From the NCBI GenBank assembly GCA_020632095.1, contig JACKGF010000001.1, forward strand, positions 866,713-930,712: 64,000 nt of DNA, given 5' to 3'. The notes under the pieces are model-generated. The model saw nothing but the letters and a program-made list of their open reading frames with translations. It searched no databases and was not told where the DNA came from. This stretch comes from Candidatus Nomurabacteria bacterium (GTDB lineage Bacteria > Patescibacteriota > Minisyncoccia > Phycocordibacterales > UBA918). Every line of letters begins with the position of its first letter. The first letter of the stretch is position 1. This document shows, one piece after another, positions 1 to 64,000 of the stretch. The translations under genes were made by a program, and so were the position numbers.

Positions 1-711
1 GTGAATATTTCTACTATTGAAGACCCGATTGAATACCAAATGGCGCGGGTTAATCAGTCACAGGTAAAACCAGAAATTGGCTTTACTTTTGCGGCTGGCT
101 TGCGTTCACTAATGCGTCAGGATCCAGATGTGATTATGGTAGGTGAGATTCGAGATGAAGAAACAGCTAGTCTGGCTATTAATGCGGCCTTGACTGGTCA
201 CTTAGTGCTGGCCACTATTCACACTAACTCAGCGGCCGGCACGATTGCACGATTGGTCGATATGGGAGCTGAGACTTTTCTCCTTGTGTCTACCTTACGA
301 GTAGCGGTAGGTCAGCGGTTGGTACGTAAGCTCTGTGCTGATAAATTACCTTATATTCTTACTAAGGCTGAGCGCGATGAATTGGGTGAAAAGGTCGATA
401 TGGACCATGTACTCGGTGTGTTGAGAGAGGAAGGAATCGTGAAGAAAGATGCTACTTGGAATGATATTTCTTTTTATCATCCTAAAGAAAGAGGTGAATC
501 AGAAGATGGCTATAAGGGCCGAATGGGTATTCATGAGGTGTTGGAAATATCGCACACCTTGAAGGATATGGTGATGGCTGGAAAGACTGGAGATGAGATT
601 GAGGCTCAGGCTCGAAAAGAAGGAATGCTTACTATGTTGGAGGACGGAATATTTAAAGCGGCGCAAGGTATGACCAGTGTTGAAGAAGTATTACGAGTAA
701 TTAGCGAATAA
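1..711 (+). CDS. pilB: Type IV pilus assembly ATPase, PilB/GspE family, C-terminal part (5' end cut by window edge)
   Basis: Translation shows the GspE/PilB C-terminal region (…[10 protein letters not shown]…, [24 protein letters not shown]) and lies immediately upstream of pilC. Confidence 0.8.
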
Positions 712-715
712 AACT

Positions 716-1945
716 ATGCCAACATTTACCTACACTGGAGAAGATAGTGAAGGGAACACTGTGAAGAACTCGGTTACTACCGAAGATAGGTTTGGTGTAT
801 ATGCTGAGGCTCGCAAGCTTGGTCATACTGTAAGTAAGATTAAGGGTGGGTCTGGTTTCAGTTTGAGCGAAAAGTTTGACATGGAGAAGATTAACTACAT
901 GCTCAGTCGAGTTAAGAGTGATGAGTTGGTGATGGTGACTAGAAACCTTGGCTCCATGCTTACAGCTGGTTTAACCGTATCACGAGCCCTGTCGGTGATT
1001 GAGCGTCAGAGTGCAAATCCGCGTTTGAAAGGAGTTATTAAGAGGGTGATTGAGCGTATCAATCAAGGTGATTCTTTCTACGAAAGTCTTAAAGAATTTC
1101 CAGAAGTTTTTAATGATTTGTATGTCGCGATGATTAAAGCGGGTGAGGAAAGTGGTAACTTGGCTGAATCACTCAGAACACTAGCGGTGCAGATGGAGCG
1201 TTCTAGTAATTTGATAAAAAAAATCAAGGGCGCCATGATTTACCCGACAATCGTGGTGACAGTGATGTTTATCATCGGTGTATTGATGATGATTTATGTA
1301 ATTCCAGCTATAACTGATGTATTTAAAGGTATGGACAAGGAGCTGCCAGCAACGACACAGCTCCTCATAAACACTAGTGATTTTTTGGTCAATCACACCA
1401 TACTAGCTGTCGGTGGAATGATTGGAATAGTGGTAGGTTTTATTTATTTACTACGTACAAAGTGGGGTAAAATTGCTACTTCTTGGATTGTGGTTCGGTT
1501 GCCAGTGATCGGTACTTTAGCCAAGGAAACAAACTCAGCTCGAACTGCTAGAACACTTTCTTCCTTATTAAACTCGGGAGTAGATGTAATTCAGTCAATT
1601 GATATTACTGAGGAGGTGATTCAAAATGTATTTTATAAAGAAATCTTGCGTGAGGCGTCAAGGCGGGTAGAGAAAGGAACAGCTCTATCTGAGACCTTTA
1701 TTGAGAGAAAAGATTTATATCCAATACTGGTTGGTGAAATGATCATGGTTGGTGAAGAGACTGGGCAAATTGCTGGTATGTTGGGAGAGCTGGCGATATT
1801 TTATGAAACAGAAGTGGAGAGAAAAACCAAAGACTTGTCTTCCATCATCGAACCATTGCTGATGGTGGCGATTGGTGCTGGGGTTGGATTTTTCGCTCTA
1901 GCCCTAATAGCACCAATTTACTCTCTCTCAGACAGTATAAAATAA
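716..1945 (+). CDS. pilC: Type IV pilus inner-membrane platform protein PilC (GspF family)
   Basis: 409 aa with a duplicated GspF-like domain and 3 TM segments; spacing to pilB is 4 bp. Confidence 0.85.
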   Translation: MPTFTYTGEDSEGNTVKNSVTTEDRFGVYAEARKLGHTVSKIKGGSGFSLSEKFDMEKINYMLSRVKSDELVMVTRNLGSMLTAGLTVSRALSVIERQSANPRLKGVIKRVIERINQGDSFYESLKEFPEVFNDLYVAMIKAGEESGNLAESLRTLAVQMERSSNLIKKIKGAMIYPTIVVTVMFIIGVLMMIYVIPAITDVFKGMDKELPATTQLLINTSDFLVNHTILAVGGMIGIVVGFIYLLRTKWGKIATSWIVVRLPVIGTLAKETNSARTARTLSSLLNSGVDVIQSIDITEEVIQNVFYKEILREASRRVEKGTALSETFIERKDLYPILVGEMIMVGEETGQIAGMLGELAIFYETEVERKTKDLSSIIEPLLMVAIGAGVGFFALALIAPIYSLSDSIK

Positions 1946-1951
1946 TAGTTT

Positions 1952-3709
1952 ATGAAAAAAATAAACACCATTCAGTCTGGGTTCACTCTCGTCGAGGTGA
2001 TTATCGTTTCTGCAATTAGTGTGCTTATTTTTGTAGCTCTATTTGGTTCTTTCCATTATTCGCTACAACTGATTAATAATTATCGGGCAAAGCTATCAGC
2101 TCTTTCGGTCGCGAACGATAGGATGGAATATTTCCGGTCACTTCCTTATGACAGTGTGGGTGTCGTTGCTGGATATCCGGCAGGTACTGTTCCACAAAAT
2201 AGCACAACTTCTCTAAATGGTATTGATTTTAGTGAACGAGTACGAATTGACTATGTCGATGACCCTAGTGACGGTATTGGAGCAGCTGATACCAACGGTA
2301 TTATTTTGGATTATAAACGTGTTCGTTTAGAGTATGTTTGGGAAATATCAGGGGCAACCTCAAGTATTGCAATTGTTAGTAATATAGTACCGCGTTCAAT
2401 TGAATCGACATTAGGTGGGGGAACAGCTAGGATAAATGTGTTAGACGCGGACTCCTCTTTATTGGCTGGAGCGGCAGTGAGAATGTTTAGTTCTAGTAGT
2501 ACTTTTTCGTATGATGTTACAAATTACACGGATAGTTCTGGAGCAGCGCTATTCAATGTGCCGGCGGATAGCGGATATCAGGTTGAGGTAACAGCTAGTA
2601 TTGCTGGAAAACAATATTCAACAGCTAAAACTTATGTAGCAACAACTTCTAATCCTAATCCTACAGTAGCTCCTTTTGCTGTACTTGAGTCTGATATTTC
2701 AACTTTAACTTTCCAGATTGGTGAGCTGAGTGACTTAAAACTCAAAACCTATTCAAATTTAGTCTCTGGTTCATTGGTTGAGGAGTTTCTTGATATGGCC
2801 GGCGTTGCTAGTTCTACCGAAGTAGAAAGCGATACAAACAATCTTGTTTTAACTAATACTCTTGGTGTTTATGATACAGCTGGGATTGCTTATCTGAACA
2901 ATGTTACTCCAGTAACTATTTTTGGCTGGGAAACAGTCAGGGTGGCGGTTGATTTGCCTACGAACACTTCACATAAAGTACAATTTTTCACTGGTGTAGA
3001 TGGTGGACCTTATACTTTGATTCCGGATAGTGCCTTGTCAGGTAACACAACAGGATTTACTGCGACAATTATTGATATTAGTGAATTGGACGAAGTTTCT
3101 TATCCTTCAATTGTGGTTGGGGTAACATTAAGCACTGCCGATACAAGTGTGACTCCATCACTTGATGAGATTGGTGTTTATTACCGAGAAAGCGCTACAG
3201 TTATGGCCAGTGCAGGTTTGGACATTCAAGGTAATAAGATTATTGGTACAGATGCCAGTACACAACCCATATATAAATATGCAAATTCAGTTACGACTGA
3301 TGGTTCTGGTGAAGTTGTTCTGACTGACATGGAGTTTGATACCTATACAATTACTCCGGTTGGATCTTATGATATAGCTTCAGCTTGTACTTCTCATCCA
3401 ATAATTCATAAAGCCGGAATTGATACTGAATCCGAAATACTACTTTTAGCTAATGCGGTTAATACTTTGAGAGTCGAGGTGGTTAATTCTATAGGTCAAA
3501 CAATTCCAGGGATTGATGTAAATTTAACTCGTTCAGGGTACAACACATCACAAGAAACAGATGTCTGTGGTCAAAGTTTTTTTACAGGAGGATTGAGTGA
3601 TGATTCAGATTATGTTTTAACAGTGTCCGGAGTTGGCTATATAACTCAGATAGTTAATCCGTTCACTGTTAGTGGAGATACTGTCATGCAGATAATTTTG
3701 GCAGAGTAA
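1952..3709 (+). CDS. Large type IV pilin-like protein (prepilin-type N-terminal cleavage/methylation motif)
   Basis: N-terminus …QSG|FTLVEVIIV… followed by a hydrophobic helix matches the class III signal (G|FxxxE); 585 aa with a Thr/Ser-rich C-terminal region. Confidence 0.65.
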   Translation: MKKINTIQSGFTLVEVIIVSAISVLIFVALFGSFHYSLQLINNYRAKLSALSVANDRMEYFRSLPYDSVGVVAGYPAGTVPQNSTTSLNGIDFSERVRIDYVDDPSDGIGAADTNGIILDYKRVRLEYVWEISGATSSIAIVSNIVPRSIESTLGGGTARINVLDADSSLLAGAAVRMFSSSSTFSYDVTNYTDSSGAALFNVPADSGYQVEVTASIAGKQYSTAKTYVATTSNPNPTVAPFAVLESDISTLTFQIGELSDLKLKTYSNLVSGSLVEEFLDMAGVASSTEVESDTNNLVLTNTLGVYDTAGIAYLNNVTPVTIFGWETVRVAVDLPTNTSHKVQFFTGVDGGPYTLIPDSALSGNTTGFTATIIDISELDEVSYPSIVVGVTLSTADTSVTPSLDEIGVYYRESATVMASAGLDIQGNKIIGTDASTQPIYKYANSVTTDGSGEVVLTDMEFDTYTITPVGSYDIASACTSHPIIHKAGIDTESEILLLANAVNTLRVEVVNSIGQTIPGIDVNLTRSGYNTSQETDVCGQSFFTGGLSDDSDYVLTVSGVGYITQIVNPFTVSGDTVMQIILAE

Positions 3710-3714
3710 TAAAT

Positions 3715-4332
3715 ATGAATTTACATTTTCACAATTCCAAACAATTAGGAATGACATTGGTTGAGATGGTGGTTGTGATTGGTATTTACACTATTTTATC
3801 TTTAGCTATCACTACTAGTATTACTAATCTTTATAAAAACAATTCATATGCTATTGAGCAGTCCGAGGAGGTGGATAATGCAAGAAAAGGAATAACACAA
3901 TGGAATCGAGACGTTAAGGAAATGACTACCGCTGAAGACGGCACTTTCCCGCTAGTTGTTATTGATGAGAACCATTTAGGCTACTTTAGTGATACTGATC
4001 AAGATGCAAATGTAGAGTATGTAGAATATATTCTTTCCACTACGACCTTAAAAAAGTTTACATATAATCCAACTGGTTCACCTGCGGTATATAATTTTAG
4101 TTCTCCTGACTCTGAAGAAATACTTTCTGAGTACGTAAGAAATATTAGTCAATCAGTACCTACCTTTACGTATTTTGATAACTCTGGAAATCAATTGAAT
4201 TCCGCTTCGCCCATTTTGGATGTGCGTTATATTAAGGCTCAAATTATTGTTAATATCGATCCAGTAAGGTCACCGGGGGAGTTTATGCTCATGTCTAGTG
4301 TTGCACCACGTAACTTAAAGGATAATCTATAG
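3715..4332 (+). CDS. Minor pilin-like protein with prepilin N-terminus
   Basis: …KQLG|MTLVEMVVVIGI… is a prepilin cleavage/methylation motif; the gene sits in an operon with pilB/pilC. Confidence 0.6.
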   Translation: MNLHFHNSKQLGMTLVEMVVVIGIYTILSLAITTSITNLYKNNSYAIEQSEEVDNARKGITQWNRDVKEMTTAEDGTFPLVVIDENHLGYFSDTDQDANVEYVEYILSTTTLKKFTYNPTGSPAVYNFSSPDSEEILSEYVRNISQSVPTFTYFDNSGNQLNSASPILDVRYIKAQIIVNIDPVRSPGEFMLMSSVAPRNLKDNL

Positions 4333-4337
4333 TAAAT

Positions 4338-5768
4338 ATGAATAATTTATATTCTAGAAAAAAGAATCATTCGTCAGGGTATTTGCTCGTGTTAGTTCTG
4401 GTGATGGGTAGTGTATTTTTAATTATAATAAGTAACTTCATTGGATTCGTGGTGACGCAAAATCAATTAGTTAACTTCAGGTTTGAGCAGCAACGAGCAA
4501 CTGAAATTGCAGAAGCCGGATTAAATTACTATAAGTGGCATTTAGCTCATTACCCAGGTGATATTCAAGATGGTACAGGTTTACCTGGACCATATGTTCA
4601 TCAGTACACTGATCCAGAAGACGGAGTAATTGGTGAATTTTCTTTAGATATTGACAGCTCAACTTATTGTGGAGACATATCTTCGATTGATGTTAAGTCG
4701 ACAGCATTTACATACGCAGAACCAGATGCGGTAAGTAGTGTTGGTGCTAAGTATACTAGGCCGACGGTGGCGGATTATTCGTTTATAACAAACGGTAGTA
4801 CTTGGTATGGTTCGGATAGAGTAATTTATGGCCCATTACACTCAAATCAAGGGATTCGGATGGATGGAGAAAACAACTCTTCGGTTGGAAGTGGGCAGGC
4901 AAGTTGGACGTGTGATAGTTCTTTTGGATGTAGCCCAACTAAGACGGTTGATGGGGTCTATACTACTGGTTCGAATGCTACCCCTGGCCTATTCTCATTT
5001 CCTGTTTCCCCGATTGATTTTGCTGGATTGACTCTAGATTTGAGCGATATGAAAAATAGAGCTCAGAATAATGGAGGAATTTATTATGGTCCAACTACTG
5101 GTTATGGGTATAGAGTTATTTTTAACAGTAATGGCACCGTAAGTATTTATAGAGTAAATAACACTTACAATTACATTTCGTACAGTACGTATGAAGGTGA
5201 TCATTGGGGTGAGAGGAATGTGATCACTAGCCAGACTTTGTTAGCGACCAGAACCATTGATTCTAGTTGCCCCTTGTTGTTTTTTGAAGACAAAGTTTGG
5301 ATCGAGGGTGACATTAATCAAAAGGTTACAATAGCGGCAGCTGATTTAAATTCAAGTGCTCAGACAAATATTGTTATAGAAGGAGATGTGGACTATGTGT
5401 CAGGAACAAATGCAGGTTTACTAGCAATTGCAGAAGATGATATTGATATAGGGTTGACGGTACCTGATTATATGACTGTGAACGGAATTTACATTGCACA
5501 AAACGGTCGATTTGGTAGAAATCATTACAGTACTGGTCATTTAAGTTCATCTTATGATCAATATGTTAAACGAGAGTTACTTACCCGTACTGGCACAGTA
5601 GTGTCAAATGGAAGAGTAGGTACCAAATGGACTAGTTCGGGTAATTTTATTTCTGGTTTTAATAATCGTGTTACTTCCTTTGACTTAAACCAGGTTAATA
5701 GTCCACCACCGCTAACACCTCAAACTTCTGACGTTTATACCTTTAAGGATTGGCGGCAAGGGGGATAG
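4338..5768 (+). CDS. PilX-like pilus-associated protein (N-terminal TM helix, non-canonical prepilin motif)
   Basis: 476 aa with an N-terminal hydrophobic helix but no E at +5; last gene of the pilus operon before a terminator. Confidence 0.45.
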   Translation: MNNLYSRKKNHSSGYLLVLVLVMGSVFLIIISNFIGFVVTQNQLVNFRFEQQRATEIAEAGLNYYKWHLAHYPGDIQDGTGLPGPYVHQYTDPEDGVIGEFSLDIDSSTYCGDISSIDVKSTAFTYAEPDAVSSVGAKYTRPTVADYSFITNGSTWYGSDRVIYGPLHSNQGIRMDGENNSSVGSGQASWTCDSSFGCSPTKTVDGVYTTGSNATPGLFSFPVSPIDFAGLTLDLSDMKNRAQNNGGIYYGPTTGYGYRVIFNSNGTVSIYRVNNTYNYISYSTYEGDHWGERNVITSQTLLATRTIDSSCPLLFFEDKVWIEGDINQKVTIAAADLNSSAQTNIVIEGDVDYVSGTNAGLLAIAEDDIDIGLTVPDYMTVNGIYIAQNGRFGRNHYSTGHLSSSYDQYVKRELLTRTGTVVSNGRVGTKWTSSGNFISGFNNRVTSFDLNQVNSPPPLTPQTSDVYTFKDWRQGG

Positions 5769-5775
5769 GTTAAAA

Positions 5776-5806
5776 GGTGGCGAGCGATAGCTCGCCACCT
5801 TTTTTA
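5776..5806 (+). terminator. Rho-independent terminator of the pilus operon
   Basis: GGTGGCGAGC-gata-GCTCGCCACC hairpin followed by TTTTTT. Confidence 0.6.
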
Positions 5807-5836
5807 ATTAATATACTATAGGCACATTCACTTACC

Positions 5837-6613
5837 GTGATACAATTTTCTCATATGAAAAAAAATGTACCGTTGATTATTGGCAATTGGAAACTGAATC
5901 CGGTGACATTGTCAGAAGCAGCTTCGCTAGCTAGCGGAGTAGTTACTAAGTTAAAAAAAGAAACAGAAGCATTGGTTGTAGTTGCTCCCTCTTTCATTCA
6001 CCTACAAGAAGTGAAGAAGAAAATCAGCAAAAGCTTGATTGAGTTAGCAGCGCAAGACGTGTATTCCAAAAATATTGGTGCCCATACTGGCGAGGTGTCA
6101 ATTTTGCAACTGAAGGATCTGGGAGTATCAATGGTGATTGTTGGTCACTCCGAAAGACGAGCAATGGGTGAAACAAACAAAGAAGTTTGTCAGAAGGTGG
6201 TGACAATTTTAGCTCAAAAAATAACTCCAGTGGTTTGCGTTGGAGAGAGTGAGCGAGACGACCAAGGGAATTTCTTTACTTTTGTTGAGGAGCAGTTACG
6301 TAGTTTGTCTGAAGTGTTGGACACTACACAGATTAAAAAAGTGGTAATTGCTTACGAACCAATCTGGGCAATTGGAACCGGCAATACTGCGACTAACGAA
6401 GACGTTAAGGAAATGCAGCTTTTTATTGAAACGGTTTTGACAAAACTTTATGACAGAAATACTGCTAAGAAGGTCAAATTGATTTATGGTGGTTCGGTGA
6501 AAGCACACAATGCTGCTGAGCTTTACAAAGAAGGAGGAATGAGTGGATTTTTGGTGGGTGGTGCGAGTTTGAAAGCGGAAGAATTTTCGGAGATTGTAAA
6601 AGCTTGTAAGTAA
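5837..6613 (+). CDS. tpiA: Triose-phosphate isomerase
   Basis: TIM motifs IVGHSERR and AYEPIWAIGTG in a 258-aa protein. Confidence 0.9.
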   Translation: MIQFSHMKKNVPLIIGNWKLNPVTLSEAASLASGVVTKLKKETEALVVVAPSFIHLQEVKKKISKSLIELAAQDVYSKNIGAHTGEVSILQLKDLGVSMVIVGHSERRAMGETNKEVCQKVVTILAQKITPVVCVGESERDDQGNFFTFVEEQLRSLSEVLDTTQIKKVVIAYEPIWAIGTGNTATNEDVKEMQLFIETVLTKLYDRNTAKKVKLIYGGSVKAHNAAELYKEGGMSGFLVGGASLKAEEFSEIVKACK

Positions 6614-6619
6614 ATTGTT

Positions 6620-7723
6620 ATGAAAAAAATTACTGAAGTGGATGATTTGAAGGGTAAATATGTGTTGGTGAGGGCTTCTCTCAATATTCCACTTGATGAC
6701 GGAGAAGTAAGGAATTTGTTTCGACTCAACAGAGCTTTGCCGACACTTAGATATTTGCACGAACAAGGAGCAAAAGTAATTATCCTAAGTCATATCGGTC
6801 GTAAACCAGAAGAAACTCTCAAGCCAGTGTTTAATGAATTAGAGAAATATTTGCCCGTACATTGGGGAGGAGTTATTTGGGAGTCTGAATTTTGGGAACG
6901 GAGAAATTTGATGTCAAACGGAGATATTTTACTAGCTGAAAATTTACGACAGGACAAGCGCGAAGAAAATAATGACGAGTCACTCGTGAAGGAACTGGCC
7001 GAAATAGGAGAAATTTATGTCAATGACGCTTTTGCTGAAGCGCATCGTGAGCACGCTTCGACTTATGGATTAGCACAAAAACTTCCCGCTTACGCTGGAT
7101 TAACTCTGATTGAGGAAGTTAATGAATTATCCAAGGCCATGCAACCTACTTCGCCGTCACTGTTTCTGCTTGGGGGGGCTAAGTTTGAAACCAAGATGCC
7201 TTTGGTCGAAAAGTATCTAGAATTATATGATCGGGTATTTATTGGCGGCGCTTTGGCACATGATATTTTAAAAGCCCGCGGTCTTGAGGTGGGTCAATCA
7301 CTAGTGTCTGATATTTCTCTAGGGGAAGCCTCGTTTCTTCATAGTGAAAAACTTTTGTTACCGATTGATGTAATGGTGGAAGGAGTAAATGGAAAACAAA
7401 TAAAATCGGTCGATGAGGTTTTGCCAGACGAAAAGATCTTTGACTGTGGTCCGGCCACAGTGGCTATGTTGGCAGAATATATTCATGAAGCTAAGACTAT
7501 ACTATGGAATGGACCATTTGGCGTCTATGAATTTGGTTATAAAACGAGTACTGAAGCGACAGCTAAAAATATTGCTGAGTCTAAAGCATATTCTGTGGTA
7601 GGAGGAGGAGATACGGTGGCAGCTATTGAGAAATTGGGTATTAATGACAAGTTTGGGTTTTTGTCAGTGGGTGGCGGGGCGATGTTAGATTTTTTGGAAA
7701 AAAGGATCAACCTCGGTGATTGA
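6620..7723 (+). CDS. pgk: Phosphoglycerate kinase
   Basis: PGK N-terminal substrate-binding region and the C-terminal GGGA…LDxLE type ending; 6 bp after tpiA. Confidence 0.9.
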   Translation: MKKITEVDDLKGKYVLVRASLNIPLDDGEVRNLFRLNRALPTLRYLHEQGAKVIILSHIGRKPEETLKPVFNELEKYLPVHWGGVIWESEFWERRNLMSNGDILLAENLRQDKREENNDESLVKELAEIGEIYVNDAFAEAHREHASTYGLAQKLPAYAGLTLIEEVNELSKAMQPTSPSLFLLGGAKFETKMPLVEKYLELYDRVFIGGALAHDILKARGLEVGQSLVSDISLGEASFLHSEKLLLPIDVMVEGVNGKQIKSVDEVLPDEKIFDCGPATVAMLAEYIHEAKTILWNGPFGVYEFGYKTSTEATAKNIAESKAYSVVGGGDTVAAIEKLGINDKFGFLSVGGGAMLDFLEKRINLGD

Positions 7724-7734
7724 TTTGTTGGAGT

Positions 7735-7776
7735 AAAAAAACCGGCCCCTAGGCCCCTATGGGGCCGGCCGGTTTT
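7735..7776. terminator. Bidirectional palindromic terminator (pgk / HIT convergent pair)
   Basis: A-run, then CCGGCCCCTAGG…GGGGCCGGCCGG palindrome, then T-run. Confidence 0.55.
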
Positions 7777-7797
7777 CTAGTGTCTAGTCTAGAAAAA

Positions 7798-8211
7798 CTA
7801 TTTATTCAAACTCTCAATCAATTTGTCTTTAACAATTGGCACCTCATTAGGATTAAATTCACAATGCACAGCATGTTTAAAACTGCCGTCATTAGGAAAG
7901 CGCGGTATCACGTGCAGGTGAGTATGAAATACTTCCTGACCAGCGTCTGATCCATTGTTCATAATATAATTTACTCCTGTACAACCAAGGGTTGATTTCT
8001 GAGCTAGGGCAATTTTCTGAGCAATTTTAATCATATGGGCTAGTGTGTCGGGATTAGTTTCAGTGCCATCGATACTGGGTTCTTTTGGTATAACCAGGGT
8101 ATGACCAAGATTGATGGGTTTTATATCGAGAAAAACTAGCACGATATCATCTTCATAAATAATGTCGGCTGGAATTTCTCGGGCAATAATTTTAGAAAAA
8201 ATAGTAGTCAT
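7798..8211 (-). CDS. HIT family (histidine triad) nucleotide hydrolase
   Basis: HxHxHxx motif (FHTHLHVIPRF) in a 137-aa protein. Confidence 0.8.
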   Translation of the reverse strand: MTTIFSKIIAREIPADIIYEDDIVLVFLDIKPINLGHTLVIPKEPSIDGTETNPDTLAHMIKIAQKIALAQKSTLGCTGVNYIMNNGSDAGQEVFHTHLHVIPRFPNDGSFKHAVHCEFNPNEVPIVKDKLIESLNK

Positions 8212-8243
8212 ACGCTCTAAATGGTACCATACGAAATATCTCT

Positions 8244-9935
8244 ATGAAAACTTATCAGTTTCCCAACTCAAATAAAAACTATTCAGATACTGAACCAACC
8301 GCATCTCCTTTGTTAAATCAGTTGTTGTCGGCACGGGGTATTACTAAAATTAAAGAAGCAGAAGATTTTCTTAATCCAGACTACGAAACCCAACTCCACT
8401 TACCGGAATTGTTGAATGATATGGAGAAAGCGCGTAAGCGCATTGAGTCAGCGATGGAAGCCGGTGAAAAAATTGCGATTTTTAGTGACTACGATTGTGA
8501 CGGAATTCCCGGTGCTGTCGTGCTTCATGACTTTTTCAAAGCAGTGAAGTACAATTCTTTCCAAAACTACATCCCGCATCGTCACTATGAAGGTTTTGGG
8601 TTGAGTAACAAGGCGATTGATACATTGCAGGCTGATGGAGTCACTTTGATTATTACCATTGACTGTGGCACTTCAAATGTCGCTGCAGTGGCTTACGCTA
8701 AGGAACAAGGGATTGATGTGATTGTGACCGACCATCATGAACCAGAGGTTGTGTTGCCGGAAGCAGTGGCGGTAGTTAATCCCAAATTGGGTGGATACCC
8801 TTTTGCGGATTTGTGCGGTACCGGAGTCGTGTTTAAGTTGGTTCAGTCACTTTTAAATAACAAAGATTACGGAGTGAAGAAAGGTTTTGAAAAGTGGTGG
8901 TTGGACATGGTTGCGATAGCAACCGTGGCCGACATGGTGCCATTGCAAGGTGAGAATCGAGTATTGGCGTACTACGGTCTGCAGGTGTTACGTAAATCAC
9001 GTCGCCCCGGGCTACAGCAACTACTCAAAAAAGCGAAAGCCGATCAGCGCTATCTAACTGAAGATGATATTGGTTTTACCATTGGTCCACGCATTAACGC
9101 TGCTTCCCGCATGGATACACCAGAAGACGCATTTCATATGTTGTCTGAAACAGATTTAGTAAAAGCGAGCGAGCGAGTTGAACATCTCGAAAGGTTAAAC
9201 ACCGACCGCAAAAGTATGGTTGCATTAATGACCAAAGATTTACATAAACGAATGAAAACTCTGGAAGAGATTCCGGCCGTGGTAGTAATGGGAAATCCGG
9301 AATGGCGACCTTCGTTGGTTGGTTTAGCTGCCAACAAACTAGCTGAAGAATTAGGTCGGCCGGTTTTCTTGTGGGGGACTGACGGTAATGGCGTTTATAA
9401 AGGTTCTTGTCGCTCTGGCGGAGGGATTAGTGTGGTGAAGCTGATGCAGGCGACAGCCGAGGTTTTTCTGGAGTATGGAGGTCATCACGTGGCCGGTGGT
9501 TTTTCTGTTAAAGACAAGGACATCTTTACTTTTGGTACAGTTTTGACAAAAGCGGCTGAGGAATTGGGGGAGGAGGCTTTGATCAAAGAAGATATTGTGA
9601 TTGATGCTGAGATTCAACTGGCGGATATCAATCCTTTGTTAATTGAACAGCTCAACAAACTTTCACCTTTTGGTACGGGTAATCACAAACCGTTATTTGC
9701 TTTTATGGAAGTGACTCCAGAATCAGTGGAATTGTTTGGTAAGACAAAAGAGCATACCAAGCTAATGTTTCAAACTGAACAGGGTAAAATAGAAGCGATT
9801 GCATTTTTTCAAACTCCGGAACAATTCACTAAGTTGCCAGTGGCGGGAGAAACTTGCACGATGATTGGTCATGTTGAGCAGTCATACTTTATGAATCGAA
9901 TGCAGACGAGGGTGAGAATAGTGGATGTACTTTAG
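8244..9935 (+). CDS. recJ: Single-stranded-DNA-specific exonuclease RecJ
   Basis: DHH family motifs (DYDCDGI, VIVTDHHEP) and the DHHA1 region; 563 aa. Confidence 0.85.
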   Translation: MKTYQFPNSNKNYSDTEPTASPLLNQLLSARGITKIKEAEDFLNPDYETQLHLPELLNDMEKARKRIESAMEAGEKIAIFSDYDCDGIPGAVVLHDFFKAVKYNSFQNYIPHRHYEGFGLSNKAIDTLQADGVTLIITIDCGTSNVAAVAYAKEQGIDVIVTDHHEPEVVLPEAVAVVNPKLGGYPFADLCGTGVVFKLVQSLLNNKDYGVKKGFEKWWLDMVAIATVADMVPLQGENRVLAYYGLQVLRKSRRPGLQQLLKKAKADQRYLTEDDIGFTIGPRINAASRMDTPEDAFHMLSETDLVKASERVEHLERLNTDRKSMVALMTKDLHKRMKTLEEIPAVVVMGNPEWRPSLVGLAANKLAEELGRPVFLWGTDGNGVYKGSCRSGGGISVVKLMQATAEVFLEYGGHHVAGGFSVKDKDIFTFGTVLTKAAEELGEEALIKEDIVIDAEIQLADINPLLIEQLNKLSPFGTGNHKPLFAFMEVTPESVELFGKTKEHTKLMFQTEQGKIEAIAFFQTPEQFTKLPVAGETCTMIGHVEQSYFMNRMQTRVRIVDVL

Positions 9936-10012
9936 TAATAATTTATAGCTCAAAAATTTGAATCAATTGTCAATTGTTACAGCAGAGCGTTTTTGTGTTA
10001 GGCTGACTGTAT

Positions 10013-10429
10013 ATGGGGAAAATTACTGTTTATACTAAAGGAGTTTCGCAAGGTGATCCAGGACCAGCTACGATTGGGGCCTACATAGTGGATGAAAAGA
10101 ATAATGTTGTTAAAGAGGTGTCTGAAAATATAGGTAACGCTACCGACAATTTTGCTGAATACATGGCGGTTTTGCGTGGTTTGCAGACGGTGGTGGATTT
10201 ATACAAAGAAAAGGCTAAAGACATAGAGTTTGAGTTCAAGTTAAGTAGTGAGTTTGTAAAGAAACAGCTGGTAGGGGATTCGCCAATAATAGATCCTGGA
10301 CTCGTGCCGTATTTTATTGAGATTCATAATATGCAGATAACTAATGCGTTGACTGTGACTTATACTCTTGTATCAAAAAAGAAAAATATAGAAGCAAATA
10401 GGCTAGTGAAGGAGGCAGTGAACATTTAA
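10013..10429 (+). CDS. RNase H-like (RVT_3-type) domain protein
   Basis: The NxAEYxAL motif (DNFAEYMAVLRGL) and overall RNase HI-like layout are present; canonical acidic residues appear substituted (my by-eye alignment). Confidence 0.45.
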   Translation: MGKITVYTKGVSQGDPGPATIGAYIVDEKNNVVKEVSENIGNATDNFAEYMAVLRGLQTVVDLYKEKAKDIEFEFKLSSEFVKKQLVGDSPIIDPGLVPYFIEIHNMQITNALTVTYTLVSKKKNIEANRLVKEAVNI

Positions 10430-10578
10430 TTTCATTGACTGAAAATTTTTCGGTGGTACACTCAAAACCGGAACTCACAAATGGTGAGTGTAGTCGGTAC
10501 TAAAATGGAATACTTCGCATTTTCTTTAAGCGAAGTGTTGGTTAAGTAGTTGTATTCAATCTTGAAGGGAAAAAAGTA

Positions 10579-10767
10579 ATGAACAACACTAGTTTACAGA
10601 AAAGCCAGGTCTTTGATCCAAGGTGGGTCAAGGGCCAAGAAGCACCTATTTTGTGTCAGGTTGCCCGAGAGTCGGGAGGGGGGACAAGAATGCCAACACT
10701 AGGAGAAGTCCTAGGCAAGATCGTTTATGATCCAACGTGGGCTCCCGAGGACCCACCTACCGGCTAG
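10579..10767 (+). CDS. Hypothetical small Pro/Gly/Trp-rich protein (or part of a GC-rich ncRNA locus)
   Basis: A GAAGGG RBS lies ~9 nt upstream of the ATG; the locus is GC-richer than its flanks and is followed by a perfect 12-bp palindrome at 10789-10814. Confidence 0.25.
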   Translation: MNNTSLQKSQVFDPRWVKGQEAPILCQVARESGGGTRMPTLGEVLGKIVYDPTWAPEDPPTG

Positions 10768-10954
10768 ATGAAACTTGCATAATGAAAACCGGCCAGACTC
10801 TCGAGTCTGGCCGGTAGATCGTTTTAATATCAGTTAACTTTGTGAATTAAGGCAGAGCGATTGACAGTTTTTGTTGTAATGATACTGTTTTTAATGGCGT
10901 CAAAACGTGGCTCGCTTGTAAAGGGGCTTTTGTAATGTTCATTTAGGAATAAAA

Positions 10955-11188
10955 ATGTCAGATTTTGAATGTTTGAATAAAATTGGGCAGTCAGCTCTTG
11001 ATGCTGGGATGTTGACCCCAGAAGAATTGCTGAAAAAAACGCGTAATCTCAACCGTGATATCGCCAAACTCAACAAATCGCCAGCCACAAGTTGGGTTGT
11101 GCTCGCCGGATTGAAGAAGTTGCGACTTCGTCTCGAGACAATTTACTACATGCGCCCTTTCCGGCAGGAGGGCATGGTCGAGGGCTAA
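10955..11188 (+). CDS. Hypothetical protein (77 aa)
   Basis: An AGGAAT RBS precedes the ATG, and the terminator GCAAAAGGGCGCATGTGTGCGCCCTTTT follows. Confidence 0.3.
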   Translation: MSDFECLNKIGQSALDAGMLTPEELLKKTRNLNRDIAKLNKSPATSWVVLAGLKKLRLRLETIYYMRPFRQEGMVEG

Positions 11189-11354
11189 GTCAGTCTGCTC
11201 ATTTCAGTAGGCAAAAGGGCGCATGTGTGCGCCCTTTTAATATTTAATTGGTACACTATGTTATGCAGTTAGTGTTTTTTATTTCTAGTGTAGTGGCGTT
11301 TGTGGTGGGGGTGGGTTTGCGGACGGTGATACCGATTTCCCTTACGGTTATAGT

Positions 11355-12845
11355 GTGGCTGATGGTGGTAAGTTTGGGTTTGGGGGGGTGTGGCGCAGCG
11401 GAGCTGCTTCGGCGCCAGGTCTACTGCTGGTCAGTCTCTGCTTCACATTTATTGCATTGGGGATTTTACGTACTGAAATAGCGACTTGGAAGTTTGATGA
11501 TTCACCTTTATCTGCTCAACTCGAACAAAAAGTTGAGCTTCAAGGAAAAGTTATTCAAGAGCCAGATTACCGAGAAAAGTCTGTTCATTTATACGTTGAA
11601 ACAGCCAACGATGTGGTGTTGGTGACTGCTGACAGACTATCAAATGTTAATTATGGAGATATAATTTCGGTAGCTGGAAAACTAACCAAGCCCGAGGAAT
11701 TCACTACAGAACTAGGCCGAACTTTTAATTACCCAGGATATTTAATGGCACGAGGTGTGCAGTATAAAATTTCCTTTGCGACGGTAGCGGTGTTGGAAAC
11801 AAGGCAAGGTAATCCGATAGTGGCAGCATTGCTTGATGTAAAAAGACTATTTATTACTTCGCTTGAACAAGTTATTTTTGAACCACAAGTTGGTCTGGGT
11901 GAAGGTTTGTTACTAGGGGTTAAGTCTTCACTCGGCGAGGATATCGAGGAAAATTTTAGACGGACTGGCATTATTCATATTGTTGTTTTGTCTGGCTACA
12001 ACGTGATGTTGGTAGTGGCATTTTTTATGTTGCTATTTTCTTTCTTTTTGCCACTTCGAGTGCGTATAATCGCCGGTATTATTTCGATAGCGGCTTTTGC
12101 GTTGATTGTTGGCCTGTCGGCGACAGTTGTACGAGCGAGTATTATGGTTTCGCTAGTGCTGATAGCTCAAGCTAGTGGACGTCGCTACGATGTTTTGCGC
12201 GGATTACTTTTTGCGGGTATGGTGATGATTTTTGTTAATCCATTTTTACTTCTGTATGACATTGGTTTCCAGTTATCGTTTATGGCCACTCTCGGTCTAT
12301 TGCTGATTGTTCCACAGTTTGAGGTTTCGCTAGTTAAAACTAGTAATCTTTGGGGGATACGAGATTTTTTCTTAGCGACAGTAGCGACTCAGATAGCAGT
12401 GTTGCCACTCTTGATGTTTCATATTGGGCAGGTGTCGTTAATTTCGGTAGTGGTTAATGTGTTGGTGTTGCCACTTGTCCCGGTCGCTATGTTGCTAACA
12501 TTTATCAGTGGTTTGGTCGGATTTTTCTCCGGTCAGTTAGCTGGGTTAATTGGTTACTTGGCTTCCATTTCACTCAACTATATCTTAATGGTAGCTGATT
12601 GGTTCGCCCACGTTCCTTTAGCGGCTGTAACTGTACCGCAGTTTTCTGCTCTCGGAGTATTGGTAATGTATGGATTGATGGCGGTTGGGTTGGTGATATG
12701 GCGGAACAAAAAAATTACCGCTGTGAGTTTGAGTGCAAGGTCTCTTAATCTGAGTGATTGGGTGATTGAGGAGGAGGTTGAAAAAGCTGGCCAGTCCCAA
12801 AAGCACCGCCCAACAAACCCCGAACCACCAATATTTTTCCGTTAA
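11355..12845 (+). CDS. comEC: ComEC/Rec2-family DNA-uptake channel protein (DUF4131 + competence domain, no MBL domain); N-terminal TM region encoded in another frame (11248-11481), so frameshifted or phase-variable
   Basis: Polytopic membrane protein with ComEC-like topology. The upstream frame encodes 2 TM helices and runs into a G7 tract at 11383-11389, where the frames switch. Confidence 0.7.
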   Translation: MADGGKFGFGGVWRSGAASAPGLLLVSLCFTFIALGILRTEIATWKFDDSPLSAQLEQKVELQGKVIQEPDYREKSVHLYVETANDVVLVTADRLSNVNYGDIISVAGKLTKPEEFTTELGRTFNYPGYLMARGVQYKISFATVAVLETRQGNPIVAALLDVKRLFITSLEQVIFEPQVGLGEGLLLGVKSSLGEDIEENFRRTGIIHIVVLSGYNVMLVVAFFMLLFSFFLPLRVRIIAGIISIAAFALIVGLSATVVRASIMVSLVLIAQASGRRYDVLRGLLFAGMVMIFVNPFLLLYDIGFQLSFMATLGLLLIVPQFEVSLVKTSNLWGIRDFFLATVATQIAVLPLLMFHIGQVSLISVVVNVLVLPLVPVAMLLTFISGLVGFFSGQLAGLIGYLASISLNYILMVADWFAHVPLAAVTVPQFSALGVLVMYGLMAVGLVIWRNKKITAVSLSARSLNLSDWVIEEEVEKAGQSQKHRPTNPEPPIFFR

Positions 12846-13036
12846 AGGTAATTCGGTATTAATCTATTAAGAAAAGGTGTTGGTGGTAGTAAAACAAAGG
12901 ACATGTTTCCAGTCCCAGAGTCGTACAGAGCCTTGTGTATTCAAGGAGGGGATTCAAGGGCCCTTGACAAGTATTAATAAATATGATAAGACAACAAACA
13001 CGTAGCTCTTTTATTTAATGTTGCTAGGAGGCAAGT

Positions 13037-13297
13037 ATGGACATGTTCAGTGTTGGAGTCGGCTTCGTTGCGGGAGGTGTTATCGTTCTCATTCTCTCGT
13101 GGGTGTTCTACAAGGGGTCCGAAGAATCCTTTCGTGGCCTGTCCAAGCATCATGCTGGTTTCGGAAATGAGGCAGCGAATGATATCATTTCCGGCTTCAT
13201 CTCCGCCATCGTGGCGCCCATCCTGAAATGGGTTGGAGGGGTAGTGTTAGTTATTGGCCTCGTCATCATGGCTACCTCGTGGGTCGTCGGTTCGTAG
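13037..13297 (+). CDS. Small membrane protein (2 TM), hypothetical
   Basis: A strong AGGAGG RBS precedes the start, the sequence shows two hydrophobic helices, and a terminator follows. Confidence 0.45.
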   Translation: MDMFSVGVGFVAGGVIVLILSWVFYKGSEESFRGLSKHHAGFGNEAANDIISGFISAIVAPILKWVGGVVLVIGLVIMATSWVVGS

Positions 13298-13320
13298 ATA
13301 AAAAATCTGGCGCATGTCAG

Positions 13321-13362
13321 AAAAAGAGCCGTTTGTTTACACAGACGGCTCTTATTTTTTAT
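13321..13362. terminator. Bidirectional terminator (small membrane gene / sodA)
   Basis: AAAAAGAGCCGTTTGT-ttacac-AGACGGCTCTT followed by TTTTTT. Confidence 0.6.
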
Positions 13363-13398
13363 ACCAAGGAAAGGCCTAGGCGAAACTTGACGCTGATA

Positions 13399-13977
13399 CT
13401 AAACCATCCGTTCAGATACTACTTCCCAGTTTGTGCCGGCGATAAAGGCGTCGATATACTTGGATTTATCACTGGCTGGGTAATCGCGCATGTATGAGTG
13501 CTCCCACATGTCTAGCGCATAAATAATATCCAAGTCGGCTAGTTGGCCGATATGTTGTTCGTCTAGCCAAGTTTGCACCAGTTGGTCGGTGTGTGGGTCG
13601 TGGTACAGCATCGCCCAGCCAACCCCGCGAGTCATGGCGATTTGCTTAAAGCGTTCTAGCCAAGCTTCGTAGGTTCCCCACTGTTGTTCAATTTTATTTT
13701 TTAAGGCCCCGTCAGACAGTGGTTTGGCACCACCTTCTAGTTGAGAAAAATAGTATTCATGATTGCGCATGCCACCAAACTCAAAACCGAGTCGACGTTG
13801 CATTTCGGTAATCGGGTAGGCGTTGTTCGCATAATCTTCACTAAAAGCCGCGATTTTCTCTTGAATTAAATTTACGTGCTTAACATAACCTTGGTAAAGC
13901 CAAATGTGTCCGTTGATTGAGTCAGTTGAAATCCCAGGCACTTCAGGAATATCAAAATTTAAGGGTTCGTATTTCAT
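13399..13977 (-). CDS. sodA: Fe/Mn superoxide dismutase
   Basis: The DMWEHSYM motif (D-x-W-E-H) and N-terminal His ligands are present. The start is placed at MKYEPLNF rather than the longer upstream ORF. Confidence 0.85.
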   Translation of the reverse strand: MKYEPLNFDIPEVPGISTDSINGHIWLYQGYVKHVNLIQEKIAAFSEDYANNAYPITEMQRRLGFEFGGMRNHEYYFSQLEGGAKPLSDGALKNKIEQQWGTYEAWLERFKQIAMTRGVGWAMLYHDPHTDQLVQTWLDEQHIGQLADLDIIYALDMWEHSYMRDYPASDKSKYIDAFIAGTNWEVVSERMV

Positions 13978-14035
13978 AGTAATTAGTACAGTTTGCAGCG
14001 GATAATATTTCACTAGCATTGTATCATGTAGGTAT

Positions 14036-14896
14036 ATGGAGCGTTGGTTAAGAATTCGTCTGGGGGTATTGGTGGCCTTGAGTGTGGTTGGGTTGTTGGT
14101 CTGGATTCCGGCTGGACAAGCCAGCTCCTCCATTGGTGAAAATTTACAGGTAAGGTTTCTAGACGTCGGCCAAGGCGACGCGATTCAAATTATTACTCCA
14201 GATGGATATGAGGCTTTGATAGACGGTGGGCCGACGGCTTCGGTGTTGCGAGAGTTGGCAATTGGGCGTTCATTCTTTGATAAGTCAATTGACGTCTTGA
14301 TTGCGACTCACCCGGATTCAGACCATATCAGTGGTTTGGTAGATGTGTTAGAGCGATATCAAGTTGATTACATTATTGAGACCAATAATAAAAGCGAAAC
14401 AGCGGCTTCTAGTGCTTATGAACAAGCGGTTACAAACGAACAGGCAAAAATAATCATTGCCCAGGCTGGACAAACAATTAAGCTTGGAGGATTAACTACT
14501 ATTAAGATTTATTCACCCAATGGTGATACCAGTAACTGGAAGAGTAATGCTGCATCGGTAGTAGTGCAGGTGTCTTTTGGAGATATTGATTTTATGTTAA
14601 CCGGTGATGCTCCTAGTTCAATTGAGGATTACATTGTGTCTAAGTACGGTACTTTGCTTGAGAGTGAGGTATTAAAATTAGGTCATCATGGTTCGGATAC
14701 CTCTTCCAGTGAAAATTTTTTGAATACTGTTAAACCAGATTTTGCGGTGGTATCAGCTGGAGCTGACAATCGTTATGGTCATCCTCGAGCGGAGGTGATT
14801 GAACGAGCAGAAAGTGTGGGAGCAGAGATCGTCAGTACGATTGATAAAGGAACGATTACTTTTGTGACTGATGGAAAGAAGGTGTGGGTAGAGTAG
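14036..14896 (+). CDS. Secreted MBL-fold metallo-hydrolase, ComEC C-terminal-domain type (stand-alone)
   Basis: Signal peptide/TM at the N-terminus, then motifs FLDVGQGDA, ATHPDSDHISG and LGHHGSDTSSS typical of the ComEC-type lactamase domain. Confidence 0.7.
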   Translation: MERWLRIRLGVLVALSVVGLLVWIPAGQASSSIGENLQVRFLDVGQGDAIQIITPDGYEALIDGGPTASVLRELAIGRSFFDKSIDVLIATHPDSDHISGLVDVLERYQVDYIIETNNKSETAASSAYEQAVTNEQAKIIIAQAGQTIKLGGLTTIKIYSPNGDTSNWKSNAASVVVQVSFGDIDFMLTGDAPSSIEDYIVSKYGTLLESEVLKLGHHGSDTSSSENFLNTVKPDFAVVSAGADNRYGHPRAEVIERAESVGAEIVSTIDKGTITFVTDGKKVWVE

Positions 14897-14904
14897 AATA
14901 AAGT

Positions 14905-14943
14905 AATCGGCCGGTCCTTGTGGGATCGGCCGATTGCTTTTTC
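14905..14943. terminator. Bidirectional terminator (MBL gene / rpmB)
   Basis: AATCGGCCGGTCC-ttgt-GGGATCGGCCGATT followed by a T-run. Confidence 0.55.
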
Positions 14944-15186
14944 TTAGATAATATTTGCTTTCTTCAGAGTAGCGTAGGCGCCATTCTTGGCGATAGTACG
15001 GAGAGCGGCTGTAGAAACCTTTAAAATAACGGTTTTATCTATCTCGGCTACGTAGATTCGCTTTTTTTGTAGGTTTGGTTGACGAGTAGTTTTTCCTCCA
15101 GGGTTAAACTGCGTCGCACGAGTACGGTTACTATAGCGGCCCCCAATCTGGGTTTTCTTGCCGGTGATGTCGCATTGTTTTGCCAT
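14944..15186 (-). CDS. rpmB: 50S ribosomal protein L28
   Basis: MAKQCDITGKK…NLQKKRIYV matches the L28 family pattern. Confidence 0.85.
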   Translation of the reverse strand: MAKQCDITGKKTQIGGRYSNRTRATQFNPGGKTTRQPNLQKKRIYVAEIDKTVILKVSTAALRTIAKNGAYATLKKANII

Positions 15187-15427
15187 ATAAGATAACGTTT
15201 AGTGGCGCCATACTAACATATATAACTGATAATGCAATAAGTAGATGAGTGGAGCGAGTATTGGTGCCTTGGTTTTTTTAGGAAGGCTTTAGCCGACTAT
15301 AAAAAGTACTCTTGAGGTGAACCTAGTTCCGAATTGATTCTCGGGGTAAATTCTTGTAATTGGTTACTAAAAAATATGAGTTAATCTTTTACTATTATTA
15401 TCAATTACGATATCATGTACAAACATT

Positions 15428-16063
15428 ATGGATACAATGCAAATCGCGATGATAGTAGTGCTTATTATTTCAGTCGTTATTCACGAAATGGCTCACGGCT
15501 ACGCAGCCAATTGGCTAGGTGACCCGACCGCCCGTTTGGCTGGTCGTCTGACCATGAATCCAATTTCTCACCTCGACCCGATGATGTCGGTTATTTTGCC
15601 TGGACTATTAATTGTTACTGGCTCACCTATCTTGTTTGGTGCCGCCAAGCCTGTACCCTATAACCCGTACAACTTCACCAACCAAAAGTGGGGGGAGGCG
15701 ATTGTGGCGGCGGCCGGTCCCGCTGCTAATATCGCAATTGCGGTTATTTTTGGAATGATTGTGCGTAGCGCCGACGCACTTAATCTATCAGATGCATTCT
15801 TGGGTCTGTCTATAAATATCATAATCCTCAATATATTTCTGGCTTTTTTCAACTTAGTACCAATCCCACCGCTAGACGGCTCAAAGATTTTACCCAAGTT
15901 CCTACCTTTTTCATTGGCAATGAAATACGATAATTTTAGACGGATGATGGAGCAAAATGTCGCTCTAGCTTTTGGATTAGTGATTTTTATTTTTGTTTTT
16001 GTTCTGGCTGACCCGATTCATCAATTAACTATTTGGTTAGCTTCTATATTGGTTGGAGCTTAA
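15428..16063 (+). CDS. Peptidase M50 (site-2 protease family) membrane metalloprotease
   Basis: HEMAHG zinc motif in TM1 and a polytopic membrane protein of 211 aa. Confidence 0.75.
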   Translation: MDTMQIAMIVVLIISVVIHEMAHGYAANWLGDPTARLAGRLTMNPISHLDPMMSVILPGLLIVTGSPILFGAAKPVPYNPYNFTNQKWGEAIVAAAGPAANIAIAVIFGMIVRSADALNLSDAFLGLSINIIILNIFLAFFNLVPIPPLDGSKILPKFLPFSLAMKYDNFRRMMEQNVALAFGLVIFIFVFVLADPIHQLTIWLASILVGA

Positions 16064-16139
16064 TAGCTTGTAGAGATGTGTGGTAGATGATTCACCCTTG
16101 CAAAAATACCTATCTATAGTATTCTGAGCCGGCTACATT

Positions 16140-16553
16140 ATGGCAACAATTCAACAATTAACCCGTAAGAAGCGAGTCGACAAACCGCGAAAAAGTAAGC
16201 GAGCGGCTTTGGAATCTGGATTTAACAAAATCAAGAACCAGCCAAACGAATACTTCTCGCCTTTCAAGCGTGGTGTATGTACCCGTGTAACAACCAAGAC
16301 TCCTCGTAAGCCGAACTCAGCGATTCGAAAGATTGCTCGTGTTCGACTTTCAAATGGTCAGGAAATTACCGCGTACATCCCAGGTATGAAGCACAATCTT
16401 CAAGAACACTCAGTGGTACTGGTGCGTGGAGGTCGTGTGAAAGACATCGGTGTCAACTACACAATCGTTCGTGGAAAATACGATGCGACAGGTGTGAGTG
16501 AACGCCGACGGGGTAGGTCTCGTTACGGAGCAAAGAAACCAAAAGGCGAGTAA
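16140..16553 (+). CDS. rpsL: 30S ribosomal protein S12 (with an ~18-aa internal insertion)
   Basis: …KRGVCTRV…[28 protein letters not shown]…[13 protein letters not shown]… is diagnostic for S12. Confidence 0.95.
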
Positions 16554-16571
16554 TTTTCCTAAACTGAGCAA

Positions 16572-16653
16572 TCTGCTTTGTCTGACTACGGATCGAAAGT
16601 AGTCACCGTACATTTGTACGTTTCCTATTTTCTCCCTTGTCATCCGCGCATAT
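16572..16653 (+). repeat. Intergenic element copy A (CTGCTTTGTC box – CGTAC-attt-GTACG hairpin – CCTTGTC..CGCGCATAT box)
   Basis: Member of a 6-copy family in r-protein spacers; see findings. Confidence 0.5.
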
Positions 16654-16908
16654 TATCTCAGTTAAGAAAAATTCGACCTCATTGTTTCAAAACAAAAAAA
16701 CGTGGAGACGCGAATCTCCGCAAATTACAAATAGTTTATATTCGCTACAGATTATATGACGCGATTCAAGCCGGTGGCTTCGGAATCAAATTATGCGAAG
16801 AATGAAAAAGTGACTTGTCATATTTCTCATTCTTGTTTATCAAGAAGTATAGCCGAGTAGAATAAAAGGAGACTCTTTTATATTCGCTCCGCTCATTAAA
16901 AAATAGCT

Positions 16909-17382
16909 ATGCGACGACCAATTAAAAAACGACCCATAGTATCTCCGGATGTTATGTACAGTTCGGTTGATGTCGAACGTCTCATCAACTACATCATGCT
17001 TCGTGGTCAAAAAGAGACTGCACGCAAGATTGTCTACGGTGCGTTTGAAATCATGAAGAATGCAAAGGATGGAGGAGGCGACCCGCTGGAAGTGTTCAAC
17101 ACAGCAGTGCGGAATGCTGGTCCTTTGATGGAAGTACGTTCTCGTCGAGTTGGTGGTGCAAACTACCAGGTTCCCCGAGAAGTACGACCAGAGCGCCGAA
17201 TGGCTTTGGCTCTAAGATGGATCATTAATGGAGCACGCAAGCAAAAAGGAGTACCAATGCACAAGGCTTTGGCTCAAGAATTGCTTTTGGCCGCTAAGGA
17301 AGAAGGAAACGCAGTGAAGAAGAAGGAAGATACCCACAAGATGGCTGAGGCTAACCGAGCCTTTGCCCACTTCGCTTGGTAA
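16909..17382 (+). CDS. rpsG: 30S ribosomal protein S7
   Basis: S7 family sequence (…[22 protein letters not shown]…); unusually it lies 355 bp downstream of rpsL. Confidence 0.95.
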
Positions 17383-17396
17383 TTCCACAATTGGCG

Positions 17397-17483
17397 TTTG
17401 GCTTCGTCGGTACGGCAAAAATTTAATTCGCTGGACTATACGTCCCACTCATTAAATTTTTACCTAGTCTCCTCGCCACACAT
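17397..17483 (+). repeat. Intergenic element copy F (upstream box – GGAC-tatac-GTCC hairpin – CCTAGTCTCCTCGCCACACAT box)
   Basis: Same tripartite layout and box sequences as copies A-E, but with a different hairpin stem. Confidence 0.4.
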
Positions 17484-17510
17484 TCAATTCTGAAATTCCC
17501 AATAATAAAA

Positions 17511-17568
17511 GGCCGGAGAATTTGTGATCTGTATTTATCGATACAGCTCACAAATTCTCCGGCCTTTT
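17511..17568. terminator. Long palindromic bidirectional terminator after rpsG
   Basis: GGCCGGAGAATTTGTGA…TCACAAATTCTCCGGCC forms a 17-bp stem with an A-run before and TTTTGC after. Confidence 0.6.
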
Positions 17569-17890
17569 GCTTGCGCCCAGTTTTTAAGAAGTGAAACGAC
17601 TATAAAAATGGATATACACCAGTGGTGCATTCGAAAATGAAATCAACAAGATTGAGGGACAGGTTTTTTAATACCTGTCCTACAAATGGAACGGTTATTC
17701 CCCTTGAAGTTGGCTGTTTTAACAACTATTAACAGCCCTTGTTAACAAAAGTTAATAGGTTGAGGGACAATCAATTCTAATGAATGTCCCTCAATTATTG
17801 ATATACTTCTATCAATAAAAAATAAAACTGCGCTGGAGCGCAGTTTAGGGTAGCTGGTGGTAATTTAAGATTTTGATTGAACAGTCCGGT

Positions 17891-18127
17891 TCAATTTTTT
17901 GGTTTTGGAGACTGGGGCGGAAATGCTTTTTTCCAGAGCCTTGCTACTAGGAATCTGGTATAGGTGAGAGTAAGTGCTAGTATGACTATAAACATAAAGT
18001 CACTAACCTCATTAGACTCTAAGAAATTATCAGATTCTCGTAGCGCCACACTGACTAAAATAAAGTTAAATATCACCAGAATGGCGTAAACACAAACAAT
18101 GAACGTAAAGGTTTCGTTATGGAACAT
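17891..18127 (-). CDS. Hypothetical small membrane protein (78 aa)
   Basis: Two hydrophobic helices, with the minus-strand terminator hairpin 17825-17846 directly downstream. Confidence 0.3.
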   Translation of the reverse strand: MFHNETFTFIVCVYAILVIFNFILVSVALRESDNFLESNEVSDFMFIVILALTLTYTRFLVARLWKKAFPPQSPKPKN

Positions 18128-18387
18128 ATTTCCTCCAAGGAGATGGCTTATTGAGCGCAGACATTACAGTATCATCAAATTTGATTACAAACTAGTTTTT
18201 ACAAATCTTTTACCACACCAACTTTATTGAATAAATATGTTGCCGTCTGTGGGGCAAATTCTCTCTTTTCGTATGGTATATGGGGCCTTTCCTCGTCAGG
18301 GGTCACTGTTTTAAAATTTTCCATATACTTTGATTATATATTGCACAAGCTTTAATTTTTCCGAAGGGTGGCCCTTCGATAATCTGA

Positions 18388-18738
18388 CTAATAATCCCTG
18401 CCGTTAAAATTAGTTACTTTTACTAAATCTGTGTCGAAATTTTCTAGGCAGTTTAGATTGATCGAAACCATGTAGTTTCCGTTGCCATCATGACCACGAG
18501 CAAAGGATTGGACACCACAGGTCTTGCAGAAGCGGTGGTCGATGTGTTTCTTGTTGAATTGGTAAGTGGTCAGGTTATCTTCGCCGGATAGGAGCTTGAA
18601 TTGGGCTTCGGGGACAAAGGCGAGCAAAAACCCTTTACGGCTACAATGACTACAATTACACTTCATTCCCTCAGTAAAATCTCCCTCAACTTCGTATTTA
18701 ACAGCGCCGCAATGGCAGCTTCCTTGGTATGTTTTCAT
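18388..18738 (-). CDS. GFA family (CENP-V/glutathione-dependent formaldehyde-activating-like) zinc protein
   Basis: Cys pattern CHCGAV…CNCSHC…CKTCG typical of Gfa-like domains. Confidence 0.7.
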   Translation of the reverse strand: MKTYQGSCHCGAVKYEVEGDFTEGMKCNCSHCSRKGFLLAFVPEAQFKLLSGEDNLTTYQFNKKHIDHRFCKTCGVQSFARGHDGNGNYMVSINLNCLENFDTDLVKVTNFNGRDY

Positions 18739-18790
18739 GATTGAATTTTATCATGATATAATGGATATTATTATCCTAAGGTAAATTTCT

Positions 18791-19081
18791 ATGGAGGGCG
18801 CACCAGCTACAAAAACAGAATCAAACGTAGAGAGCTTAGTAGCTTGGAGGGAACTAAAGTCAGAAGCACCGGCTCAAGCAGAGCGTCTGATGGCTCAGAT
18901 TGATGGTTTTGAAGAGATGGAACTGAAAGATAAAATCGCTGAACTTAAGCAATTATTATCTGAACTATCAGATAATAACGATAATCGTTTTTTGGTAGAG
19001 GAAATTGCAAAGCGGGTTTCAGTTATGGAGGAGCACAGTCGACATAGCAGTCGATTAGCAGAACTCCAATTAACCGCCTAA
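18791..19081 (+). CDS. Hypothetical acidic coiled-coil protein (96 aa)
   Basis: ORF with plausible spacing to its neighbours; no recognisable motif. Confidence 0.35.
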   Translation: MEGAPATKTESNVESLVAWRELKSEAPAQAERLMAQIDGFEEMELKDKIAELKQLLSELSDNNDNRFLVEEIAKRVSVMEEHSRHSSRLAELQLTA

Positions 19082-19100
19082 ATTATTCACTTCGTTCTTT

Positions 19101-20159
19101 TTGTTCCTTATGACTTTTGATTTTGATGCCGAGATAAAACAACATCTTGATGTAGTGCGTACACTAGAACGCACCCCTGGAGTTTTTACCGCTTCCGCCG
19201 ATGATACTTTTTATAACAAAGCGTGGTTGCGTGATATTTATTTCATCACCCTAGGCTTTTTTGAAACTGGTGATATCGAAACGGTGCGCAAGGCTGCCAA
19301 AGCTCTCTTGTCGGTGTTTGTAAAACACAAGGACAAAATTAACTGGGCGATTGAAAATAAGCCTCATGAAGCTTGGCAGTATATCCATGCGCGTTTTCAT
19401 CCTGAGACATTCGAGGAATATTGGGAGGAGTGGGGTAATAGTCAAAATGATGCAGTCGGGGAAGTTTTGAATCTGTTGGTGACTCTAGAACTAATGGGAG
19501 CCAGTGTGATTGAGACTGATGACGAGCGCGAAATGGTGCAGAAGATTATTGATTACTTGGTCAATCTAGAGTATTGGCAGGATGATGACAACGGTATTTG
19601 GGAAGAAAATATGGAAGTGCACGCTTCTTCCGTTGGTTCTGTACTGGCGGCGTTGCAAAAGGCTCGTCAACTAGATTGGCTTCAGGTACCGGAGGAGGTA
19701 ATCACTCAAGGCGAACAAGCTTTGCGAGCATTGTTGCCACGTGAGTCTGCGACTAAGTTTGCTGATTTGGCACTGCTTACTCTCATTTATCCATTTGCCG
19801 TTACGACTGAAGCAGAAACTTTGGAAATCCTTAAAAATGTCGAGTATCACCTAGTGCGTGAAAAAGGCGTGATTCGCTACAAGCTAGACCGATATTACAA
19901 CAACAACCCCGACGGCTACAGCGAAGAAGCCGAATGGTGTTTTGGCTTATCATGGCTAGCAATTATTTATGCGGAACGTGGAGAAAAAGAAAAAGCCTAC
20001 TATTGGTTGCGTCGCGCCAAAGCGGCAGTCACACCAGACGGAAAAGTTCCAGAACTATATTTCTCAAATACCGACCGCCCCAACGAAAACACCCCCCTCG
20101 GCTGGTCTGAAAGTATGTATGTGGTAGCACTGCAAAAGGTGAAGGAGTTGGACAAATAA
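19101..20159 (+). CDS. GH15-like (alpha/alpha)6-barrel glycoside hydrolase family protein
   Basis: Pattern resembles glucoamylase/glucodextranase (GH15) catalytic-domain segments (…WEENMEVHASSVGS…, …CFGLSW…). Confidence 0.5.
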   Translation: MFLMTFDFDAEIKQHLDVVRTLERTPGVFTASADDTFYNKAWLRDIYFITLGFFETGDIETVRKAAKALLSVFVKHKDKINWAIENKPHEAWQYIHARFHPETFEEYWEEWGNSQNDAVGEVLNLLVTLELMGASVIETDDEREMVQKIIDYLVNLEYWQDDDNGIWEENMEVHASSVGSVLAALQKARQLDWLQVPEEVITQGEQALRALLPRESATKFADLALLTLIYPFAVTTEAETLEILKNVEYHLVREKGVIRYKLDRYYNNNPDGYSEEAEWCFGLSWLAIIYAERGEKEKAYYWLRRAKAAVTPDGKVPELYFSNTDRPNENTPLGWSESMYVVALQKVKELDK

Positions 20160-20175
20160 AATCCGATAACACAAG

Positions 20176-20203
20176 AAAACCGGCGCCAATGGCGCCGGTT
20201 TTC
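20176..20203 (+). terminator. Rho-independent terminator
   Basis: AAAACCGGCGCC-aat-GGCGCCGGTTTT. Confidence 0.6.
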
Positions 20204-20221
20204 GTGTGCTAGAATTTTGGT

Positions 20222-20854
20222 ATGTATAAAACTTATTTTAAAAAAGTCGCATATACTCTTTTACTCATTCCGCTTTTTTCTTCTCTGCTAACTTTATTCG
20301 TTCGCTTGTTTTATCTGTGTGCAAATAAATATCTGGTCATAGTAGTATTATTAATAGCTGTGACACTGGCCTGGTTTGCAGCTAAGAAAATGTTGAAAGA
20401 CAAAAAACTGGTAGGACTTATCATTGCACTTTCTATAGTTTCGGTTATTTATGGAGCTGTTTATCTTGGCAGTTTTAACTGTGCCCGTTGCGCTGCCCCA
20501 GAAGCAGGGGTGATGCAATTGATAAGCAACATTAGAGCTCAAGCAGAACTGTACCTAAATAACAATAATTCCTACGTGGGGGTTTGTGATGACAGTCGAG
20601 TAATTGAGCTTGGTAACTCAGCTGATAAATTTATGCGAATTAGTTCGTCAAAATGTTTTGGACCTATAACAAAAATGTTTATGTCTTCAGAGGCCGTCCA
20701 AGAATCTCACTTTGTTTGCAATGATTCTATAGATGAGTATGCGGCTGAGGAGTATGTGCCTAGTCGTGAAAGTTACTACTGCGTTGATTCAACTGGCTTC
20801 GGCGGCCAAGTTCAGAATTCACTCGGCTCTTTAACTAAGTGTGTGGCGGACTAG
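20222..20854 (+). CDS. Membrane protein with Cys-rich extracytoplasmic domain, hypothetical
   Basis: Three N-terminal TM helices, then a C-terminal region with 6+ Cys. Confidence 0.45.
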   Translation: MYKTYFKKVAYTLLLIPLFSSLLTLFVRLFYLCANKYLVIVVLLIAVTLAWFAAKKMLKDKKLVGLIIALSIVSVIYGAVYLGSFNCARCAAPEAGVMQLISNIRAQAELYLNNNNSYVGVCDDSRVIELGNSADKFMRISSSKCFGPITKMFMSSEAVQESHFVCNDSIDEYAAEEYVPSRESYYCVDSTGFGGQVQNSLGSLTKCVAD

Positions 20855-21161
20855 TGTATAACTACTTGAATTTTTGTATATAGAAAAAAGTCAGTGGGCG
20901 ACTCTTTGGTGTGACACACATTACAGGCAGTTTTGCTTTGGTTTAAGTGTCGGTTTCAGGTTAGGATTGAAGTTACGTAATCATTTTTAGTTGTAGGTTG
21001 GTAAAGTTTCTTTGATATAATGTTTGTATATGACGAATAAAGTAATTTATGTATTAGTAGGAGTTGCAGTTATAGCTGCGTTAGTTGGGAGGTTTGCGCT
21101 TTAGTGTTTTGAGAGAGGATAATATAATCGTTTGAATCTGTATTTAGTTTGGTAGAAATGC

Positions 21162-21192
21162 AAAAGGCCGGCGCGAAGCGCCGGCCTTTTGC
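21162..21192. terminator. Bidirectional palindromic terminator
   Basis: GCAAAAGGCCGGCGCG-aa-GCGCCGGCCTTTTGC; a near-identical copy lies at 40604-40630. Confidence 0.55.
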
Positions 21193-21236
21193 ATTTCTTC
21201 AACAAAATAAGCTTGGCGTAGGGGGCAGCATAGTGT

Positions 21237-22733
21237 ATGGTAGTCGCTATGTCACGAAATGATGGAATAATTGTTTTTAAGGGGGTGTCGTATGAATATG
21301 ATGCTACCAAGCCAATTCTTAAAGAGGCGGATTTTGTGGTGCGTCGGGGAGCCAAACTGACTCTAATGGGTCAAAACGGAGCTGGTAAGTCTACTCTTTT
21401 TACTTTAATCACTGGCCAGATTCGCCCTGATGAAGGAATGATAAATATTGAACCCAAAACTACCATTGCGGTATCAAGGCAAATTATCCCGCGCGCTGAG
21501 CTCACTCTCACTGTACGAGCTTTCTTTGAAAAACTGTTTTCAGAAAAAGTCTACGATATTGACCCACGGATTGATGAGGTGTTGGAAGTGGTGAATCTCA
21601 CTCCAACTGAAAAACAGAAAGAAACTTTCAAAGATAGAATCATTGGTAGTTTTTCTGGTGGGCAACAAGCTAGACTGCTATTGGCTTCAGCCTTGATTCA
21701 AAATCCAGATGTTCTTTTGCTCGACGAACCGACTAACAACTTAGATGTCGCGGGAATTGCTCACCTAACCGATTTCCTTAAAGATTATAAGAAGACAGTG
21801 ATCGTTATTTCCCACGATGCTGATTTCCTCAACGCCTTCACTGAAGGGGTGCTTTATCTCAATACACAGAATCGTCAGATTGAACAATACAACGGAAATT
21901 ATCACACGGTGGTGAAAGAAATTGCAGCGCGGGTAGAAAAGGAACAGCGCAAAAATGCTCAATTAGCTAAAGAGATTCAAGCCAATAAAGAAAAGATAAA
22001 CTTCTTTGCTGCCAAGGGAGGTAAGATGCGTCTTGTCGCCAAACGAATGCGTGAGGATATTGAAGAAAGTGAAGAAAATAAAGTCGATGTGAGAAAAGAA
22101 GACAAGACTATTCGACCGTTTACTATCAAACCACACGATGATATTCCCCTTGAAGTAGTGAAGCTCACTTCCTACCAAGTAATTAAAGACCATGAGCCAA
22201 AGCAAGTAGCTTGTGACATTACCCTTAAACGCGGCGAACATTTGCAGATTGTTGGCCCTAACGGAATTGGTAAGACGACTCTACTTGAAAGTCTAGCTGG
22301 TGGTCATGCTAAAGGCGAGGAAGTTGCTCCGGGGGTGAAGATTGGTTATTACCGACAGGATTTCTCAAACCTAGATTTTGACAAAACAGTATCTGAAACA
22401 TTGATGGATTCTATGAAGCTAAAGCTGGAAGAAGATATGCGTTCGATTGCGGCTGGTTTTCTTCTGTTTAAGGATGTGATGAAAACTAAGGTAGGCGACT
22501 TGTCTGAAGGACAAAAAGGCTTAGTGGCTTTTGCTAAGCTTCGGATGGAAGAACCCGGCCTACTGATTCTCGACGAGCCAACCAACCACATCAACTTCCG
22601 TCATATTCCAGTGATTGCCGAAGCGCTCAATGAATACAAAGGAGCCATGATTTTGGTTTCTCACGTCCCTGAGTTTGTAGAAAAAATACGGATTGATGAT
22701 GTGCTCGATTTGAGTAAGTCTAAGAAGAAGTAA
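21237..22733 (+). CDS. ABC-F family ATPase (tandem ABC domains, no TMD; ribosome-associated translation factor type)
   Basis: Two Walker A sites (GQNGAGKST, GPNGIGKTT), two LSGGQ-like signatures and a linker region. Confidence 0.85.
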   Translation: MVVAMSRNDGIIVFKGVSYEYDATKPILKEADFVVRRGAKLTLMGQNGAGKSTLFTLITGQIRPDEGMINIEPKTTIAVSRQIIPRAELTLTVRAFFEKLFSEKVYDIDPRIDEVLEVVNLTPTEKQKETFKDRIIGSFSGGQQARLLLASALIQNPDVLLLDEPTNNLDVAGIAHLTDFLKDYKKTVIVISHDADFLNAFTEGVLYLNTQNRQIEQYNGNYHTVVKEIAARVEKEQRKNAQLAKEIQANKEKINFFAAKGGKMRLVAKRMREDIEESEENKVDVRKEDKTIRPFTIKPHDDIPLEVVKLTSYQVIKDHEPKQVACDITLKRGEHLQIVGPNGIGKTTLLESLAGGHAKGEEVAPGVKIGYYRQDFSNLDFDKTVSETLMDSMKLKLEEDMRSIAAGFLLFKDVMKTKVGDLSEGQKGLVAFAKLRMEEPGLLILDEPTNHINFRHIPVIAEALNEYKGAMILVSHVPEFVEKIRIDDVLDLSKSKKK

Positions 22734-22744
22734 AGATGTCTTAA

Positions 22745-22792
22745 ATCAGTCGTGTGGACCTAGGCCCACACGGCTGATTTTTTGCCGCGATT
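22745..22792 (+). terminator. Rho-independent terminator
   Basis: TCAGTCGTGTGG-acctaggc-CCACACGGCTGA followed by TTTTTT. Confidence 0.6.
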
Positions 22793-22803
22793 CTAGTATA
22801 TTA

Positions 22804-23856
22804 GTGTATATGCAGGAAAAATTTACCAAGGCTATAACGAAGATGAATGAGTCTATTAATGACGATGGTGCTGAATTCGATGAGCAGGCTCTACTTCAAG
22901 AACTAGAACCATCAATTGGTTCTGGCGCAGTGACTGAAAAATTATTTTTTATACAAGAGAAAAAAGCTGCTCTGATGGCAGAGCTTGAGTCTGGTCTAAA
23001 ACAGCTCGATAGAGAAGGTACTGTCGGACAAGAAGGAAAGATGAGAAGGGTAACCTATGACAACTCGGCTGAAGGGTTAATGGTTTATGGAAAAGGAGGG
23101 GAGGCGGATAATGTTAGTAAAGGTCAGTTGATTGTATCTGGACTTTGGGAGGAAGAGTATTTTTTGGATGAGTCAGTCCCGCGCGATATAAAGAAAAGAT
23201 ATTTGGTGCAAAGGATTCACTATAAAATAGCTGATTTATTTGATCACCAGATTGCCTTATTTGAAGGTAGTCAGATATATAATAAAAATACAGGATTTGA
23301 TGATGCTTACCAGGCAATTGCAAGTCGGTATGATGAGGGTGCAGAGGTTGTGCCAGGGGTGTTAGCTGAAAAAATGGTTGAGTCTTTTGTCACTAAGCTA
23401 ACTTATGATTATGATATGCCATATCGTCTCAGGAATGTGTCGGTATATGAAGATGTAGAATATAAAATAGATTTTATTATAGAGCTTCACGATGAATCAG
23501 ATGTAGTTGGGGTTAAAGTGGAATCAAATGATAAGCCAGACATTGCAATACAATTCACAACTTCACAAAGTGACATAACAATTGATCATAAAACTAGACA
23601 AATAAATCGTGCTAAAGGAAATATTGATCGAGATGGCTCCCTTCATGTTAAAGATCTGGTTTTGATTGTTATACCAATTAATCATGTAATGGATACTTAT
23701 AAAGAATGGCAAGGGAAAGGTAAAAAGAGGAGAGCTCCAGGTGGTCCTGATGAGTTATGGAGCATTGAAGATAAAGAAATGATTTTCAAGGGTTTGTTAA
23801 GTAAGGTCTTGTCTGATGAAAAAGTTGAGAAAGCTTGGGGTAAGGTGAGAAAATAA
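22804..23856 (+). CDS. Hypothetical protein (350 aa), monocistronic
   Basis: Long ORF flanked by its own terminators on both sides; no recognisable motif. Confidence 0.5.
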   Translation: MYMQEKFTKAITKMNESINDDGAEFDEQALLQELEPSIGSGAVTEKLFFIQEKKAALMAELESGLKQLDREGTVGQEGKMRRVTYDNSAEGLMVYGKGGEADNVSKGQLIVSGLWEEEYFLDESVPRDIKKRYLVQRIHYKIADLFDHQIALFEGSQIYNKNTGFDDAYQAIASRYDEGAEVVPGVLAEKMVESFVTKLTYDYDMPYRLRNVSVYEDVEYKIDFIIELHDESDVVGVKVESNDKPDIAIQFTTSQSDITIDHKTRQINRAKGNIDRDGSLHVKDLVLIVIPINHVMDTYKEWQGKGKKRRAPGGPDELWSIEDKEMIFKGLLSKVLSDEKVEKAWGKVRK

Positions 23857-23885
23857 TATATCTTGGTTAAAGATTTAGATAAAGA

Positions 23886-23920
23886 AAAACCGCTGATCCC
23901 TGTTGGGAATCAGCGGTTTG
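23886..23920. terminator. Bidirectional terminator
   Basis: AAAAACCGCTGATCCC-tgtt-GGGAATCAGCGGTTT. Confidence 0.55.
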
Positions 23921-23942
23921 AAGTTAAAGAACAATGGCTTTT

Positions 23943-24794
23943 CTATACGACCATTTGTGGTTCGATCTCGGTATGGTCAGTCCGGTAATGATGGACAAAG
24001 CGACCGTGGTCAAAAGCGAAGTTAGTCATCGCTGGTAATTCGCTCGATTTTTCAACCAACACGATTTCAGTTTTGTCGACTTCGCCGCGAGTGCCAGTCA
24101 GATCGGCCGTTACTACAAACACCAATGACACTTTGACTCCGCGTGGGTCTCGGTTGAGACCCACTAGGGTTGAGTGGTAGGTGGTGGTACAGTTGCCTTC
24201 ATCCAGACCAGTTTCTTCCCAGAGTTCTCGGTCAAGGGCCTCGCTTGCGCTTTCGGCATTCTCTATCCGACCGCCAACCATTGCGATTCCGGTTGGCTCG
24301 TTAAGACGCTGTATCAGCAGTAGGCTGTTGCGGTCAATACTTTCCACTATCATGTCTACGCAGTATTCGACATCGGCACAAGGTCTTCCTTCGATGATGG
24401 AAATTTCCGAACTGACTGCATAGTCGAGCAACTTAGCTCGACCCTCAAGACTCGGGATTTCGATAGCAAAAGCTAGACCTACGACTATACCGCCAACTTG
24501 TTCAACGAGTTCCACAGCTGCAGCAGCTGTTCCACCAGTAGCAAGAACGTCGTCGATAATCAAGACCCGCTTTCCTTTCATTGCTTCGGAGTCCTGAATT
24601 TCAATTACATCTTTGTCTCGATACTCCAGACAGTACTCGCATGAATGCACCGGTCCGGGTAACTTTCCTTCTTTACGTATCAACTTAAAACCAACGTGTC
24701 GCCCGAGTTCTCTTGCGACCGGACTAAACAGAAAACCGCGAGCATCCAGATATACAACACAATCGATATTCTGATTGCGCCATTTATCGGTCAT
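23943..24794 (-). CDS. Adenine phosphoribosyltransferase (N-terminal) fused to a NUDIX hydrolase (C-terminal)
   Basis: PRTase motif VLIIDDVLATGGT in the N-terminal half; Nudix box GGRIENAESASEALDRELWEETGL in the C-terminal half. Confidence 0.7.
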   Translation of the reverse strand: MTDKWRNQNIDCVVYLDARGFLFSPVARELGRHVGFKLIRKEGKLPGPVHSCEYCLEYRDKDVIEIQDSEAMKGKRVLIIDDVLATGGTAAAAVELVEQVGGIVVGLAFAIEIPSLEGRAKLLDYAVSSEISIIEGRPCADVEYCVDMIVESIDRNSLLLIQRLNEPTGIAMVGGRIENAESASEALDRELWEETGLDEGNCTTTYHSTLVGLNRDPRGVKVSLVFVVTADLTGTRGEVDKTEIVLVEKSSELPAMTNFAFDHGRFVHHYRTDHTEIEPQMVV

Positions 24795-24909
24795 TGAATC
24801 TATAAGGTAGTTCCAGTTGTAACCAACCTCAGTAATCGACTCAATGTCCCAGAACGGAACGCCGTGAAGTGGTGTGACCGAAGTGTTTCAGCGACTTCTT
24901 TCATCGTTG

Positions 24910-25953
24910 TCATTTTGGCAATCCTTCTTTGATTAGTTGGCTAACGCTTCCATCATCGGTCACGTTTTGATAGATGATATGAGCCAGGTAAGGGTGCAGT
25001 GGTACAACCTTTAGCCACTGATGTGGTTTCGTTATTAGCGAATCAGTTACTACCACTTCAGCTCCAGTATCGCCGAGTCTTTTGTATGAAGTGATACCTT
25101 TTTTTGTAGAGAAACCAGCATGAGTACCGCAAGCAATTACTTCGGCAGCACCTCTTGAGAAGAGCATCTTGATTGCGCTAGAAAGTGTGGTAGCAGTGTC
25201 GATGATGTCATCGACAGCAAGACAGGTCATACCGCTTACGTCTGGGCCGGTGATATTGAATATTTGTTTACCTCCATCGCTTCGTGTCTGGTTTATGCAA
25301 ACAATCTGGTTTTCTGACACATTGAGTTCTTTTGCAAGTTTCTTTGCTTCTTTTGGGTTGCCTCCATCAGGGTCAATTAGAATCAGTTTACCTGCTTTAA
25401 TCACCTCGGCAAAGCGTTCCCTTGCGAAATCGCGCCAGATTGCACGTCCAGGGAAATGGTCGTACGGCAATGCCGGATTAGATGCGAATGCCATTTCTAC
25501 TTGACTGCAATGCATGTGAACAGTGATAATTCTTTTGACTGTTGTATACATTTTTATGTTGTCGATAAGTACAGTGGATGAGACTGGTACCCGACCACCA
25601 TCTTTTCGGTCTTGTCGTAAGTAGGGTATGTACGGCGCTACAACAGTAGTGCTTCTTACTCCAGCAAGCTGAAGGGCCTGTAACGTGAGAATGAATGAAT
25701 ATATAGCTTTGTGTAACTCTCCATTGAAGTCAACAAAGAGAAATACGTCCTTATCTCTAACATTGCCACTGATGAAGGGTTTTACCTCGCTACTTTCAAA
25801 CGTTGTTACATCTACTGAAATTGGAGTGTCTATACTTACTCCTAATTGTTCAAGTTCGATAGCGGTGTTCGTTGTCATGTTAGCAATAGCTTCGTTCCTC
25901 GCTATGCTACCTTTGTTCTGACCGTAAGCAAAAACTATATTTGACGGTTGCAT
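24910..25953 (-). CDS. prs: Ribose-phosphate pyrophosphokinase (PRPP synthetase) with N-terminal extension
   Basis: YLRQDRK signature and PRPP-binding VDDIIDTATT motif. Confidence 0.8.
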   Translation of the reverse strand: MQPSNIVFAYGQNKGSIARNEAIANMTTNTAIELEQLGVSIDTPISVDVTTFESSEVKPFISGNVRDKDVFLFVDFNGELHKAIYSFILTLQALQLAGVRSTTVVAPYIPYLRQDRKDGGRVPVSSTVLIDNIKMYTTVKRIITVHMHCSQVEMAFASNPALPYDHFPGRAIWRDFARERFAEVIKAGKLILIDPDGGNPKEAKKLAKELNVSENQIVCINQTRSDGGKQIFNITGPDVSGMTCLAVDDIIDTATTLSSAIKMLFSRGAAEVIACGTHAGFSTKKGITSYKRLGDTGAEVVVTDSLITKPHQWLKVVPLHPYLAHIIYQNVTDDGSVSQLIKEGLPK

Positions 25954-26112
25954 CGTCTCACCTCTCTTTAGTTGTCAGGGAACATTCCGATGAGAACTGT
26001 ACTAGATATTTATTATATGTACAGAAAAACAAGAAGTTAATGTATTAGAACTAAAACAGAATATAAAATATTGTTGATTTAAAACAAATAATATGTATTA
26101 TAGTTAGTACAT

Positions 26113-26847
26113 ATGAAAGAAATAAAATCGCTATTAAAAACTTTTTTGCACAAAGAAGAAGAAATAAAGGTATTTTTATACTTACTTGAGAAGGGAGAGT
26201 CGGGTGTGCAGGAAATTGCTAGAGGTCTTAGTTTGCATCGTCCGCGAGTATATGAAACCTTAAGTGTACTGTTGGACAAAGGCTTTGTTGAGGAACTTAA
26301 GGTAGGAAAAAGGATTCACTATAAAGCAGTACAACCCTACTTTCTATTAGAAAAAGTAAAATCTATAGAAAGTGATGTTCATAAATTACTGCCTGAATTA
26401 CAGAAAATAAAAGATAAACAGACTAAAGGAATTAGTATGGAGGTTTTGCGCGGAGAAACTGGTCTCGCGGCCTGCTTCCTTGATGTGGTGATGTATTTAA
26501 AAAAAGATGACATTTTTTATCGCATCAGTTCTGCTAAAGATCAACAGTATGTTGACTCGGTGGTGCCAAAGCATTATCGACCAATTCGTGACAGTAAGAA
26601 TCTCGAACGGCGGGTGATAACAAGTCGGTATGTTGGAGAGCAAAAGAAAGCTCGCTTAGAGCGTTCGATTAGATATTTTGACGAGCAGGATGAATTGTTC
26701 GAACACAATGTTATACAGTTTATTTATGGCGATAAAATTTCTTTATTAGATTTTAATTCCTTGACGGGAACAATTATCAAGAATAAAGCGATTGCTGATT
26801 TTCAGAAAAGTATTTTCCTAACCTTGTACAAACGACTTGAAAGATAA
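26113..26847 (+). CDS. TrmB/MarR-like winged-helix transcriptional regulator
   Basis: N-terminal HTH (…LLEKGESGVQEIARGLSLHRPRVYETLSVLLDKGFV…). Confidence 0.5.
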   Translation: MKEIKSLLKTFLHKEEEIKVFLYLLEKGESGVQEIARGLSLHRPRVYETLSVLLDKGFVEELKVGKRIHYKAVQPYFLLEKVKSIESDVHKLLPELQKIKDKQTKGISMEVLRGETGLAACFLDVVMYLKKDDIFYRISSAKDQQYVDSVVPKHYRPIRDSKNLERRVITSRYVGEQKKARLERSIRYFDEQDELFEHNVIQFIYGDKISLLDFNSLTGTIIKNKAIADFQKSIFLTLYKRLER

Positions 26848-26902
26848 AGGTGTCGAATAGGATATTTGTATTTTTTGGTTTACTTAGTGTAGTATAAAGC
26901 AT

Positions 26903-27574
26903 ATGAAAAAAGCCCCAGAGAGATTGCGTTTTAGCGCTTTAGCCGTTGATGCGGTGGTATTAGGGATAGTAGATGGAGAGTTGTGTGGATTGGTTAGCGA
27001 GGTTAATAGGCCTCCGTATTATGTAAATATATTAGGCTTTCTTGGTGGTTTAATTAATATTGAAGAAAACGCGGATGAAGCTTGTGAAAGAGTGTTGTAT
27101 GAAAAAGGTGGTCTAAAAAATGTTTACGTCGAGCAACTTTATACTTTTAGTGAAGTGGAGAGAGATAAGCGTAACCGCGTTATTTCAGTGGCCTATATAG
27201 CATTGGTCCGCCCAGACACAGCTGCTAGTTATAAATTTGCAGACGCTTCTTTTGTTCCGTTAAAGAAGCTGAAGAATTTGGCTTACGACCATGACGAAAT
27301 GCTACAAATGGCCAAATCTCGACTTCAAGGTAAATTTGCCTATACCAACATAGCTCAATATTTATTGCCGCGTCACTTCACCTTGTCAGAGTTGCAGGCA
27401 ACCTACGAAATTGTCTTGCAAAAAGAATTTGATAAACGTAATTTCCGTAAGAAGGTTTTGTCTTTGGATTTAGTAAAAGAGACAGGTCTGGTGCAAGATG
27501 GAGTGAAGAATCGCCCAGCCGCTTTATATGAATTTAGTTCACAGAAAATTAAGGAGTTTCAGTTGTTGACCTAG
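26903..27574 (+). CDS. nrtR: NrtR-type regulator (Nudix domain + C-terminal winged-helix)
   Basis: Nudix-fold N-terminal half with a degenerate Nudix box, and an NrtR-like C-terminal DNA-binding half. It lies immediately upstream of NAD genes. Confidence 0.6.
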   Translation: MKKAPERLRFSALAVDAVVLGIVDGELCGLVSEVNRPPYYVNILGFLGGLINIEENADEACERVLYEKGGLKNVYVEQLYTFSEVERDKRNRVISVAYIALVRPDTAASYKFADASFVPLKKLKNLAYDHDEMLQMAKSRLQGKFAYTNIAQYLLPRHFTLSELQATYEIVLQKEFDKRNFRKKVLSLDLVKETGLVQDGVKNRPAALYEFSSQKIKEFQLLT

Positions 27575-27582
27575 GTTGAGAA

Positions 27583-27618
27583 GAAGCCACCGATTTCCGA
27601 AAGGGAATCGGTGGCTTC
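27583..27618 (+). terminator. Hairpin terminator after nrtR
   Basis: GAAGCCACCGATT-tccgaaaggg-AATCGGTGGCTTC forms a 13-bp stem; the T-run is weak. Confidence 0.4.
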
Positions 27619-27619
27619 T

Positions 27620-27675
27620 GTGTATCGGATTGACAATACACCAATTCTACTATATCTTAGTGTAAGAGGTACACT
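27620..27675 (+). promoter_or_regulatory. nadK promoter with two GTGTA..TACAC palindromes (candidate NrtR operators)
   Basis: GTGTAT-N10-ATACAC overlaps TTGACAATA, and AGTGTA-agagg-TACACT sits just before the RBS. Confidence 0.4.
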
Positions 27676-27696
27676 TATATTTTCAAGGAGACGGTC

Positions 27697-28521
27697 ATGC
27701 CTGCAAAACCGAGTAAAGTTCTACTGATTCGAGCCGAAGGTAAAAAGTATGTGACTGCTGCTGAAACGACCAGAAATCTTAAGGTTGCTTTTAGCGAGAA
27801 AGGTATTGCTGTCGACGATTGTGATGACGGTGATGTGTATGACATTGCTATCGCCATCGGCGGTGACGGTACCATGATGAAAGCGGTTACAAGTCTGGCG
27901 TCGCGCAATATTCCTACCTTGGGAATCAATGCGGGGGATGTGGGTTTCTTGACTACTGCCGAAGCTACCAAGTGGGAGCAGGTAGTTGAGAGAATTTGTT
28001 CTGGCAATTATGTGCTTGAACAAAGGTTGGGTCTTGAGCTGATTGCCAATTCAGAAGTGGTTGGACCAATCGCCAATGAAGTAGTTTTGCGCCACCCGTA
28101 CAGTGTGGCTGTTTATGAGATTAGTATTGGCGGTCAGGTGTTCTATTCGAACTTGATGGGCGATGGAGTGATGGTGGCAACCGCTACTGGTTCAACCGGC
28201 TACAATACTTCCGCCAACGGTCCGATTTTGTTGCCAAGCTCAAGCAACGTAGTGGTAACACCGCTCAATCCGATGTCATTGACCACTAGACCATTGGTGG
28301 CAGAGGAAGTGGCTCAAGGTAAAACCATCTCTGTCCGGTTGGTGGAAAGTAAGAAGAATCAACCAATCATGATAGTGGCAGACGGCGTGTTGCAAGAGAA
28401 GGGGTTGCAGGTTGGTGACTCTGTCTCACTTTGCAAATATGGGCATGCGCTGTTGTTCGCAACTTTTGGGCTGGGACAGTATGCTAAAGCATTAACTGAG
28501 AAAAAGGGATTTGCAAAATAG
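27697..28521 (+). CDS. nadK: NAD+ kinase
   Basis: GGDGT motif and DGVMVATATGSTGYNTSANGPIL. Confidence 0.9.
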   Translation: MPAKPSKVLLIRAEGKKYVTAAETTRNLKVAFSEKGIAVDDCDDGDVYDIAIAIGGDGTMMKAVTSLASRNIPTLGINAGDVGFLTTAEATKWEQVVERICSGNYVLEQRLGLELIANSEVVGPIANEVVLRHPYSVAVYEISIGGQVFYSNLMGDGVMVATATGSTGYNTSANGPILLPSSSNVVVTPLNPMSLTTRPLVAEEVAQGKTISVRLVESKKNQPIMIVADGVLQEKGLQVGDSVSLCKYGHALLFATFGLGQYAKALTEKKGFAK

Positions 28522-28543
28522 TAAGGAATAGGAAAGGAAGGTC

Positions 28544-28570
28544 AGGCGGGTTACAAAGTGACCCGCCTTT
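28544..28570 (+). terminator. Rho-independent terminator
   Basis: AGGCGGGT-tacaaagtg-ACCCGCCTTT. Confidence 0.55.
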
Positions 28571-28590
28571 AACGTCCATCATGTTGACTT

Positions 28591-28644
28591 AGTGTACACT
28601 TGACAATAATATTAGGTTAGTATAGGATAGTGTAAGAAATACAC
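28591..28644 (+). promoter_or_regulatory. nadM promoter with AGTGTACACT and AGTGTA-agaaa-TACAC palindromes (candidate NrtR operators)
   Basis: Same TTGACAATA -35 context and same palindrome type as upstream of nadK. Confidence 0.4.
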
Positions 28645-28692
28645 AAAGCAGTTCTTTACAACTTATTAACTTTCTAAACAAGAGGTAAAAGT

Positions 28693-29661
28693 ATGCAAAA
28701 AGCAAATACTCTGGGAGTGGTAATTGGTCGTTTCCAGATTCCTGATCCGCATGAAGGGCACATTGCCTTGTTTGATTATGTAGCTTCGCGACATGAAAAA
28801 ATGCTGATTTTGGTCGGTGGAAATAATGTTAGATATAACACTGCTAATCCTTTTCCTTTCCATATCATCAAAAATGTACTGGAAAGGATGTATCCTGAAG
28901 CCATTGTGCTGTCCCAGATGGACAGTCTGGTATCAAATGAACATTGGTCAGGTACGGTGGATGAAAAGGTTATGGCCGCTAGTGGTGATGGAAAGGCGAT
29001 ACTGTATGGTTCTCGCGATAGTTTCGCTAGGCGTTACCGGGGCATATTTCCGATTGAAGAAATGCCGGAAATTCCGAACTGCTCAGCCACCAAGGTGCGC
29101 GAAGATGCGGCTTCCTACCATAGCGACCACCCCGAGTTTCGCAAAGGCTGGTTGGCGGCAATTTTGTCCCAATATCCTGTCACCGACCCAACTGTCGATA
29201 TGGCAATTATCAGGCCAGACCTCAGTCAGGTATTGATGGGAAGACGTGCCAAAAAGGCACCATTCGTCAGATTTTTCGGTGGGTTTGTTGACCCGAATGA
29301 TCAATCGTACGAAGAGGCGGCTATGCGCGAACAGTGTGAAGAAGCCCTTGGAATTGTGGTGAGCAAGCCTAAGTATATTGGCTCGCAACGAATCAACGAT
29401 CCGCGTTACGGCCGTAGCAAGTATGGCATCGTCACTACATTTTTTGCGATGGAATACAAAAAGGGTACTCCTTTTGCCGGTGATGACATGGGTGAGGTCG
29501 AATGGGTTGACCTGAATTGGACCTTGGTGTCGAAGGTGGCACCAGAGCACCGTGACCTTGTTAGAAAGTTGCTGAACTACAAAGCAGACTTGATTAAAAA
29601 GTCGAAAAAAACCAAGAAGTCAAAAGCTGAGGCTAAGCGCAAGAGTAAGCGAGAGTTTTAA
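28693..29661 (+). CDS. nadM: Bifunctional NMN/NaMN adenylyltransferase (NadM-type) fused to Nudix ADP-ribose pyrophosphatase
   Basis: N-terminal GRFQIPDPHEGH (HxGH cytidylyltransferase motif); C-terminal Nudix box GGFVDPNDQSYEEAAMREQCEEALGI. Confidence 0.8.
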   Translation: MQKANTLGVVIGRFQIPDPHEGHIALFDYVASRHEKMLILVGGNNVRYNTANPFPFHIIKNVLERMYPEAIVLSQMDSLVSNEHWSGTVDEKVMAASGDGKAILYGSRDSFARRYRGIFPIEEMPEIPNCSATKVREDAASYHSDHPEFRKGWLAAILSQYPVTDPTVDMAIIRPDLSQVLMGRRAKKAPFVRFFGGFVDPNDQSYEEAAMREQCEEALGIVVSKPKYIGSQRINDPRYGRSKYGIVTTFFAMEYKKGTPFAGDDMGEVEWVDLNWTLVSKVAPEHRDLVRKLLNYKADLIKKSKKTKKSKAEAKRKSKREF

Positions 29662-29780
29662 CTCAGTGATTCTCAATCTGTCCAAGGTAAAACATCGCCT
29701 TGGACACTACTGAGAGTTCCGGAGAGGAATTCTGTTCTTTACAATTTCATATCAACTAACCTAGACATAGGAGATCAGTC

Positions 29781-31028
29781 ATGACAGCTAAATCATTGTT
29801 GTGGGAAAAAGACGCGCCGATTATTCGTTCTCTGGTGGAAACTGATGTCTATAAGCTGAAAATGCTTTATTACATCTGGATTTACTATCCGTATCTTCGG
29901 GTTAAATGGGCGTTCACAAATCGGAAGGTTCAAATCCCGCTTGCAAAATATGTGTCAGTTGGTGCTCTTAAGGAGCAACTTCAGGCGGTGATGGAGCTGC
30001 GTTTCTCGGATGATGACATCAAGTATTTGATGAAGAGGAATGAGTTCTCGGTGAAGTTTTTGGAGGAACTGAAGAAACTTCGTCTCAGTATGCCGGTTGT
30101 TAGAGAATGCAACGGTCAGCTGGTAATCGAGGTTGAGGGAACGTGGCTTGAAACAACTCTGTGGGAAATTTACATTCTCGCAATTGTTGCTGAGCTTTAC
30201 GGGCGTGGCCGTGCTCGTGAAATGGGTATTGACGAGAAGTCTATCTATGACGCAAGCATGCAACGTTTGGAAGAAAAAATAGAGTTCCTGACGCTTCATC
30301 CTGAGCTCAAGATTAACTTGTATGGTTTGCGTCGTCGTTTGTCGGGATTGTTTGAAGATCTTATGATTCAGGCAATGACACAAAGAACCAACTGCATCAT
30401 TTCGGTTTCAAACATGTATCTAGCAAGAAAGAACAACGTTCAGTCAGACGGAACGAATGCCCACGAATTGCCAATGGCAGAATCTGCTATTGCTCGACAC
30501 ATTAGTCCTGAAGCTGTGAGGCAGTCTCCTTATGAAGTGCTTCGGAAATGGGAAAAGCTTTATGGTTATTCATCGCTTAAGATGCTCTCTGATACATATG
30601 GAACTGAGGCTTTCTTGTCTCAACTGCCACAAGAAATTGCGGTGCGTTGGGCTGGACATCGTCAGGATTCAGGTGACCCGTTTGTTATCGGAGAAATGAT
30701 TATCGCTGATTATATCCGTCGAGGAATTGATCCGTCGGACAAGATTATCATTTTTGCTGACGGTCTTGACTGTCAGTTGATGTTGCGTCTTTATGATCGA
30801 TTTGCTAGCCGAATTAACGTTGGTTTTGGGGTTGGTACAAATTTCTCTAATGACCATGGTTTCTTCGAAGCTCTTTCAATCGTAGTTAAGTTGATCGAAG
30901 CAGCCGGTAATCCGACAGTTAAGCTGTCCGATAATCTAGCTAAAGGAATGGGTCCTGAAGCAGAACAACAGGTCATTAAAAGTATTTTTGGTTACAATGG
31001 TGATTTTTACCAAGCAACCAGGTATTGA
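29781..31028 (+). CDS. pncB: Nicotinate phosphoribosyltransferase
   Basis: SLVETDVYKLKM, GTNAHE, HRQDSGDP and VKLSDN align with PncB signature blocks. Confidence 0.85.
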   Translation: MTAKSLLWEKDAPIIRSLVETDVYKLKMLYYIWIYYPYLRVKWAFTNRKVQIPLAKYVSVGALKEQLQAVMELRFSDDDIKYLMKRNEFSVKFLEELKKLRLSMPVVRECNGQLVIEVEGTWLETTLWEIYILAIVAELYGRGRAREMGIDEKSIYDASMQRLEEKIEFLTLHPELKINLYGLRRRLSGLFEDLMIQAMTQRTNCIISVSNMYLARKNNVQSDGTNAHELPMAESAIARHISPEAVRQSPYEVLRKWEKLYGYSSLKMLSDTYGTEAFLSQLPQEIAVRWAGHRQDSGDPFVIGEMIIADYIRRGIDPSDKIIIFADGLDCQLMLRLYDRFASRINVGFGVGTNFSNDHGFFEALSIVVKLIEAAGNPTVKLSDNLAKGMGPEAEQQVIKSIFGYNGDFYQATRY

Positions 31029-31093
31029 TGACTTTGTCCGGCAGCGCAGCTGCCGGGCATTTCTTTAATCTCTTAAAAAATTTGGAGGTTCTC

Positions 31094-33031
31094 ATGAGTA
31101 ACAGTGTGAAAAGGAAGCGGAAAAATGGAGCTTCAAAAATCGACGGACTGATGGTGGCGATGGTGCAGATGGTCATTGTGAATGACCCGATGCAAAACGC
31201 TATCAACTACATTGCAGAAGTCAGAAAGGCCGTGGCTGACGGAGCTGATGTTGTAATCGGCTCCGAGATGATGTTGTGTCAGTATTTCTCGAGCGACCGT
31301 TACGAGGATGTGTCTTTCGTTAACGACGTTCAGCAAGCGATACAACACATCATTAGTGAGTCTGCCTATATCGACGCAGTGCTCGTCTTCGGTGGTATCG
31401 GAGTCGATGCGGCTGGTATGGTTAATGAAGACGGTCGGCGCCGCAAGTACAACGCAGCGTTTGTGGTGCAACACGGTAAGCTGGTCAGTAACGATGCTGG
31501 ACTAGCGTTTGCCATCAAGACGTTGTTGGTCGACTATCGTGTTTATAGCGACTCTCGTTACTTCTACGATTTGAACATGTTGGCGTACGAGATGGGTTGT
31601 GCAGTCGAGGATTTGCTTAAACCCTTCACGGTTAAAATCTGTGGTGTGGAATACAAGCTGGGTGTCATGCTCTGCGAAGACATGTGGGACATTGATTACG
31701 CTATCAAGCCGTCCCTCATTCTCAAAGAAAACGGCGCCGAAATTCTCATCAATCTCTCGGCTTCTAATTGGAGTTGGCGTAAAGATGTGAAGCGTGACCG
31801 GGTTATCGCAGATATTTGTCGCAAGACTGGTCTGTGGTTTGTGTACGTTAACAACGTCGGCTGTCAAAACACCGGTCATAATTTCTTAAGTTTTGATGGT
31901 TCATCAACGGTCTATAGTAGCGGTGGTAACATTGTTGCTTTGACCGAACCCTACAAAGCTGTAACGAAGGTGGTTGAGTTGGGTGGCGAATTTGTTTTTT
32001 CGTTTACTCGACCTCAACTTCCCGACGAAGCCGAGCTTTATAATGCGATTGTTCAAGCGACTAAAGGCTTCCTGGAAACAGTGCCTGACTTCGCCAAGCA
32101 GAAAGTCGTGATTGGTAATAGTGGTGGTATCGATTCCGCTTTGTCGATTGCGTTTTTTGCTAAGTTACTGGGTCCAGAAAATGTTATAGCGGTGAATATG
32201 CCGTATAGCAACTTCAATGCCGACGAAACGAAGAGCGATGCAGCTGAGTTGTGTCGGCGGCTGGGGGTGAAGGATTATCGTATAGTTCCGATTGATAAAA
32301 TCGTGGACACGACCTGTGCCCTGACTGGTATCAAAGTTGGCACGAGTCAGCACAAGACAGCTCAAGCCGTGGCACGGATGAACGTACTGTCAGCTATCGC
32401 TTCGCAAGAAAATGGTTTCTTTACCTGCAATGCGAACATGTCAGAAATCGCTTTTGGTTACGGAACGCTGAACGGTGACATGCGTGGCACCTTTGCTCCG
32501 TGGTCCAGTTGTCTGAAGCAAGACGTCTACCGCTTGGCTGATTATCTCAACCGTGAAGTTTACGGTAGGGAAGTAATACCGCAGTCAATCTTCAAGCGTC
32601 CGCCAATGGATGAACTGACGATGGCAGGTACCGGTGAGCGCGGCGATCCATTTTTCTTTGGTGACGTTAAGCAAAACGGCTACCACGATCAAATGGTGCG
32701 AGCAATTGTTGTTTTCCGACATGGTCCAGAATGGTTCCTTGAGCAATACATGGCGGGTACTTTGGAGCGCGAGCTGCAACTGCCGGTAGGGACGATTAAT
32801 TCTTTGTTCAAGGACGGTAAGGTTTGGTTGGATGACTTGGAGCGGTGTTTTGGTCTTTATCAAGACGCAGTCTTCAAACGTCAGCAGCTAGTGCCAGGTC
32901 CGTTGGTTGATAGGCGTGCTTTTGGTTCTGATCTTCGAGAGAGCATTCTCAAGATGCTCTGGACCATGGCTTACAAGCATATGAAGATGATGTTTGGTAT
33001 TAAAAAATATCCGTCTTACCAAGCGGTTTAG
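31094..33031 (+). CDS. nadE: Glutamine-dependent NAD+ synthetase (nitrilase domain + NadE domain)
   Basis: N-terminal CN-hydrolase domain and C-terminal SGGIDSA PP-loop. The start is placed at the ATG with a TGGAGG RBS (31094) rather than the ORF-track 31025. Confidence 0.85.
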   Translation: MSNSVKRKRKNGASKIDGLMVAMVQMVIVNDPMQNAINYIAEVRKAVADGADVVIGSEMMLCQYFSSDRYEDVSFVNDVQQAIQHIISESAYIDAVLVFGGIGVDAAGMVNEDGRRRKYNAAFVVQHGKLVSNDAGLAFAIKTLLVDYRVYSDSRYFYDLNMLAYEMGCAVEDLLKPFTVKICGVEYKLGVMLCEDMWDIDYAIKPSLILKENGAEILINLSASNWSWRKDVKRDRVIADICRKTGLWFVYVNNVGCQNTGHNFLSFDGSSTVYSSGGNIVALTEPYKAVTKVVELGGEFVFSFTRPQLPDEAELYNAIVQATKGFLETVPDFAKQKVVIGNSGGIDSALSIAFFAKLLGPENVIAVNMPYSNFNADETKSDAAELCRRLGVKDYRIVPIDKIVDTTCALTGIKVGTSQHKTAQAVARMNVLSAIASQENGFFTCNANMSEIAFGYGTLNGDMRGTFAPWSSCLKQDVYRLADYLNREVYGREVIPQSIFKRPPMDELTMAGTGERGDPFFFGDVKQNGYHDQMVRAIVVFRHGPEWFLEQYMAGTLERELQLPVGTINSLFKDGKVWLDDLERCFGLYQDAVFKRQQLVPGPLVDRRAFGSDLRESILKMLWTMAYKHMKMMFGIKKYPSYQAV

Positions 33032-33070
33032 TTCTTAAAGTAGTACATTTAGACAGAGAGGTAATAAAAC

Positions 33071-33099
33071 AGGCGAGTCCCACAGGACTCGCCTTTTTC
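33071..33099. terminator. Bidirectional terminator (nadE / ADP-ribosylglycohydrolase)
   Basis: GGCGAGTCC-cacag-GGACTCGCC followed by TTTTT, with an A-run before. Confidence 0.6.
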
Positions 33100-33108
33100 A
33101 ATATTTAC

Positions 33109-34104
33109 TTATTTACCCATCCTCTTTTTGAGAATTTGTTCGGCGTAAATACACATCTTGTTGTGACCGAGAATTGTCCGACGCCATTCTTCCGGGATAC
33201 CACCGTAACCAAAGTGTGCACCCAGTAGACCTCCAGCAATCGCGGCGTAGGTATCAGTGTCGCCACCAACCCTGACTGCAATTTCAATTCCATCGCGGAA
33301 TGATGTCGCGTGCTTAAGTGCATAAAGCGCAACAAACAATGAAAACTCTGCCAAACCGCGGCCAGGAAATGCTCCAGGGTCGTAAGGAATCAAGTAATCA
33401 TCACTGACAGAAGCAGTTACTCGGCGATAAAATAGTTCATATCGAGGGTCGCTGTAGACCAGAATAGAATTGAAAATTGCTTCCGCTGGTGAATATCCGG
33501 CTAGGAGTTTGAGTAGCACAGCGGTATACATCCAGCAGGCTTGTAAAGCATGAGGGTGAGCGTGAGTCACTTTGGACATTCTAAACACCATGCTGCGCAT
33601 TGATGTTTCGTCTGTCCAGCCAAGTTGTGGTGGACCAAACCAAAGTGCCATCGGTGAACAGCGCATTAAGCTACCGTTGGTACCCATTGAATTGCTGAGA
33701 GCTTTGGCTACCAGCTTGGGGTTGTCACTCAAAGCATCGCGAGTAGTTTGACCAGAACCGGTCGACAAACCCTCCCACAAAAGACTCTTACGGTCGATGA
33801 CGTTGTGGCGTAGTAGGGTGTGCAAGTCTTCAATACATAGCCCGTTGTTGCGAAGCAGACTGAAGGCTAAGACCGCGGTTTGTTCAGAATCATCCGTCGG
33901 TCTCCCAGCTGGTAAATCCACCCCGTTGCCATCATTGGGCCACGGATTTTTGTAGTCAAAAAAAACAAGTCCACCGCGTGCTTCAATATCTCTGGCGATT
34001 TCTCTCGGACGCATCGTTTCGTATGGTGCGCCGATAGAGTCCCCAGCATGTACTCCAACTAATGTGCCAAGGTATTTACGCAATAATTCTTGAAATGTTT
34101 GCAC
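33109..34104 (-). CDS. ADP-ribosylglycohydrolase family protein (DraG-like)
   Basis: GDSIGAPYE and DDSEQT motifs of the ADP-ribosyl-hydrolase fold. Confidence 0.75.
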   Translation of the reverse strand: MQTFQELLRKYLGTLVGVHAGDSIGAPYETMRPREIARDIEARGGLVFFDYKNPWPNDGNGVDLPAGRPTDDSEQTAVLAFSLLRNNGLCIEDLHTLLRHNVIDRKSLLWEGLSTGSGQTTRDALSDNPKLVAKALSNSMGTNGSLMRCSPMALWFGPPQLGWTDETSMRSMVFRMSKVTHAHPHALQACWMYTAVLLKLLAGYSPAEAIFNSILVYSDPRYELFYRRVTASVSDDYLIPYDPGAFPGRGLAEFSLFVALYALKHATSFRDGIEIAVRVGGDTDTYAAIAGGLLGAHFGYGGIPEEWRRTILGHNKMCIYAEQILKKRMGK

Positions 34105-34274
34105 GTCATTTCTCCTCCTAGGTTGAGATAAACTTATCTAAAATCAAGTTAGCATTATTGGTGAGGGTGTCAATACTTGTGAAGATGAGTTCAACAATTA
34201 ATTGCAACACCTGATTAGCAGTCTAAGCTATACAGGTATGCAAAAAAGGAAACAAGTAACCCCGGAAAAAAGCT

Positions 34275-34303
34275 TGACAAAAGTCAATCGATGTGATATT
34301 TTG
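34275..34303 (+). promoter_or_regulatory. Sigma70-like promoter with TTGAC-aaaa-GTCAA palindrome over the -35
   Basis: TTGACA, a 16-nt spacer, then TATTTT; located 58 bp upstream of the ATG at 34361. Confidence 0.35.
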
Positions 34304-34360
34304 TGCAAGCTTCGTGTGAAGTAGCGTTCTTAATTCAAAATCCCTTTTAAGGAAACCACT

Positions 34361-34855
34361 ATGTCCAAAAACGACAGTCAAAAAACCACCGACCAAACCA
34401 ACTCCAAAGATCAGGTCTTCCTCGGTGGAAGCTGTGACCCGACTACCTGGCGCCAGGACATCGCAATGCCGATGTTCGACAATGCAGGTGTGGCCTACTA
34501 CAACCCTCAGGTTGCAGATTGGCATTCCGGCCTCATGGCCCTCGAAGCGGCAGCGAAGGAGGAAAGTAATATTCTCCTGTTTGTCATCGACGGCCAGACC
34601 CGGGCCATTGCCAGTATTCTGGAGTCCGTTGAGTACACGATGGCGGGTCGGAAAGTCGTCCTGGTTATCAACCAGGTCCCCGACGGTACCGTCATCGCCG
34701 GTCAGGTCGTTACGGGGCGTGAACTCAAAGACCTGAATCGTGCTCGGGAGTATCTGGGCGAACTCGCTGATCGTCACGACAATGTGACGGTTTACGAAGA
34801 TGTTGCTTCGGCTGTTCAAGCCATCTTGGATGACCGTCAGAAGCTCGCCGCCTAA
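34361..34855 (+). CDS. Nucleoside 2-deoxyribosyltransferase-like (DrHyd/NDT fold) protein; candidate N-glycoside hydrolase
   Basis: VFLGGSCD…W near the N-terminus and …ILESVEYTMAGRKVVLVI… resemble the NDT YFAGP and catalytic-Glu blocks. The DNA is GC-rich. Confidence 0.5.
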   Translation: MSKNDSQKTTDQTNSKDQVFLGGSCDPTTWRQDIAMPMFDNAGVAYYNPQVADWHSGLMALEAAAKEESNILLFVIDGQTRAIASILESVEYTMAGRKVVLVINQVPDGTVIAGQVVTGRELKDLNRAREYLGELADRHDNVTVYEDVASAVQAILDDRQKLAA

Positions 34856-34960
34856 CGGCCAACCCCTACCTCTAGCCAGGTAGACACCGTCCTCACATTT
34901 CTTCGGATTTGTGTGGGCGGTTTTTTCATATTAAATTTTAGTTGTTGATGTTTAATTATA

Positions 34961-34990
34961 AAAAAGCCCGCAAGCGTAGCTTGCGGGCGG
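34961..34990 (-). terminator. Terminator of the minus-strand pncA-vWA-PP2C-kinase operon
   Basis: On the minus strand, GCCCGCAAGC-tac-GCTTGCGGGC is followed by TTTTTT. Confidence 0.55.
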
Positions 34991-35010
34991 GGTTGGTTAA
35001 AGAGCAATAC

Positions 35011-36741
35011 TTATTGCATGCGGAGTGACCATAGTGCCCCGTCTTTCAGATAGGTAACTTGGTTTCCGATGCGCGTCAGTCGCATGTCAGTGGCGAGGTC
35101 TTTGTCGCTGACTATCTTCTGTTCCCCTCGTGAAGGAACAGTGATAACCAATTCACCGTCTTGAGCAATACTGGCTGTGACTCCCTTTGGTAGGGCGGAG
35201 AGGTTTTGCTCTGGTCCATCAAAGATACGTACACTACAGTCGTATTTTCTCCAGTCGGAATCGAACGAAAAGCTTTTGGCTTCGTATTCGCCTTTGGGGT
35301 TGATGGTGATTACCTCAACAAAACGGTTGCCGGCGATAGCGTTGATGGCTTTAATTCCATCAAGCTCCGGTGTGCGTACCATTGCCACGGCGTCGTCACC
35401 GTAGGGGGCAATTAGGTGCATTGCGCCCATGATGTCGCTGACACCAACACCTTGGAACCACTTGGTGGACTTACCAAGTATTTGCCACCGCTTACCGATA
35501 GTGAGAACCGGCTTGCTGAACTGATGAAGTGACATCTCAACCAGCTCAGTGTCATTGGCAACAAACAAACGCTCATTGCTTCTAACTACCGAGTTTATTT
35601 CCAGTGGGACAGACAGCTTAGTTTCAAGACCTTTTTGATCAATGTTCCGCCAATGCCAATCACCACCTATTTCCTCAACTACCAGCCAGCCGGAATTGTG
35701 GCTAGTTACAGCCACCCGACTCCCGCTAACTTGGCCGATTTCACGCTTGGTGGACAGATTGATTAGAGAGCCTGAGTTCATGCGCATGATTCCGCAGGGC
35801 CAGACCGACTTCACTTCATCTCCCAGTAGTTCAAACAATTTCTCGTAGATCAAACCACCAGTGGCAGTTGTAACTGTACGCAAGATGCGTCCAACAGCCG
35901 TCCGCGCTTGTCCGACTTGCAGTGGTGAAGGAGGGATACTCCGTTCGCCATCAGTGAACACAGCTTTGTACCAGTCGAGCAATGGACCAGGAATGGTTCT
36001 GAAGTCACGCACTGCTTTGTTTAGCTTAACTTCAGGTAGAAAGACGGAAGCGTTGTTTTTCATCCGCCTTTCCATCTCACCCGGTTTGTAGCCGTCGAGT
36101 TTGCCACGATACGGATGGATACCCGTATAGAGCAAAAACGTGACCACTCCCCAAGCGAACCAATCCGAAGCTTCATTGATGACACTATGCCAGTCGCGGA
36201 TAGAAGGCATTATGACCGAAGCTTTGAAGCGTTCAATCTGCCATGAGTCGACGTCGATGACGTAGGGTACTGGGTCGCTTGCGTTACTTACATCAGCTAT
36301 CCAGTTGAGTTCGTTGGCGTCTACCATCAAGGCTTTTTGGTCGTGGGCGTAAGCTACGACTTCGTGCATCTTGGCGGTCAAGCAGATGGTCGATTGCAGG
36401 TTGAAATTGTTTTGGGTCCGCCAATCGTTGGTAAAAATTCTAGGATAGGCTTCACCCGACACAAACGGCATATAGTAACCAATTGGTTTGCCGCCTGTGT
36501 CACTAACAATTCCTTGTGGTGCCACGATGGACGAGTGCTTCAAACTAGTGGCCAACAAGCGAACTTTTTTGACCATGTCATCTTGTTGCATTTTTTGTGC
36601 GTCAAGATAGAGCTTGATGATGTATTGACCATTGCGATAAATGGCCCCTTCACCCCCTTGCGTGATGTAGTCTGTGGGTCTGAGAGTCAGAGCACCATGA
36701 TCATCGAGAGTAACTTTGGTTGCGCGTGTGATCAGAGACAT
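35011..36741 (-). CDS. Atypical Ser/Thr protein kinase-like protein (YegI-like) with a C-terminal ~290-aa uncharacterised domain
   Basis: Gly-rich loop QGGEGAIY plus IIKLY lysine; HDQKALMVDANELN catalytic-loop-like; IDVDSW (DFG-like); WGVVTFLLYTGIHPY substrate-lobe motif. Confidence 0.55.
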   Translation of the reverse strand: MSLITRATKVTLDDHGALTLRPTDYITQGGEGAIYRNGQYIIKLYLDAQKMQQDDMVKKVRLLATSLKHSSIVAPQGIVSDTGGKPIGYYMPFVSGEAYPRIFTNDWRTQNNFNLQSTICLTAKMHEVVAYAHDQKALMVDANELNWIADVSNASDPVPYVIDVDSWQIERFKASVIMPSIRDWHSVINEASDWFAWGVVTFLLYTGIHPYRGKLDGYKPGEMERRMKNNASVFLPEVKLNKAVRDFRTIPGPLLDWYKAVFTDGERSIPPSPLQVGQARTAVGRILRTVTTATGGLIYEKLFELLGDEVKSVWPCGIMRMNSGSLINLSTKREIGQVSGSRVAVTSHNSGWLVVEEIGGDWHWRNIDQKGLETKLSVPLEINSVVRSNERLFVANDTELVEMSLHQFSKPVLTIGKRWQILGKSTKWFQGVGVSDIMGAMHLIAPYGDDAVAMVRTPELDGIKAINAIAGNRFVEVITINPKGEYEAKSFSFDSDWRKYDCSVRIFDGPEQNLSALPKGVTASIAQDGELVITVPSRGEQKIVSDKDLATDMRLTRIGNQVTYLKDGALWSLRMQ

Positions 36742-36762
36742 TTGGTTCTCCTTCTACTTTGT

Positions 36763-37629
36763 TTAGTTGCGATGAATGACGGCACAAGATATATCGTCAA
36801 GTGGACCGCGTCCGACTTTGCTGTTTTCGGTTAGGAACCGATTCATGCGTCGGACAGCAAATTGGCCGTTGATACTTTTGTAGGCCAAGAGTTGGCGCAC
36901 TACGTCGACACATTGCATGCCGTCAACTTGTTCCACTCCGTCGGAGAAAAGTGCCACCGAAATCAGTCGACCGTTCTTTGTTTCAAGGTCTGGGTCAGTT
37001 GGGTTACAAATCCAACCCTTCATACCAACTTCCACGGTATATCCGATTGCGGTTTGTTTGGTTTCTTTCTCACCTTCATTCGACGATATGGTTTGAGTAC
37101 TAATCGTGAATGGCAATTCAACGCTCTTGTGCGCTGACTTGAATGAATCCTCCAAGTTACCTTGCCGATAGGCGGGGTAGTAAGGAGTGTTCATGTTCCA
37201 ATCAAATTGGTGAATCACCAGACAGTTTTCATACTGTATAGCCACCACCCCGTCGCCGATTACATTGATGAATATTGATTCATCTTGGTTGATGGCATAG
37301 AGGCAAGTTGCGAGCAGGTCGGGATGAGTCAGTCCGAGTTGCACCCGGTACAATTCCAGATAGTTGTTTCTAAGTTGATTGACTTGGGTGATGAATGCTT
37401 CGTCAACCAACGAATCACTAGTGGATAGTTCCTCCAAGGCTCGTTTGGTCGCCAAGACAATCAGTCGTGACCCAATGTCGGTCATTCCACCGCTGGAGCA
37501 ACCATCGCTGACGATGGTGTAGTTTGTGTAGTTGTTGAGAGTGCCACTCAAGGTGTAGTCTTGATTTGGTTTACCATTACTTCTGTGTTGGAAGCCAATG
37601 TGAAAGGCGTGGTCTGTGACAAAAGTCAT
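36763..37629 (-). CDS. PP2C-family Ser/Thr protein phosphatase
   Basis: …RSNGKPNQDY… and …VSDGCSSGGMTD… match PP2C motifs (RxxxxNQD, DGxGG). Confidence 0.7.
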   Translation of the reverse strand: MTFVTDHAFHIGFQHRSNGKPNQDYTLSGTLNNYTNYTIVSDGCSSGGMTDIGSRLIVLATKRALEELSTSDSLVDEAFITQVNQLRNNYLELYRVQLGLTHPDLLATCLYAINQDESIFINVIGDGVVAIQYENCLVIHQFDWNMNTPYYPAYRQGNLEDSFKSAHKSVELPFTISTQTISSNEGEKETKQTAIGYTVEVGMKGWICNPTDPDLETKNGRLISVALFSDGVEQVDGMQCVDVVRQLLAYKSINGQFAVRRMNRFLTENSKVGRGPLDDISCAVIHRN

Positions 37630-37699
37630 GTTGTTCTCCTTTGAGAAAAGAAAAAGGGAGGCGCTGGTTGGCGCCTCCCAAGAGTTTCAAAAGAACAGA

Positions 37700-38542
37700 T
37701 TAGATGGTAGCCGAGATTTTTTGACTCGGACCACCAGTTCCCAAGGCTTGGGAGGTGGATGAGATTGATTGAGAGACAAACTCGGCCAATTTGGCCAACT
37801 TGTCTTTGGTCGCTTCACCAGCCCAGATGAACTGGTTTATGCCAGCGTCCTGTTGGAAGTTAGCCAGGTCATTTTTGGCGCCACCGTATCCGGTATCGAT
37901 ACCGACCAGGATTGAGACGTGTGACTCCATGATTTCACCGGTGATTGACCTCGCCAGCTCGTCCTTGACCATTTGGACTCCGGCTCCTTGCGAAGCATTT
38001 TCGCCGCCGTCGGTAATGATGAAACTGATACCGTTGACGGCAAAGTCGAGGTCATAGAGCTGTTTGGCGTAGGTGTTCATGGCGCCCACGGCTGAGAAGA
38101 TTGCATCGTAGAGTGGGGTTGCACCACCACCGCGCAGAGTCGGATAGCTATTGATGTCGATTTCCGAAAGTGACTTGAAGCCGTGGATTTCGTCGACACC
38201 GTTGCCATTTTGTCGCGAGTACTGTGACCCGAAACGAATCACGCGAATGAGCAGGTTGTTGGCGTAAGGAGATTTGAAGCAGGCTTCGACTGAAGCGCGC
38301 AGCATATCCCCGATTTGCTTTTCAAAGCCGCCGATTGAACCAGTCTCGTCGAGCGCGATGGTGACCAGCGTATAGCCGGCTCCGGCCGCGTCTTCTTCGT
38401 TGATGATGGCACCAGAGAAATTGAAACCGCTACCGATTTCGAATTCTTCCATTGCGTCTTGACCGGCGATTTTTTGGCTGTTTGCCATGATGTTTCTCCT
38501 AAATTTGGGTTGGTTGTGGGTGCAGGCGAAGCCTGCACCCAT
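37700..38542 (-). CDS. von Willebrand factor A (vWA) domain protein, TerY-like
   Basis: MIDAS elements IALDETGSI (DxSxS), TPLYDAI and IITDGGEN. Confidence 0.7.
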   Translation of the reverse strand: MGAGFACTHNQPKFRRNIMANSQKIAGQDAMEEFEIGSGFNFSGAIINEEDAAGAGYTLVTIALDETGSIGGFEKQIGDMLRASVEACFKSPYANNLLIRVIRFGSQYSRQNGNGVDEIHGFKSLSEIDINSYPTLRGGGATPLYDAIFSAVGAMNTYAKQLYDLDFAVNGISFIITDGGENASQGAGVQMVKDELARSITGEIMESHVSILVGIDTGYGGAKNDLANFQQDAGINQFIWAGEATKDKLAKLAEFVSQSISSTSQALGTGGPSQKISATI

Positions 38543-38548
38543 GGATAC

Positions 38549-39379
38549 TCAGGCCAGTAAAGCGTCTGAGGTGGTCAGCTTCATGCCGAGCGCCGACATA
38601 TCCTTGAGGAATTGTTCAGCAATGGCAGGAAAGTCGACGACGACTGTTCCGTCAGGAGCAGTGACCGCCGGCACGGGCGACATGCAGTCGGTGAGTAGTT
38701 GAAACTTCTTCACGTGCTCGGAACCGATGTTTTCGGCGACTTGCTCGACTGTCGCTTTCACGCAGTGACTTGATGCTTCGCCGGCTACCACCACCAGGTC
38801 TGCTTGTTGCAGCATGGAGAGGAAGCGGCCGTTGAGTTGAGTCGACGGATCCTTGGCAATCGGCACTTCGGCCAAGAGGGCACCGTAGTGTTCGGTGAGA
38901 ACATTGGTACCTTTGGTAACGAAGTCGATGTTGCGAACGCGCTGAATGCACCAGCGGTCAAGCGCCGCGGCCAGATTGGTTTGGACGTTGTGTCCCCAGG
39001 AGCCAATCAAGCAGTGGGGCGGCCAAACCATGATCTGGTATTTACCGTTGGCTTCGAGCTTCTGCGCGTAGTCAAGGACATAATCACGCAGTTCCGGCCG
39101 ACGAGGTGACCAGGTGCCATCCTTGATGGAAGCAAAAGAAATCATCGTCATCGGATTGGGCGAAACGCCATTGGCGTCGCGCCAGAAAGCCGGATGGGCG
39201 ATGTCCACCAATTGGTGGCTGTCCATCGTGACGTGAACCTTCTGCAGTTTTTGACCCACGCGGTCGAGCATGGTGGCCAGACGATTCATGTCGTCGTTAG
39301 CACCAGCTACCGGCAGGGCGGCCCCTTTGATGTCCATAAAGTCATTTTGGGGGTCGATAATCAGGAGTTGAACATTCAT
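38549..39379 (-). CDS. pncA: Nicotinamidase/pyrazinamidase (isochorismatase family) with an internal insertion
   Basis: LLIIDPQNDF, WPPHCLIGSWG and catalytic Cys in VAGEASSHCV match PncA blocks. The start is placed at MNVQLL with an AAAGGAAAA RBS. Confidence 0.65.
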   Translation of the reverse strand: MNVQLLIIDPQNDFMDIKGAALPVAGANDDMNRLATMLDRVGQKLQKVHVTMDSHQLVDIAHPAFWRDANGVSPNPMTMISFASIKDGTWSPRRPELRDYVLDYAQKLEANGKYQIMVWPPHCLIGSWGHNVQTNLAAALDRWCIQRVRNIDFVTKGTNVLTEHYGALLAEVPIAKDPSTQLNGRFLSMLQQADLVVVAGEASSHCVKATVEQVAENIGSEHVKKFQLLTDCMSPVPAVTAPDGTVVVDFPAIAEQFLKDMSALGMKLTTSDALLA

Positions 39380-39557
39380 CTTTTTTCCTTTCAGGAAGTA
39401 GTGAGACCAAGGTCTCGGTTTACACACGGTTGTGTGATATGCGATTTTTCAAAGAACATCCTCAATTTCCGTTGAGGTGAGGACTCCGGTTAGGTATCGG
39501 AATCTTCACCTTAAAAGAATAGAGTGTATTTAATACACGAACTACTCGCTTTGTTTA

Positions 39558-39657
39558 TCCGCACTGTGTGCGGAGCTGTCCATAGGCGGGAGCAGTCGGT
39601 TAATAATTGTGAAACTTACACGAAGTAAGGTTGTAAGTTATCCGCACTAGGTGCGGA
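39558..39657. promoter_or_regulatory. Pair of 17-bp palindromes TTA-TCCGCAC-N3-GTGCGGA upstream of the pncA operon (candidate operators)
   Basis: Copies at 39558-39574 and 39641-39657, with identical arms and centres 83 bp apart. Confidence 0.4.
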
Positions 39658-39815
39658 CAACTTCCTTACTGCTGTAAATCTATCAAAGTACTAACTTAGT
39701 GTCAAGTATACACAAAGGAAAAATAAATGCAAGTGTTTTGTGTTAGGTTGTTGAAAATCAAAACATGTGATTTTTAGGCCTTTACTTCAATATTAGATAG
39801 GTTCATACTTAACTC

Positions 39816-40127
39816 ATGAATTGCATTGAAGAGTATGTAGCTTATTTAAAAGATAATCCTGAGGGTTATTGGTTTAAGAGGAAGTTATATGGTTTTGGTT
39901 GGACACCGGCCAAGAGGGAGGGATGGATTGTACTAGGTCTGTATCTTGCTTTTGTGCTAGGTCTAATATTCTTTGTTCCAGTTGAGTTGCGAGAAGTAAA
40001 ACCAATTATAAATATAGTTTTACCGGTATTGATAGCCACATTAATATTTATCATAATCGCTTATAGAACAGGTGAATCACTAAAGTGGCAGTGGGGAAAC
40101 AAATCTGATTATGACCAGTCAAAGTAA
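39816..40127 (+). CDS. Hypothetical membrane protein (2 TM, 103 aa)
   Basis: Hydrophobic helices in an ORF with plausible context. Confidence 0.4.
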   Translation: MNCIEEYVAYLKDNPEGYWFKRKLYGFGWTPAKREGWIVLGLYLAFVLGLIFFVPVELREVKPIINIVLPVLIATLIFIIIAYRTGESLKWQWGNKSDYDQSK

Positions 40128-40395
40128 AAAACACTTCATATATATACTGCGTTGTGTAGATGGCACTTTATATACTGGTTATACAACCAATCTAGATAAG
40201 AGGATCGTCGAACATAACGGAGGAGGTAATACCAAGGCTGAGCGTTCAGCTGGAGCAAAATACACCAGACCACGTAGACCGGTAGAACTTGTTCATTCAG
40301 AGGAATTTGCTAGTCGGTCTGAAGCTATGCAGCGTGAGTACGCAATAAAGCAGTTAACTAAAACTCAAAAAGAAGTTTTGCTGGCTAAAGGATAA
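40111..40395 (+). CDS. GIY-YIG nuclease-domain protein (small, YazA/UPF0213-like)
   Basis: FIYILRCVDGTLYTGYTTNLDKRIVEHN is a canonical GIY-YIG motif. Confidence 0.7.
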   Translation: MTSQSKKHFIYILRCVDGTLYTGYTTNLDKRIVEHNGGGNTKAERSAGAKYTRPRRPVELVHSEEFASRSEAMQREYAIKQLTKTQKEVLLAKG

Positions 40396-40603
40396 ATTGA
40401 AGTACTAGTGAGGTACAAAATTGTTTAATTATGAACACAGGATTTCGATATCAAAGCTATCAATATTTTGAAAGTGGTCTTATAATTACCTGTGTAACAA
40501 TTTATGTTGCAAAGGTAATTATTTAAATATGGCAAAAGGACAAGACAAGAAAAAAGAGGTAAAAAAACCAAAAAAGCCTAAAGCTTAAGGTTAGTATTAT
40601 CAT

Positions 40604-40630
40604 AAAGGCCGGCGCGGAGCGCCGGCCTTT
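40604..40630. terminator. Bidirectional palindromic terminator (copy of the 21162 terminator)
   Basis: AAAGGCCGGCGCG-ga-GCGCCGGCCTTT. Confidence 0.55.
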
Positions 40631-40873
40631 ATGATTCCTGATACAATATCAGGAATAACTATTTATTTTATGGACCCAAGAATACAACAACAATTAGATG
40701 AACAAGAAGTAAAGATTAATGAGATTTTAAAATCTGTTCGAAAGACTGAGAAGTATATGAAAATTACTTTCTGGGCAACTATTATAGTGGTAGTTTTGCC
40801 AGCCATATTATTGGCTTTTGTTATTCCTTCAGCTATAGATTCGTACACCACAACTCTGAATGGATTAATCTAA
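40631..40873 (+). CDS. Hypothetical small membrane protein (true start possibly at 40670)
   Basis: A C-terminal TM helix is present, but the ORF start overlaps the terminator. Confidence 0.25.
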   Translation: MIPDTISGITIYFMDPRIQQQLDEQEVKINEILKSVRKTEKYMKITFWATIIVVVLPAILLAFVIPSAIDSYTTTLNGLI

Positions 40874-40879
40874 TTTTTT

Positions 40880-41188
40880 ATGAAGAGGTCAGTTAGATAT
40901 ATTATGACTGAGAAAGTCTTTTTATATCCGGGTGAGTCAGCGGTTTGGCACTTCGTACAAATAACTAAAAAGTTTGGTTTGGAAATAAAAGAAAAGTTTG
41001 GAAAAAACCGGAGAGGTTTTGGTTCAATTCCGGTGGAAGTAACTTTAGGTAAAACAGTTTGGCAAACTTCAATTTTTCCAGATAAATATTCTGGGAGTTA
41101 TATATTACCGCTTAAAGCGGCAGTAAGAAAAACCGAAGGTATTCAGGAAGGAGAGAAAATAAAATTTTCAATTGAAATTAAAATTTGA
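40880..41188 (+). CDS. DUF1905-like small protein
   Basis: My recollection of the DUF1905 pattern (…VWHFV…, IPVEVTLGKTVWQTSIFP); not verified. Confidence 0.4.
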   Translation: MKRSVRYIMTEKVFLYPGESAVWHFVQITKKFGLEIKEKFGKNRRGFGSIPVEVTLGKTVWQTSIFPDKYSGSYILPLKAAVRKTEGIQEGEKIKFSIEIKI

Positions 41189-41346
41189 CTTCGTCGACCA
41201 AGACGATATTGCCACAATTAGTATTTTTTTGTGGGCTAGAATAGTAGGGGTTACAAATGCGTTAGATAAATTCTGACGCATTTTGTTATTCAAGGTAATT
41301 AATCAAGTACCTTGCATTACATAGTACTTAATGCTATTGTGTATAT

Positions 41347-41703
41347 ATGACAGATTCTGATGGAACATATAATGTCGCAAAAGTTGAGTCGCAGATGCGT
41401 AAGGGGTTTTTGGAGTTTCCGGTACTTTTGATTATCGGTACCAAACCAACCTATGCCCCCGATATTTTGAAACAATTGAAACAAGCAAATTTATTAGTAG
41501 TAGAAGGAACACTCTATCCACTATTGTCACGAATGAAACGTTCAGAATTAGTGACTTATGTTTGGGAAGAAAGTAAAAGTGGTCCACCACGAAAAATTTA
41601 TTCATTAACCAAAGCTGGAGAAAACGCTTTAGAATTAATAGAAACCGCTTGGAAGAAGCTCGATACTTCTGTAAACAAGTTGATTAAACAGTATGAGAAA
41701 TGA
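41347..41703 (+). CDS. PadR family transcriptional regulator
   Basis: GTLYPLLSRMKRSELV winged-helix motif. The AAGTAC-N13-GTACTT palindrome lies in its promoter region. Confidence 0.8.
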   Translation: MTDSDGTYNVAKVESQMRKGFLEFPVLLIIGTKPTYAPDILKQLKQANLLVVEGTLYPLLSRMKRSELVTYVWEESKSGPPRKIYSLTKAGENALELIETAWKKLDTSVNKLIKQYEK

Positions 41704-41850
41704 ATAAGCAAAAGAGCCTGTAGGCGATTATTGCGAATTTATGCAGGCGCTTCAGCAGACTCGACCTTCCAAGGGAGATTGTGCTGGTAGCGAGCTGCAA
41801 AAGAATCTCTAGGCTTTGTAACTCACTAAAAACCCTAATAAATTATAAAT

Positions 41851-43386
41851 ATGAAAACAGTAATCAATATAACTATCGGCGGACTAGTCTTCGCGATTGA
41901 ACAAGACGCCTACGATTCCTTGGAAAAATACATCAAAGAAATCAAACAAACTCTGGTAGAGGGTGATGACGTGAATGAAATTGTCTCAGATATTGAAACG
42001 GCTATTGCTGAGAAGTTATCAGAAAGAGGTCGGAGTGAAAGAATTGCTGTGACAGAAGATGATATTAATAAAGTGATTCTTGAAATGGGGGCACCGATTG
42101 ATTTTAAGGAAGCAGGAGGTGTAGAAGGAGAGTCTGCGCAGTCAGAAACTGAAGATAAAAAAGATGAAATAAAAAAGCGCTTGTATCGTGACACAGACGA
42201 TGTCGTGATAGCCGGAGTAGCTTCTGGAATTGCCAAGTATTTCGATATCGATCCCGCAATCGTGCGAATAATTTTTGTGGCTGCCTTATTCTTTAATGGA
42301 ATTGGAATTATTGCTTATCTTATTTTTTGGTTAGCTGTACCGGTAGCAAAAACTACCACTGAAAAATACGCTATGAGTGGTGACAAAGTAACCCTAAAAG
42401 AAATCACTGAAAGAGTAAAAAAAAATATTAATGATATAGATAAAGAGGACTTAGAAAAAGCCCGAGGTCTTTGGAACAGTTTGCTTTCGGGATTAAAGAG
42501 AATATTTTCTTTAATTGGAATTTGCATTAAAGTATTGTTTTCAATTTTGCGCTACGTAGTGGGATTTTCATTTTTGTTAGCAGGAAGTTTTGCCATGGCG
42601 GGATTAGTGTCGGCCTTGGTGATAATTCTGTTTGTTGATAATGCATCTATTCCACAAAGTATTCAGCCTGCTATGCAGTTGGTCCTGTCTAGTCCGCTTG
42701 GGGTAATTTCTATTGTCTCAGTTTTTCTCACTGCAGTTATCCCTTTCGTTGTGCTTTTGTTGGCAGGCGGTAGTTTAATTTCAAAAAGAATTATATTATC
42801 AGTGACAAAAAGTATCACTTTAGCAGCGGTATGGATTGTGGCTTTGGTTTTAGCTATTACAACATCAGCTGTACAGATTGATAGAGTTTTGGAAAAGGTC
42901 GGTCCAATCAATGTTGAAGATAATGACTTTATGATAAACATCAATCGTTCGGAAGAAGGAATAAAAATTGATGTTACCGATAAAGATAGAAAACAAAATA
43001 GTAAAATAGAAGTGAGTGAAGATGTAGCTCCAAACTTGCCTAAGATTGAGATTTATAGTGGTTTGTCGTTTACGCAAAATAGTACAGTAATCAATTTGGC
43101 TCGAAAAGGATTGGAAGGTTCATTGAAAGCAGAGGTTGGACAATTTGTTGCTTTAACGGAATTGGATATAAGTAACAATAATTTTACTGATTTGCCGGCT
43201 GAGATCGGACAGCTAAGTCAACTTCAGGTGTTAAATTTATCGAATAATAATTTTACCGGATTACCACATGAGCTTGGTAATTTAGAAAATTTGCAAGTGC
43301 TTGATTTACGTGGAAATAACATTTCAAAATTTGATTTGCAGATAATTAGAGAAAAGCTAGGTGAAGAGGTGACTGTTGTTGAATAA
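41851..43386 (+). CDS. PspC-domain membrane protein with C-terminal leucine-rich repeats
   Basis: PspC motif (…DDVVIAGVASGIAKYFDIDPAIVRIIFV…), multiple TM helices, and LRRs (LxxLxLSNNNFTxLP ×3). Confidence 0.7.
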   Translation: MKTVINITIGGLVFAIEQDAYDSLEKYIKEIKQTLVEGDDVNEIVSDIETAIAEKLSERGRSERIAVTEDDINKVILEMGAPIDFKEAGGVEGESAQSETEDKKDEIKKRLYRDTDDVVIAGVASGIAKYFDIDPAIVRIIFVAALFFNGIGIIAYLIFWLAVPVAKTTTEKYAMSGDKVTLKEITERVKKNINDIDKEDLEKARGLWNSLLSGLKRIFSLIGICIKVLFSILRYVVGFSFLLAGSFAMAGLVSALVIILFVDNASIPQSIQPAMQLVLSSPLGVISIVSVFLTAVIPFVVLLLAGGSLISKRIILSVTKSITLAAVWIVALVLAITTSAVQIDRVLEKVGPINVEDNDFMININRSEEGIKIDVTDKDRKQNSKIEVSEDVAPNLPKIEIYSGLSFTQNSTVINLARKGLEGSLKAEVGQFVALTELDISNNNFTDLPAEIGQLSQLQVLNLSNNNFTGLPHELGNLENLQVLDLRGNNISKFDLQIIREKLGEEVTVVE

Positions 43387-43400
43387 GGAATCGATTAACA

Positions 43401-43432
43401 AAAGGGCAGGTGCTTCGCGCCGGCCCTTTTGT
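43401..43432. terminator. Probable bidirectional terminator
   Basis: AAAAGGGC…GGCCCTTTT imperfect palindrome between convergent genes. Confidence 0.35.
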
Positions 43433-43435
43433 GAT

Positions 43436-45526
43436 TTACATATCCGCTCGCCAGCGCTTTAACATTCGAGATAGTATTAATGAGACAATAAATATGACAA
43501 TTGATAGAGCTAAGAACTTCGGATCAAAGGCGTTGAAAGACAGTCCATTCATCTGAAATTCGTCTAAGTCAACGGCAGCTCCGAGGGCTACAAAAGTGGT
43601 TAGTCCAGGCATGATACCGATGAGGGTAGCAAAGAAGTATTCTTTCCAGTCGGCTTTTACAACACCAGCACCATAGTTGGTAAGGTCAAAAGGAACATAG
43701 AATAAACGCATTAATAAAACTGTTTCAAAAGAATTTTTACGCAAAGCCTCAATCCAGTTACCAATTATGGTATCCTCCAACTTTAAGTCTTTGCCAAAGA
43801 AGCGACCAATCCAATAGGCGAAGTTGGCGGAAGCATTTTCTCCCAAAATGGTATAGAGGATACCCCACCAAAATCCAAACAACGCACCAGAGAGAGCGGT
43901 GAGTAAGGTGGCTGGGAAAAGAATGAGTGGCCTGATAGCGTACAGCGTCATATACACTAACGGTCCCCACATGGTAGAGGTAAAGAAATGGAGTAGTTGA
44001 AACAGAACGTCTTGGTAGGAGTAAGAATGACTAATACGATAATGTTGGAAGGTATAAATTAATGTAATCCAAAATACAGCGGCTAGGAATTTTGGGGTAC
44101 TTCTTTTTATCAAACTAATTACATCGCTTTCTAAACTGCTTAGTTGACGACTAACAAACTGGTCGGCAGCTTTTTTAACAATTAGAGAGTAGGTAGGGTA
44201 GGCGTAAATAATATTTTGTAATTTCCAGAGAGTGATTCTTTGCTCGATAGCTAGGGTGAAGATTGAAATTAATTCACCGGCCGCTGGCCCTATAATATGT
44301 GCTCCTAAAATAGTGCCATTAAGGCGTCGGGCGATGACAATTAAAATTCCGTCGGTAGTTTCATCAGTCTTGGCTCTGTCGTTTTCTGAGAATGGAACTT
44401 CGATACGCATCAATTCATCCTCTTTATATTTTTTGATTGATTCACTCCAGGACAATCCAACTTGGGCTACTTCTGGATAAGTATAGGTAACTTTTGGAAC
44501 AGATTTACGTTTGTCGACCCGGAAGAGACCGTAGCTAGCAACTCGCTTCACCACTTGTCTGGCAATATCGTCAGCGGTGTGAGTAAATTTTAATTTTTGG
44601 GCTACGTCACCAATAGCATAAACATACTTATTTGAAGTACGGTGTTGGCTGTCGACCATGATGCAGTGATTATCAAATTTTATTCCAGCACTTTCTAAAC
44701 CTTGGGGAATATTGGGAACTCTGCCGATGGCGATTAGAACTTTATCGAAAGGAACTTTCATTTCTCCTGTGATAATTTCATCTACTCTATGATCAAAGAT
44801 AGCGACGTTGTTTTTTACTCGGTTTATAAATGCCTGTAGATGAATTGTGATACCGAGCTTGTCAAAGTGCTTTTTTAAAAGGGGTCTAATTGCTGCGTCT
44901 TCTAGTTGAGCGAATTCTTTATCAATGGTCGCAATGGTAACCTCGCTACCTAACATAGCTAAGGCCTGTCCCAGTTCGAGTCCAATTGGTCCGGCGCCGA
45001 TGATGAGAGTTTTAGGGGGAATGGTTTTGAGATTAAAAATGTTTTGGTTGGTTAGGGTGTCGGTTTCGTTAAGTCCAGGAACATTAATCATGCGGGGGCT
45101 AGAGCCAGTCGCTATGATAGCGGTTTTATAGTCGAAAACTGTGTCGCCAATTTTTATTGAACACTTGGTATTAAAAACTGCCTCACCCATTACTACATCG
45201 ATACCAAGTTTTGAAAATGTTTCTGGTGTTTCATCGGCAAGGATTTTGTTAATGGTGTCACGGACATAGGTCATGGCACCGGCGCGAAAAGCTTCGCTTT
45301 TCGCGCCGTCTCCTACTGCTTTAGTTGCTAGATAATATTCTTTGGCTTTATGTAGTAGAGCTTTGCTAGGAATACAACCAGTATTGGTACATTCGCCACC
45401 CATATGCTCATGTTCCACCAGTAAGACTCGTTTACCAACTTTAGAAAACCCGACCGCCGCTGTCAGTCCACCTGAACCAGCTCCAATTACAACGACGTCA
45501 TAGTTATTATTCATACCTTCGACCAA
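43436..45526 (-). CDS. Class I pyridine nucleotide-disulfide oxidoreductase (FAD, CxxxxC) fused to a C-terminal DedA/TVP38-family membrane domain
   Basis: N-terminal GAGSGG FAD motif and redox-active CTNTGC; the last ~230 aa carry 5-6 TM helices resembling a DedA domain. Confidence 0.7.
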   Translation of the reverse strand: MVEGMNNNYDVVVIGAGSGGLTAAVGFSKVGKRVLLVEHEHMGGECTNTGCIPSKALLHKAKEYYLATKAVGDGAKSEAFRAGAMTYVRDTINKILADETPETFSKLGIDVVMGEAVFNTKCSIKIGDTVFDYKTAIIATGSSPRMINVPGLNETDTLTNQNIFNLKTIPPKTLIIGAGPIGLELGQALAMLGSEVTIATIDKEFAQLEDAAIRPLLKKHFDKLGITIHLQAFINRVKNNVAIFDHRVDEIITGEMKVPFDKVLIAIGRVPNIPQGLESAGIKFDNHCIMVDSQHRTSNKYVYAIGDVAQKLKFTHTADDIARQVVKRVASYGLFRVDKRKSVPKVTYTYPEVAQVGLSWSESIKKYKEDELMRIEVPFSENDRAKTDETTDGILIVIARRLNGTILGAHIIGPAAGELISIFTLAIEQRITLWKLQNIIYAYPTYSLIVKKAADQFVSRQLSSLESDVISLIKRSTPKFLAAVFWITLIYTFQHYRISHSYSYQDVLFQLLHFFTSTMWGPLVYMTLYAIRPLILFPATLLTALSGALFGFWWGILYTILGENASANFAYWIGRFFGKDLKLEDTIIGNWIEALRKNSFETVLLMRLFYVPFDLTNYGAGVVKADWKEYFFATLIGIMPGLTTFVALGAAVDLDEFQMNGLSFNAFDPKFLALSIVIFIVSLILSRMLKRWRADM

Positions 45527-45597
45527 GTTATTAGTTAATATTATGTATTGATACGTTTTTAAACAGTCATCCTTTCATTATTAATATAGCATTTAAG

Positions 45598-45626
45598 ATT
45601 GAAAATTAAGTGCAAATGTCGTATAG
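45598..45626 (+). promoter_or_regulatory. Sigma70-like promoter for fusA-tuf-rpsJ
   Basis: TTGAAA, a 17-nt spacer, then TATAGT; located ~115 bp upstream of fusA. Confidence 0.4.
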
Positions 45627-45741
45627 TATCGCGGTCTGGCCTTAGGCCGATTTTCTATTGTCGCTTTCAATATCTAGAGCACACTAGGGAGGTAAAAAGA
45701 GGATTATTAACTTTATACATATATAAGTAACAATTAAATTT

Positions 45742-47907
45742 ATGGCACGAGCATTTCCACTCGAAAAACTACGCAACTTCGGTATTGTTGCGCACGTTGA
45801 CGCAGGTAAAACAACTACGTCTGAGCGCATTCTCTTTTATACTGGAATGAGTCACAAGATCGGTGAAGTACATGATGGAGCAACCGTTACTGATTGGATG
45901 GAACAAGAGCGCGAGCGTGGTATCACAATTACTGCTGCGGCTATTTCTTGTAACTGGTCAAAGACCTTAGAAGAAGACCGCAAGGATAAGAGTAAGATGT
46001 TTACCTTTAACATCATCGACACTCCTGGACACATCGACTTTACGGCTGAAGTAAAGCGTTCAATGCGTGTGCTCGACGGAGCGGTGGTGGTGTTTGACGG
46101 GGCAGCGGGAGTAGAGCCACAAACTGAAACCAACTGGGGTTACGCTGACGAGGCGGCCGTGCCACGAATTTGTTTTGTAAACAAAATGGATAAGTTGGGG
46201 GCTGACTTTGACGCTTCAGTAAAATCTATTGAAGATCGTTTGTCCAAAAAAGCTTGTCGAATTCAAATCCCAATGGGAGCTGAAAACAATATGCGAGGGG
46301 TAATTGACCTGATAACAATGAAGGCTTATACCTTTGCTGGAAATATGGGAATGGAAGTGACTGAATCAGAAATTCCAGAAGAATTTTTGGCTGAAGCACA
46401 AAAGCGACGAGCAGAACTGGTAGAACGAGTGGTTGAGCATGATGACGCCCTCATGGAGGCTTTCTTAGAAGGGAACGAACCTTCAAATGAAGATCTTAAA
46501 AAGACTCTACGCGTAGCAGTTTTGAAAAACGAGATTTTCCCAATTATGACTGGAACAGCTTTGCAGAATATCGGAGTTCAGCTGGTGCTTGATGCAGTGG
46601 TGGATTACCTTCCTTCACCACTTGATCTAGAGGATACAAAGGGTCATAGTCCTGATGACGAAGAAGTGGTGGTGACCAGAAAAGCTTCTGACGAAGAACC
46701 TCTAAGTGCTTTGGTTTTCAAACTACAAGATGACAAGTTCGTTGGGCAGCTAGCTTTCTTCCGAGTTTACTCAGGAACTATAAAATCAGGAACTTACATC
46801 CTCAACTCTTCAACTGGAAATAAAGAACGAGTGGGACGTATTGTACGATTGATGGCTGACAAGCGAGAAGAAGTAGATGAGGTTTACGCTGGGGAAATTG
46901 CCGCAGCGGTAGGAATTAAGGAAGTAAAAACTTCACACACTCTCTGTGATTTGGACAAGCCAATCTTACTTGAAACTATTACCTTCCCAGAACCAGTGGT
47001 AGCCGTGCGAGTAGAACCAAAGACAAAGAATGACCAAGAAAAAATGGGTATTGCGCTTAAGCGTTTGTCTGATGAAGACCCAACTTTCAAGGTTTCAACT
47101 GATGAAGAAACTCTGGAAACAATCATCGCTGGTATGGGTGAACTTCACCTAGACATCTTAGTTGATAGAATGAAGCGAGAGTTTGGAGTGGAAGCAAATA
47201 TCGGACAACCACAAGTGGCTTACCGAGAAACTATTCAACGAGAAGCAGAAGCAGAGTACAAGTACATCAAGCAGTCTGGTGGTCGGGGACAATATGGTCA
47301 CGTACGAATCCGCATCAAACCACTAGAAGCCTTGGTTGAAGATGAGAAGGTGGCGAAGAACATTACTCGAGAAGATCACTTCGAATTCATCAACAGTATT
47401 AAGGGAGGTGTGATTCCACAAGAATACATTCCGGCAGTAATGAAGGGTTGTAAGGAAGCGATGAGTCGAGGTTTGGTAGCTGGATACAAAATGGAAGATG
47501 TATCAGTCGAACTATACGACGGTAGTTTCCACGATGTTGACTCGAGTGAAATCGCCTTCAAACTAGCTGGTATCCACGCTTTCAAGGAAGCGGCCAAGCG
47601 AGCTAGTGCGGTTATCCTAGAGCCGGTGATGAAGGTAGAAGTGCGAACTCCAGAAGAGTACATGGGAGATGTAAACGGAAGTATCTCTTCAAAACGAGGA
47701 CAAGTTGAAGGTTCAACTGAACTTGGAGGCAAAACAATTGTCAACGCCAAAGTACCTTTGTCAGAAATGTTTGGTTACACCAACACCCTGCGTTCAATGA
47801 CCCAGGGACGAGCTTCGATGACAATGGAATTTGATCACTACGAAGTAGTACCACCAAACGTTGCTGCCGACATCAAGAAGGCTCGTGGCGTAGTGGACGA
47901 GGACTAG
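45742..47907 (+). CDS. fusA: Elongation factor G
   Basis: AHVDAGKTT G-domain, 721 aa, full EF-G domain layout. Confidence 0.95.
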   Translation: MARAFPLEKLRNFGIVAHVDAGKTTTSERILFYTGMSHKIGEVHDGATVTDWMEQERERGITITAAAISCNWSKTLEEDRKDKSKMFTFNIIDTPGHIDFTAEVKRSMRVLDGAVVVFDGAAGVEPQTETNWGYADEAAVPRICFVNKMDKLGADFDASVKSIEDRLSKKACRIQIPMGAENNMRGVIDLITMKAYTFAGNMGMEVTESEIPEEFLAEAQKRRAELVERVVEHDDALMEAFLEGNEPSNEDLKKTLRVAVLKNEIFPIMTGTALQNIGVQLVLDAVVDYLPSPLDLEDTKGHSPDDEEVVVTRKASDEEPLSALVFKLQDDKFVGQLAFFRVYSGTIKSGTYILNSSTGNKERVGRIVRLMADKREEVDEVYAGEIAAAVGIKEVKTSHTLCDLDKPILLETITFPEPVVAVRVEPKTKNDQEKMGIALKRLSDEDPTFKVSTDEETLETIIAGMGELHLDILVDRMKREFGVEANIGQPQVAYRETIQREAEAEYKYIKQSGGRGQYGHVRIRIKPLEALVEDEKVAKNITREDHFEFINSIKGGVIPQEYIPAVMKGCKEAMSRGLVAGYKMEDVSVELYDGSFHDVDSSEIAFKLAGIHAFKEAAKRASAVILEPVMKVEVRTPEEYMGDVNGSISSKRGQVEGSTELGGKTIVNAKVPLSEMFGYTNTLRSMTQGRASMTMEFDHYEVVPPNVAADIKKARGVVDED

Positions 47908-47929
47908 TTAGATTACGTAAGTGATAATA

Positions 47930-47962
47930 AGCAGGTGGCCCCTTCGGGGCCGCCTGTTTTTC
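47930..47962 (+). terminator. Terminator/attenuator between fusA and tuf
   Basis: CAGGTGGCCCC-ttcg-GGGGCCGCCTG followed by TTTTT. Confidence 0.5.
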
Positions 47963-48161
47963 TTGCAAAATATCATTACTCTGGTACCATAGCTCCACTG
48001 CACACAGTACTTGTGGGTGGGGCGAATATAACTGCTCTTTCACACGCTTGGTTTACAACCGAAGCGCGGCGTTCTCGCGCCGTTTCGATTGTACGCCTTG
48101 ACCACAGCTTTTTTAAGCAATGTGTGCGGTAATTATTATTGATACTAATTAAGTATTTATT

Positions 48162-49352
48162 ATGGCAAATGCATATGATCGCTCAAAGCCGCACATTAAC
48201 GTAGGAACTATTGGTCACGTTGACCACGGTAAAACTACTTTGACTGCCGCAATTCTAACTACGCTTAACGCGAAGGGAGGAGGATATTCAGCTAGCGTTA
48301 AAGACGTTGGTGAAATTGACAAGGCCCCAGAAGAAAAAGCTCGTGGAATCACTATTTCGCTTTCACACTCAGAGTACGAAACTCCATTACGACACTACGC
48401 ACACATTGATGCGCCAGGTCACGCTGACTACATTAAGAACATGATTACTGGTGCTGCCCAGATGGACGGTGCTGTACTTGTGGTGGCTGCAACAGATGGA
48501 GCAATGCCACAAACACGTGAACACGTTCTACTTGCAAAGCAGGTTGGTGTACCACAAATGATCGTATTCCTAAACAAGTGCGACATGGTGGATGATCCAG
48601 AAATGATTGAACTAGTTGAAGAAGAACTACGAGAAATGCTAACTCATGGTGGTTACGATGGTGCCAACGCCCCAATCATCAAGGGTTCAGGTCTAAAGGC
48701 TCTTGAAGGTGATGCTGAATATCAAGCAAAGGTACTTGAGCTAGTTGATGCGATGGATACATATTTCCCAACACCTGTTCGCGATATGGACAAGCCATTC
48801 CTTATGCCTGTAGAAGACATCTTCTCAATTGAAGGACGAGGAACAGTGGTAACTGGTCGTGTAGAACGAGGAGCTGTAAAGGTAGGTGAAGAAATCGAAA
48901 TCGTCGGTATCAAGCCAACTACTACTACAACTGTAACTGGAGTAGAGATGTTCAATAAGCAATTGGATCGAGCACAGGCTGGAGACAACGCTGGAATTCT
49001 ACTACGAGGTACTAAGAAGGAAGACGTGCACCGAGGTCAAGTTCTAGCTAAGAAGGGTTCTGTAACTCCTCATACTGAATTTGAAGCTGAAGTATACGTT
49101 CTATCAAAAGATGAAGGAGGTCGTCACACACCATTCTTCTCAGGTTACAAACCACAGTTCTATGTTCGAACTACTGACGTAACTGGAGACGTGACTCTAG
49201 CTGAAGGTACTGAAATGGTTATGCCTGGAGATACTGCAACTTTCAAGGTGAAGCTTGTAGCTCCAGTAGCTATGGAAGAACAAACAAACTTTGCGATTCG
49301 TGAAGGAGGTAAGACTGTAGGAGCGGGTGTTGTAACTAAGATTGTCGCGTAA
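48162..49352 (+). CDS. tuf: Elongation factor Tu
   Basis: [15 protein letters not shown] and NKCD motifs; 396 aa. Confidence 0.95.
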
Positions 49353-49372
49353 CAAATTTGTTAGCACTTCAT

Positions 49373-49453
49373 CTGCTTTGTCAGACTACGAAAATTTTTC
49401 CTCACCGTACGAAAAGTACGTCTCGAAAAAATTTCCTTGTCCTCCTCGCATAT
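49373..49453 (+). repeat. Intergenic element copy B (CTGCTTTGTCAGACTACG – CGTAC-gaaaa-GTACG – CCTTGTCCTCCTCGCATAT)
   Basis: Near-identical boxes to copy A. Confidence 0.5.
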
Positions 49454-49500
49454 AAAGCACTACCAAGCTTTGTTTAAAAGGATAGAGTAAGAAGTACAAC

Positions 49501-49863
49501 TTGAAATATATTATGGCTACAGACACTACATCAACAGGCGACAACGCAACAGGCGTGATAAACAAGCTGCGTATTCGAGTGCGTGCCTACGAGCACAAAA
49601 TTCTGGATGCGTCAGTGAAGCAGATCACAGATACTGCGATGCGTTTCGACGCAAAGGTGGTTGGACCGATTCCGCTTCCGACTGAAATTAAGAAATATAC
49701 CGTGAACCGTTCAACTTTCGTGCACAAGGACGCGCGAGAACAGTTTGAAATGCGAACTCACAAGCGAGTAATCGACATTCTCAATCCGAGTCCTAAAGTG
49801 GTAGAGGCTCTCACGAACCTCTCGCTCCCGTCAGGAGTCAACATCGATGTGAAGATGATGTAG
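49501..49863 (+). CDS. rpsJ: 30S ribosomal protein S10 (N-terminal extension; real start may be 49513)
   Basis: …[15 protein letters not shown]…[10 protein letters not shown]… matches S10. Confidence 0.9.
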
Positions 49864-49891
49864 ATCTTTTGCCAAAACGAGCGAATTACTT

Positions 49892-49966
49892 CGTTGCACT
49901 GGCAGAATGAAACATTCATCGTACATCAGTACGCTTCACGTTCCATTCTTGGTGCGTCTCGTACTT
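49892..49966 (+). repeat. Intergenic element copy D (box – CGTAC-atca-GTACG – CTTGGTGCGTCTCGTACT)
   Basis: Same tripartite layout, immediately after rpsJ. Confidence 0.45.
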
Positions 49967-50002
49967 CATCTCGTTTAGACAAAAGGTACACTGTGTGCCA
50001 AA

Positions 50003-50034
50003 ACACAAAACCCGCCGTAAGGCGGGTTTTGTGT
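50003..50034 (+). terminator. Rho-independent terminator after rpsJ
   Basis: ACACAAAACCCGCC-gtaa-GGCGGGTTTTGTGT forms a 14-bp stem including its U-tract. Confidence 0.65.
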
Positions 50035-50504
50035 TAGGTGGTTAGGTAGATATTTTGGGTGATTGGTATAAATTTAAATGGTTACCTAAAAGTTATCCAC
50101 AGTAGGATACTTGCGTGATTTTCGTGAGAAGGCATAATATTTAAACAGCAAGGAGGGCAGGTTCCATTAGGAACCTGCCCTCTCTCTGTTGTAAAGTCGC
50201 CAAGCTTTGAACAAAAGTAAGGTGACAAAATTGAGAAGCTGTTCTTTACAAATAGTTCTTTGCAACTTAACAAAATATAAAAATATGAGTGAATCAATTT
50301 CAACTCTAACAACCGAGGGAGTAACTCAAACAAGCAATAAGCAGTCTGTATTCCAGTCTGAAAACGCTTGGATGGTTCAATGTCTTAGTTTAGCAACAAT
50401 AGGTTTGTTAACCTATATACACATCGCACCGATGGTATACGCTGCTCACTAAAATAGCCTCTATTTGTTACAAAAGTCGTACACATGGTACGGCTTTTTT
50501 GCAT

Positions 50505-50695
50505 GAACAAATACCCAAAGGGTATATTGTGAATGTATATTGCTAGAAAATAATGACTGAAAGGAATATATTTTCTGTATGCTGTGCACAAGAATTTTGC
50601 TGGAAAATAATGAGCGAAGCGAATATATTTTCTGTATGCAGAGCTTTTTGCCTTAGGCAAATTCTGATTCAGTGAACAAATACCCAAAGGGTATA
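50505..50695. repeat. Nested direct-repeat block: 22-bp DR (GAACAAATACCCAAAGGGTATA) ×2 flanking a 42-bp tandem DR ×2
   Basis: DR1 at 50505-50526 and 50674-50695; DR2 at 50541-50582 and 50598-50639, each with a GAAAATA/TATTTTC stem. Confidence 0.5.
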
Positions 50696-50758
50696 CTTAA
50701 TCTACTCTAAATCGATCACAATATTGAGTTAACTTCTAGACATGTATCCTTGAAAATA

Positions 50759-51049
50759 TTATTTTCTATAAATTATAAATTGAGTAACCACCACCCACGA
50801 AATTATCGCACCAAGAGTCATAGGGATTATTAGGACGAAGTCTTTTTGTACAAAGCCATATAAGCTCCAGAAGGAATATGAAATGGCGAGTAAGGAAAAG
50901 TAGAATACTGAAAGTCCCTCAACACTTTTCCTTTGGTAATTTTTGTATGATTGAGAAGTAAGTCCTAGTCCCGTAACAGCTAGAGAAAGGATGATAGTGA
51001 AGATTTTTATAGTTAGCATGTGTTGTATAACATATTCAGTTGAATTCAA
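50759..51049 (-). CDS. Small 3-TM membrane protein, possibly PQ-loop/SemiSWEET-like
   Basis: 96 aa with three hydrophobic helices and a TSQ…KSVEGLS segment resembling PQ-loop motifs; this is weak. Confidence 0.35.
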   Translation of the reverse strand: MNSTEYVIQHMLTIKIFTIILSLAVTGLGLTSQSYKNYQRKSVEGLSVFYFSLLAISYSFWSLYGFVQKDFVLIIPMTLGAIISWVVVTQFIIYRK

Positions 51050-51114
51050 GTTACTTATTTAGTGTAATTTTCGTGCGACAAACCATTAAATTAAGTCATG
51101 GTAATATATTTTGA

Positions 51115-52254
51115 ATGACAAAACACAAAATTATATTATCTTTCATTTTAACTATTCTTGTTTTAACCATATTTTCTTCTAATAAGACTGAAAAACCGAA
51201 GAATGATAATTTGGTTGATAATGATGTTATTGCACAGGAAATGCAGGAGACCGACACTAATGGTCAGAGCAAGACTAATTTACCTGTTATTCCGTCAGGA
51301 AATCGAGTTTTAGGAATTTCAGTAACAGAAGGAGAGGTAGGTTTTGAAAAATCATATGTGAAAGCAAAAGAGACTGGAGCCACTTTAGTAACATTTGCAC
51401 TTGCTTGGGATGATATTGAAAAAAGTGAAGGTAAATTTGAAAATGTTTGGTTGAAAATAGCAAATTCATATTATGACAGAAAAGTTCCTATAAGTTTGGA
51501 GGTTAATCCAATTGATACAAATAATTTGCGCGTTCCGAAATATTTGAAAGGAAAAAATTTTTCGAGCGATGAATTAAAAAACTCGTATAAGAAAACTATT
51601 GAATATGTAGCGGGTGAGACATCTAATTTAAATATTAAATATTTTGTTATTGGGAATGAGGTGGGCGCATATCTGACAGACAAAACTATGACTTGGGATG
51701 AATATATTGATTTTCTACAAGCGGTTATACCGGTAGCAAAAAGTTTTTTCCCTAACGCTCAGGTCGGGGTTAAAGTTCAGTTTGTTAATGTCCTTTCTGG
51801 AGAAGTAAAAAAGCTAAATTCCTTAACTGACGCAGTGTTTGTTACTCATTATATGCTTGAAGGAGATTTTGGAAATTTGTCAGTTAGAGAGCCAGAAAAA
51901 GTATTTAAGGATTTTGGCTTATTAACAACTGCTTATGTCGATAAGAAGATTGCTTTTTTAGAGCTTGGTTACCCAAGTAGTGCAAAGTTGGGTAGTTCGG
52001 AGGAGTTACAGTCCGAATTTGTTAAGGAGGTGTTCATGGCTTGGGATTTTTATAAGGATTCTATCCAGACTATTAATTTTTTCAGTCTGCATGATTTTAC
52101 ATTTAGTGATGTTAAAAAATTTACATCTTACTACGGATTCAAAAACAGTCATTTTGCTGAGTTTTTGGGTTCTTTAGGGTTTCTGTATGCTGACGGTAAA
52201 CCAAAAGTTGCATTCGAAACTTTGAAAAAAGAAGCTGAGGCAAGAGGTTTTTAG
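51115..52254 (+). CDS. Secreted clan GH-A (TIM-barrel) glycoside hydrolase
   Basis: Signal peptide, VIGNEVG (acid/base NEP motif) and FLELGYPSS (candidate nucleophile Glu). Confidence 0.55.
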   Translation: MTKHKIILSFILTILVLTIFSSNKTEKPKNDNLVDNDVIAQEMQETDTNGQSKTNLPVIPSGNRVLGISVTEGEVGFEKSYVKAKETGATLVTFALAWDDIEKSEGKFENVWLKIANSYYDRKVPISLEVNPIDTNNLRVPKYLKGKNFSSDELKNSYKKTIEYVAGETSNLNIKYFVIGNEVGAYLTDKTMTWDEYIDFLQAVIPVAKSFFPNAQVGVKVQFVNVLSGEVKKLNSLTDAVFVTHYMLEGDFGNLSVREPEKVFKDFGLLTTAYVDKKIAFLELGYPSSAKLGSSEELQSEFVKEVFMAWDFYKDSIQTINFFSLHDFTFSDVKKFTSYYGFKNSHFAEFLGSLGFLYADGKPKVAFETLKKEAEARGF

Positions 52255-52354
52255 GGCACAAACCTTGCGGTTTATGGAAAAATCAGTATACTATCGCCAG
52301 CTTTAAAAGACCTATGTACGGATGTGAGTTTACTCACGTACGGACCAATGGGCA

Positions 52355-52416
52355 CAAACCGCGCGGATTTTCTGTATGCGAGCTTGTGCTCGCGCTTAGA
52401 AAATTCGCGCGGTTTG
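52355..52416 (+). promoter_or_regulatory. Structured leader upstream of rplC (candidate L4-type autoregulatory or attenuator structure)
   Basis: 18-bp inverted repeat CAAACCGCGCGGATTTTC / GAAAATTCGCGCGGTTTG enclosing the GCGAGC-ttgt-GCTCGC hairpin. Confidence 0.35.
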
Positions 52417-52480
52417 TTGTATGGGTCTAGATTGCATTCGCAATTTGCAAAGCTAAGTTATTAGATTAGGTTCATACGAA

Positions 52481-53104
52481 ATGAAATTTATCGTTGGAAC
52501 AAAAACCGGCATGACACAGGTCTTCAGTAAGGAAGGAGTATGTCTTGCGGCAACTGTTCTCAAAGTTCAACCTGCGACTGTGTCACAGGTGAAGACGACT
52601 GAGATTGATGGCTACAATGCCGTACAGCTTGCCTCCGGTTCACAAAAGGAACATCGAGTCAGTAAGGCGACCAAGGGTCACTTCGGCGGCGCGATTTCTC
52701 TCGCTCGAGAGTTTCGTCCTCGCACTGGTGAAGAGGCTCAAATCGCTGGAGTGGAAAAAGGTAACAAACTAGATGTTACGACTTTCGCACCGGGTGATGA
52801 CATTTCAGTCTCAGCCATCTCGAAAGGTAAAGGATTCCAAGGAGTAGTGAAGCGACACGGTTTTGCCGGAGGTCGCCGATCGCACGGTCAGAAACACTCT
52901 GAACGTGAACCAGGATCAATTGGAGCAACTGGTCTTGCTCGTGTTATCAAAGGCACACGCATGGCTGGTCGAATGGGTAGCGATAAGGTTACCATTAAAG
53001 GTTTGAAGGTGTTGCAGGTAAACGTTGATGAAAATATCATCGTGGTATCTGGAGCCGTCCCCGGTCGAAAAGGAACATTAGTCGAGATTTATAGCGCCCA
53101 ATAA
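52481..53104 (+). CDS. rplC: 50S ribosomal protein L3
   Basis: L3 signature region (…GKGFQGVVKRHGF…GGRMGSDKVT…). Confidence 0.95.
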   Translation: MKFIVGTKTGMTQVFSKEGVCLAATVLKVQPATVSQVKTTEIDGYNAVQLASGSQKEHRVSKATKGHFGGAISLAREFRPRTGEEAQIAGVEKGNKLDVTTFAPGDDISVSAISKGKGFQGVVKRHGFAGGRRSHGQKHSEREPGSIGATGLARVIKGTRMAGRMGSDKVTIKGLKVLQVNVDENIIVVSGAVPGRKGTLVEIYSAQ

Positions 53105-53114
53105 TCACATATAT

Positions 53115-53798
53115 ATGAATGCAAAAATCTATACACGTGAAGGAGCTGAATCAGGCAGTGTAACGCTACCCGAGACAGTATTTGGTGTCGCTTGGAACCA
53201 AGACCTTGTTCACGAAGTGGTGGTTGGTATGCAAGCTAATGCCCGAGCGGGTACAGCTAATACTAAGGATCGAAGTGAAGTAAGAGGTGGTGGTAGAAAG
53301 CCATGGAAGCAAAAGGGAACAGGACGAGCGCGACACGGTTCACGACGAAGTCCAATCTGGACTGGTGGTGGAGTAACCTTTGGTCCTCGCAGCGAAAAAG
53401 ATTTTTCTGTGAAGATTAACAAGAAGGTCCGAGTCAAAGCTCTAGCGACTGTACTTTCAAAGAAGTTTGTTGATCAAGAAATTATCTTTGTTGATTCGTT
53501 AAAGATGGACGAACCAAAGACCAAAGAAGTAAAAGCAGTAATTGCTGCTCTGGCTAAATTGGCTGGTCATGAATCTCTAGCTACCAAGCGAAAGAACGCA
53601 GCAGTTGTGATTCTGGCCGAACGAGACTTGGCTACTGAAAAAAGTTTCCGTAACTTTGGAAACATTGAAGTAATTCAAGCTAAGGACGTTAATCCAGTTG
53701 ATCTATTAACTTATAAGTATGTTGTGGTTGCAGATGCCAAGAGTTCAGTTGAAGTTCTTGAAAATCGTATTGCACCTGTAGCAACTAAGTCAAATTAG
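53115..53798 (+). CDS. rplD: 50S ribosomal protein L4
   Basis: L4 family sequence (…GTGRARHGSRRSPIWTGGGVTFGP…). Confidence 0.95.
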   Translation: MNAKIYTREGAESGSVTLPETVFGVAWNQDLVHEVVVGMQANARAGTANTKDRSEVRGGGRKPWKQKGTGRARHGSRRSPIWTGGGVTFGPRSEKDFSVKINKKVRVKALATVLSKKFVDQEIIFVDSLKMDEPKTKEVKAVIAALAKLAGHESLATKRKNAAVVILAERDLATEKSFRNFGNIEVIQAKDVNPVDLLTYKYVVVADAKSSVEVLENRIAPVATKSN

Positions 53799-53799
53799 T

Positions 53800-54177
53800 A
53801 TGGCTCTCTTCAGTCTTAAAAAAGAAACTCCGAAAGAGAACGCGGCTGATGCTCCAAAGGTAAAAGTGAACGTGTCAAAAGCACTAGTAACTGACCGGAA
53901 CATCTCTGCTGTCATCGAACGACCACGTATTACTGAGAAATCAGTTAAACTAAGTGAGCAAAATGTATACACCTTTACGGTGAAGCGAAACGCTACTAAG
54001 TTTTCGGTCCGAGATGCAGTAATAGCGCTCTACAACGTGACGCCGGTGAAGGTAAACATCGTCAATAAAAAACCTGCGAAACGCCTAGTTGGCAGTCGGA
54101 ATCGTGTGAAGCACGCCCCGGGTGTAAAGAAGGCTTACGTATATCTTAAAAAAGGTGACACCATTAATCTTGTCTAG
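53800..54177 (+). CDS. rplW: 50S ribosomal protein L23 (N-terminal extension)
   Basis: The L23 core …VIERPRITEKS…YTFTV…ATK…AV… is present; position between rplD and rplB. Confidence 0.9.
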   Translation: MALFSLKKETPKENAADAPKVKVNVSKALVTDRNISAVIERPRITEKSVKLSEQNVYTFTVKRNATKFSVRDAVIALYNVTPVKVNIVNKKPAKRLVGSRNRVKHAPGVKKAYVYLKKGDTINLV

Positions 54178-54180
54178 TAT

Positions 54181-55059
54181 ATGAAAAAATACAAACCAAC
54201 ATCTGCTGGACGACGAGATGGCTCAGTCGTCGAGTATAAGAAAAAATTGACCAGTACTCAAAGCGAACCACTTAAGTCTTTGACTAAAGGAAAGAAAAGT
54301 ACTGGTGGACGAAATAGTGACGGACGAATTACTGCCCTCAACCGTGGTGGTGGAAACAAAAGAACCTATCGTCTAATTGATTTCAAGTACAATAAAAAAG
54401 ATGTTCCTGCTAAAGTGGAGTCGGTTGAATACGACCCAAACCGTACAGGTTTCATTGCTTTGATTTGTTACTTAGATGGAGAACGACGATATATTCTAGC
54501 TCCCGAACAATTGAAGCAAGGGGATGAAATTATTGTTTCTGAAAAAGCGAAAGTAAAGCCAGGGAACCGACTTCCACTTAACAAGATTCCTGTTGGAACA
54601 ACTGTATATAATGTTGAAATCAATCCAGGAGCAGGATCTAGATTAGGCCGCTCAGCTGGTTGCTCGATTGAAGTGGTAGCGCAAGATGCTCAACATACTT
54701 CACTCAAGCTTCCCTCAACTGAAGTGCGAAAGGTACAAAATACCGCTTGGGCTTCTGTTGGTTCAGTATCAAATGATGAACATCGTTTGGTAAGTATCGG
54801 AAAGGCTGGACGCGCTAGACACATGGGTCTGCGACCAAAAGTACGAGGTACAGCTAAAAACGCTGTCGATCACCCACATGGAGGAGGTGAAGGACGTTCT
54901 CCACGAGGACACCGACGACAACGAACCAAGCAAGGACGACCAACCGGAAAGGGTCAAAAGACCAGGTCACCAAAGAAGTACTCAAACAAGATGATTGTCT
55001 TGCGTCGAAAGCTTGGAAAAGTTATGGGCGGACAACGACAGAGTCTTCCGAAGAAATAA
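54181..55059 (+). CDS. rplB: 50S ribosomal protein L2
   Basis: …DHPHGGGEGRSP…GKGQKTRS… is diagnostic for L2. Confidence 0.95.
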   Translation: MKKYKPTSAGRRDGSVVEYKKKLTSTQSEPLKSLTKGKKSTGGRNSDGRITALNRGGGNKRTYRLIDFKYNKKDVPAKVESVEYDPNRTGFIALICYLDGERRYILAPEQLKQGDEIIVSEKAKVKPGNRLPLNKIPVGTTVYNVEINPGAGSRLGRSAGCSIEVVAQDAQHTSLKLPSTEVRKVQNTAWASVGSVSNDEHRLVSIGKAGRARHMGLRPKVRGTAKNAVDHPHGGGEGRSPRGHRRQRTKQGRPTGKGQKTRSPKKYSNKMIVLRRKLGKVMGGQRQSLPKK

Positions 55060-55083
55060 ATCTAACAAGTGCATTAAAGCAAC

Positions 55084-55116
55084 AAAAAACCACTGGCCTT
55101 GGCCAGTGGTTTTTGT
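55084..55116 (+). terminator. Rho-independent terminator directly after rplB
   Basis: AAAAAACCACTGGCC-tt-GGCCAGTGGTTTTTG. Confidence 0.65.
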
Positions 55117-55205
55117 TGTATAAGATACAGGATACTTTCTTAGAAGGGGTGCTTTTAAAATTTGATATAGTGATACAATAGACCCAATTATTAATATCAA
55201 GTTTT

Positions 55206-56663
55206 ATGTTTATGAAATCCTTTGGTTTTACTCAATCGACACATTATTTTATTGGCCTAGTTATTTTGTCTACGTTATTGGCGATACCGTCGGTTTCAGC
55301 AGCTCAAACCGCAAACGAGTGTTCATTTTCTCGGACGCTTGAAGATGGAGTAGATGGTGAGGATGTTCGCTGTCTGCAAAAGTACCTAAACGATAATGGC
55401 TTTGTGATTGCTGAGAGTGGGCCGGGTGCGGTTGGTCACGAAACAAACCTTTTTCGAACTCTTACTAAAGAAGCAGTAGTAAAGTGGCAGAAAGCCAAGA
55501 ATGTAAATCCAGCTAGTGGTGTGTTTGGCCCACAATCACAAGCGGCTTATTTGTTGGATTTAATTGCAAAGATTGAAGGTAAAAAAGCTGATACAGTGGC
55601 TGTTGCTACCGCTCCGACCCCAGCTCCACAAGTAGCCGGTATCTCTACTAGCGCTATAGACGAAAATAAAAACAAGGGTGAATCTATTCTTAAAGATGCA
55701 TTTAAAATGATGCGTGACGCAGAAAAGCAAGTTGATGACCTTGATGATGAGAGTAAGCTAGCTAAGCTAAATAAAAATTTAACTGATGCAAGAATAGATT
55801 TGTATGACGCTCTAGAAAGTTTTTTCGACGAGGATTACAAAAATGCTTATGCTAGTGGTCAAGATGCACTTGATGCTGCAAGTAAGGTGTTTGAAAAGGC
55901 TGGCGGGGAGACATATGAGAGTAAGGCGGATGATGTCCTTAGTGATGTGACTGATTTACTTGAGGATGTACAAGGTTTGTATTCAGATGCTAAAGACAAC
56001 AAAGCTGATGTAGGTGACTCTAAGAAAATGATCAGTGAGGCCGAAGATTTGTTAAATGATGCCCAAGATGAATTTGATAAACGTGGCTACAAGCAGGCTA
56101 TTAGTGATGCTCTAGATGCTGAAGAAATTCTCAATGACGCCAAAGACGAAATTGATTTTGTTGGCGAAAAAGATGTTGAAGGTTATATAGAAGAGGTCCG
56201 CAATGAACTTGATGACGCTGAAGATGAAATCAATGACGCGGATGATGATGGCGAAGATGTGGATGACGCCTGGGATTTGTTTAAAGATGCTGAAAAGAAA
56301 TTAAACAAGGCTGATCTGGCTATAGATGATGAAGAATATCTAGATGCACAGAATTACGCCGAAGACGCTCAGGATCTAATAGATGAAGCTTTGGATTCAA
56401 TTAGTGGTTCAAGTAGTGGTGATGAGAAGAAGGCAAAAAAAGCTGTTGCAAATGCCTGGGATGATTATGATGATGCAAAAAATGATATTAGTGATGCCGA
56501 AGACGATGGTGACAATATGGACGATGCTTGGGATTTGCTCAAGGATGCTAAGAAAAAACTAAACAAAGCTGACGATTCATACGATGATGAAGAATATCAA
56601 GATGCTCTTGATTACGTTGATGATGCAGAGGACTTGATTGATGAGGCGTTGGATGAGTTGTAG
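55206..56663 (+). CDS. Secreted peptidoglycan-binding-domain protein with a long acidic (Asp/Glu-rich) tandem-repeat region
   Basis: Signal peptide, a PG_binding_1-like segment (…DGEDVRCLQKYLNDNGF…), then two ~65-aa near-identical acidic repeats (…DDAWDLxKDAxKKLNKAD…DDEEYxDAxxYxxDAxDLIDEALD…). Confidence 0.6.
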   Translation: MFMKSFGFTQSTHYFIGLVILSTLLAIPSVSAAQTANECSFSRTLEDGVDGEDVRCLQKYLNDNGFVIAESGPGAVGHETNLFRTLTKEAVVKWQKAKNVNPASGVFGPQSQAAYLLDLIAKIEGKKADTVAVATAPTPAPQVAGISTSAIDENKNKGESILKDAFKMMRDAEKQVDDLDDESKLAKLNKNLTDARIDLYDALESFFDEDYKNAYASGQDALDAASKVFEKAGGETYESKADDVLSDVTDLLEDVQGLYSDAKDNKADVGDSKKMISEAEDLLNDAQDEFDKRGYKQAISDALDAEEILNDAKDEIDFVGEKDVEGYIEEVRNELDDAEDEINDADDDGEDVDDAWDLFKDAEKKLNKADLAIDDEEYLDAQNYAEDAQDLIDEALDSISGSSSGDEKKAKKAVANAWDDYDDAKNDISDAEDDGDNMDDAWDLLKDAKKKLNKADDSYDDEEYQDALDYVDDAEDLIDEALDEL

Positions 56664-56678
56664 GAAGGGAAGGTAACC

Positions 56679-56716
56679 AAAAAGTCGGTAGTTCGCAAAG
56701 CGAACGGCCGACTTTT
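56679..56716. terminator. Bidirectional terminator
   Basis: AGTCGGTAGTTCGC-aaa-GCGAACGGCCGACT followed by TTTTT. Confidence 0.55.
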
Positions 56717-56718
56717 TG

Positions 56719-57036
56719 CTACACGCCCGGCAAACGCTCCCTTTCCTTAAACACAAATTCCCGGAGTGATTTTGCTTTCTTTAACTCATTAATGATTATT
56801 GTTGGGTTTTCTATGTGAACAGCTACTTTCTGGACGCTCTGTCCAGTGATGATGAGTTCGCAGCCAGCTGGGGTGTAGACAATGGTTACAAACCGATGGC
56901 CGTTTTTATTACGGCTAGTGGTTTTGATTTCGCCGGGGGCAATCATTTTCACCCCAGCAATTTTCTCCACCACCTGCACCACTAAATCAGCTGTTTCGGT
57001 GAGGGTGGTGTGTTCATGACCGCGGGGTTTTGGCAT
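56719..57036 (-). CDS. Hypothetical protein (105 aa)
   Basis: ORF with plausible spacing; no motif recognised. Confidence 0.4.
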   Translation of the reverse strand: MPKPRGHEHTTLTETADLVVQVVEKIAGVKMIAPGEIKTTSRNKNGHRFVTIVYTPAGCELIITGQSVQKVAVHIENPTIIINELKKAKSLREFVFKERERLPGV

Positions 57037-57124
57037 ACTGATAGGGTAGCATATTTGTTGCTAGTGTATGTAAAATAATAAAGGCAACCCGAAGGTTGCC
57101 TTGTGGCCGGCTTTTAACTGTGGT

Positions 57125-57427
57125 TCATTTCGTCTTGGCCGGTATTCTGAAGTTGGCAATCGTCATACCGGTTAGGTTTTGTCGATAAGGTAAATTGAGT
57201 TTGAATCTGCTCGCTATATTCTTGAGGAGACTCTCAATATCGAACGCTGCCAGTTCTGAATCCGGCGGAAAGCCGATTTCTACTTCAACGCCAGCAGTCT
57301 TATTTGTCGTGTATAGCTGGTAATTCTGAAACCTCCCTTTTCTCCGCAAGTTGAACCATCTTGTAATAAGGTCGGCTAGAGAAGGCCTGACTTTTTTCGG
57401 TCGCTGCTCCGTATTTTCTCGCGTCAC
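57125..57427 (-). CDS. Hypothetical basic protein (100 aa)
   Basis: ORF only. Confidence 0.35.
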   Translation of the reverse strand: MTRENTEQRPKKVRPSLADLITRWFNLRRKGRFQNYQLYTTNKTAGVEVEIGFPPDSELAAFDIESLLKNIASRFKLNLPYRQNLTGMTIANFRIPAKTK

Positions 57428-57590
57428 TTTTCGTCCTTTTTTATATGGTTAACTAAAGAACATAACACCCCTAAACCATTTCAAGGGTCTGCGTAATATA
57501 CAACAAATATTCTTTGCAATCCACAATAATTTTTTGGATAAGACTGAGTAATGGATGTGATGTGGGTGTTTTTGAGGTGTACGATATACA

Positions 57591-57613
57591 AAAAAGCGAC
57601 CCTTAGGGTCGCT
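57591..57613 (-). terminator. Terminator for the minus-strand gene ending at 57646
   Basis: On the minus strand, GCGACCC-taa-GGGTCGC is followed by TTTTTT. Confidence 0.5.
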
Positions 57614-57645
57614 CTCTAAGTCCTTTTCGGACTAGGTGTTGGTAA

Positions 57646-57927
57646 TTACTGCTGGTGACGCAATAAGCAGACAGCAGCTTTAGGTGTTATGGTCATGTAC
57701 TCGATCGTGGTACCATTTACTTTACTGCAGAGTACCCTGATCATTCCTGTTTCTTCTTCGTTAAGTTGCTCTCCTTCTTGATGGGTGAAGCGGATGAGTG
57801 TTGCTCCGTGTCTTCCCATAGTTTTAAACTGTAAGTAAGGATAATCCCTAACTAACTTTCTCTCAATCTGATCAAAAGTTTTTGGTTCAACAAATCTTGT
57901 TTTCACAAGCACGTTTCCTTCAGACAT
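57646..57927 (-). CDS. Hypothetical protein (93 aa)
   Basis: ORF with a downstream terminator; no motif recognised. Confidence 0.4.
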   Translation of the reverse strand: MSEGNVLVKTRFVEPKTFDQIERKLVRDYPYLQFKTMGRHGATLIRFTHQEGEQLNEEETGMIRVLCSKVNGTTIEYMTITPKAAVCLLRHQQ

Positions 57928-58573
57928 GGATCATTCTCCAGTGGTTTATTTTAAGAACAGCAAAGCTTTGTTCGAGTTTTATATAATCACTATTTTTTAA
58001 GAGTGTAAAGGGTTGTATTGGTAGTAAAGGAGCTACAAAGCGGACGCCTTTAGAAAGGGTAGCAAAACCTCGCCTTTTTGCCGGAGAACCCAATTTTATC
58101 GTTGACTTTTCGGGGAATTTCAAGTATTCTCATCCCTGTTCCAACCTCAGTGAGGAGAAGTGTCACCTCACAAGATGAAGAAGAAAAAGGTTAAAATCTG
58201 TTGGGAGTCCCTGTAAGGATAGCCGTTAACTGTCTTTACAAGAGATTCCCTTCAACCGCACCCAAAGTGCGGGTTTATAGGTAGTTGAAGAACTACAAAA
58301 TTATAAATTAATTAGGGGTTGTGGTGAGTATTTATAAAGGATGTTCCAAGAATAAGGTAGATAGCACTGTAATAAGCGTTTGATCACCTTTTCCAGGAAT
58401 CGGCGGCGGGCTAAAGCCGCCGATTCGGAACTAAATTCTGAGCAGCCCGCTACATGCTATTTCTCCCCTAGGAAGGGGTCGAAATATCATAAGCGTCTGC
58501 ATAAGCAAAATATAGTCGTAGCTTCGCTACTCCTGATTTTGCTTAATACTCATCACGCTCCTTAAAATTAAAA

Positions 58574-58903
58574 ATGTCACGATCACTCTATAAAGGACCA
58601 TACATAGACGAAAAACTCCTCAAAAAGATCGCCGGAAAAAAACCCGGAGAGGGTGGTGTCATCAAGACTTGGGCTCGCGGCTCAGTCATCTCACCAGAAA
58701 TGGTCGGATTCAAATTTGGTGTACATAACGGACGAGATCATATCGAAGTTTTAGTCGCCGAAGAAATGGTAGGACACAAGTTTGGAGAATTTTCACCAAC
58801 TAAAAAATTCCATCGACACGGAGGTAAGATGCAGAAAGAGCTTGAGCAGAAGAAGAAGGCCGCAGAAATTGCAGCAGCTAAGGCAGCTAAGACCACTAAA
58901 TAA
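58574..58903 (+). CDS. rpsS: 30S ribosomal protein S19 (Lys/Ala-rich C-terminal extension)
   Basis: …[18 protein letters not shown]…[25 protein letters not shown]… matches S19. Confidence 0.9.
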
Positions 58904-58908
58904 TCAGT

Positions 58909-59235
58909 ATGAAAGCATTTCTAAAAAACTATCGTCAGTCACCGCGTAAGGTTCGCCTTATCGCTGGCTTGGTACGAGGAAAAAATACTACTGATGCTAT
59001 CGCTACTCTACAATTTGTTGACAAGCGAGCAGCTGACCCCTTTGCTAAAGTGATTAAGTCTGCTGTAGCCAATGCTAAGGTGCAAGGAAAAGATGTTGAA
59101 AAGCTTTTTGTTAAAACTGTTTCAGTTGACAAGGGGACCATCATCAAGCGATCAATGCCACGGGCTCGTGGATCAGCATCGCGAATTAATAAGCGTAATA
59201 GCCATATCTCAGTCGAGCTCGGCGAGAAGAAATAA
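58909..59235 (+). CDS. rplV: 50S ribosomal protein L22
   Basis: L22 pattern (…YRQSPRKVRLIAGLVRGK…); position in the S10-operon order. Confidence 0.9.
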   Translation: MKAFLKNYRQSPRKVRLIAGLVRGKNTTDAIATLQFVDKRAADPFAKVIKSAVANAKVQGKDVEKLFVKTVSVDKGTIIKRSMPRARGSASRINKRNSHISVELGEKK

Positions 59236-59241
59236 AAAGAT

Positions 59242-59952
59242 ATGACACACGTAGCACATCCATATATCCAACGGATTGGGGTAAACCGAGACTGGAAGAG
59301 TCGATGGTTTACTACTAGCCCGTTGAAGTTCCGCGAATATCTCCGCGTTGATGCCGCTCTTAGAAAGATGCTGGATAAGCGTCTGAAGGGAATGTCAGTT
59401 GATGCAATCGAGATTGAACGTAGTGAAAAGGATATTCGTATCATTATAAAAACTTCACGTCCTGGACTAGTGATTGGTCGCAGTGGCGAAGGTATCACCA
59501 AGCTAAAGAAAGAAATTGACCTATTTTTGCGTAAGCAAAAAATGACAGATAAGTCTGAGCTTAAAGTTGATATTGAAGAAATTCGATCACCAGAATCAAG
59601 CGCACAAATTGTTGGGCAAATGATTGCTGAGGGACTTGAAAAGCGCATGACATTCCGTCGTGTGATGAAGCAGACAGCCGAGAAAGTGATGGCTAACCGT
59701 GACGTTGAAGGAATCCGTGTGATTCTCTCAGGACGTCTTGGTGGAGCTGACATGGCTCGCAAGGAAGAAATCAAAAAAGGTCGAGTCCCATTGCAAACTC
59801 TCCGAGCTGATATTGACTTCGCTCGGGTAGCTGCCAATCTACCTTACGGTGTTATTGGTATTAAGGTTTGGATTTATCGTGGAGAAGTGTTTGCTGACCG
59901 CAAGGCTGGCCAGAAGGATACTGAAGCACGGTTGAGTCACACCAGTAAATAA
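59242..59952 (+). CDS. rpsC: 30S ribosomal protein S3
   Basis: KH domain plus S3 C-terminal domain (…GIRVILSGRLGGADMAR…). Confidence 0.95.
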   Translation: MTHVAHPYIQRIGVNRDWKSRWFTTSPLKFREYLRVDAALRKMLDKRLKGMSVDAIEIERSEKDIRIIIKTSRPGLVIGRSGEGITKLKKEIDLFLRKQKMTDKSELKVDIEEIRSPESSAQIVGQMIAEGLEKRMTFRRVMKQTAEKVMANRDVEGIRVILSGRLGGADMARKEEIKKGRVPLQTLRADIDFARVAANLPYGVIGIKVWIYRGEVFADRKAGQKDTEARLSHTSK

Positions 59953-59958
59953 ACATAT

Positions 59959-60393
59959 ATGTTATTTCCAAAGAAAGTAAAACACCGCAAGTGGCAAGTT
60001 GGCCGCATGAGTGAAGAAAAGCGTAGTCGTCCAGACACCAGAGGTATTACCGTTTCATATGGTTCATATGGCCTTAAGGCGACAACTGATTCACGTGTTA
60101 AGTCAAACCAGATTGAAGCAGCTCGTCGAGTTATTTCACGAACTATGGGTAAGGTTGGTAAGACATGGATTCGTATTTTCCCAGACCGGCCAGTTACTCA
60201 TAAAGCGGCTGAAGTACCGATGGGTAAGGGTAAAGGAGATCCTGACCACTTCGTATTTGAAGTGCGACCAGGACGAATTATATTTGAGGTTGACGGAGTG
60301 TCAGAAGACATAGCTCGCGAAGCCTTCAGAAAGGCTTGCGCTAAGCTACCATTACAAGGAAAATTCGTGCGTCGTGAAGACACACGAGTGTAA
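59959..60393 (+). CDS. rplP: 50S ribosomal protein L16
   Basis: …MLFPKKVKHRK…RMGKGKGDPDHFV… matches L16. Confidence 0.95.
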   Translation: MLFPKKVKHRKWQVGRMSEEKRSRPDTRGITVSYGSYGLKATTDSRVKSNQIEAARRVISRTMGKVGKTWIRIFPDRPVTHKAAEVPMGKGKGDPDHFVFEVRPGRIIFEVDGVSEDIAREAFRKACAKLPLQGKFVRREDTRV

Positions 60394-60405
60394 GTACTGA
60401 TTGTT

Positions 60406-60606
60406 ATGACAAACATGAAAGATATTCAAAAAAAGTCAGACACTGAATTGATCGAAATGGTCAAGACAGATCGCGACACAGTACGTCAGGAACGTTTCAA
60501 GGATAAATTTAGTCGCAAGGCTAGTATTATCCGAACAGCAAAAACTGGCATCGCTCGTGCTCTGACTGAGCTCAACGTTCGTCGACGTAATCAAGAAACT
60601 AAATAG
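60406..60606 (+). CDS. rpmC: 50S ribosomal protein L29
   Basis: Small helical protein (…KSDTELIEMVK…ELNVRRRN…) in the conserved position between rplP and rpsQ. Confidence 0.8.
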   Translation: MTNMKDIQKKSDTELIEMVKTDRDTVRQERFKDKFSRKASIIRTAKTGIARALTELNVRRRNQETK

Positions 60607-60609
60607 CGT

Positions 60610-60867
60610 ATGAGTACTGAAGAAACAACCAATAACAATGGTCGCGTGCTCCGCGGAAAAGTAGTGGCTTCTAAAATGACTGATACCATTACTGTCGCAG
60701 TTGAGCGATACGTGAAGCACCCAAAATACAAGAAGTTCCTACGACGCACGAAGAAGTTCCTAGTGCATGATGCAGGAAACAAAGCGAAGGTAGGTGAAAC
60801 GGTCGAAATTAAAGAAGTCCGCCCAATCTCAAAGCGAAAAAGCTTCGAGCTTATAACCACAAAGTAA
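60610..60867 (+). CDS. rpsQ: 30S ribosomal protein S17
   Basis: …RVLRGKVVASKMTDTITVAVER…HPKYKK… matches S17. Confidence 0.9.
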   Translation: MSTEETTNNNGRVLRGKVVASKMTDTITVAVERYVKHPKYKKFLRRTKKFLVHDAGNKAKVGETVEIKEVRPISKRKSFELITTK

Positions 60868-60868
60868 T

Positions 60869-61240
60869 ATGATTCAGCCACAAACAATCGTAAAGATTAC
60901 TGACAACTCCGGAGCAAAGTCAGGCCGAGTCTTCAAGGTACTTGGTGGTTCAAAAAAGCGTTACGCTGAAATCGGAGAAATGGTGGTACTGGCTGTCCAG
61001 ACTGCAGAACCACGCAAGCAAGTGAAGAAGAAGGATGTCGTGTACGGAATTATTGTCCGACAACGCAAGCCGTTCAGGCGGAAGGATGGTTCTTATGTAA
61101 GCTTTGACGACAACGCAGTGGTGTTAGTCGACAAAGAAAAGAAGCAACCAAAAGCCAACCGTGTGTTTGGTCCAATTCCTCGCGAACTAGGTGAGGCTGG
61201 TTATCAGAAGATTGTATCTCTAGCCCCAGAGGTGGTTTAA
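60869..61240 (+). CDS. rplN: 50S ribosomal protein L14
   Basis: MIQPQTIVKITDNSGAK… is a canonical L14 start. Confidence 0.95.
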   Translation: MIQPQTIVKITDNSGAKSGRVFKVLGGSKKRYAEIGEMVVLAVQTAEPRKQVKKKDVVYGIIVRQRKPFRRKDGSYVSFDDNAVVLVDKEKKQPKANRVFGPIPRELGEAGYQKIVSLAPEVV

Positions 61241-61259
61241 AAGTTTAAAATTCGTGTAT

Positions 61260-61337
61260 TGCTTGGTTGTGACGAAAATTTTATTTCATCGTACAGGTGT
61301 ACGACTCAATAAAATTTCTTTGCACGCCTCGCACTAC
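61260..61337 (+). repeat. Intergenic element copy C (TGCTTGGTTGTGACG – CGTAC-aggt-GTACG – CTTTGCACGCCTCGCACTA)
   Basis: Between rplN and rplX, where the spacer is normally only a few bp. Confidence 0.5.
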
Positions 61338-61387
61338 ATCCAATTTTAAGATTTTTAAACTCAGCAAGATTCATAAAAAATAACAAT

Positions 61388-61699
61388 ATGAAAATCAAAA
61401 AAGGAGACACAGTAAAAGTGATTGCTGGAAAGGACAAAGGAAAAACTGGTGAAGTCTCGATTGCGCTTAAAGACACCAATCAAGTGGTGGTCGAAGGAGT
61501 AAACGAAGTGAAACGACACCAGAAGAACACCCGTTCTCGTTCACAAGGTCAAATCATTGAAAAGAGTATGCCAATTCACGCTTCAAACGTTGCACTCATG
61601 GAAGGTAAGAAAACTGTTCGAGTGGGATATATCTTCGAAGGTGAAGGTGATAAGCGAAAGAAAGTGCGAGTTGCTCGACCATCGGGCAAAAAAATCTAG
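61388..61699 (+). CDS. rplX: 50S ribosomal protein L24
   Basis: MKIKKGDTVKVIAGKDKGKTGEV… matches L24 (KOW motif). Confidence 0.9.
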   Translation: MKIKKGDTVKVIAGKDKGKTGEVSIALKDTNQVVVEGVNEVKRHQKNTRSRSQGQIIEKSMPIHASNVALMEGKKTVRVGYIFEGEGDKRKKVRVARPSGKKI

Positions 61700-61724
61700 C
61701 CGAAATGAAGAACTTGGCGAATTT

Positions 61725-61790
61725 CGTTGTCGCTACGCTAGTGTGGTCGGTCGCCGTATAAAAATACGTCTTCCTCACACACAAGCTAGG
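61725..61790 (+). repeat. Intergenic element copy E (CGTTGTCGCTACG – CGTAT-aaaa-ATACG – CTTCCTCACACACAAG)
   Basis: Variant hairpin stem (CGTAT/ATACG) with the same layout; between rplX and rplE. Confidence 0.4.
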
Positions 61791-61855
61791 CTCCTAGAAC
61801 TTCACTCAAGTTATTCATTTCTTAAGTTAATAGGTAAATCAATTAAAAATAGAGT

Positions 61856-62419
61856 ATGGAATCAGTACAGGCTCGCCTCAAAACAGTATTTGAAGTCATG
61901 AAAGGTGACTTTGGATACGGAAATGTAAATGAGGCTGCAACAATTGAAAAAGTCGTTATCTCAGTCGGAACCGGCCGAGTCGATGACAAAGCAAAAATCG
62001 CCCTTATCCAAGATCGTCTAGCAAAAATCACTGGACAGAAAGCCGCTCCTCGAGCCGCTCGTCAGTCTATCGCTGCTTTCAAGTTGCGTGAAGGTGATAT
62101 TGTTGGTTATCAAGTAACTCTTCGTGGAAAGCGCATGATTCACTTCCTAGATAAGTTGATTCACATCGCTATCCCACAAACTCGCGACTTCCGTGGCCTC
62201 AAAGCTACTTCAATCGACGAGATGGGTAACTACACACTAGGAATCAAGGAACACACTATTTTCCCAGAAACAGTTGATGAAGATATTCGCGACGTGTTCG
62301 GAATGTCTATCACAATTGTAACTACCGCCAAGACCAAGCCAGAAGCCGACACACTCCTCCGACACATCGGAATGCCTCTAGCTAAGGCAGAAGAAAAGGT
62401 GAGGAAAGGGAAGAAGTAG
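61856..62419 (+). CDS. rplE: 50S ribosomal protein L5
   Basis: L5 family sequence (…NVNEAATIEKVVISVGTG…GYQVTLRGKRM…). Confidence 0.95.
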   Translation: MESVQARLKTVFEVMKGDFGYGNVNEAATIEKVVISVGTGRVDDKAKIALIQDRLAKITGQKAAPRAARQSIAAFKLREGDIVGYQVTLRGKRMIHFLDKLIHIAIPQTRDFRGLKATSIDEMGNYTLGIKEHTIFPETVDEDIRDVFGMSITIVTTAKTKPEADTLLRHIGMPLAKAEEKVRKGKK

Positions 62420-62457
62420 CAACTGAAATTAATTCAGAAGACAGGAAAACAAAAAAC

Positions 62458-62492
62458 AAAAGGGCGACACCTAGGTGTTGCCCTTTTGTTTT
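62458..62492 (+). terminator. Rho-independent terminator after rplE (spc-type operon ends here)
   Basis: AAAAGGGCGACA-cctagg-TGTTGCCCTTTTGTTTT. Confidence 0.65.
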
Positions 62493-62552
62493 GGTCTAAA
62501 TATTGCTATAACTTTCATTGGGAATTCGCCCTTTACAGGAAGAGGAAAAAAC

Positions 62553-62990
62553 GTGGCTATTCATTTTTTGCCATTAGCGGTAGGTTTGATGGTGTTAAAA
62601 ATAAATGGATTCAATTATAACGTGTGTTCACGGTTACACGCGAAGTCATTAAACCGCGAAGAAGCCTTAAAGTTTTTTGATGCGGAGATCGAAAAACTGC
62701 AAGAAGCTCTATCGGGTTCAGTTGGACATTTTGCTCAGATTGAAATCGATCGCTTGCAGACATTGAAGCAGAAGATTGGGTTATTGGAACCTTCAGAGCC
62801 CTATACACTCAATGACTATATAGTTGACATGGTTCAAGAAACCGGCCAATCAATAGTCGACGCCAAAGACTATATCGGGAGAATGTTGAGTGGGATGAAG
62901 TCTCATTTGCATGCTGTTCGAAAATCAGTCGATGAAGAATTTGATAGAAGCAGCAACAAAGGTCACCCCGAAGAAGAGACACATCTATAA
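62553..62990 (+). CDS. Hypothetical protein (start uncertain; candidates are GTG 62553 and ATG 62600)
   Basis: ORF with an AGGAAGAGG RBS before the GTG; no motif recognised. Confidence 0.35.
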   Translation: MAIHFLPLAVGLMVLKINGFNYNVCSRLHAKSLNREEALKFFDAEIEKLQEALSGSVGHFAQIEIDRLQTLKQKIGLLEPSEPYTLNDYIVDMVQETGQSIVDAKDYIGRMLSGMKSHLHAVRKSVDEEFDRSSNKGHPEEETHL

Positions 62991-63023
62991 CCAACCTGGT
63001 CCATGCCCCACACGGACCCAAGT

Positions 63024-63045
63024 CGCGGCAACCCCGCGGCTTTTT
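63024..63045 (+). terminator. Rho-independent terminator
   Basis: CGCGG-caacc-CCGCG, then GC, then TTTTT. Confidence 0.5.
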
Positions 63046-63426
63046 ACTATATCTAAAAATCTCACGCTTCAGCCGTAGTATATATTTGCAGGCAAATGCC
63101 ATATATCAAATATCACTAGACAATGACCTTTAGAAAAAATAGGCTCTAAATTACTACTTATTAAAATATTAACGGTAAAGTGCTACCGCTAAATTACCTT
63201 TTACTATCAATACCCACTTGAGCTGGCGAGACGTTTGTTCTGTCAAGGCGAACCAAAGCCACCGGACCTAGGTCCAGTGGTTGTTTACTATTATTGGTGT
63301 GTTGCTTTTTTTAAATAAAACAAGTATAGGAGAGTGTGAATACTTGTGACTTTAATTTCCGTTTAATTAATCGTCTATTATATTAATACAATAGAGAAAG
63401 TATAGAGTTTTTATGATAGTGTATTC

Positions 63427-63921
63427 TTGGAATATGTAAAGCGGGGTATTAGAGTTATGAAAAGTAGTCAAAGTTACTTCAAAGATTGTGATTTTTCGAG
63501 TATTAAAAATAGTCTAGTAATTCTTGATATTGATGGCACTATCGTACCTCATAATGGGACAGAGGTGTTACCAGATGAACTTAATCAAATTAACTTTCTC
63601 AAAGAAAATAATAATAGAATCGTCATCGTAAGTAATAATGTCGATCAGCGGCGCAATGAATCTATTGCTCAAGCGTTAGATGTAGAATGTATAGAAACAG
63701 GTTATCGAAAACCAGATGTTCGTGCGATAGGGAAACTAGTGGCTCAATACTCTAGTCAAAGTCTATTCGTTATTGGTGACAAAATGCTTACAGATGGATT
63801 ATTCGCCAAAAAACTAGGAGGAGTTTTTTGGGGTGTAGAAAATTTGCGGAGTAAAGAGGATTCATTAGGAGTTAGGATTTTCTATTTTATAGACCGAATG
63901 AGTCAAAAAATATTTTACTAG
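63427..63921 (+). CDS. HAD-superfamily phosphatase, subfamily IIIA (YqeG-like)
   Basis: DxDGT motif (LVILDIDGTIV) and the VIGDKMLTD C-terminal HAD motif. Confidence 0.65.
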   Translation: MEYVKRGIRVMKSSQSYFKDCDFSSIKNSLVILDIDGTIVPHNGTEVLPDELNQINFLKENNNRIVIVSNNVDQRRNESIAQALDVECIETGYRKPDVRAIGKLVAQYSSQSLFVIGDKMLTDGLFAKKLGGVFWGVENLRSKEDSLGVRIFYFIDRMSQKIFY

Positions 63922-64000
63922 TTAGGTGTGTAAACATCTGTACTTTATACAACATCAACCCACTTTGTACAGCAAGGGGGTTGACTTTTTGTAAGATATA

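What the first reader, a model, noticed from the sequence alone, without database searches (positions are those of the whole stretch)
26903..34855. Complete NAD recycling neighbourhood with three Nudix domains, NrtR, ADP-ribosylglycohydrolase and an NDT-fold hydrolase
Within 8 kb sit NrtR (Nudix-wHTH), nadK, nadM-Nudix, pncB, Gln-dependent nadE, an ADP-ribosylglycohydrolase and an NDT/DrHyd-fold protein, with pncA immediately beyond. An APRT–Nudix fusion and prs lie 2 kb upstream. Together these read as a self-contained pathway: NR/NMN or ADP-ribosylated substrates → nicotinamide + ADP-ribose → nicotinate → NaMN → NaAD → NAD → NADP, with ADPR disposal by the Nudix domains. The NDT-fold protein, which keeps the catalytic-Glu block, is a candidate for the missing N-ribosidic cleavage step (NMN or NR nucleosidase). 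That activity is not normally assigned to this fold in salvage pathways. The concentration of ADPR-handling enzymes also hints that NAD is being consumed, by ADP-ribosylation or NADase activity, somewhere nearby.
Basis: partly seen in the sequence, partly recalled or inferred. Interest (0 to 1): 0.6.

Follow-up and report, generated by a model that had tools for sequence, protein, structure and literature searches.

The report
NAD salvage regulon with signalling triad
This stretch of an ultra-small (CPR) bacterium's chromosome holds a real, repressor-controlled gene cluster for recycling the cofactor NAD.

Summary
The gene list is correct. Profile searches confirm NrtR, nadK, NadM-type NMNAT–Nudix, pncB, Gln-dependent nadE, an ADP-ribosylglycohydrolase (ARH) and a PF15891 NDT-like protein at 26903–34855, with prs and APRT–Nudix upstream.

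One statement is wrong: pncA is not immediately beyond. A kinase, a PP2C phosphatase and a TerY-like vWA protein come first, then a long nicotinamidase-like gene at 38549–39427.

These four genes form one operon behind an NrtR-type operator (TAGTGTA-N5-TACACTA). The operon, its operator and flanking NAD salvage genes recur together in at least six other genomes, mostly CPR.

The NDT-like gene is a separately transcribed insertion in this genome. In four other genomes it is inserted at different places in or beside the same module. It lies next to an ARH in three loci, one of them phage-like. In eight lineages it faces a roughly 950-aa SLOG/LSDAT protein.

It keeps an invariant Glu where NDT and TIR glycosidases carry their catalytic Glu. 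It is most likely a pyridine-nucleotide N-glycosidase (NAD+ rather than NMN), but the substrate is inferred, not shown.

The NAD cluster itself is a known kind. The triad and NDT-like association appears undescribed.

The parts
23943..24794 (-). APRT-Nudix fusion. The Nudix box is canonical (GGRIENAESASEALDRELWEETGL). The first ~45 APRT residues are encoded upstream in another reading frame.
   Evidence: Pribosyltran plus NUDIX, and APRT models matching from profile position ~46; the frameshift is identical in assemblies L007 and L008.
24910..25953 (-). Prs-family ribose-phosphate diphosphokinase. It is co-directional with the APRT-Nudix gene.
   Evidence: TIGR01251 151 bits against a cut-off of 113; all equivalog models below cut-off; phrog_619.
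26113..26847 (+). TrmB-family HTH regulator between prs and nrtR.
   Evidence: TrmB E 7e-15; present at the same place in L007 and L008.
26903..27574 (+). NrtR, a Nudix-like effector domain plus a winged-helix DNA-binding domain.
   Evidence: NrtR_WHD E 4.5e-23; NF050029 E 1.5e-32, below the equivalog cut-off.
27659..27675 (.). Candidate NrtR operator AGTGTAAGAGGTACACT, upstream of nadK.
   Evidence: 0 mismatches. The core GT-N7-AC matches the published NrtR motif.
27697..28521 (+). NAD kinase.
28591..28645 (.). Two candidate NrtR operators (28591-28607 and 28629-28645), upstream of the nadM-pncB-nadE run.
   Evidence: 2 mismatches and 1 mismatch.
28693..29661 (+). NadM-type nicotinamide/nicotinate mononucleotide adenylyltransferase fused to a Nudix (ADPR pyrophosphatase-type) domain.
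   Evidence: The GRFQ..PHEGH and SATKVR motifs were read from the sequence.
29781..31028 (+). Nicotinate phosphoribosyltransferase, PncB.
   Evidence: TIGR01514 274.7 bits against a cut-off of 269.6.
31025..33031 (+). Glutamine-dependent NAD synthetase (CN-hydrolase plus NAD_synthase domains).
33109..34104 (-). ADP-ribosylglycohydrolase (ARH/DraG family). The metal-binding motifs GDSIG, DDSEQT and GGDTDT are present.
   Evidence: E 2.3e-51. An ARH lies in the same module in L028 and L105.
34274..34302 (+). Promoter-like site for the NDT-like gene (TTGACA-17-TATTTT with an upstream TG). No NrtR operator lies in the 34105-34360 spacer.
34361..34855 (+). PF15891 NDT-like (DrHyd superfamily) protein, 164 aa. 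It is monocistronic and convergent with the kinase gene.
34966..34988 (-). Terminator-like hairpin after the kinase gene. It separates the kinase operon from ARH in this genome.
35011..36741 (-). Eukaryote-like Ser/Thr protein kinase (residues 1-270) plus a C-terminal all-beta, propeller-like domain (295-576).
   Evidence: catalytic motifs invariant. AF2 pLDDT 85; best PDB hit LRRK2, then kinase domains; at least 617 relatives.
36763..37629 (-). PP2C-type protein phosphatase.
   Evidence: PP2C_2 E 1.9e-18.
37700..38542 (-). TerY-like vWA protein with MIDAS residues D65-x-T-x-S69, T142 and D178.
   Evidence: alignment A3; weak VWA hit for the L028 orthologue; no Pfam hit for the window protein itself.
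38549..39427 (-). Long nicotinamidase-like (isochorismatase-family) hydrolase, the first gene of the operon.
   Evidence: catalytic D25/K172/C222 and metal ligands D69/H71/H138 are invariant and align to yeast Pnc1.
39523..39539 (.). Candidate NrtR operator about 96 bp upstream of the nicotinamidase-like operon.
   Evidence: The same arrangement occurs in L022, L028, L105, L106 and L107.
39698..39714 (.). Second candidate operator in the divergent spacer, about 100 bp upstream of a 103-aa membrane-protein ORF.

Best explanation
The region is the core of the NrtR regulon for NAD salvage and recycling in a CPR bacterium labelled Candidatus Nomurabacteria. The functional unit runs from about 23.9 kb to 39.7 kb, not just 26.9-34.9 kb.

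Shown or strongly supported:
- NrtR-type operators (TAGTGTA-N5-TACACTA) precede nadK, the nadM-pncB-nadE run, and an operon encoding a nicotinamidase-like protein, a vWA protein, PP2C and a kinase.
- That operon is a TerY-P-type phospho-signalling triad headed by a nicotinamidase-like enzyme. It recurs, with NAD salvage genes and/or NrtR nearby, in all seven other loci examined, mostly CPR; in five of them the same operator precedes it.

Inferred pathway:
- The nicotinamidase-like enzyme converts Nam to NA.
- PncB, using PRPP from Prs, makes NaMN.
- NadM makes NaAD, NadE makes NAD and NadK makes NADP.
- ADP-ribose released from NAD, or from ADP-ribosylated targets by ARH, relieves NrtR repression. 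The two catalytically intact Nudix domains then dispose of it.

The PF15891 NDT-like protein is an accessory gene with its own promoter. In this lineage it has been inserted between the kinase gene and ARH.

I infer that it is an N-glycosidase or transglycosidase acting on a phosphorylated pyridine nucleotide, most likely NAD+ (giving Nam plus ADPR or an ADPR derivative), less likely NMN. That would feed Nam to the nicotinamidase-like enzyme and supply the ligand sensed by NrtR. In other genomes the ligand would also reach the SLOG/LSDAT partner.

The kinase/PP2C/vWA triad most likely sets the activity of this NAD-turnover branch by phosphorylation. Its targets are unknown.
For: - Annotation.
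- Operators: the motif has the published NrtR core GT-N7-AC. Sites with at most 1 mismatch number 15 in 175 kb across seven loci, against 0.63 in shuffles. Those next to the module lie in the spacers upstream of nadK, nadM and the nicotinamidase-like operon in the window, and upstream of the orthologous operon in L022, L028, L105, L106 and L107.
- Module conservation: the nicotinamidase-like, vWA, PP2C and kinase genes are collinear and 28-76% identical in L024, L028, L105, L106 and L107; L022 has them in a different order at 23-30%. All seven loci have NAD salvage genes and/or NrtR nearby. The kinase family has at least 617 members.
- Catalytic residues are conserved in the kinase, the vWA MIDAS site and the nicotinamidase-like protein. 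The kinase fold is confirmed.
- NDT-like protein: the Pfam hit is above cut-off. E88, E62, T80 and R81 are invariant in 30 sequences. The AF2 model has pLDDT 91. The best PDB fold matches are plant TIR NADase domains and putative NDTs.
- NDT-like context: the gene sits inside or beside the same module at different positions in L022, L024, L028 and L030. It is adjacent to ARH in the window, in L028 and in the phage-like L114. It is convergent with an LSDAT/SLOG protein in eight lineages.
- Precedent: members of the DrHyd/NDT superfamily act as NADases and ADP-ribosyl cyclases, and Retron-Eco1 carries an NDT-like effector.
Against: - No enzyme activity is known for any PF15891 member. No sequence relative has a solved structure, and hhalign against DNPH1/Rcl gives nothing. 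The equivalence of E88 to the catalytic Glu therefore rests on topology, not on a superposition.
- The NDT-like gene has its own promoter and no NrtR operator.
- Most family loci with usable flanks (roughly 25 of about 33) show no NAD gene nearby.
- Three NAD clusters that carry the module lack the NDT-like gene entirely, so it is dispensable for salvage.
- Fold matches are modest (TM about 0.5-0.6) and do not separate NAD from mononucleotide substrates.
- L105 and L106 carry a canonical PncA as well as the long nicotinamidase-like protein. The latter's substrate may therefore not be free nicotinamide.
- The targets of the kinase and phosphatase are unknown.
Confidence: 0.6

Rival explanations
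1. Plain salvage reading. The NDT-like protein is an NMN or NR nucleosidase. It turns NMN (for example from NAD-dependent DNA ligase) into nicotinamide plus ribose-5-phosphate, feeding the PncA-PncB route and Prs. It has no signalling role.
For: - The invariant Glu, together with T80/R81 in the loop where DNPH1 binds the 5'-phosphate, fits a nucleoside-monophosphate hydrolase (the Rcl sequence was checked).
- The gene is linked to nicotinamidase-like genes and prs.
- 50-70% identity across phyla is typical of a metabolic enzyme.
Against: - A NadM-type NMNAT is present, so NMN need not be broken down.
- L105-L107 salvage NAD without this gene.
- This reading does not explain the recurrent pairing with SLOG/LSDAT sensors, ARH and KptA, which are ADPR-centred.
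Confidence: 0.2
2. Defence or conflict reading. The NDT-like protein, the TerY-P-type triad and (elsewhere) the SLOG/LSDAT protein form an NAD-cleaving, ADPR-signalling immune or dormancy system with Thoeris-like logic. The NAD salvage genes sit nearby only to refill the pool.
For: - TerY-P-like modules are reported as stand-alone anti-phage systems and as add-ons to restriction systems.
- The best fold matches are TIR NADases.
- The NDT-like plus SLOG pairing mirrors ThsB (TIR) plus ThsA (SLOG).
- The gene is mobile. Its GC is 55% against 42% for the window. It occupies different insertion points in different genomes, and copies occur in phage-like contigs.
Against: - No PADLOC model matches any of these proteins.
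- The triad is under an NrtR operator, is syntenic across CPR lineages and sits beside housekeeping genes. That is unlike a variable defence island.
- The protein sequences are highly conserved rather than fast-evolving.
- The SLOG partner is absent from this window.
Confidence: 0.15
3. The NDT-like protein is a DNPH1/Rcl-like (deoxy)nucleotide N-hydrolase for nucleotide-pool cleaning or base salvage. Its position next to NAD genes is hitch-hiking.
For: - PF15891 is named for similarity to nucleoside 2-deoxyribosyltransferases.
- Outside CPR the neighbours are unrelated housekeeping genes: an HhH-GPD glycosylase, a PfkB kinase and ProRS. A dNK gene lies upstream in L024.
- CPR bacteria depend on scavenged nucleotides (general knowledge).
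Against: - The gene has been recruited independently into the same NrtR/nicotinamidase/triad module at four different positions, and sits next to ARH in three loci. At a rough chance rate of about 2% per locus, this is hard to explain by hitch-hiking.
Confidence: 0.1

Closest known systems
NrtR regulons of NAD metabolism (Rodionov et al. 2008, PMC2330246)
   Same: - A Nudix-like plus wHTH repressor sits next to pncA, pncB, nadE, nadM and prs.
- The operator is a palindrome with the core GT-N7-AC.
- The effector is ADPR.
- An ARH (draG) next to nrtR was already noted in Streptomyces.
   Different: - Here the regulon also contains nadK, which that paper does not mention.
- It also contains a kinase/PP2C/vWA triad headed by a long nicotinamidase-like gene.
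- No paper in the searched library links NrtR with CPR bacteria, or a nicotinamidase with such a triad.
TerY-P triad (vWA + PP2C + Ser/Thr kinase; Anantharaman et al. 2012, as summarised in PMC11090510)
   Same: - The three components are the same.
- The vWA keeps the MIDAS motif.
- The kinase orthologues in L022 and L028 carry a CxxC...CPxC zinc ribbon after the kinase domain.
   Different: - The window kinase has lost the zinc ribbon and carries a C-terminal beta-propeller-like domain.
- No PADLOC model of any defence system, the kinase-based ones included, matches convincingly.
- The triad is co-operonic with a nicotinamidase-like gene and under NrtR control, not linked to Ter or restriction genes.
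DrHyd/NDT superfamily N-glycosidases: DNPH1/Rcl, nucleoside 2-deoxyribosyltransferase, ADP-ribosyl cyclase, the Retron-Eco1 NDT effector
   Same: - Rossmann-like five-stranded fold.
- An invariant Glu in the helix after strand 3, and conserved polar residues after strand 1.
- Several members cleave or exchange the base at C1' of a ribose, including that of NAD+.
   Different: - It is a separate Pfam family (PF15891) with no characterised member.
- It has no detectable sequence similarity to Rcl or to any solved structure.
- It has a distinctive FLGGSC-PTTWR / NPQ / TRA..S..E / LKDLNRAR.Y signature.
Thoeris (ThsB TIR + ThsA SIR2-SLOG) and the eukaryotic ADP-ribosyl cyclase / TRPM2 (SLOG) axis
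   Same: - In eight lineages the NDT-like gene is paired with a protein carrying a SLOG (LSDAT_prok) domain. This is the same producer-plus-SLOG-sensor logic.
- The best fold matches include TIR NADases.
   Different: - The pair is convergent, not co-transcribed.
- The partner has no SIR2 or other recognised effector domain and no TM helices.
- The partner is absent from this window.
Bifunctional NadM-Nudix (NMN adenylyltransferase / ADPR pyrophosphatase; NCBIfam PRK05379 models)
   Same: The architecture is the same, an N-terminal HxGH nucleotidyltransferase plus a C-terminal Nudix domain. REx2EE is kept.
   Different: It scores far below the equivalog cut-offs (51 bits against 409), so substrate preference (NMN or NaMN) cannot be assigned.

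Membership tests
NrtR family | C-terminal NrtR-type winged-helix domain after an N-terminal Nudix-like domain. | tested here: met
   NrtR_WHD E 4.5e-23 (residues 153-211); NUDIX E 1.5e-4 (residues 28-134).
NrtR family | Palindromic operator of about 21 bp with the core GT-N7-AC, upstream of NAD genes. | tested here: met
   15 sites with at most 1 mismatch in seven loci, against 0.63 expected. Those beside the module lie in the spacers upstream of the relevant operons.
NrtR family | DNA binding relieved by ADP-ribose. | not testable with these tools
   Needs EMSA with and without ADPR.
NrtR family | Score above the NCBIfam equivalog cut-off (NF050029). | tested here: not met
   113 bits against a cut-off of 400. 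This is a divergent member.
PF15891 / DrHyd (NDT-like) superfamily | Pfam model match above the gathering score. | tested here: met
   67.6 bits against 30, E 1.4e-18.
PF15891 / DrHyd (NDT-like) superfamily | Rossmann-like five-stranded alpha/beta fold shared with NDT and TIR. | tested here: met
   pLDDT 91. Foldseek hits to TIR domains (E 2e-4) and to the putative NDTs 4mcj and 8rh3.
PF15891 / DrHyd (NDT-like) superfamily | Catalytic Glu in the helix after strand 3. | tested here: inconclusive
   E88 is invariant in 30 sequences and lies in helix 83-94 after strand 69-76. No 3D superposition or sequence alignment to Rcl was possible.
PF15891 / DrHyd (NDT-like) superfamily | N-glycosidic bond cleavage or transfer activity. 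| not testable with these tools
   Needs an enzyme assay.
TerY-P triad | vWA protein with a MIDAS motif (DxSxS...T...D). | tested here: met
   D65, S69, T142 and D178 are invariant; position 67 is T or S. The window protein has no Pfam VWA hit. The L028 orthologue hits weakly.
TerY-P triad | PP2C phosphatase and Ser/Thr kinase in the same operon. | tested here: met
   PP2C_2 E 1.9e-18; kinase motifs and fold.
TerY-P triad | Kinase fused at its C-terminus to a zinc ribbon (or an OB fold in the defence version). | tested here: not met
   the zinc ribbon is present in the L022 and L028 orthologues but missing in the window and L024 proteins; a disordered linker occupies 275-293, followed by an all-beta domain.
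TerY-P triad | Match to a PADLOC defence-system model (the library is assumed, not verified, to include TerY-P models). | tested here: not met
   no hit except a marginal PD-T4-6 kinase match (E 0.004).
Nicotinamidase (PncA/Pnc1) | Catalytic Asp-Lys-Cys triad and Asp/His/His metal site. | tested here: met
   D25, K172, C222, D69, H71 and H138 are invariant and align to Pnc1 D8, K122, C167, D51, H53 and H94.
Nicotinamidase (PncA/Pnc1) | Score above the curated family cut-offs. | tested here: not met
   Isochorismatase 20.1 bits against 27. NF008623 30.5 bits against 174. The protein is about 290 aa with an insert of roughly 80 aa. L105 and L106 also have a canonical PncA.
ADP-ribosylglycohydrolase (ARH/DraG) | Pfam PF03747 match over the full length. 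| tested here: met
   E 2.3e-51, profile positions 1-287 of 287.
Thoeris-like system | The NAD-cleaving producer and the SLOG-domain effector are encoded together. | tested here: not met
   there is no LSDAT/SLOG homologue anywhere in the 64-kb window. The pairing exists only in other genomes.

The most novel reading that the evidence does not exclude
PF15891 proteins are the NAD+-cleaving producers of ADPR or an ADPR derivative, and this product is read by two receptors: the NrtR repressor and the large SLOG/LSDAT proteins.

Together with the NrtR-controlled operon (nicotinamidase-like, vWA, PP2C, kinase), they would form a phospho-switch-gated NAD/ADPR signalling circuit native to CPR bacteria and shared with their huge phages.

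This would be a prokaryotic counterpart of the eukaryotic axis from ADP-ribosyl cyclase through ADPR to TRPM2 (SLOG). It would also be a candidate explanation for how these minimal cells couple NAD supply to growth or dormancy.
Probability: 0.2. Interest if true: 0.8.

Novelty: new variant of a known kind. Interest (0 to 1): 0.62.

Why it matters
CPR/Patescibacteria are a large, mostly uncultured part of bacterial diversity. They have minimal metabolism, and how they obtain and regulate cofactors is poorly known.

This analysis shows that their NAD salvage genes form an NrtR regulon with a recognisable operator. The regulon repeatedly includes a eukaryote-like kinase/PP2C/vWA switch (more than 600 homologues of the kinase). 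That implies post-translational control of NAD turnover which has not, as far as I could find, been described.

It also gives a concrete, testable function for PF15891. This is an uncharacterised enzyme family with about 2,500 cluster representatives in bacteria, phages and protists. The proposed function is cleavage or exchange at the nicotinamide-ribose bond.

If correct, the family would extend the TIR/DrHyd NADase world into core metabolism. It could also supply a gene for the NMN nucleosidase activity, which to my knowledge still has no assigned gene.

Tried and rejected
- Sequence route to a characterised relative of the NDT-like protein. phmmer and a profile search against the PDB gave only noise. 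hhalign of the family profile against rat Rcl/DNPH1 gave probability 0.05.
- PADLOC defence models found nothing for the NDT-like protein, ARH, kinase, PP2C, vWA or nicotinamidase-like protein. I did not file the module as a known defence system.
- Rfam found no riboswitch or other RNA family in the window, and there are no tRNAs.
- I searched the window for the SLOG/LSDAT partner and found none. Thoeris-like membership for this locus is rejected.
- I looked for an NrtR operator in the ARH/NDT-like spacer and found none.
- I looked for the operator in the GC-rich L024 locus and found none.
- 'pncA immediately beyond' is rejected.
- Prs as an Adps-like NARP1 enzyme was considered, because prs-like genes accompany NAD genes in phages. 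No Namat/NadV partner is present here, so it is left as ordinary Prs.
- Domain fusions of distant PF15891 proteins were uninformative apart from EF-hand and one ECSIT_N fusion.

Full report
**What is in the window.** It is a bacterial chromosome segment. It carries pilC and pilins, tpiA, pgk, recJ, comEC, rpsL, rpsG, fusA and tuf. It has no tRNA genes and no Rfam match. The NDT-like protein is identical to an NCBI protein labelled Candidatus Nomurabacteria bacterium, on a 997-kb contig. The host is therefore a CPR/Patescibacteria bacterium.

**Checking the observation.** They also confirm prs and an APRT-Nudix fusion upstream.

Read from the sequence, the APRT-fused Nudix box is canonical, the NadM-fused one keeps REx2EE, and the NrtR one is degenerate.

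The claim 'pncA immediately beyond' is wrong. The next genes on the minus strand are:
- a 576-aa protein with no Pfam hit, 35011-36741;
- a PP2C phosphatase, 36763-37629;
- a 280-aa protein, 37700-38542;
- only then a 292-aa isochorismatase-like protein, 38549-39427.

- The 292-aa protein aligns to yeast Pnc1 and other nicotinamidases. Its catalytic D/K/C triad and D/H/H metal site are invariant among orthologues. It nevertheless falls below the curated cut-offs.
- The 280-aa protein has conserved MIDAS residues of a vWA domain.
- The 576-aa protein keeps the Gly-rich loop, the catalytic Lys, the D-x-N-x-x-N loop and the D-x-D metal site of protein kinases.
- Its AF2 model (pLDDT 85) consists of a kinase domain, a linker and an all-beta domain. 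The best PDB matches are LRRK2 (kinase plus WD40), then kinase domains.
- vWA plus PP2C plus Ser/Thr kinase is the composition of a TerY-P triad. Orthologous kinases in L022 and L028 even carry the zinc ribbon typical of TerY-P kinases. The window protein has lost it.

**Regulation.** A palindrome, AGTGTA-N5-TACACT, occurs upstream of nadK (27659, perfect) and nadM (28629 and 28591). It also occurs at 39523 and 39698, in the spacer upstream of the nicotinamidase-like operon.

It contains the GT-N7-AC core reported for NrtR operators. The same motif precedes the orthologous operon in L022, L028, L105, L106 and L107. It also precedes nadE, pnuC-nadR and pncB in L016. Across seven loci there are 15 sites with at most one mismatch in 175 kb, against 0.63 in shuffles. 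None lies in the spacer between ARH and the NDT-like gene.

**Conservation of the whole arrangement.** The kinase family has at least 617 members, nearly all about 576 aa and from Patescibacteria. All seven loci examined place the module beside NAD genes and/or NrtR (genes listed in order):
- L105 (Kaiserbacteria): nicotinamidase-like, vWA, PP2C, kinase, ARH, a 115-aa protein, an LSDAT-like protein; then nadE, a canonical PncA, pncB and a Nudix gene.
- L106: NrtR, then the module, then NMNAT, PncA, nadK, pncB, prs and nadE.
- L107 (Moraniibacteria): the module, then NMNAT, pncB, nadE and pnuC.
- L028: NrtR; then PP2C, kinase, nicotinamidase-like, vWA, Nudix, ARH, NDT-like; then NMNAT; nadE; and pncB, nadK, Nudix.
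- L024: nadE, nicotinamidase-like, vWA, NDT-like, PP2C, KptA, kinase, NrtR.
- L022: vWA, nicotinamidase-like, kinase, PP2C; then NrtR; then a 287-aa protein and the NDT-like gene, convergent with an LSDAT gene.
- L030: nicotinamidase-like, vWA, NDT-like.

The triad is a regular member of it.

**The NDT-like protein.**
- Family size and conservation: members are 50-70% identical across CPR, other bacteria and eukaryote-like sequences, including EF-hand fusions. There are 2,539 cluster representatives, many with tandem copies.
- Invariant residues: FLGGSC (20-25), T28, W30, R31, N48-P49-Q50, E62, K66, T80, R81, E88, N126, R129 and Y131.
- Model: the AF2 model (pLDDT 91) is a five-stranded Rossmann-like domain. 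E88 lies in the helix after strand 3. That is the topological position of the catalytic Glu in DNPH1/NDT and in TIR NADases; this equivalence is my reading, not a superposition.
- Fold matches: Foldseek's best PDB hits are plant TIR NADase domains, followed by putative NDTs, with TM about 0.5-0.6.
- No sequence-level link to any solved or characterised protein could be made.

**Context of the NDT-like family.** I looked at about 33 non-redundant loci with usable flanks.
- The gene lies in or beside the NrtR/triad/nicotinamidase module or an NAD cluster in the window, L016, L022, L024 and L028 (and the short L030). Its position differs each time.
- It is adjacent to an ARH in the window, in L028 and in L114. 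L114 is a 453-kb phage-like contig that also carries prs and an anti-Pycsar nuclease.
- In eight lineages it is convergent with a soluble 850-1000-aa protein carrying a C-terminal LSDAT_prok (SLOG) domain.
- In the window that partner is absent.
- Compared with the syntenic L105, the NDT-like gene is an insertion between the kinase gene and ARH. It has its own promoter-like site and flanking terminators. Its GC content is 55% against 42% for the window.
- Elsewhere its neighbours are unrelated housekeeping genes.

**Interpretation.** The salvage route itself is standard and follows from established knowledge of these families: Nam to NA to NaMN to NaAD to NAD to NADP, with NrtR sensing ADPR and Nudix domains removing it.

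What is new is that the first enzyme of the route is encoded with a phospho-signalling triad under the same repressor. In addition, a DrHyd-superfamily enzyme has been recruited to this module several times, together with ADPR-centred partners (ARH, KptA, Nudix, SLOG, NrtR).

That pattern argues that the NDT-like enzyme acts on the nicotinamide-ribose bond of NAD+ (less likely NMN) and yields Nam plus ADPR or a derivative. Members of this superfamily are already known as NADases and ADP-ribosyl cyclases. The NDT-like effector of Retron-Eco1 belongs to a system reported, by the title of Carabias et al. 2024 as cited in PMC12405507, to form NAD+-hydrolysing filaments. The chemistry is therefore not new for the fold. 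Its placement in a salvage regulon is.

The substrate, the kinase's targets and the role of the SLOG partner are inferred, not shown.

**Rivals.** I considered a pure NMN/NR nucleosidase, an NAD-depleting defence module and a DNPH1-like dNMP hydrolase. Each explains part of the evidence, and each is weighed in the Rival explanations section.

**Limits.**
- I could not inspect the rest of the genome, so the absence of nadA/B/C is untested.
- I could not superpose structures.
- The operator assignments are computational.
- Literature searches of the held library found no paper linking NrtR to CPR bacteria or a nicotinamidase to such a triad. That library is incomplete.

Noticed in passing
window 24795-24909 (minus strand), upstream of the APRT-Nudix ORF: The first ~45 residues of an APRT (…LHGVPFWDIESITEVGYNWNYLIDS) are encoded upstream of the annotated ATG, with no in-frame start codon. 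An MKEVAETLRSHH… start lies in another frame. This looks like a frameshift, and it is identical in two other assemblies of the same strain.
   Followed up: partly
window 16140-17382 and 45742-49352: rpsL-rpsG are separated from fusA-tuf by about 28 kb that holds the whole NAD/triad supercluster, so the usual str operon is split. In Kaiserbacteria locus L105, fusA also lies about 6 kb from the nicotinamidase-like operon.
   Followed up: no
window 39816-40127 (+): A 103-aa predicted two-TM protein is transcribed divergently from the nicotinamidase-like operon, with a second NrtR-type operator (39698) about 100 bp upstream. A 100-aa gene sits at the same place in L105. It may be a small NrtR-regulated membrane protein or transporter.
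   Followed up: no
window 34361-34855, 37700-38542 and 38549-39427: GC content of the NDT-like gene (55.2%), the nicotinamidase-like gene (55.2%) and the vWA gene (52.4%) is well above the window mean (42.4%) and above tuf (44.9%). This suggests horizontal acquisition or unusual constraint.
   Followed up: partly
window 34223-34819 (-): A 198-aa ORF antisense to the NDT-like gene stays open in nine related loci. It is probably a by-product of strong conservation and high GC rather than a gene.
   Followed up: no
L001, L012, L013, L014, L016, L017, L022, L033 (for example L016:10640-13528): A soluble 950-1000-aa protein with a C-terminal LSDAT_prok (SLOG) domain and an unannotated N-terminal ~680 aa lies convergent with the NDT-like gene in eight lineages. 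An 851-aa relative lies in the NAD/triad cluster of L105.
   Followed up: partly
L114 (ERZ19036836 scaffold_9, 453 kb), 5028-9450: A phage-like contig (virion structural protein, HNH, anti-Pycsar Apyc1) carries prs, then ARH immediately followed by an NDT-like gene. L115, L023 and IMG/VR loci L108-L113 also carry relatives among many small ORFs.
   Followed up: partly
proteins P0074, P0100, P0279, P0241 and L072:2713-4527: PF15891 domains occur fused to EF-hands, to an ECSIT_N domain, as two to four tandem copies in long (probably protist) proteins, and at the C-terminus of a 604-aa bacterial protein.
   Followed up: partly
window 25985-26015: A different palindrome (CTGTAC-N16-GTACAG) lies in the AT-rich spacer between prs and the TrmB-family regulator gene. 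It may be that regulator's site.
   Followed up: no
L105 and L106: These genomes encode both a canonical PncA (203-249 aa, Pfam Isochorismatase) and the long nicotinamidase-like protein of the triad operon. The two paralogues may have different substrates.
   Followed up: no

Follow-up and report, generated by a model that had tools for sequence, protein, structure and literature searches.

A Conserved Nicotinamidase-vWA-PP2C-Kinase Cassette With Predicted NrtR Operators in a Candidatus Nomurabacteria Bacterium

Gene Content of the Locus

The analyzed DNA of Candidatus Nomurabacteria bacterium, a member of the small-genome Patescibacteria, referred to as the window, is a stretch of 64,000 nt, of which the block from 34275 to 39700 has been studied here. 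On its minus strand lies a cassette of four genes that encode, in this order, a nicotinamidase-type hydrolase, a vWA protein, a PP2C phosphatase and a YegI-type kinase, adjoined by an NDT-like gene and an ADP-ribosylglycohydrolase gene. All five open reading frames proposed in the first-pass annotation have been recovered at their coordinates, and shadow ORFs are present in the block as described there. The first gene, a divergent metal-type nicotinamidase (PncA-like, isochorismatase fold), spans 38549-39427(-) as the longest ORF, and the vWA gene 37700-38542(-); independent gene calls for the same DNA in other metagenomes start at 39379 and 38488, which yields proteins of 276 aa (38549-39379) and 262 aa (37700-38488), respectively. 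They are followed by a PphC-like PP2C-type Ser/Thr phosphatase of 288 aa [36763-37629(-)] and by a protein that combines a YegI-type Ser/Thr kinase (residues 1-270) with an all-beta, propeller-like domain [residues 286-576; 35011-36741(-)].

The ADP-ribosylglycohydrolase gene [33109-34104(-)], which directly follows the kinase gene in close relatives, has been matched by ADP_ribosyl_GH with an E-value of 2e-51 in an HMM search of the window that also detected NadE and NAPRTase, in agreement with the neighborhood of NAD genes suggested before. A gene for NrtR, a Nudix-related, ADP-ribose-responsive repressor and the putative regulator of the cassette, is located at 26903-27574(+). The NDT-like gene [PF15891; 34361-34855(+)] indeed carries the expected fold (Nuc_deoxyri_tr2, E 1.4e-18). 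Its proposed membership in the module has been given up, as no homologue was found in any other of the compared loci (L001-L080), and it is regarded as a neighboring, lineage-specific insertion outside the cassette.

A Divergent Nicotinamidase

The first product was annotated as a genuine PncA, a claim that holds for its fold and residues and has to be qualified with respect to its divergence. Both the Isochorismatase profile (Pfam PF00857, 20.1 bits at a cutoff of 27) and the NCBIfam nicotinamidase profile PRK11609 (30.5 bits at a cutoff of 174) score below threshold, while a profile of the family itself, compared with the PDB, has matched nicotinamidases only (best E 1.9e-10). Among 28 sequences, and numbered on the 292-aa ORF starting at 39427, the Asp-Lys-Cys catalytic triad consists of the nearly invariant D25 and the invariant K172 and C222, which align with the equivalent motifs of the PDB nicotinamidase 29iv. 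Also conserved in these sequences are D69 and H71 of the DSH motif and H138 of the WPxHC motif, which we take, from the structures of Pnc1 and PncA, to be the metal ligands of a site that marks nicotinamidases off from other isochorismatase-fold enzymes. Homologues are named nicotinamidase in their source databases, and the IDxQNDF, D-x-H, WPxHC and KG motifs as well as the catalytic Cys of canonical PncA/Pnc1 (PDB 2h0r, 3pl1, 1im5) all align with the cassette enzyme. In contrast to these, it is longer (∼275 aa compared with 180-220) and contains a conserved insertion of ∼60 aa between D-x-H and WPxHC, with an invariant His, Trp and Arg of its own. The conserved catalytic and metal residues suggest that the enzyme converts nicotinamide to nicotinate; since it stays below the Pfam and NCBIfam thresholds and carries the insertion, its substrate could differ.

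Within the 64-kb window the cassette enzyme is the sole nicotinamidase candidate and completes the Preiss-Handler route. In the relative L001, a canonical isochorismatase is additionally present between nadE and pncB, and the cassette enzyme is thus not simply the housekeeping PncA everywhere. The cassette type forms a distinct subfamily, with only 26% identity to this canonical protein.

The vWA, PP2C and Kinase Proteins

Sequence searches of Pfam and the PDB gave no match for the vWA protein. Its AF2 model (pTM 0.80) resembles vWF-A, integrin I and Rpn10 domains, and the MIDAS residues D65, S/T67, S69, T142 and D178 are conserved, so that the assignment as a vWA protein with an intact MIDAS has been borne out by fold and conservation. 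Profile comparison with YegL (hhalign) has remained weak (43%, E 2.5e-4); both proteins nevertheless end in a Ser-rich motif, L..F/W.S.S..S.S, located in the conserved Ser/Thr-rich C-terminal tail of the cassette protein, and several homologues are labelled "YegL" by JGI. The phosphatase, as annotated, has been recognized by PP2C_2 of Pfam (E 1.9e-18) and by comparison with PphC (92%, E 8e-7). For the kinase, the comparison with YegI reaches 97% (hhalign, E 5e-11) and covers residues 5-214 only. Its catalytic loop had been considered degenerate, a description that we do not retain, as the catalytic Asp (D141) and Asn (N146) are kept. The loop is of the same atypical type as that of E. coli YegI, with no HRD and with D-x-D-S in place of DFG (IDVDSW in the cassette, IDSDSF in YegI), and YegI is an active kinase despite the same deviations. 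The kinase fold and the relationship to YegI are accordingly supported. Beyond the kinase, the AF2 model shows an all-beta domain of ∼290 aa with ∼29 beta strands (residues 286-576), and the top Foldseek match spans the kinase and WD40 region of LRRK2.

All three folds, with their genes arranged alike (vWA, PP2C, kinase), are encoded in the YegL-PphC (YegK)-YegI locus of E. coli, which, unlike the cassette, is without a nicotinamidase gene and is interrupted by yegJ, and for which we know of no NrtR control. A TerY-like vWA protein, a PP2C and a Ser/Thr kinase are also encoded together in the TerY-P triad, a predicted metal-dependent phosphorylation switch (Anantharaman, Iyer and Aravind 2012; anti-phage version, Gao et al. 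2020), and, as in this TerY-P/YegI group, a YegI-type Ser/Thr kinase gene adjoins a PP2C gene here. The earlier placement of the trio among these relatives can therefore be followed, strongly for kinase and phosphatase and weakly for the vWA protein. The statement that such triads are uncharacterized cannot, since biochemical studies of YegI and PphC have been published and TerY-P-like modules have been reported as anti-phage systems. The cassette nonetheless departs from the described versions: whereas the kinases of described TerY-P versions carry at their end a zinc ribbon, when linked to CoCoNuTs, or an OB fold, in the defence version (CoCoNuT paper), and YegI has two transmembrane segments, none of these fusions has been found in the cassette kinase with its beta-rich, propeller-like domain; a nicotinamidase is always included; and the association is with NAD salvage and NrtR rather than with ter genes or restriction systems.

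Promoter, Leader and Terminators

A promoter-like site precedes the cassette at 39677-39705(-), composed of TTGACA, a 17-nt spacer and TAGATT with a TG before the -10 element, and relatives retain the surrounding sequence block. Its -35 hexamer (39700-39705) is overlapped by a first NrtR-type operator, TAGTGTCAAGTATACACAA, at 39697-39715, which has an aligned counterpart in L001 and L005-L009. Further downstream, the twin palindromes noticed previously are present as perfect 17-bp copies of TCCGCACnnnGTGCGGA. The first, at 39641-39657(-), would form a hairpin near the 5' end of the transcript and can be extended to 13-nt arms; according to the alignment, relatives have hairpins of differing sequence at the same position. 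The second, at 39558-39574(-), belongs to a direct repeat (D2) with 83-bp spacing and lies in a leader segment that is absent in most relatives. A second NrtR-type operator, GAGTGTATTTAATACACGA, is found in the leader at 39522-39540 and corresponds to the conserved second box of relatives. It is followed by a structured leader RNA [39442-39519(-)] with a long hairpin P1, a short hairpin P2 and the invariant UGUUCUUUGAAAA. Here, 12 of 18 pairs are kept through changes on both sides (RNAalifold), and the covariance model R1 has matched upstream of the nicotinamidase gene only, in the window and nine relatives; no Rfam family corresponds to it.

The cassette ends in a strong intrinsic terminator (34966-34988) between the kinase gene and the NDT gene that converges on it, essentially as predicted (34961-34990). 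A further terminator-like hairpin, GGGAGGCGCC...GGCGCCTCCC with a T-run, is situated between the vWA and PP2C genes at 37656-37679(-). The proposal of a single minus-strand operon thus holds for the common strand, but the hairpin splits the operon in two. Under strict criteria, a hairpin with T-run has been detected in the vWA-PP2C spacer of 47/70 loci, compared with 3/70 for the nicotinamidase-vWA spacer and 0/70 for the PP2C-kinase spacer.

Linkage of the Four Genes

The loci compared were gathered by a kinase search, and the linkage of nicotinamidase and triad has been counted among kinase-bearing loci. Each of the 70 loci that offered sufficient DNA, isolates of Bradyrhizobium included, has nicotinamidase, vWA, PP2C and kinase genes in this order on one strand. 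The link surmised from a single genome is hence recurrent and not accidental. This bears on the view that a housekeeping pncA merely adjoins an independent signaling triad without functional coupling, for which one may cite the terminator between vWA and PP2C genes and the fact that there is nothing unusual about a pncA behind NrtR operators. However, the vWA gene always directly follows the nicotinamidase gene on the same strand, with an average spacer of ∼60 bp by tblastn coordinates (4258 bp over 70 loci) that rarely contains a terminator-like hairpin, and the terminator is placed after the vWA gene, not after the nicotinamidase gene. Moreover, the four genes move together into unrelated phyla and contexts, and the nicotinamidase belongs to its own subfamily. 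We therefore consider such a chance neighborhood extremely improbable.

Composition and Acquisition History

The block was initially described as GC-rich, in the mid-50s %, and as rich in GC3 codons. The shift is real, albeit smaller than stated: the GC content of 34275-39700 is 0.501, compared with 0.424 for the window, 0.454 for the left and 0.356 for the right flank. GC3 of the block genes amounts to 0.53-0.66, as against a window mean of 0.39 (sd 0.09), which places the cassette genes and the NDT gene 1.5-2.9 sd above the mean. Together with the sharp right boundary, where GC falls from 0.52 to 0.37 within 500 bp, and with the NDT gene, which has the highest GC and no counterpart in any relative, these values could indicate that the whole 5-kb segment was recently imported as an island specific to this genome. 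Against this, both flanks are syntenic in L001 and L006-L009, where r103, GIY-YIG, r80 and DUF1905 on the upstream side, and ARH, NadE and PncB on the downstream side, keep their order and orientation. The cassette proteins and their L004 counterparts share 54-74% identity, similar to the 56-66% of the neighboring NAD genes, and the cassette is GC-richer than its own flanks in 62/64 genomes. The left flank with the NAD genes itself lies above the window mean. Neither a tRNA nor an integrase has been found at the block borders, and the flanking repeats are limited to a 14-nt AT-rich one. The composition shift is thus accompanied neither by absence from relatives nor by mobility genes at the borders, as would characterize a genomic island. 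For the cassette, the recent horizontal acquisition previously suggested is largely refuted and, in our estimate, very improbable; a recent event fits the NDT insertion only.

Association With NAD Salvage and Predicted NrtR Operators

The suspected link to NAD metabolism has proved stronger than first guessed. Genes for NrtR, PncB, NadE, NadK or a NadM-like protein lie within 9 kb of the cassette in 48/70 loci, which in Patescibacteria places it next to nrtR, pncB or nadE. In addition, these genes share a palindrome, TAGTGTA-N5-TACACTA, which occurs nine times in the window where 2.8 occurrences are expected, nine being reached in none of 100 shuffles. Of the six best sites, five precede nadK, the nadM-like gene or the cassette. 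Besides the two boxes of the cassette, NrtR-type operators are found upstream of nadK (27658-27676) and, as a pair, upstream of the nadM-like/Nudix, pncB and nadE genes (28590-28646). Of the related loci, 41/68 have the palindrome in the 450 bp that precede the nicotinamidase gene, with a density of 2.06 per kb upstream of the cassette compared with 0.067 per kb elsewhere (30-fold), and it also precedes nrtR, pncB and nadE.

The operator core matches the GT-N7-AC core given in the NrtR literature, according to which the repressor is released by ADP-ribose in vitro and nrtR-pncA-pncB arrangements are classic NrtR regulons. Such salvage operons (nrtR-pncA-pncB etc.; Rodionov et al. 2008) resemble the present locus in that the Nudix-related repressor is encoded nearby, palindromic GT-N7-AC operators are placed over the promoter or closely behind it, and a nicotinamidase gene is the first regulated gene, with pncB and nadE in the same regulon. 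They differ in their nicotinamidase, that of the cassette being a separate, longer subfamily. The word "kinase" occurs four times in that text, with reference, among the matches listed, to NAD-pathway enzymes or the ROK regulator family. With a shared GT-N7-AC palindrome and boxes both over the -35 element and in the leader, the predicted sites appear to be NrtR operators, judged by motif shape and regulon logic.

A different picture is encountered in Bradyrhizobium, the proteins of which are 42-60% identical to those of the window, the level of distant Patescibacteria. There, no NAD-salvage gene has been found near the cassette (tblastn survey, and Pfam scan of ten neighboring ORFs in L053) and no NrtR box at the cassette; its neighbors are radical-SAM, DEDD-exonuclease and HerA-like genes, surroundings more reminiscent of a conflict system. 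One may thus ask whether the cassette is an anti-phage system of the TerY-P class with the nicotinamidase as effector or accessory, in which the beta-domain of the kinase would sense a phage cue and turn on the switch, and nicotinamide would be destroyed, for example in order to starve NAD-reconstitution pathways of the phage or to prevent the inhibition of NAD-depleting effectors; through NrtR, expression would then be coupled to ADP-ribose from NADase-type immunity. The cassette has clearly moved between phyla, its GC and GC3 excess in nearly all genomes fits an often-exchanged element, and TerY-P-like modules have been reported as stand-alone anti-phage systems, with TerY-P triads also embedded in restriction-type systems. 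However, a scan with PADLOC-DB has yielded no match for vWA and PP2C and only a marginal one to PD-T4-6 for the kinase (E 0.004), and the large beta domain replaces the OB fold or zinc ribbon of described TerY-P kinases. The cassette is, furthermore, syntenic in its clade, diverges like its housekeeping neighbors and has its operator in common with core NAD-salvage genes, and no other defence genes adjoin it in the Patescibacteria loci examined. We regard a defence role as unlikely.

Proposed Function and Implications

The best reading is that of a variant in which a nicotinamide-salvage enzyme and a TerY-P/YegL-PphC-YegI-like switch are placed inside an ADP-ribose-responsive NrtR regulon. We lean, with modest confidence, towards a conserved four-gene module that couples a nicotinamidase to a TerY-P-type phospho-switch and that is part of the NrtR regulon of NAD salvage here and in the majority of Patescibacteria. 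In our literature search, no experiment on any member of such a cassette has been found. In the proposed mechanism, NrtR would occupy the pair of cassette operators, including the one that lies over the -35 hexamer of the promoter. Cleavage of NAD would let ADP-ribose build up, which would, by analogy to the published NrtR mechanism, release the repressor, and the cassette would be transcribed along with nadK and the nadM-like, pncB and nadE genes. The first product would then convert nicotinamide to nicotinate and feed PncB, followed by the NadM-like adenylyltransferase and NadE; removal of nicotinamide would at the same time relieve NAD-cleaving and ADP-ribosylating enzymes of their product inhibitor. 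The internal terminator may result in an excess of nicotinamidase and vWA protein over PP2C and kinase. The latter, probably an atypical but active YegI type with a C-terminal beta-rich sensor domain, would, together with the PP2C, determine how far the vWA protein is phosphorylated, most likely on its Ser/Thr-rich C-terminal tail. This phosphorylation could gate a MIDAS-dependent interaction which, more speculatively, might tune the nicotinamidase or another step of NAD turnover.

The NrtR/NAD link would offer a first testable metabolic connection for a poorly understood family of kinase/phosphatase/vWA switches. A broader proposal, which we consider decidedly doubtful, is that TerY-P-type switches in general are sensors or controllers of NAD cleavage, represented here by an ADP-ribose-induced version under NrtR in which a kinase/phosphatase-controlled vWA protein toggles a dedicated nicotinamidase. 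If this were true, the switch would determine the fate of nicotinamide set free by NADases, sirtuins or ADP-ribosyltransferases, which could be recycled, left to inhibit those enzymes, or denied to the NAD-rebuilding enzymes of an invader, and the switch would constitute an undescribed layer of post-translational control on NAD turnover, possibly with an immune function.

Constant Linkage of a Nicotinamidase With a vWA-PP2C-Kinase Triad

The genes for a nicotinamidase, a vWA protein, a PP2C phosphatase and a kinase have been found in this order and on one strand in 70/70 related loci with enough upstream DNA, which shows the linkage between pncA and the triad noticed in the first-pass annotation to be recurrent. 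The locus set has been built from a kinase-family scan with one genome per species (77 loci) and from exact-protein look-ups, which have added two more distinct loci (L001 and L003). As the loci were gathered via the kinase only, the proof of the nicotinamidase-triad linkage runs in a single direction. Seven of the other nine loci are cut by contig ends, and two (L079 and L080) hold distant kinase relatives without the cassette.

All open reading frames proposed earlier have been recovered at their positions, and plain Pfam matches have been obtained for the PP2C phosphatase, the NDT-like protein, the ADP-ribosylglycohydrolase, NadE and NAPRTase. The nicotinamidase scores under the Pfam and NCBIfam thresholds. 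Its family profile (28 members) has matched nicotinamidases only when searched against the PDB (best E 1.9e-10), and the Asp of IDPQNDF, the Lys of KG, the catalytic Cys and the metal residues of D-S-H and WPxHC are conserved. The enzyme represents a separate, longer subfamily with a conserved insertion of ~60 aa; L001, a close relative of the window locus, also has a canonical isochorismatase-family protein, and the two proteins share no more than 26% identity. Its designation as a genuine PncA is thus supported by the profile matches and the catalytic and metal residues, but has to be qualified by the sub-threshold scores and the separate subfamily. For the vWA protein, no sequence-level match has been found in Pfam or the PDB, and a sequence-level PDB search with the kinase has returned nothing useful. 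The AF2 model of the vWA protein, predicted from an alignment of database homologues, reaches a pTM of 0.80 and resembles the vWF-A1, ITIH1, complement C2a, integrin I and Rpn10 domains; together with the conserved MIDAS residues, it agrees with the annotated vWA protein carrying a MIDAS. Its C-terminal tail is strikingly conserved, with the motif FVSQS(I/V)SSxSQALGTGGPSQxIxATI.

Genomic studies have recognized triads of vWA protein, PP2C and kinase since 2012, one version of which protects against phage. The assignment of the cassette trio to this TerY-P or YegL-PphC-YegI kind has been corroborated: the profile of the PP2C, whose annotation also stands on its Pfam match, matches E. coli PphC at 92%, the vWA protein matches E. 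coli YegL weakly and shares a Ser-rich C-terminal motif with it, and the gene order is identical to that of yegL-pphC-yegI. In contrast to the TerY-P class, the kinase carries a different C-terminal tail, referred to here as the beta-domain. While this kind of triad and NrtR-controlled pncA operons are already known, neither the target nor the signal of the triad is identified in the literature searched, and full-text searches have returned no paper linking the cassette components (Anantharaman et al., 2012 lies outside both searches). We could not find a description of a dedicated nicotinamidase subfamily that constantly accompanies the triad, of a beta-domain tail on a triad kinase, or of a triad inside a putative NrtR regulon.

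Composition and Origin of the Region

The window is a piece of a bacterial chromosome. For its proteins, 100% identical counterparts exist among the hypothetical proteins of MAGs labeled Candidatus Kaiserbacteria or Nomurabacteria (Patescibacteria), and the locus has been assembled independently from two other metagenomes. A phage origin has been discarded in view of the genes for EF-G, EF-Tu, RecJ, an ABC-F protein and a PspC-domain protein, the lack of any megablast match to phages, and the Patescibacteria MAGs as top protein matches. One window protein joins PspC and PspC-transmembrane domains to C-terminal leucine-rich repeats (41851-43386, plus strand), and another, of ~692-696 aa, combines a pyridine-nucleotide-disulfide oxidoreductase with a VTT (DedA-like) membrane domain (43436-45526, minus strand; Pfam calls in L082).

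The GC content of positions 34275-39700 is 50.1%, compared to 42.4% for the window, 45.4% for the left flank with its NAD genes and 35.6% for the right flank. The region is therefore GC-rich as had been noticed, but the estimate of mid-50s vs. about 40% was too high. The accompanying shift in GC3 is genuine, with 0.66 for the nicotinamidase, 0.62 for the vWA protein, 0.53 for both PP2C and kinase and 0.64 for the NDT gene vs. a mean of 0.39 (sd 0.09) over 51 window ORFs picked as likely genes. Within the cassette (34966-39430), GC3 is highest in the nicotinamidase and vWA genes; the translation-factor genes of the window have low GC3 (0.31 for EF-Tu). In 62/64 genomes the GC of the cassette lies above that of the rest of its own locus, with a mean excess of 5.2 points, and the shift therefore belongs to the cassette everywhere.

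Accordingly, the cassette is not an island, and the earlier suggestion of a recent import is contradicted by the recurrent GC excess, the syntenic flanks, a divergence like that of the NAD genes and the absence of tRNA genes from the window. The order of the upstream genes (103-aa protein, GIY-YIG, 80-aa protein, DUF1905) and of the downstream genes (ARH, NadE, PncB) is kept in relatives whose kinase is merely 63-67% identical, and in the related locus L004 the cassette proteins show 54-74% and the adjoining NAD genes 56-66% identity. Only one 14-nt AT-rich direct repeat brackets the block (TGTTTAATTATAAA at 34949-34962 and TGTTTAATTATGAA at 40422-40435, spacing 5473 bp), probably a chance match. 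The NDT-like gene (PF15891; 34361-34855, plus strand) had been noted as lying beside the operon in the GC-rich block. Its GC is the highest, and a promoter-like site of its own lies at 34274-34302. No homologue has been found in the other loci (L001-L080), and a 112-bp spacer takes its place in L001; the gene looks like a lineage-specific insertion outside the module. Its only phage relatives are weak ones, namely Lak megaphage proteins that match 46% of the protein with 41-42% identity and one in Clostridioides phage phiCD418.

NrtR-Type Operators and NAD Salvage Genes

At least one gene for NrtR, PncB, NadE, NadK or a NadM-like Nudix protein lies within 9 kb of the cassette in 48/70 loci, with NrtR present in 36 and PncB in 34. 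This extends to loci outside Patescibacteria, one with Nudix, NAPRTase and NadE genes directly 3' of the cassette (L069), another with a divergent NrtR gene upstream (L078). The window holds a full salvage set of Prs, an Apt-Nudix fusion, NrtR, NadK, a NadM-like adenylyltransferase-Nudix protein, PncB and NadE, with no nicotinamidase candidate among them other than the cassette enzyme. The NAD cluster (23943-29661) contains an unusual fusion of an adenine-phosphoribosyltransferase-like and a Nudix domain (23943-24794, minus strand) and a 322-aa fusion (28693-29661) with a weak NadM-type NMN adenylyltransferase match in its N-half and Nudix in its C-half; a Prs-like gene (24910-25953) and a TrmB-family regulator (26113-26847) adjoin NrtR. 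L001, with a 64% identical kinase, differs from the window by two additional genes: one of the canonical isochorismatase family between nadE and pncB (PF00857, 249 aa, L001:16378-17127), and one of 851 aa between ARH and nadE.

The palindrome TAGTGTA-N5-TACACTA has been located upstream of nadK (27658), in two copies upstream of the nadM-like/pncB/nadE genes (28590 and 28628) and in two copies upstream of the cassette (39522 and 39697). Only one good promoter-like site lies upstream of the cassette (39705-39677), and its -35 hexamer is overlapped by the palindrome copy at 39697-39715. Nine matches occur in the window vs. 2.8 expected, a number reached in 0/100 shuffles. Among the related loci, the palindrome lies ≤450 bp upstream of the nicotinamidase gene in 41/68, its density there is 2.06 per kb vs. 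0.067 per kb elsewhere, and it is also found upstream of nrtR, pncB and nadE. Its sequence includes GT-N7-AC, the core described for most NrtR sites; NrtR itself has been reported to leave the DNA in response to ADP-ribose. From the operator distribution and this core sequence, we infer that the cassette is a member of the NrtR regulon. In L001 (7118-7136) and L006 (8094-8112), two close relatives, a further NrtR-type box directly follows the internal terminator at a distance of 30-39 bp from the PP2C gene, which suggests that NrtR controls the PP2C-kinase half separately.

Structured Leader and Internal Hairpin

The aligned upstream regions of eight relatives share a layout that starts with box 1 together with the -35 hexamer, followed by a short hairpin, box 2 and an element of ~80 nt. 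The sequence of the short hairpin varies by genome, its pairing is kept. The twin palindromes described before have been confirmed as two perfect 17-bp copies (39558-39574 and 39641-39657), the copy at 39641-39657 being the short hairpin of the conserved layout and that at 39558-39574 a duplicate inside a window-specific insertion. An operator common to the NAD genes, of NrtR or another regulator, has been rejected for them, with no third copy in the window when 3 mismatches are allowed; the relatives' hairpins at the same position also differ in sequence, which speaks against operators and fits an RNA stem-loop.

The ~80-nt element forms a structured 5' leader upstream of the nicotinamidase gene (39442-39519, minus strand), consisting of a long hairpin, a short hairpin and the invariant UGUUCUUUGAAAA, with compensatory changes in 12/18 pairs (RNAalifold). 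Its covariance model R1, whose E-values are rough owing to a short calibration, has matched solely upstream of the nicotinamidase gene in ten close-clade genomes (further copies at L001:5266-5348, L004:6279-6362, L005:6281-6365, L006:6110-6189, L007:6297-6378, L008:6244-6328, L009:6335-6418, L010:5494-5574 and L067:6181-6264). With this restricted distribution, a general element of the NAD regulon has been dismissed; the leader might act as an attenuator, or as a riboswitch of unknown type. No Rfam family has been found at E≤1 for the long leader or the rest of 33-41 kb, apart from sub-threshold sRNA matches at 40.5-40.7 kb. These (ar35, FsrA and AbsR25; both strands of 40540-40710, best E 0.012) score far under the gathering scores, overlap an 80-aa ORF (40631-40873) and are probably noise.

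A GC-rich hairpin followed by a T-run lies in the vWA-PP2C spacer (37656-37679). Under strict criteria, such a signal occurs between vWA and PP2C genes in 47/70 loci, between nicotinamidase and vWA genes in 3/70 and between PP2C and kinase genes in 0/70, conserved in position and not in sequence. The predicted single operon is thus one co-directional four-gene unit with a built-in attenuation point: the four genes share their direction as annotated, but the terminator-like hairpin splits vWA from PP2C. The terminator after the kinase gene is present (34966-34988).

Spread, Proposed Working and Implications

The carriers are mostly Patescibacteria, and also include three cultivated Bradyrhizobium strains, a Thermosynechococcus MAG, an Agitococcus MAG and others, where many MAG taxon labels are automatic and may be wrong. 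The Bradyrhizobium nicotinamidase shares 60% identity with that of the window, and therefore the cassette has crossed phylum boundaries as a unit. In the Bradyrhizobium versions, the vWA-PP2C spacer is only 27-46 bp long and the internal hairpin is absent, and the PP2C-kinase gap holds one extra ORF of 128 aa (L053:8591-8977) or two of 152 and 93 aa (L047:8301-8986). The cassette stands there in a long co-directional row of radical-SAM, PRAI-like, DEDD-exonuclease (RNase_T) and HerA-like genes (neighbors at L053:2119-3450, 12087-13109 and 13681-15435), a neighborhood that looks like a conflict-system setting. With these radical-SAM, DEDD-exonuclease and HerA-like neighbors and its evident lateral mobility, the cassette could be a defense or conflict system of the TerY-P class, which is the main rival reading; it is opposed by the lack of PADLOC matches, a kinase tail unlike that of TerY-P, the synteny in relatives and the operator shared with the core salvage genes. 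This reading and that of an NAD switch, given below, are not fully exclusive.

Beyond the observed folds and motifs, obligate linkage, operator distribution and internal terminator, a working of the cassette as an NAD switch may be proposed. By analogy with the published mechanism of NrtR, the cassette and the salvage genes would be derepressed together by the ADP-ribose that arises when NAD is cleaved. The nicotinamidase, judged by its conserved catalytic residues, would convert nicotinamide to nicotinate, which would feed PncB, and the removal of nicotinamide would take away an inhibitor of NAD-cleaving enzymes. Internal attenuation would keep nicotinamidase and vWA protein in excess over phosphatase and kinase. 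More speculatively, the YegI-type kinase, via its beta-domain, and the PP2C may set the phosphorylation of the Ser/Thr-rich vWA tail, which in turn might control a MIDAS-dependent interaction that tunes NAD turnover at the nicotinamidase or at some other step.

This branch of the triad offers three handles, a predictable reaction, NrtR-type operators whose regulator responds to a known ligand (ADP-ribose) and cultivable Bradyrhizobium hosts, which together open the triad to concrete assays. Given their small genomes, NAD salvage is presumably important to Patescibacteria, and the cassette suggests an extra, so far unrecognized layer of control over it in these bacteria.
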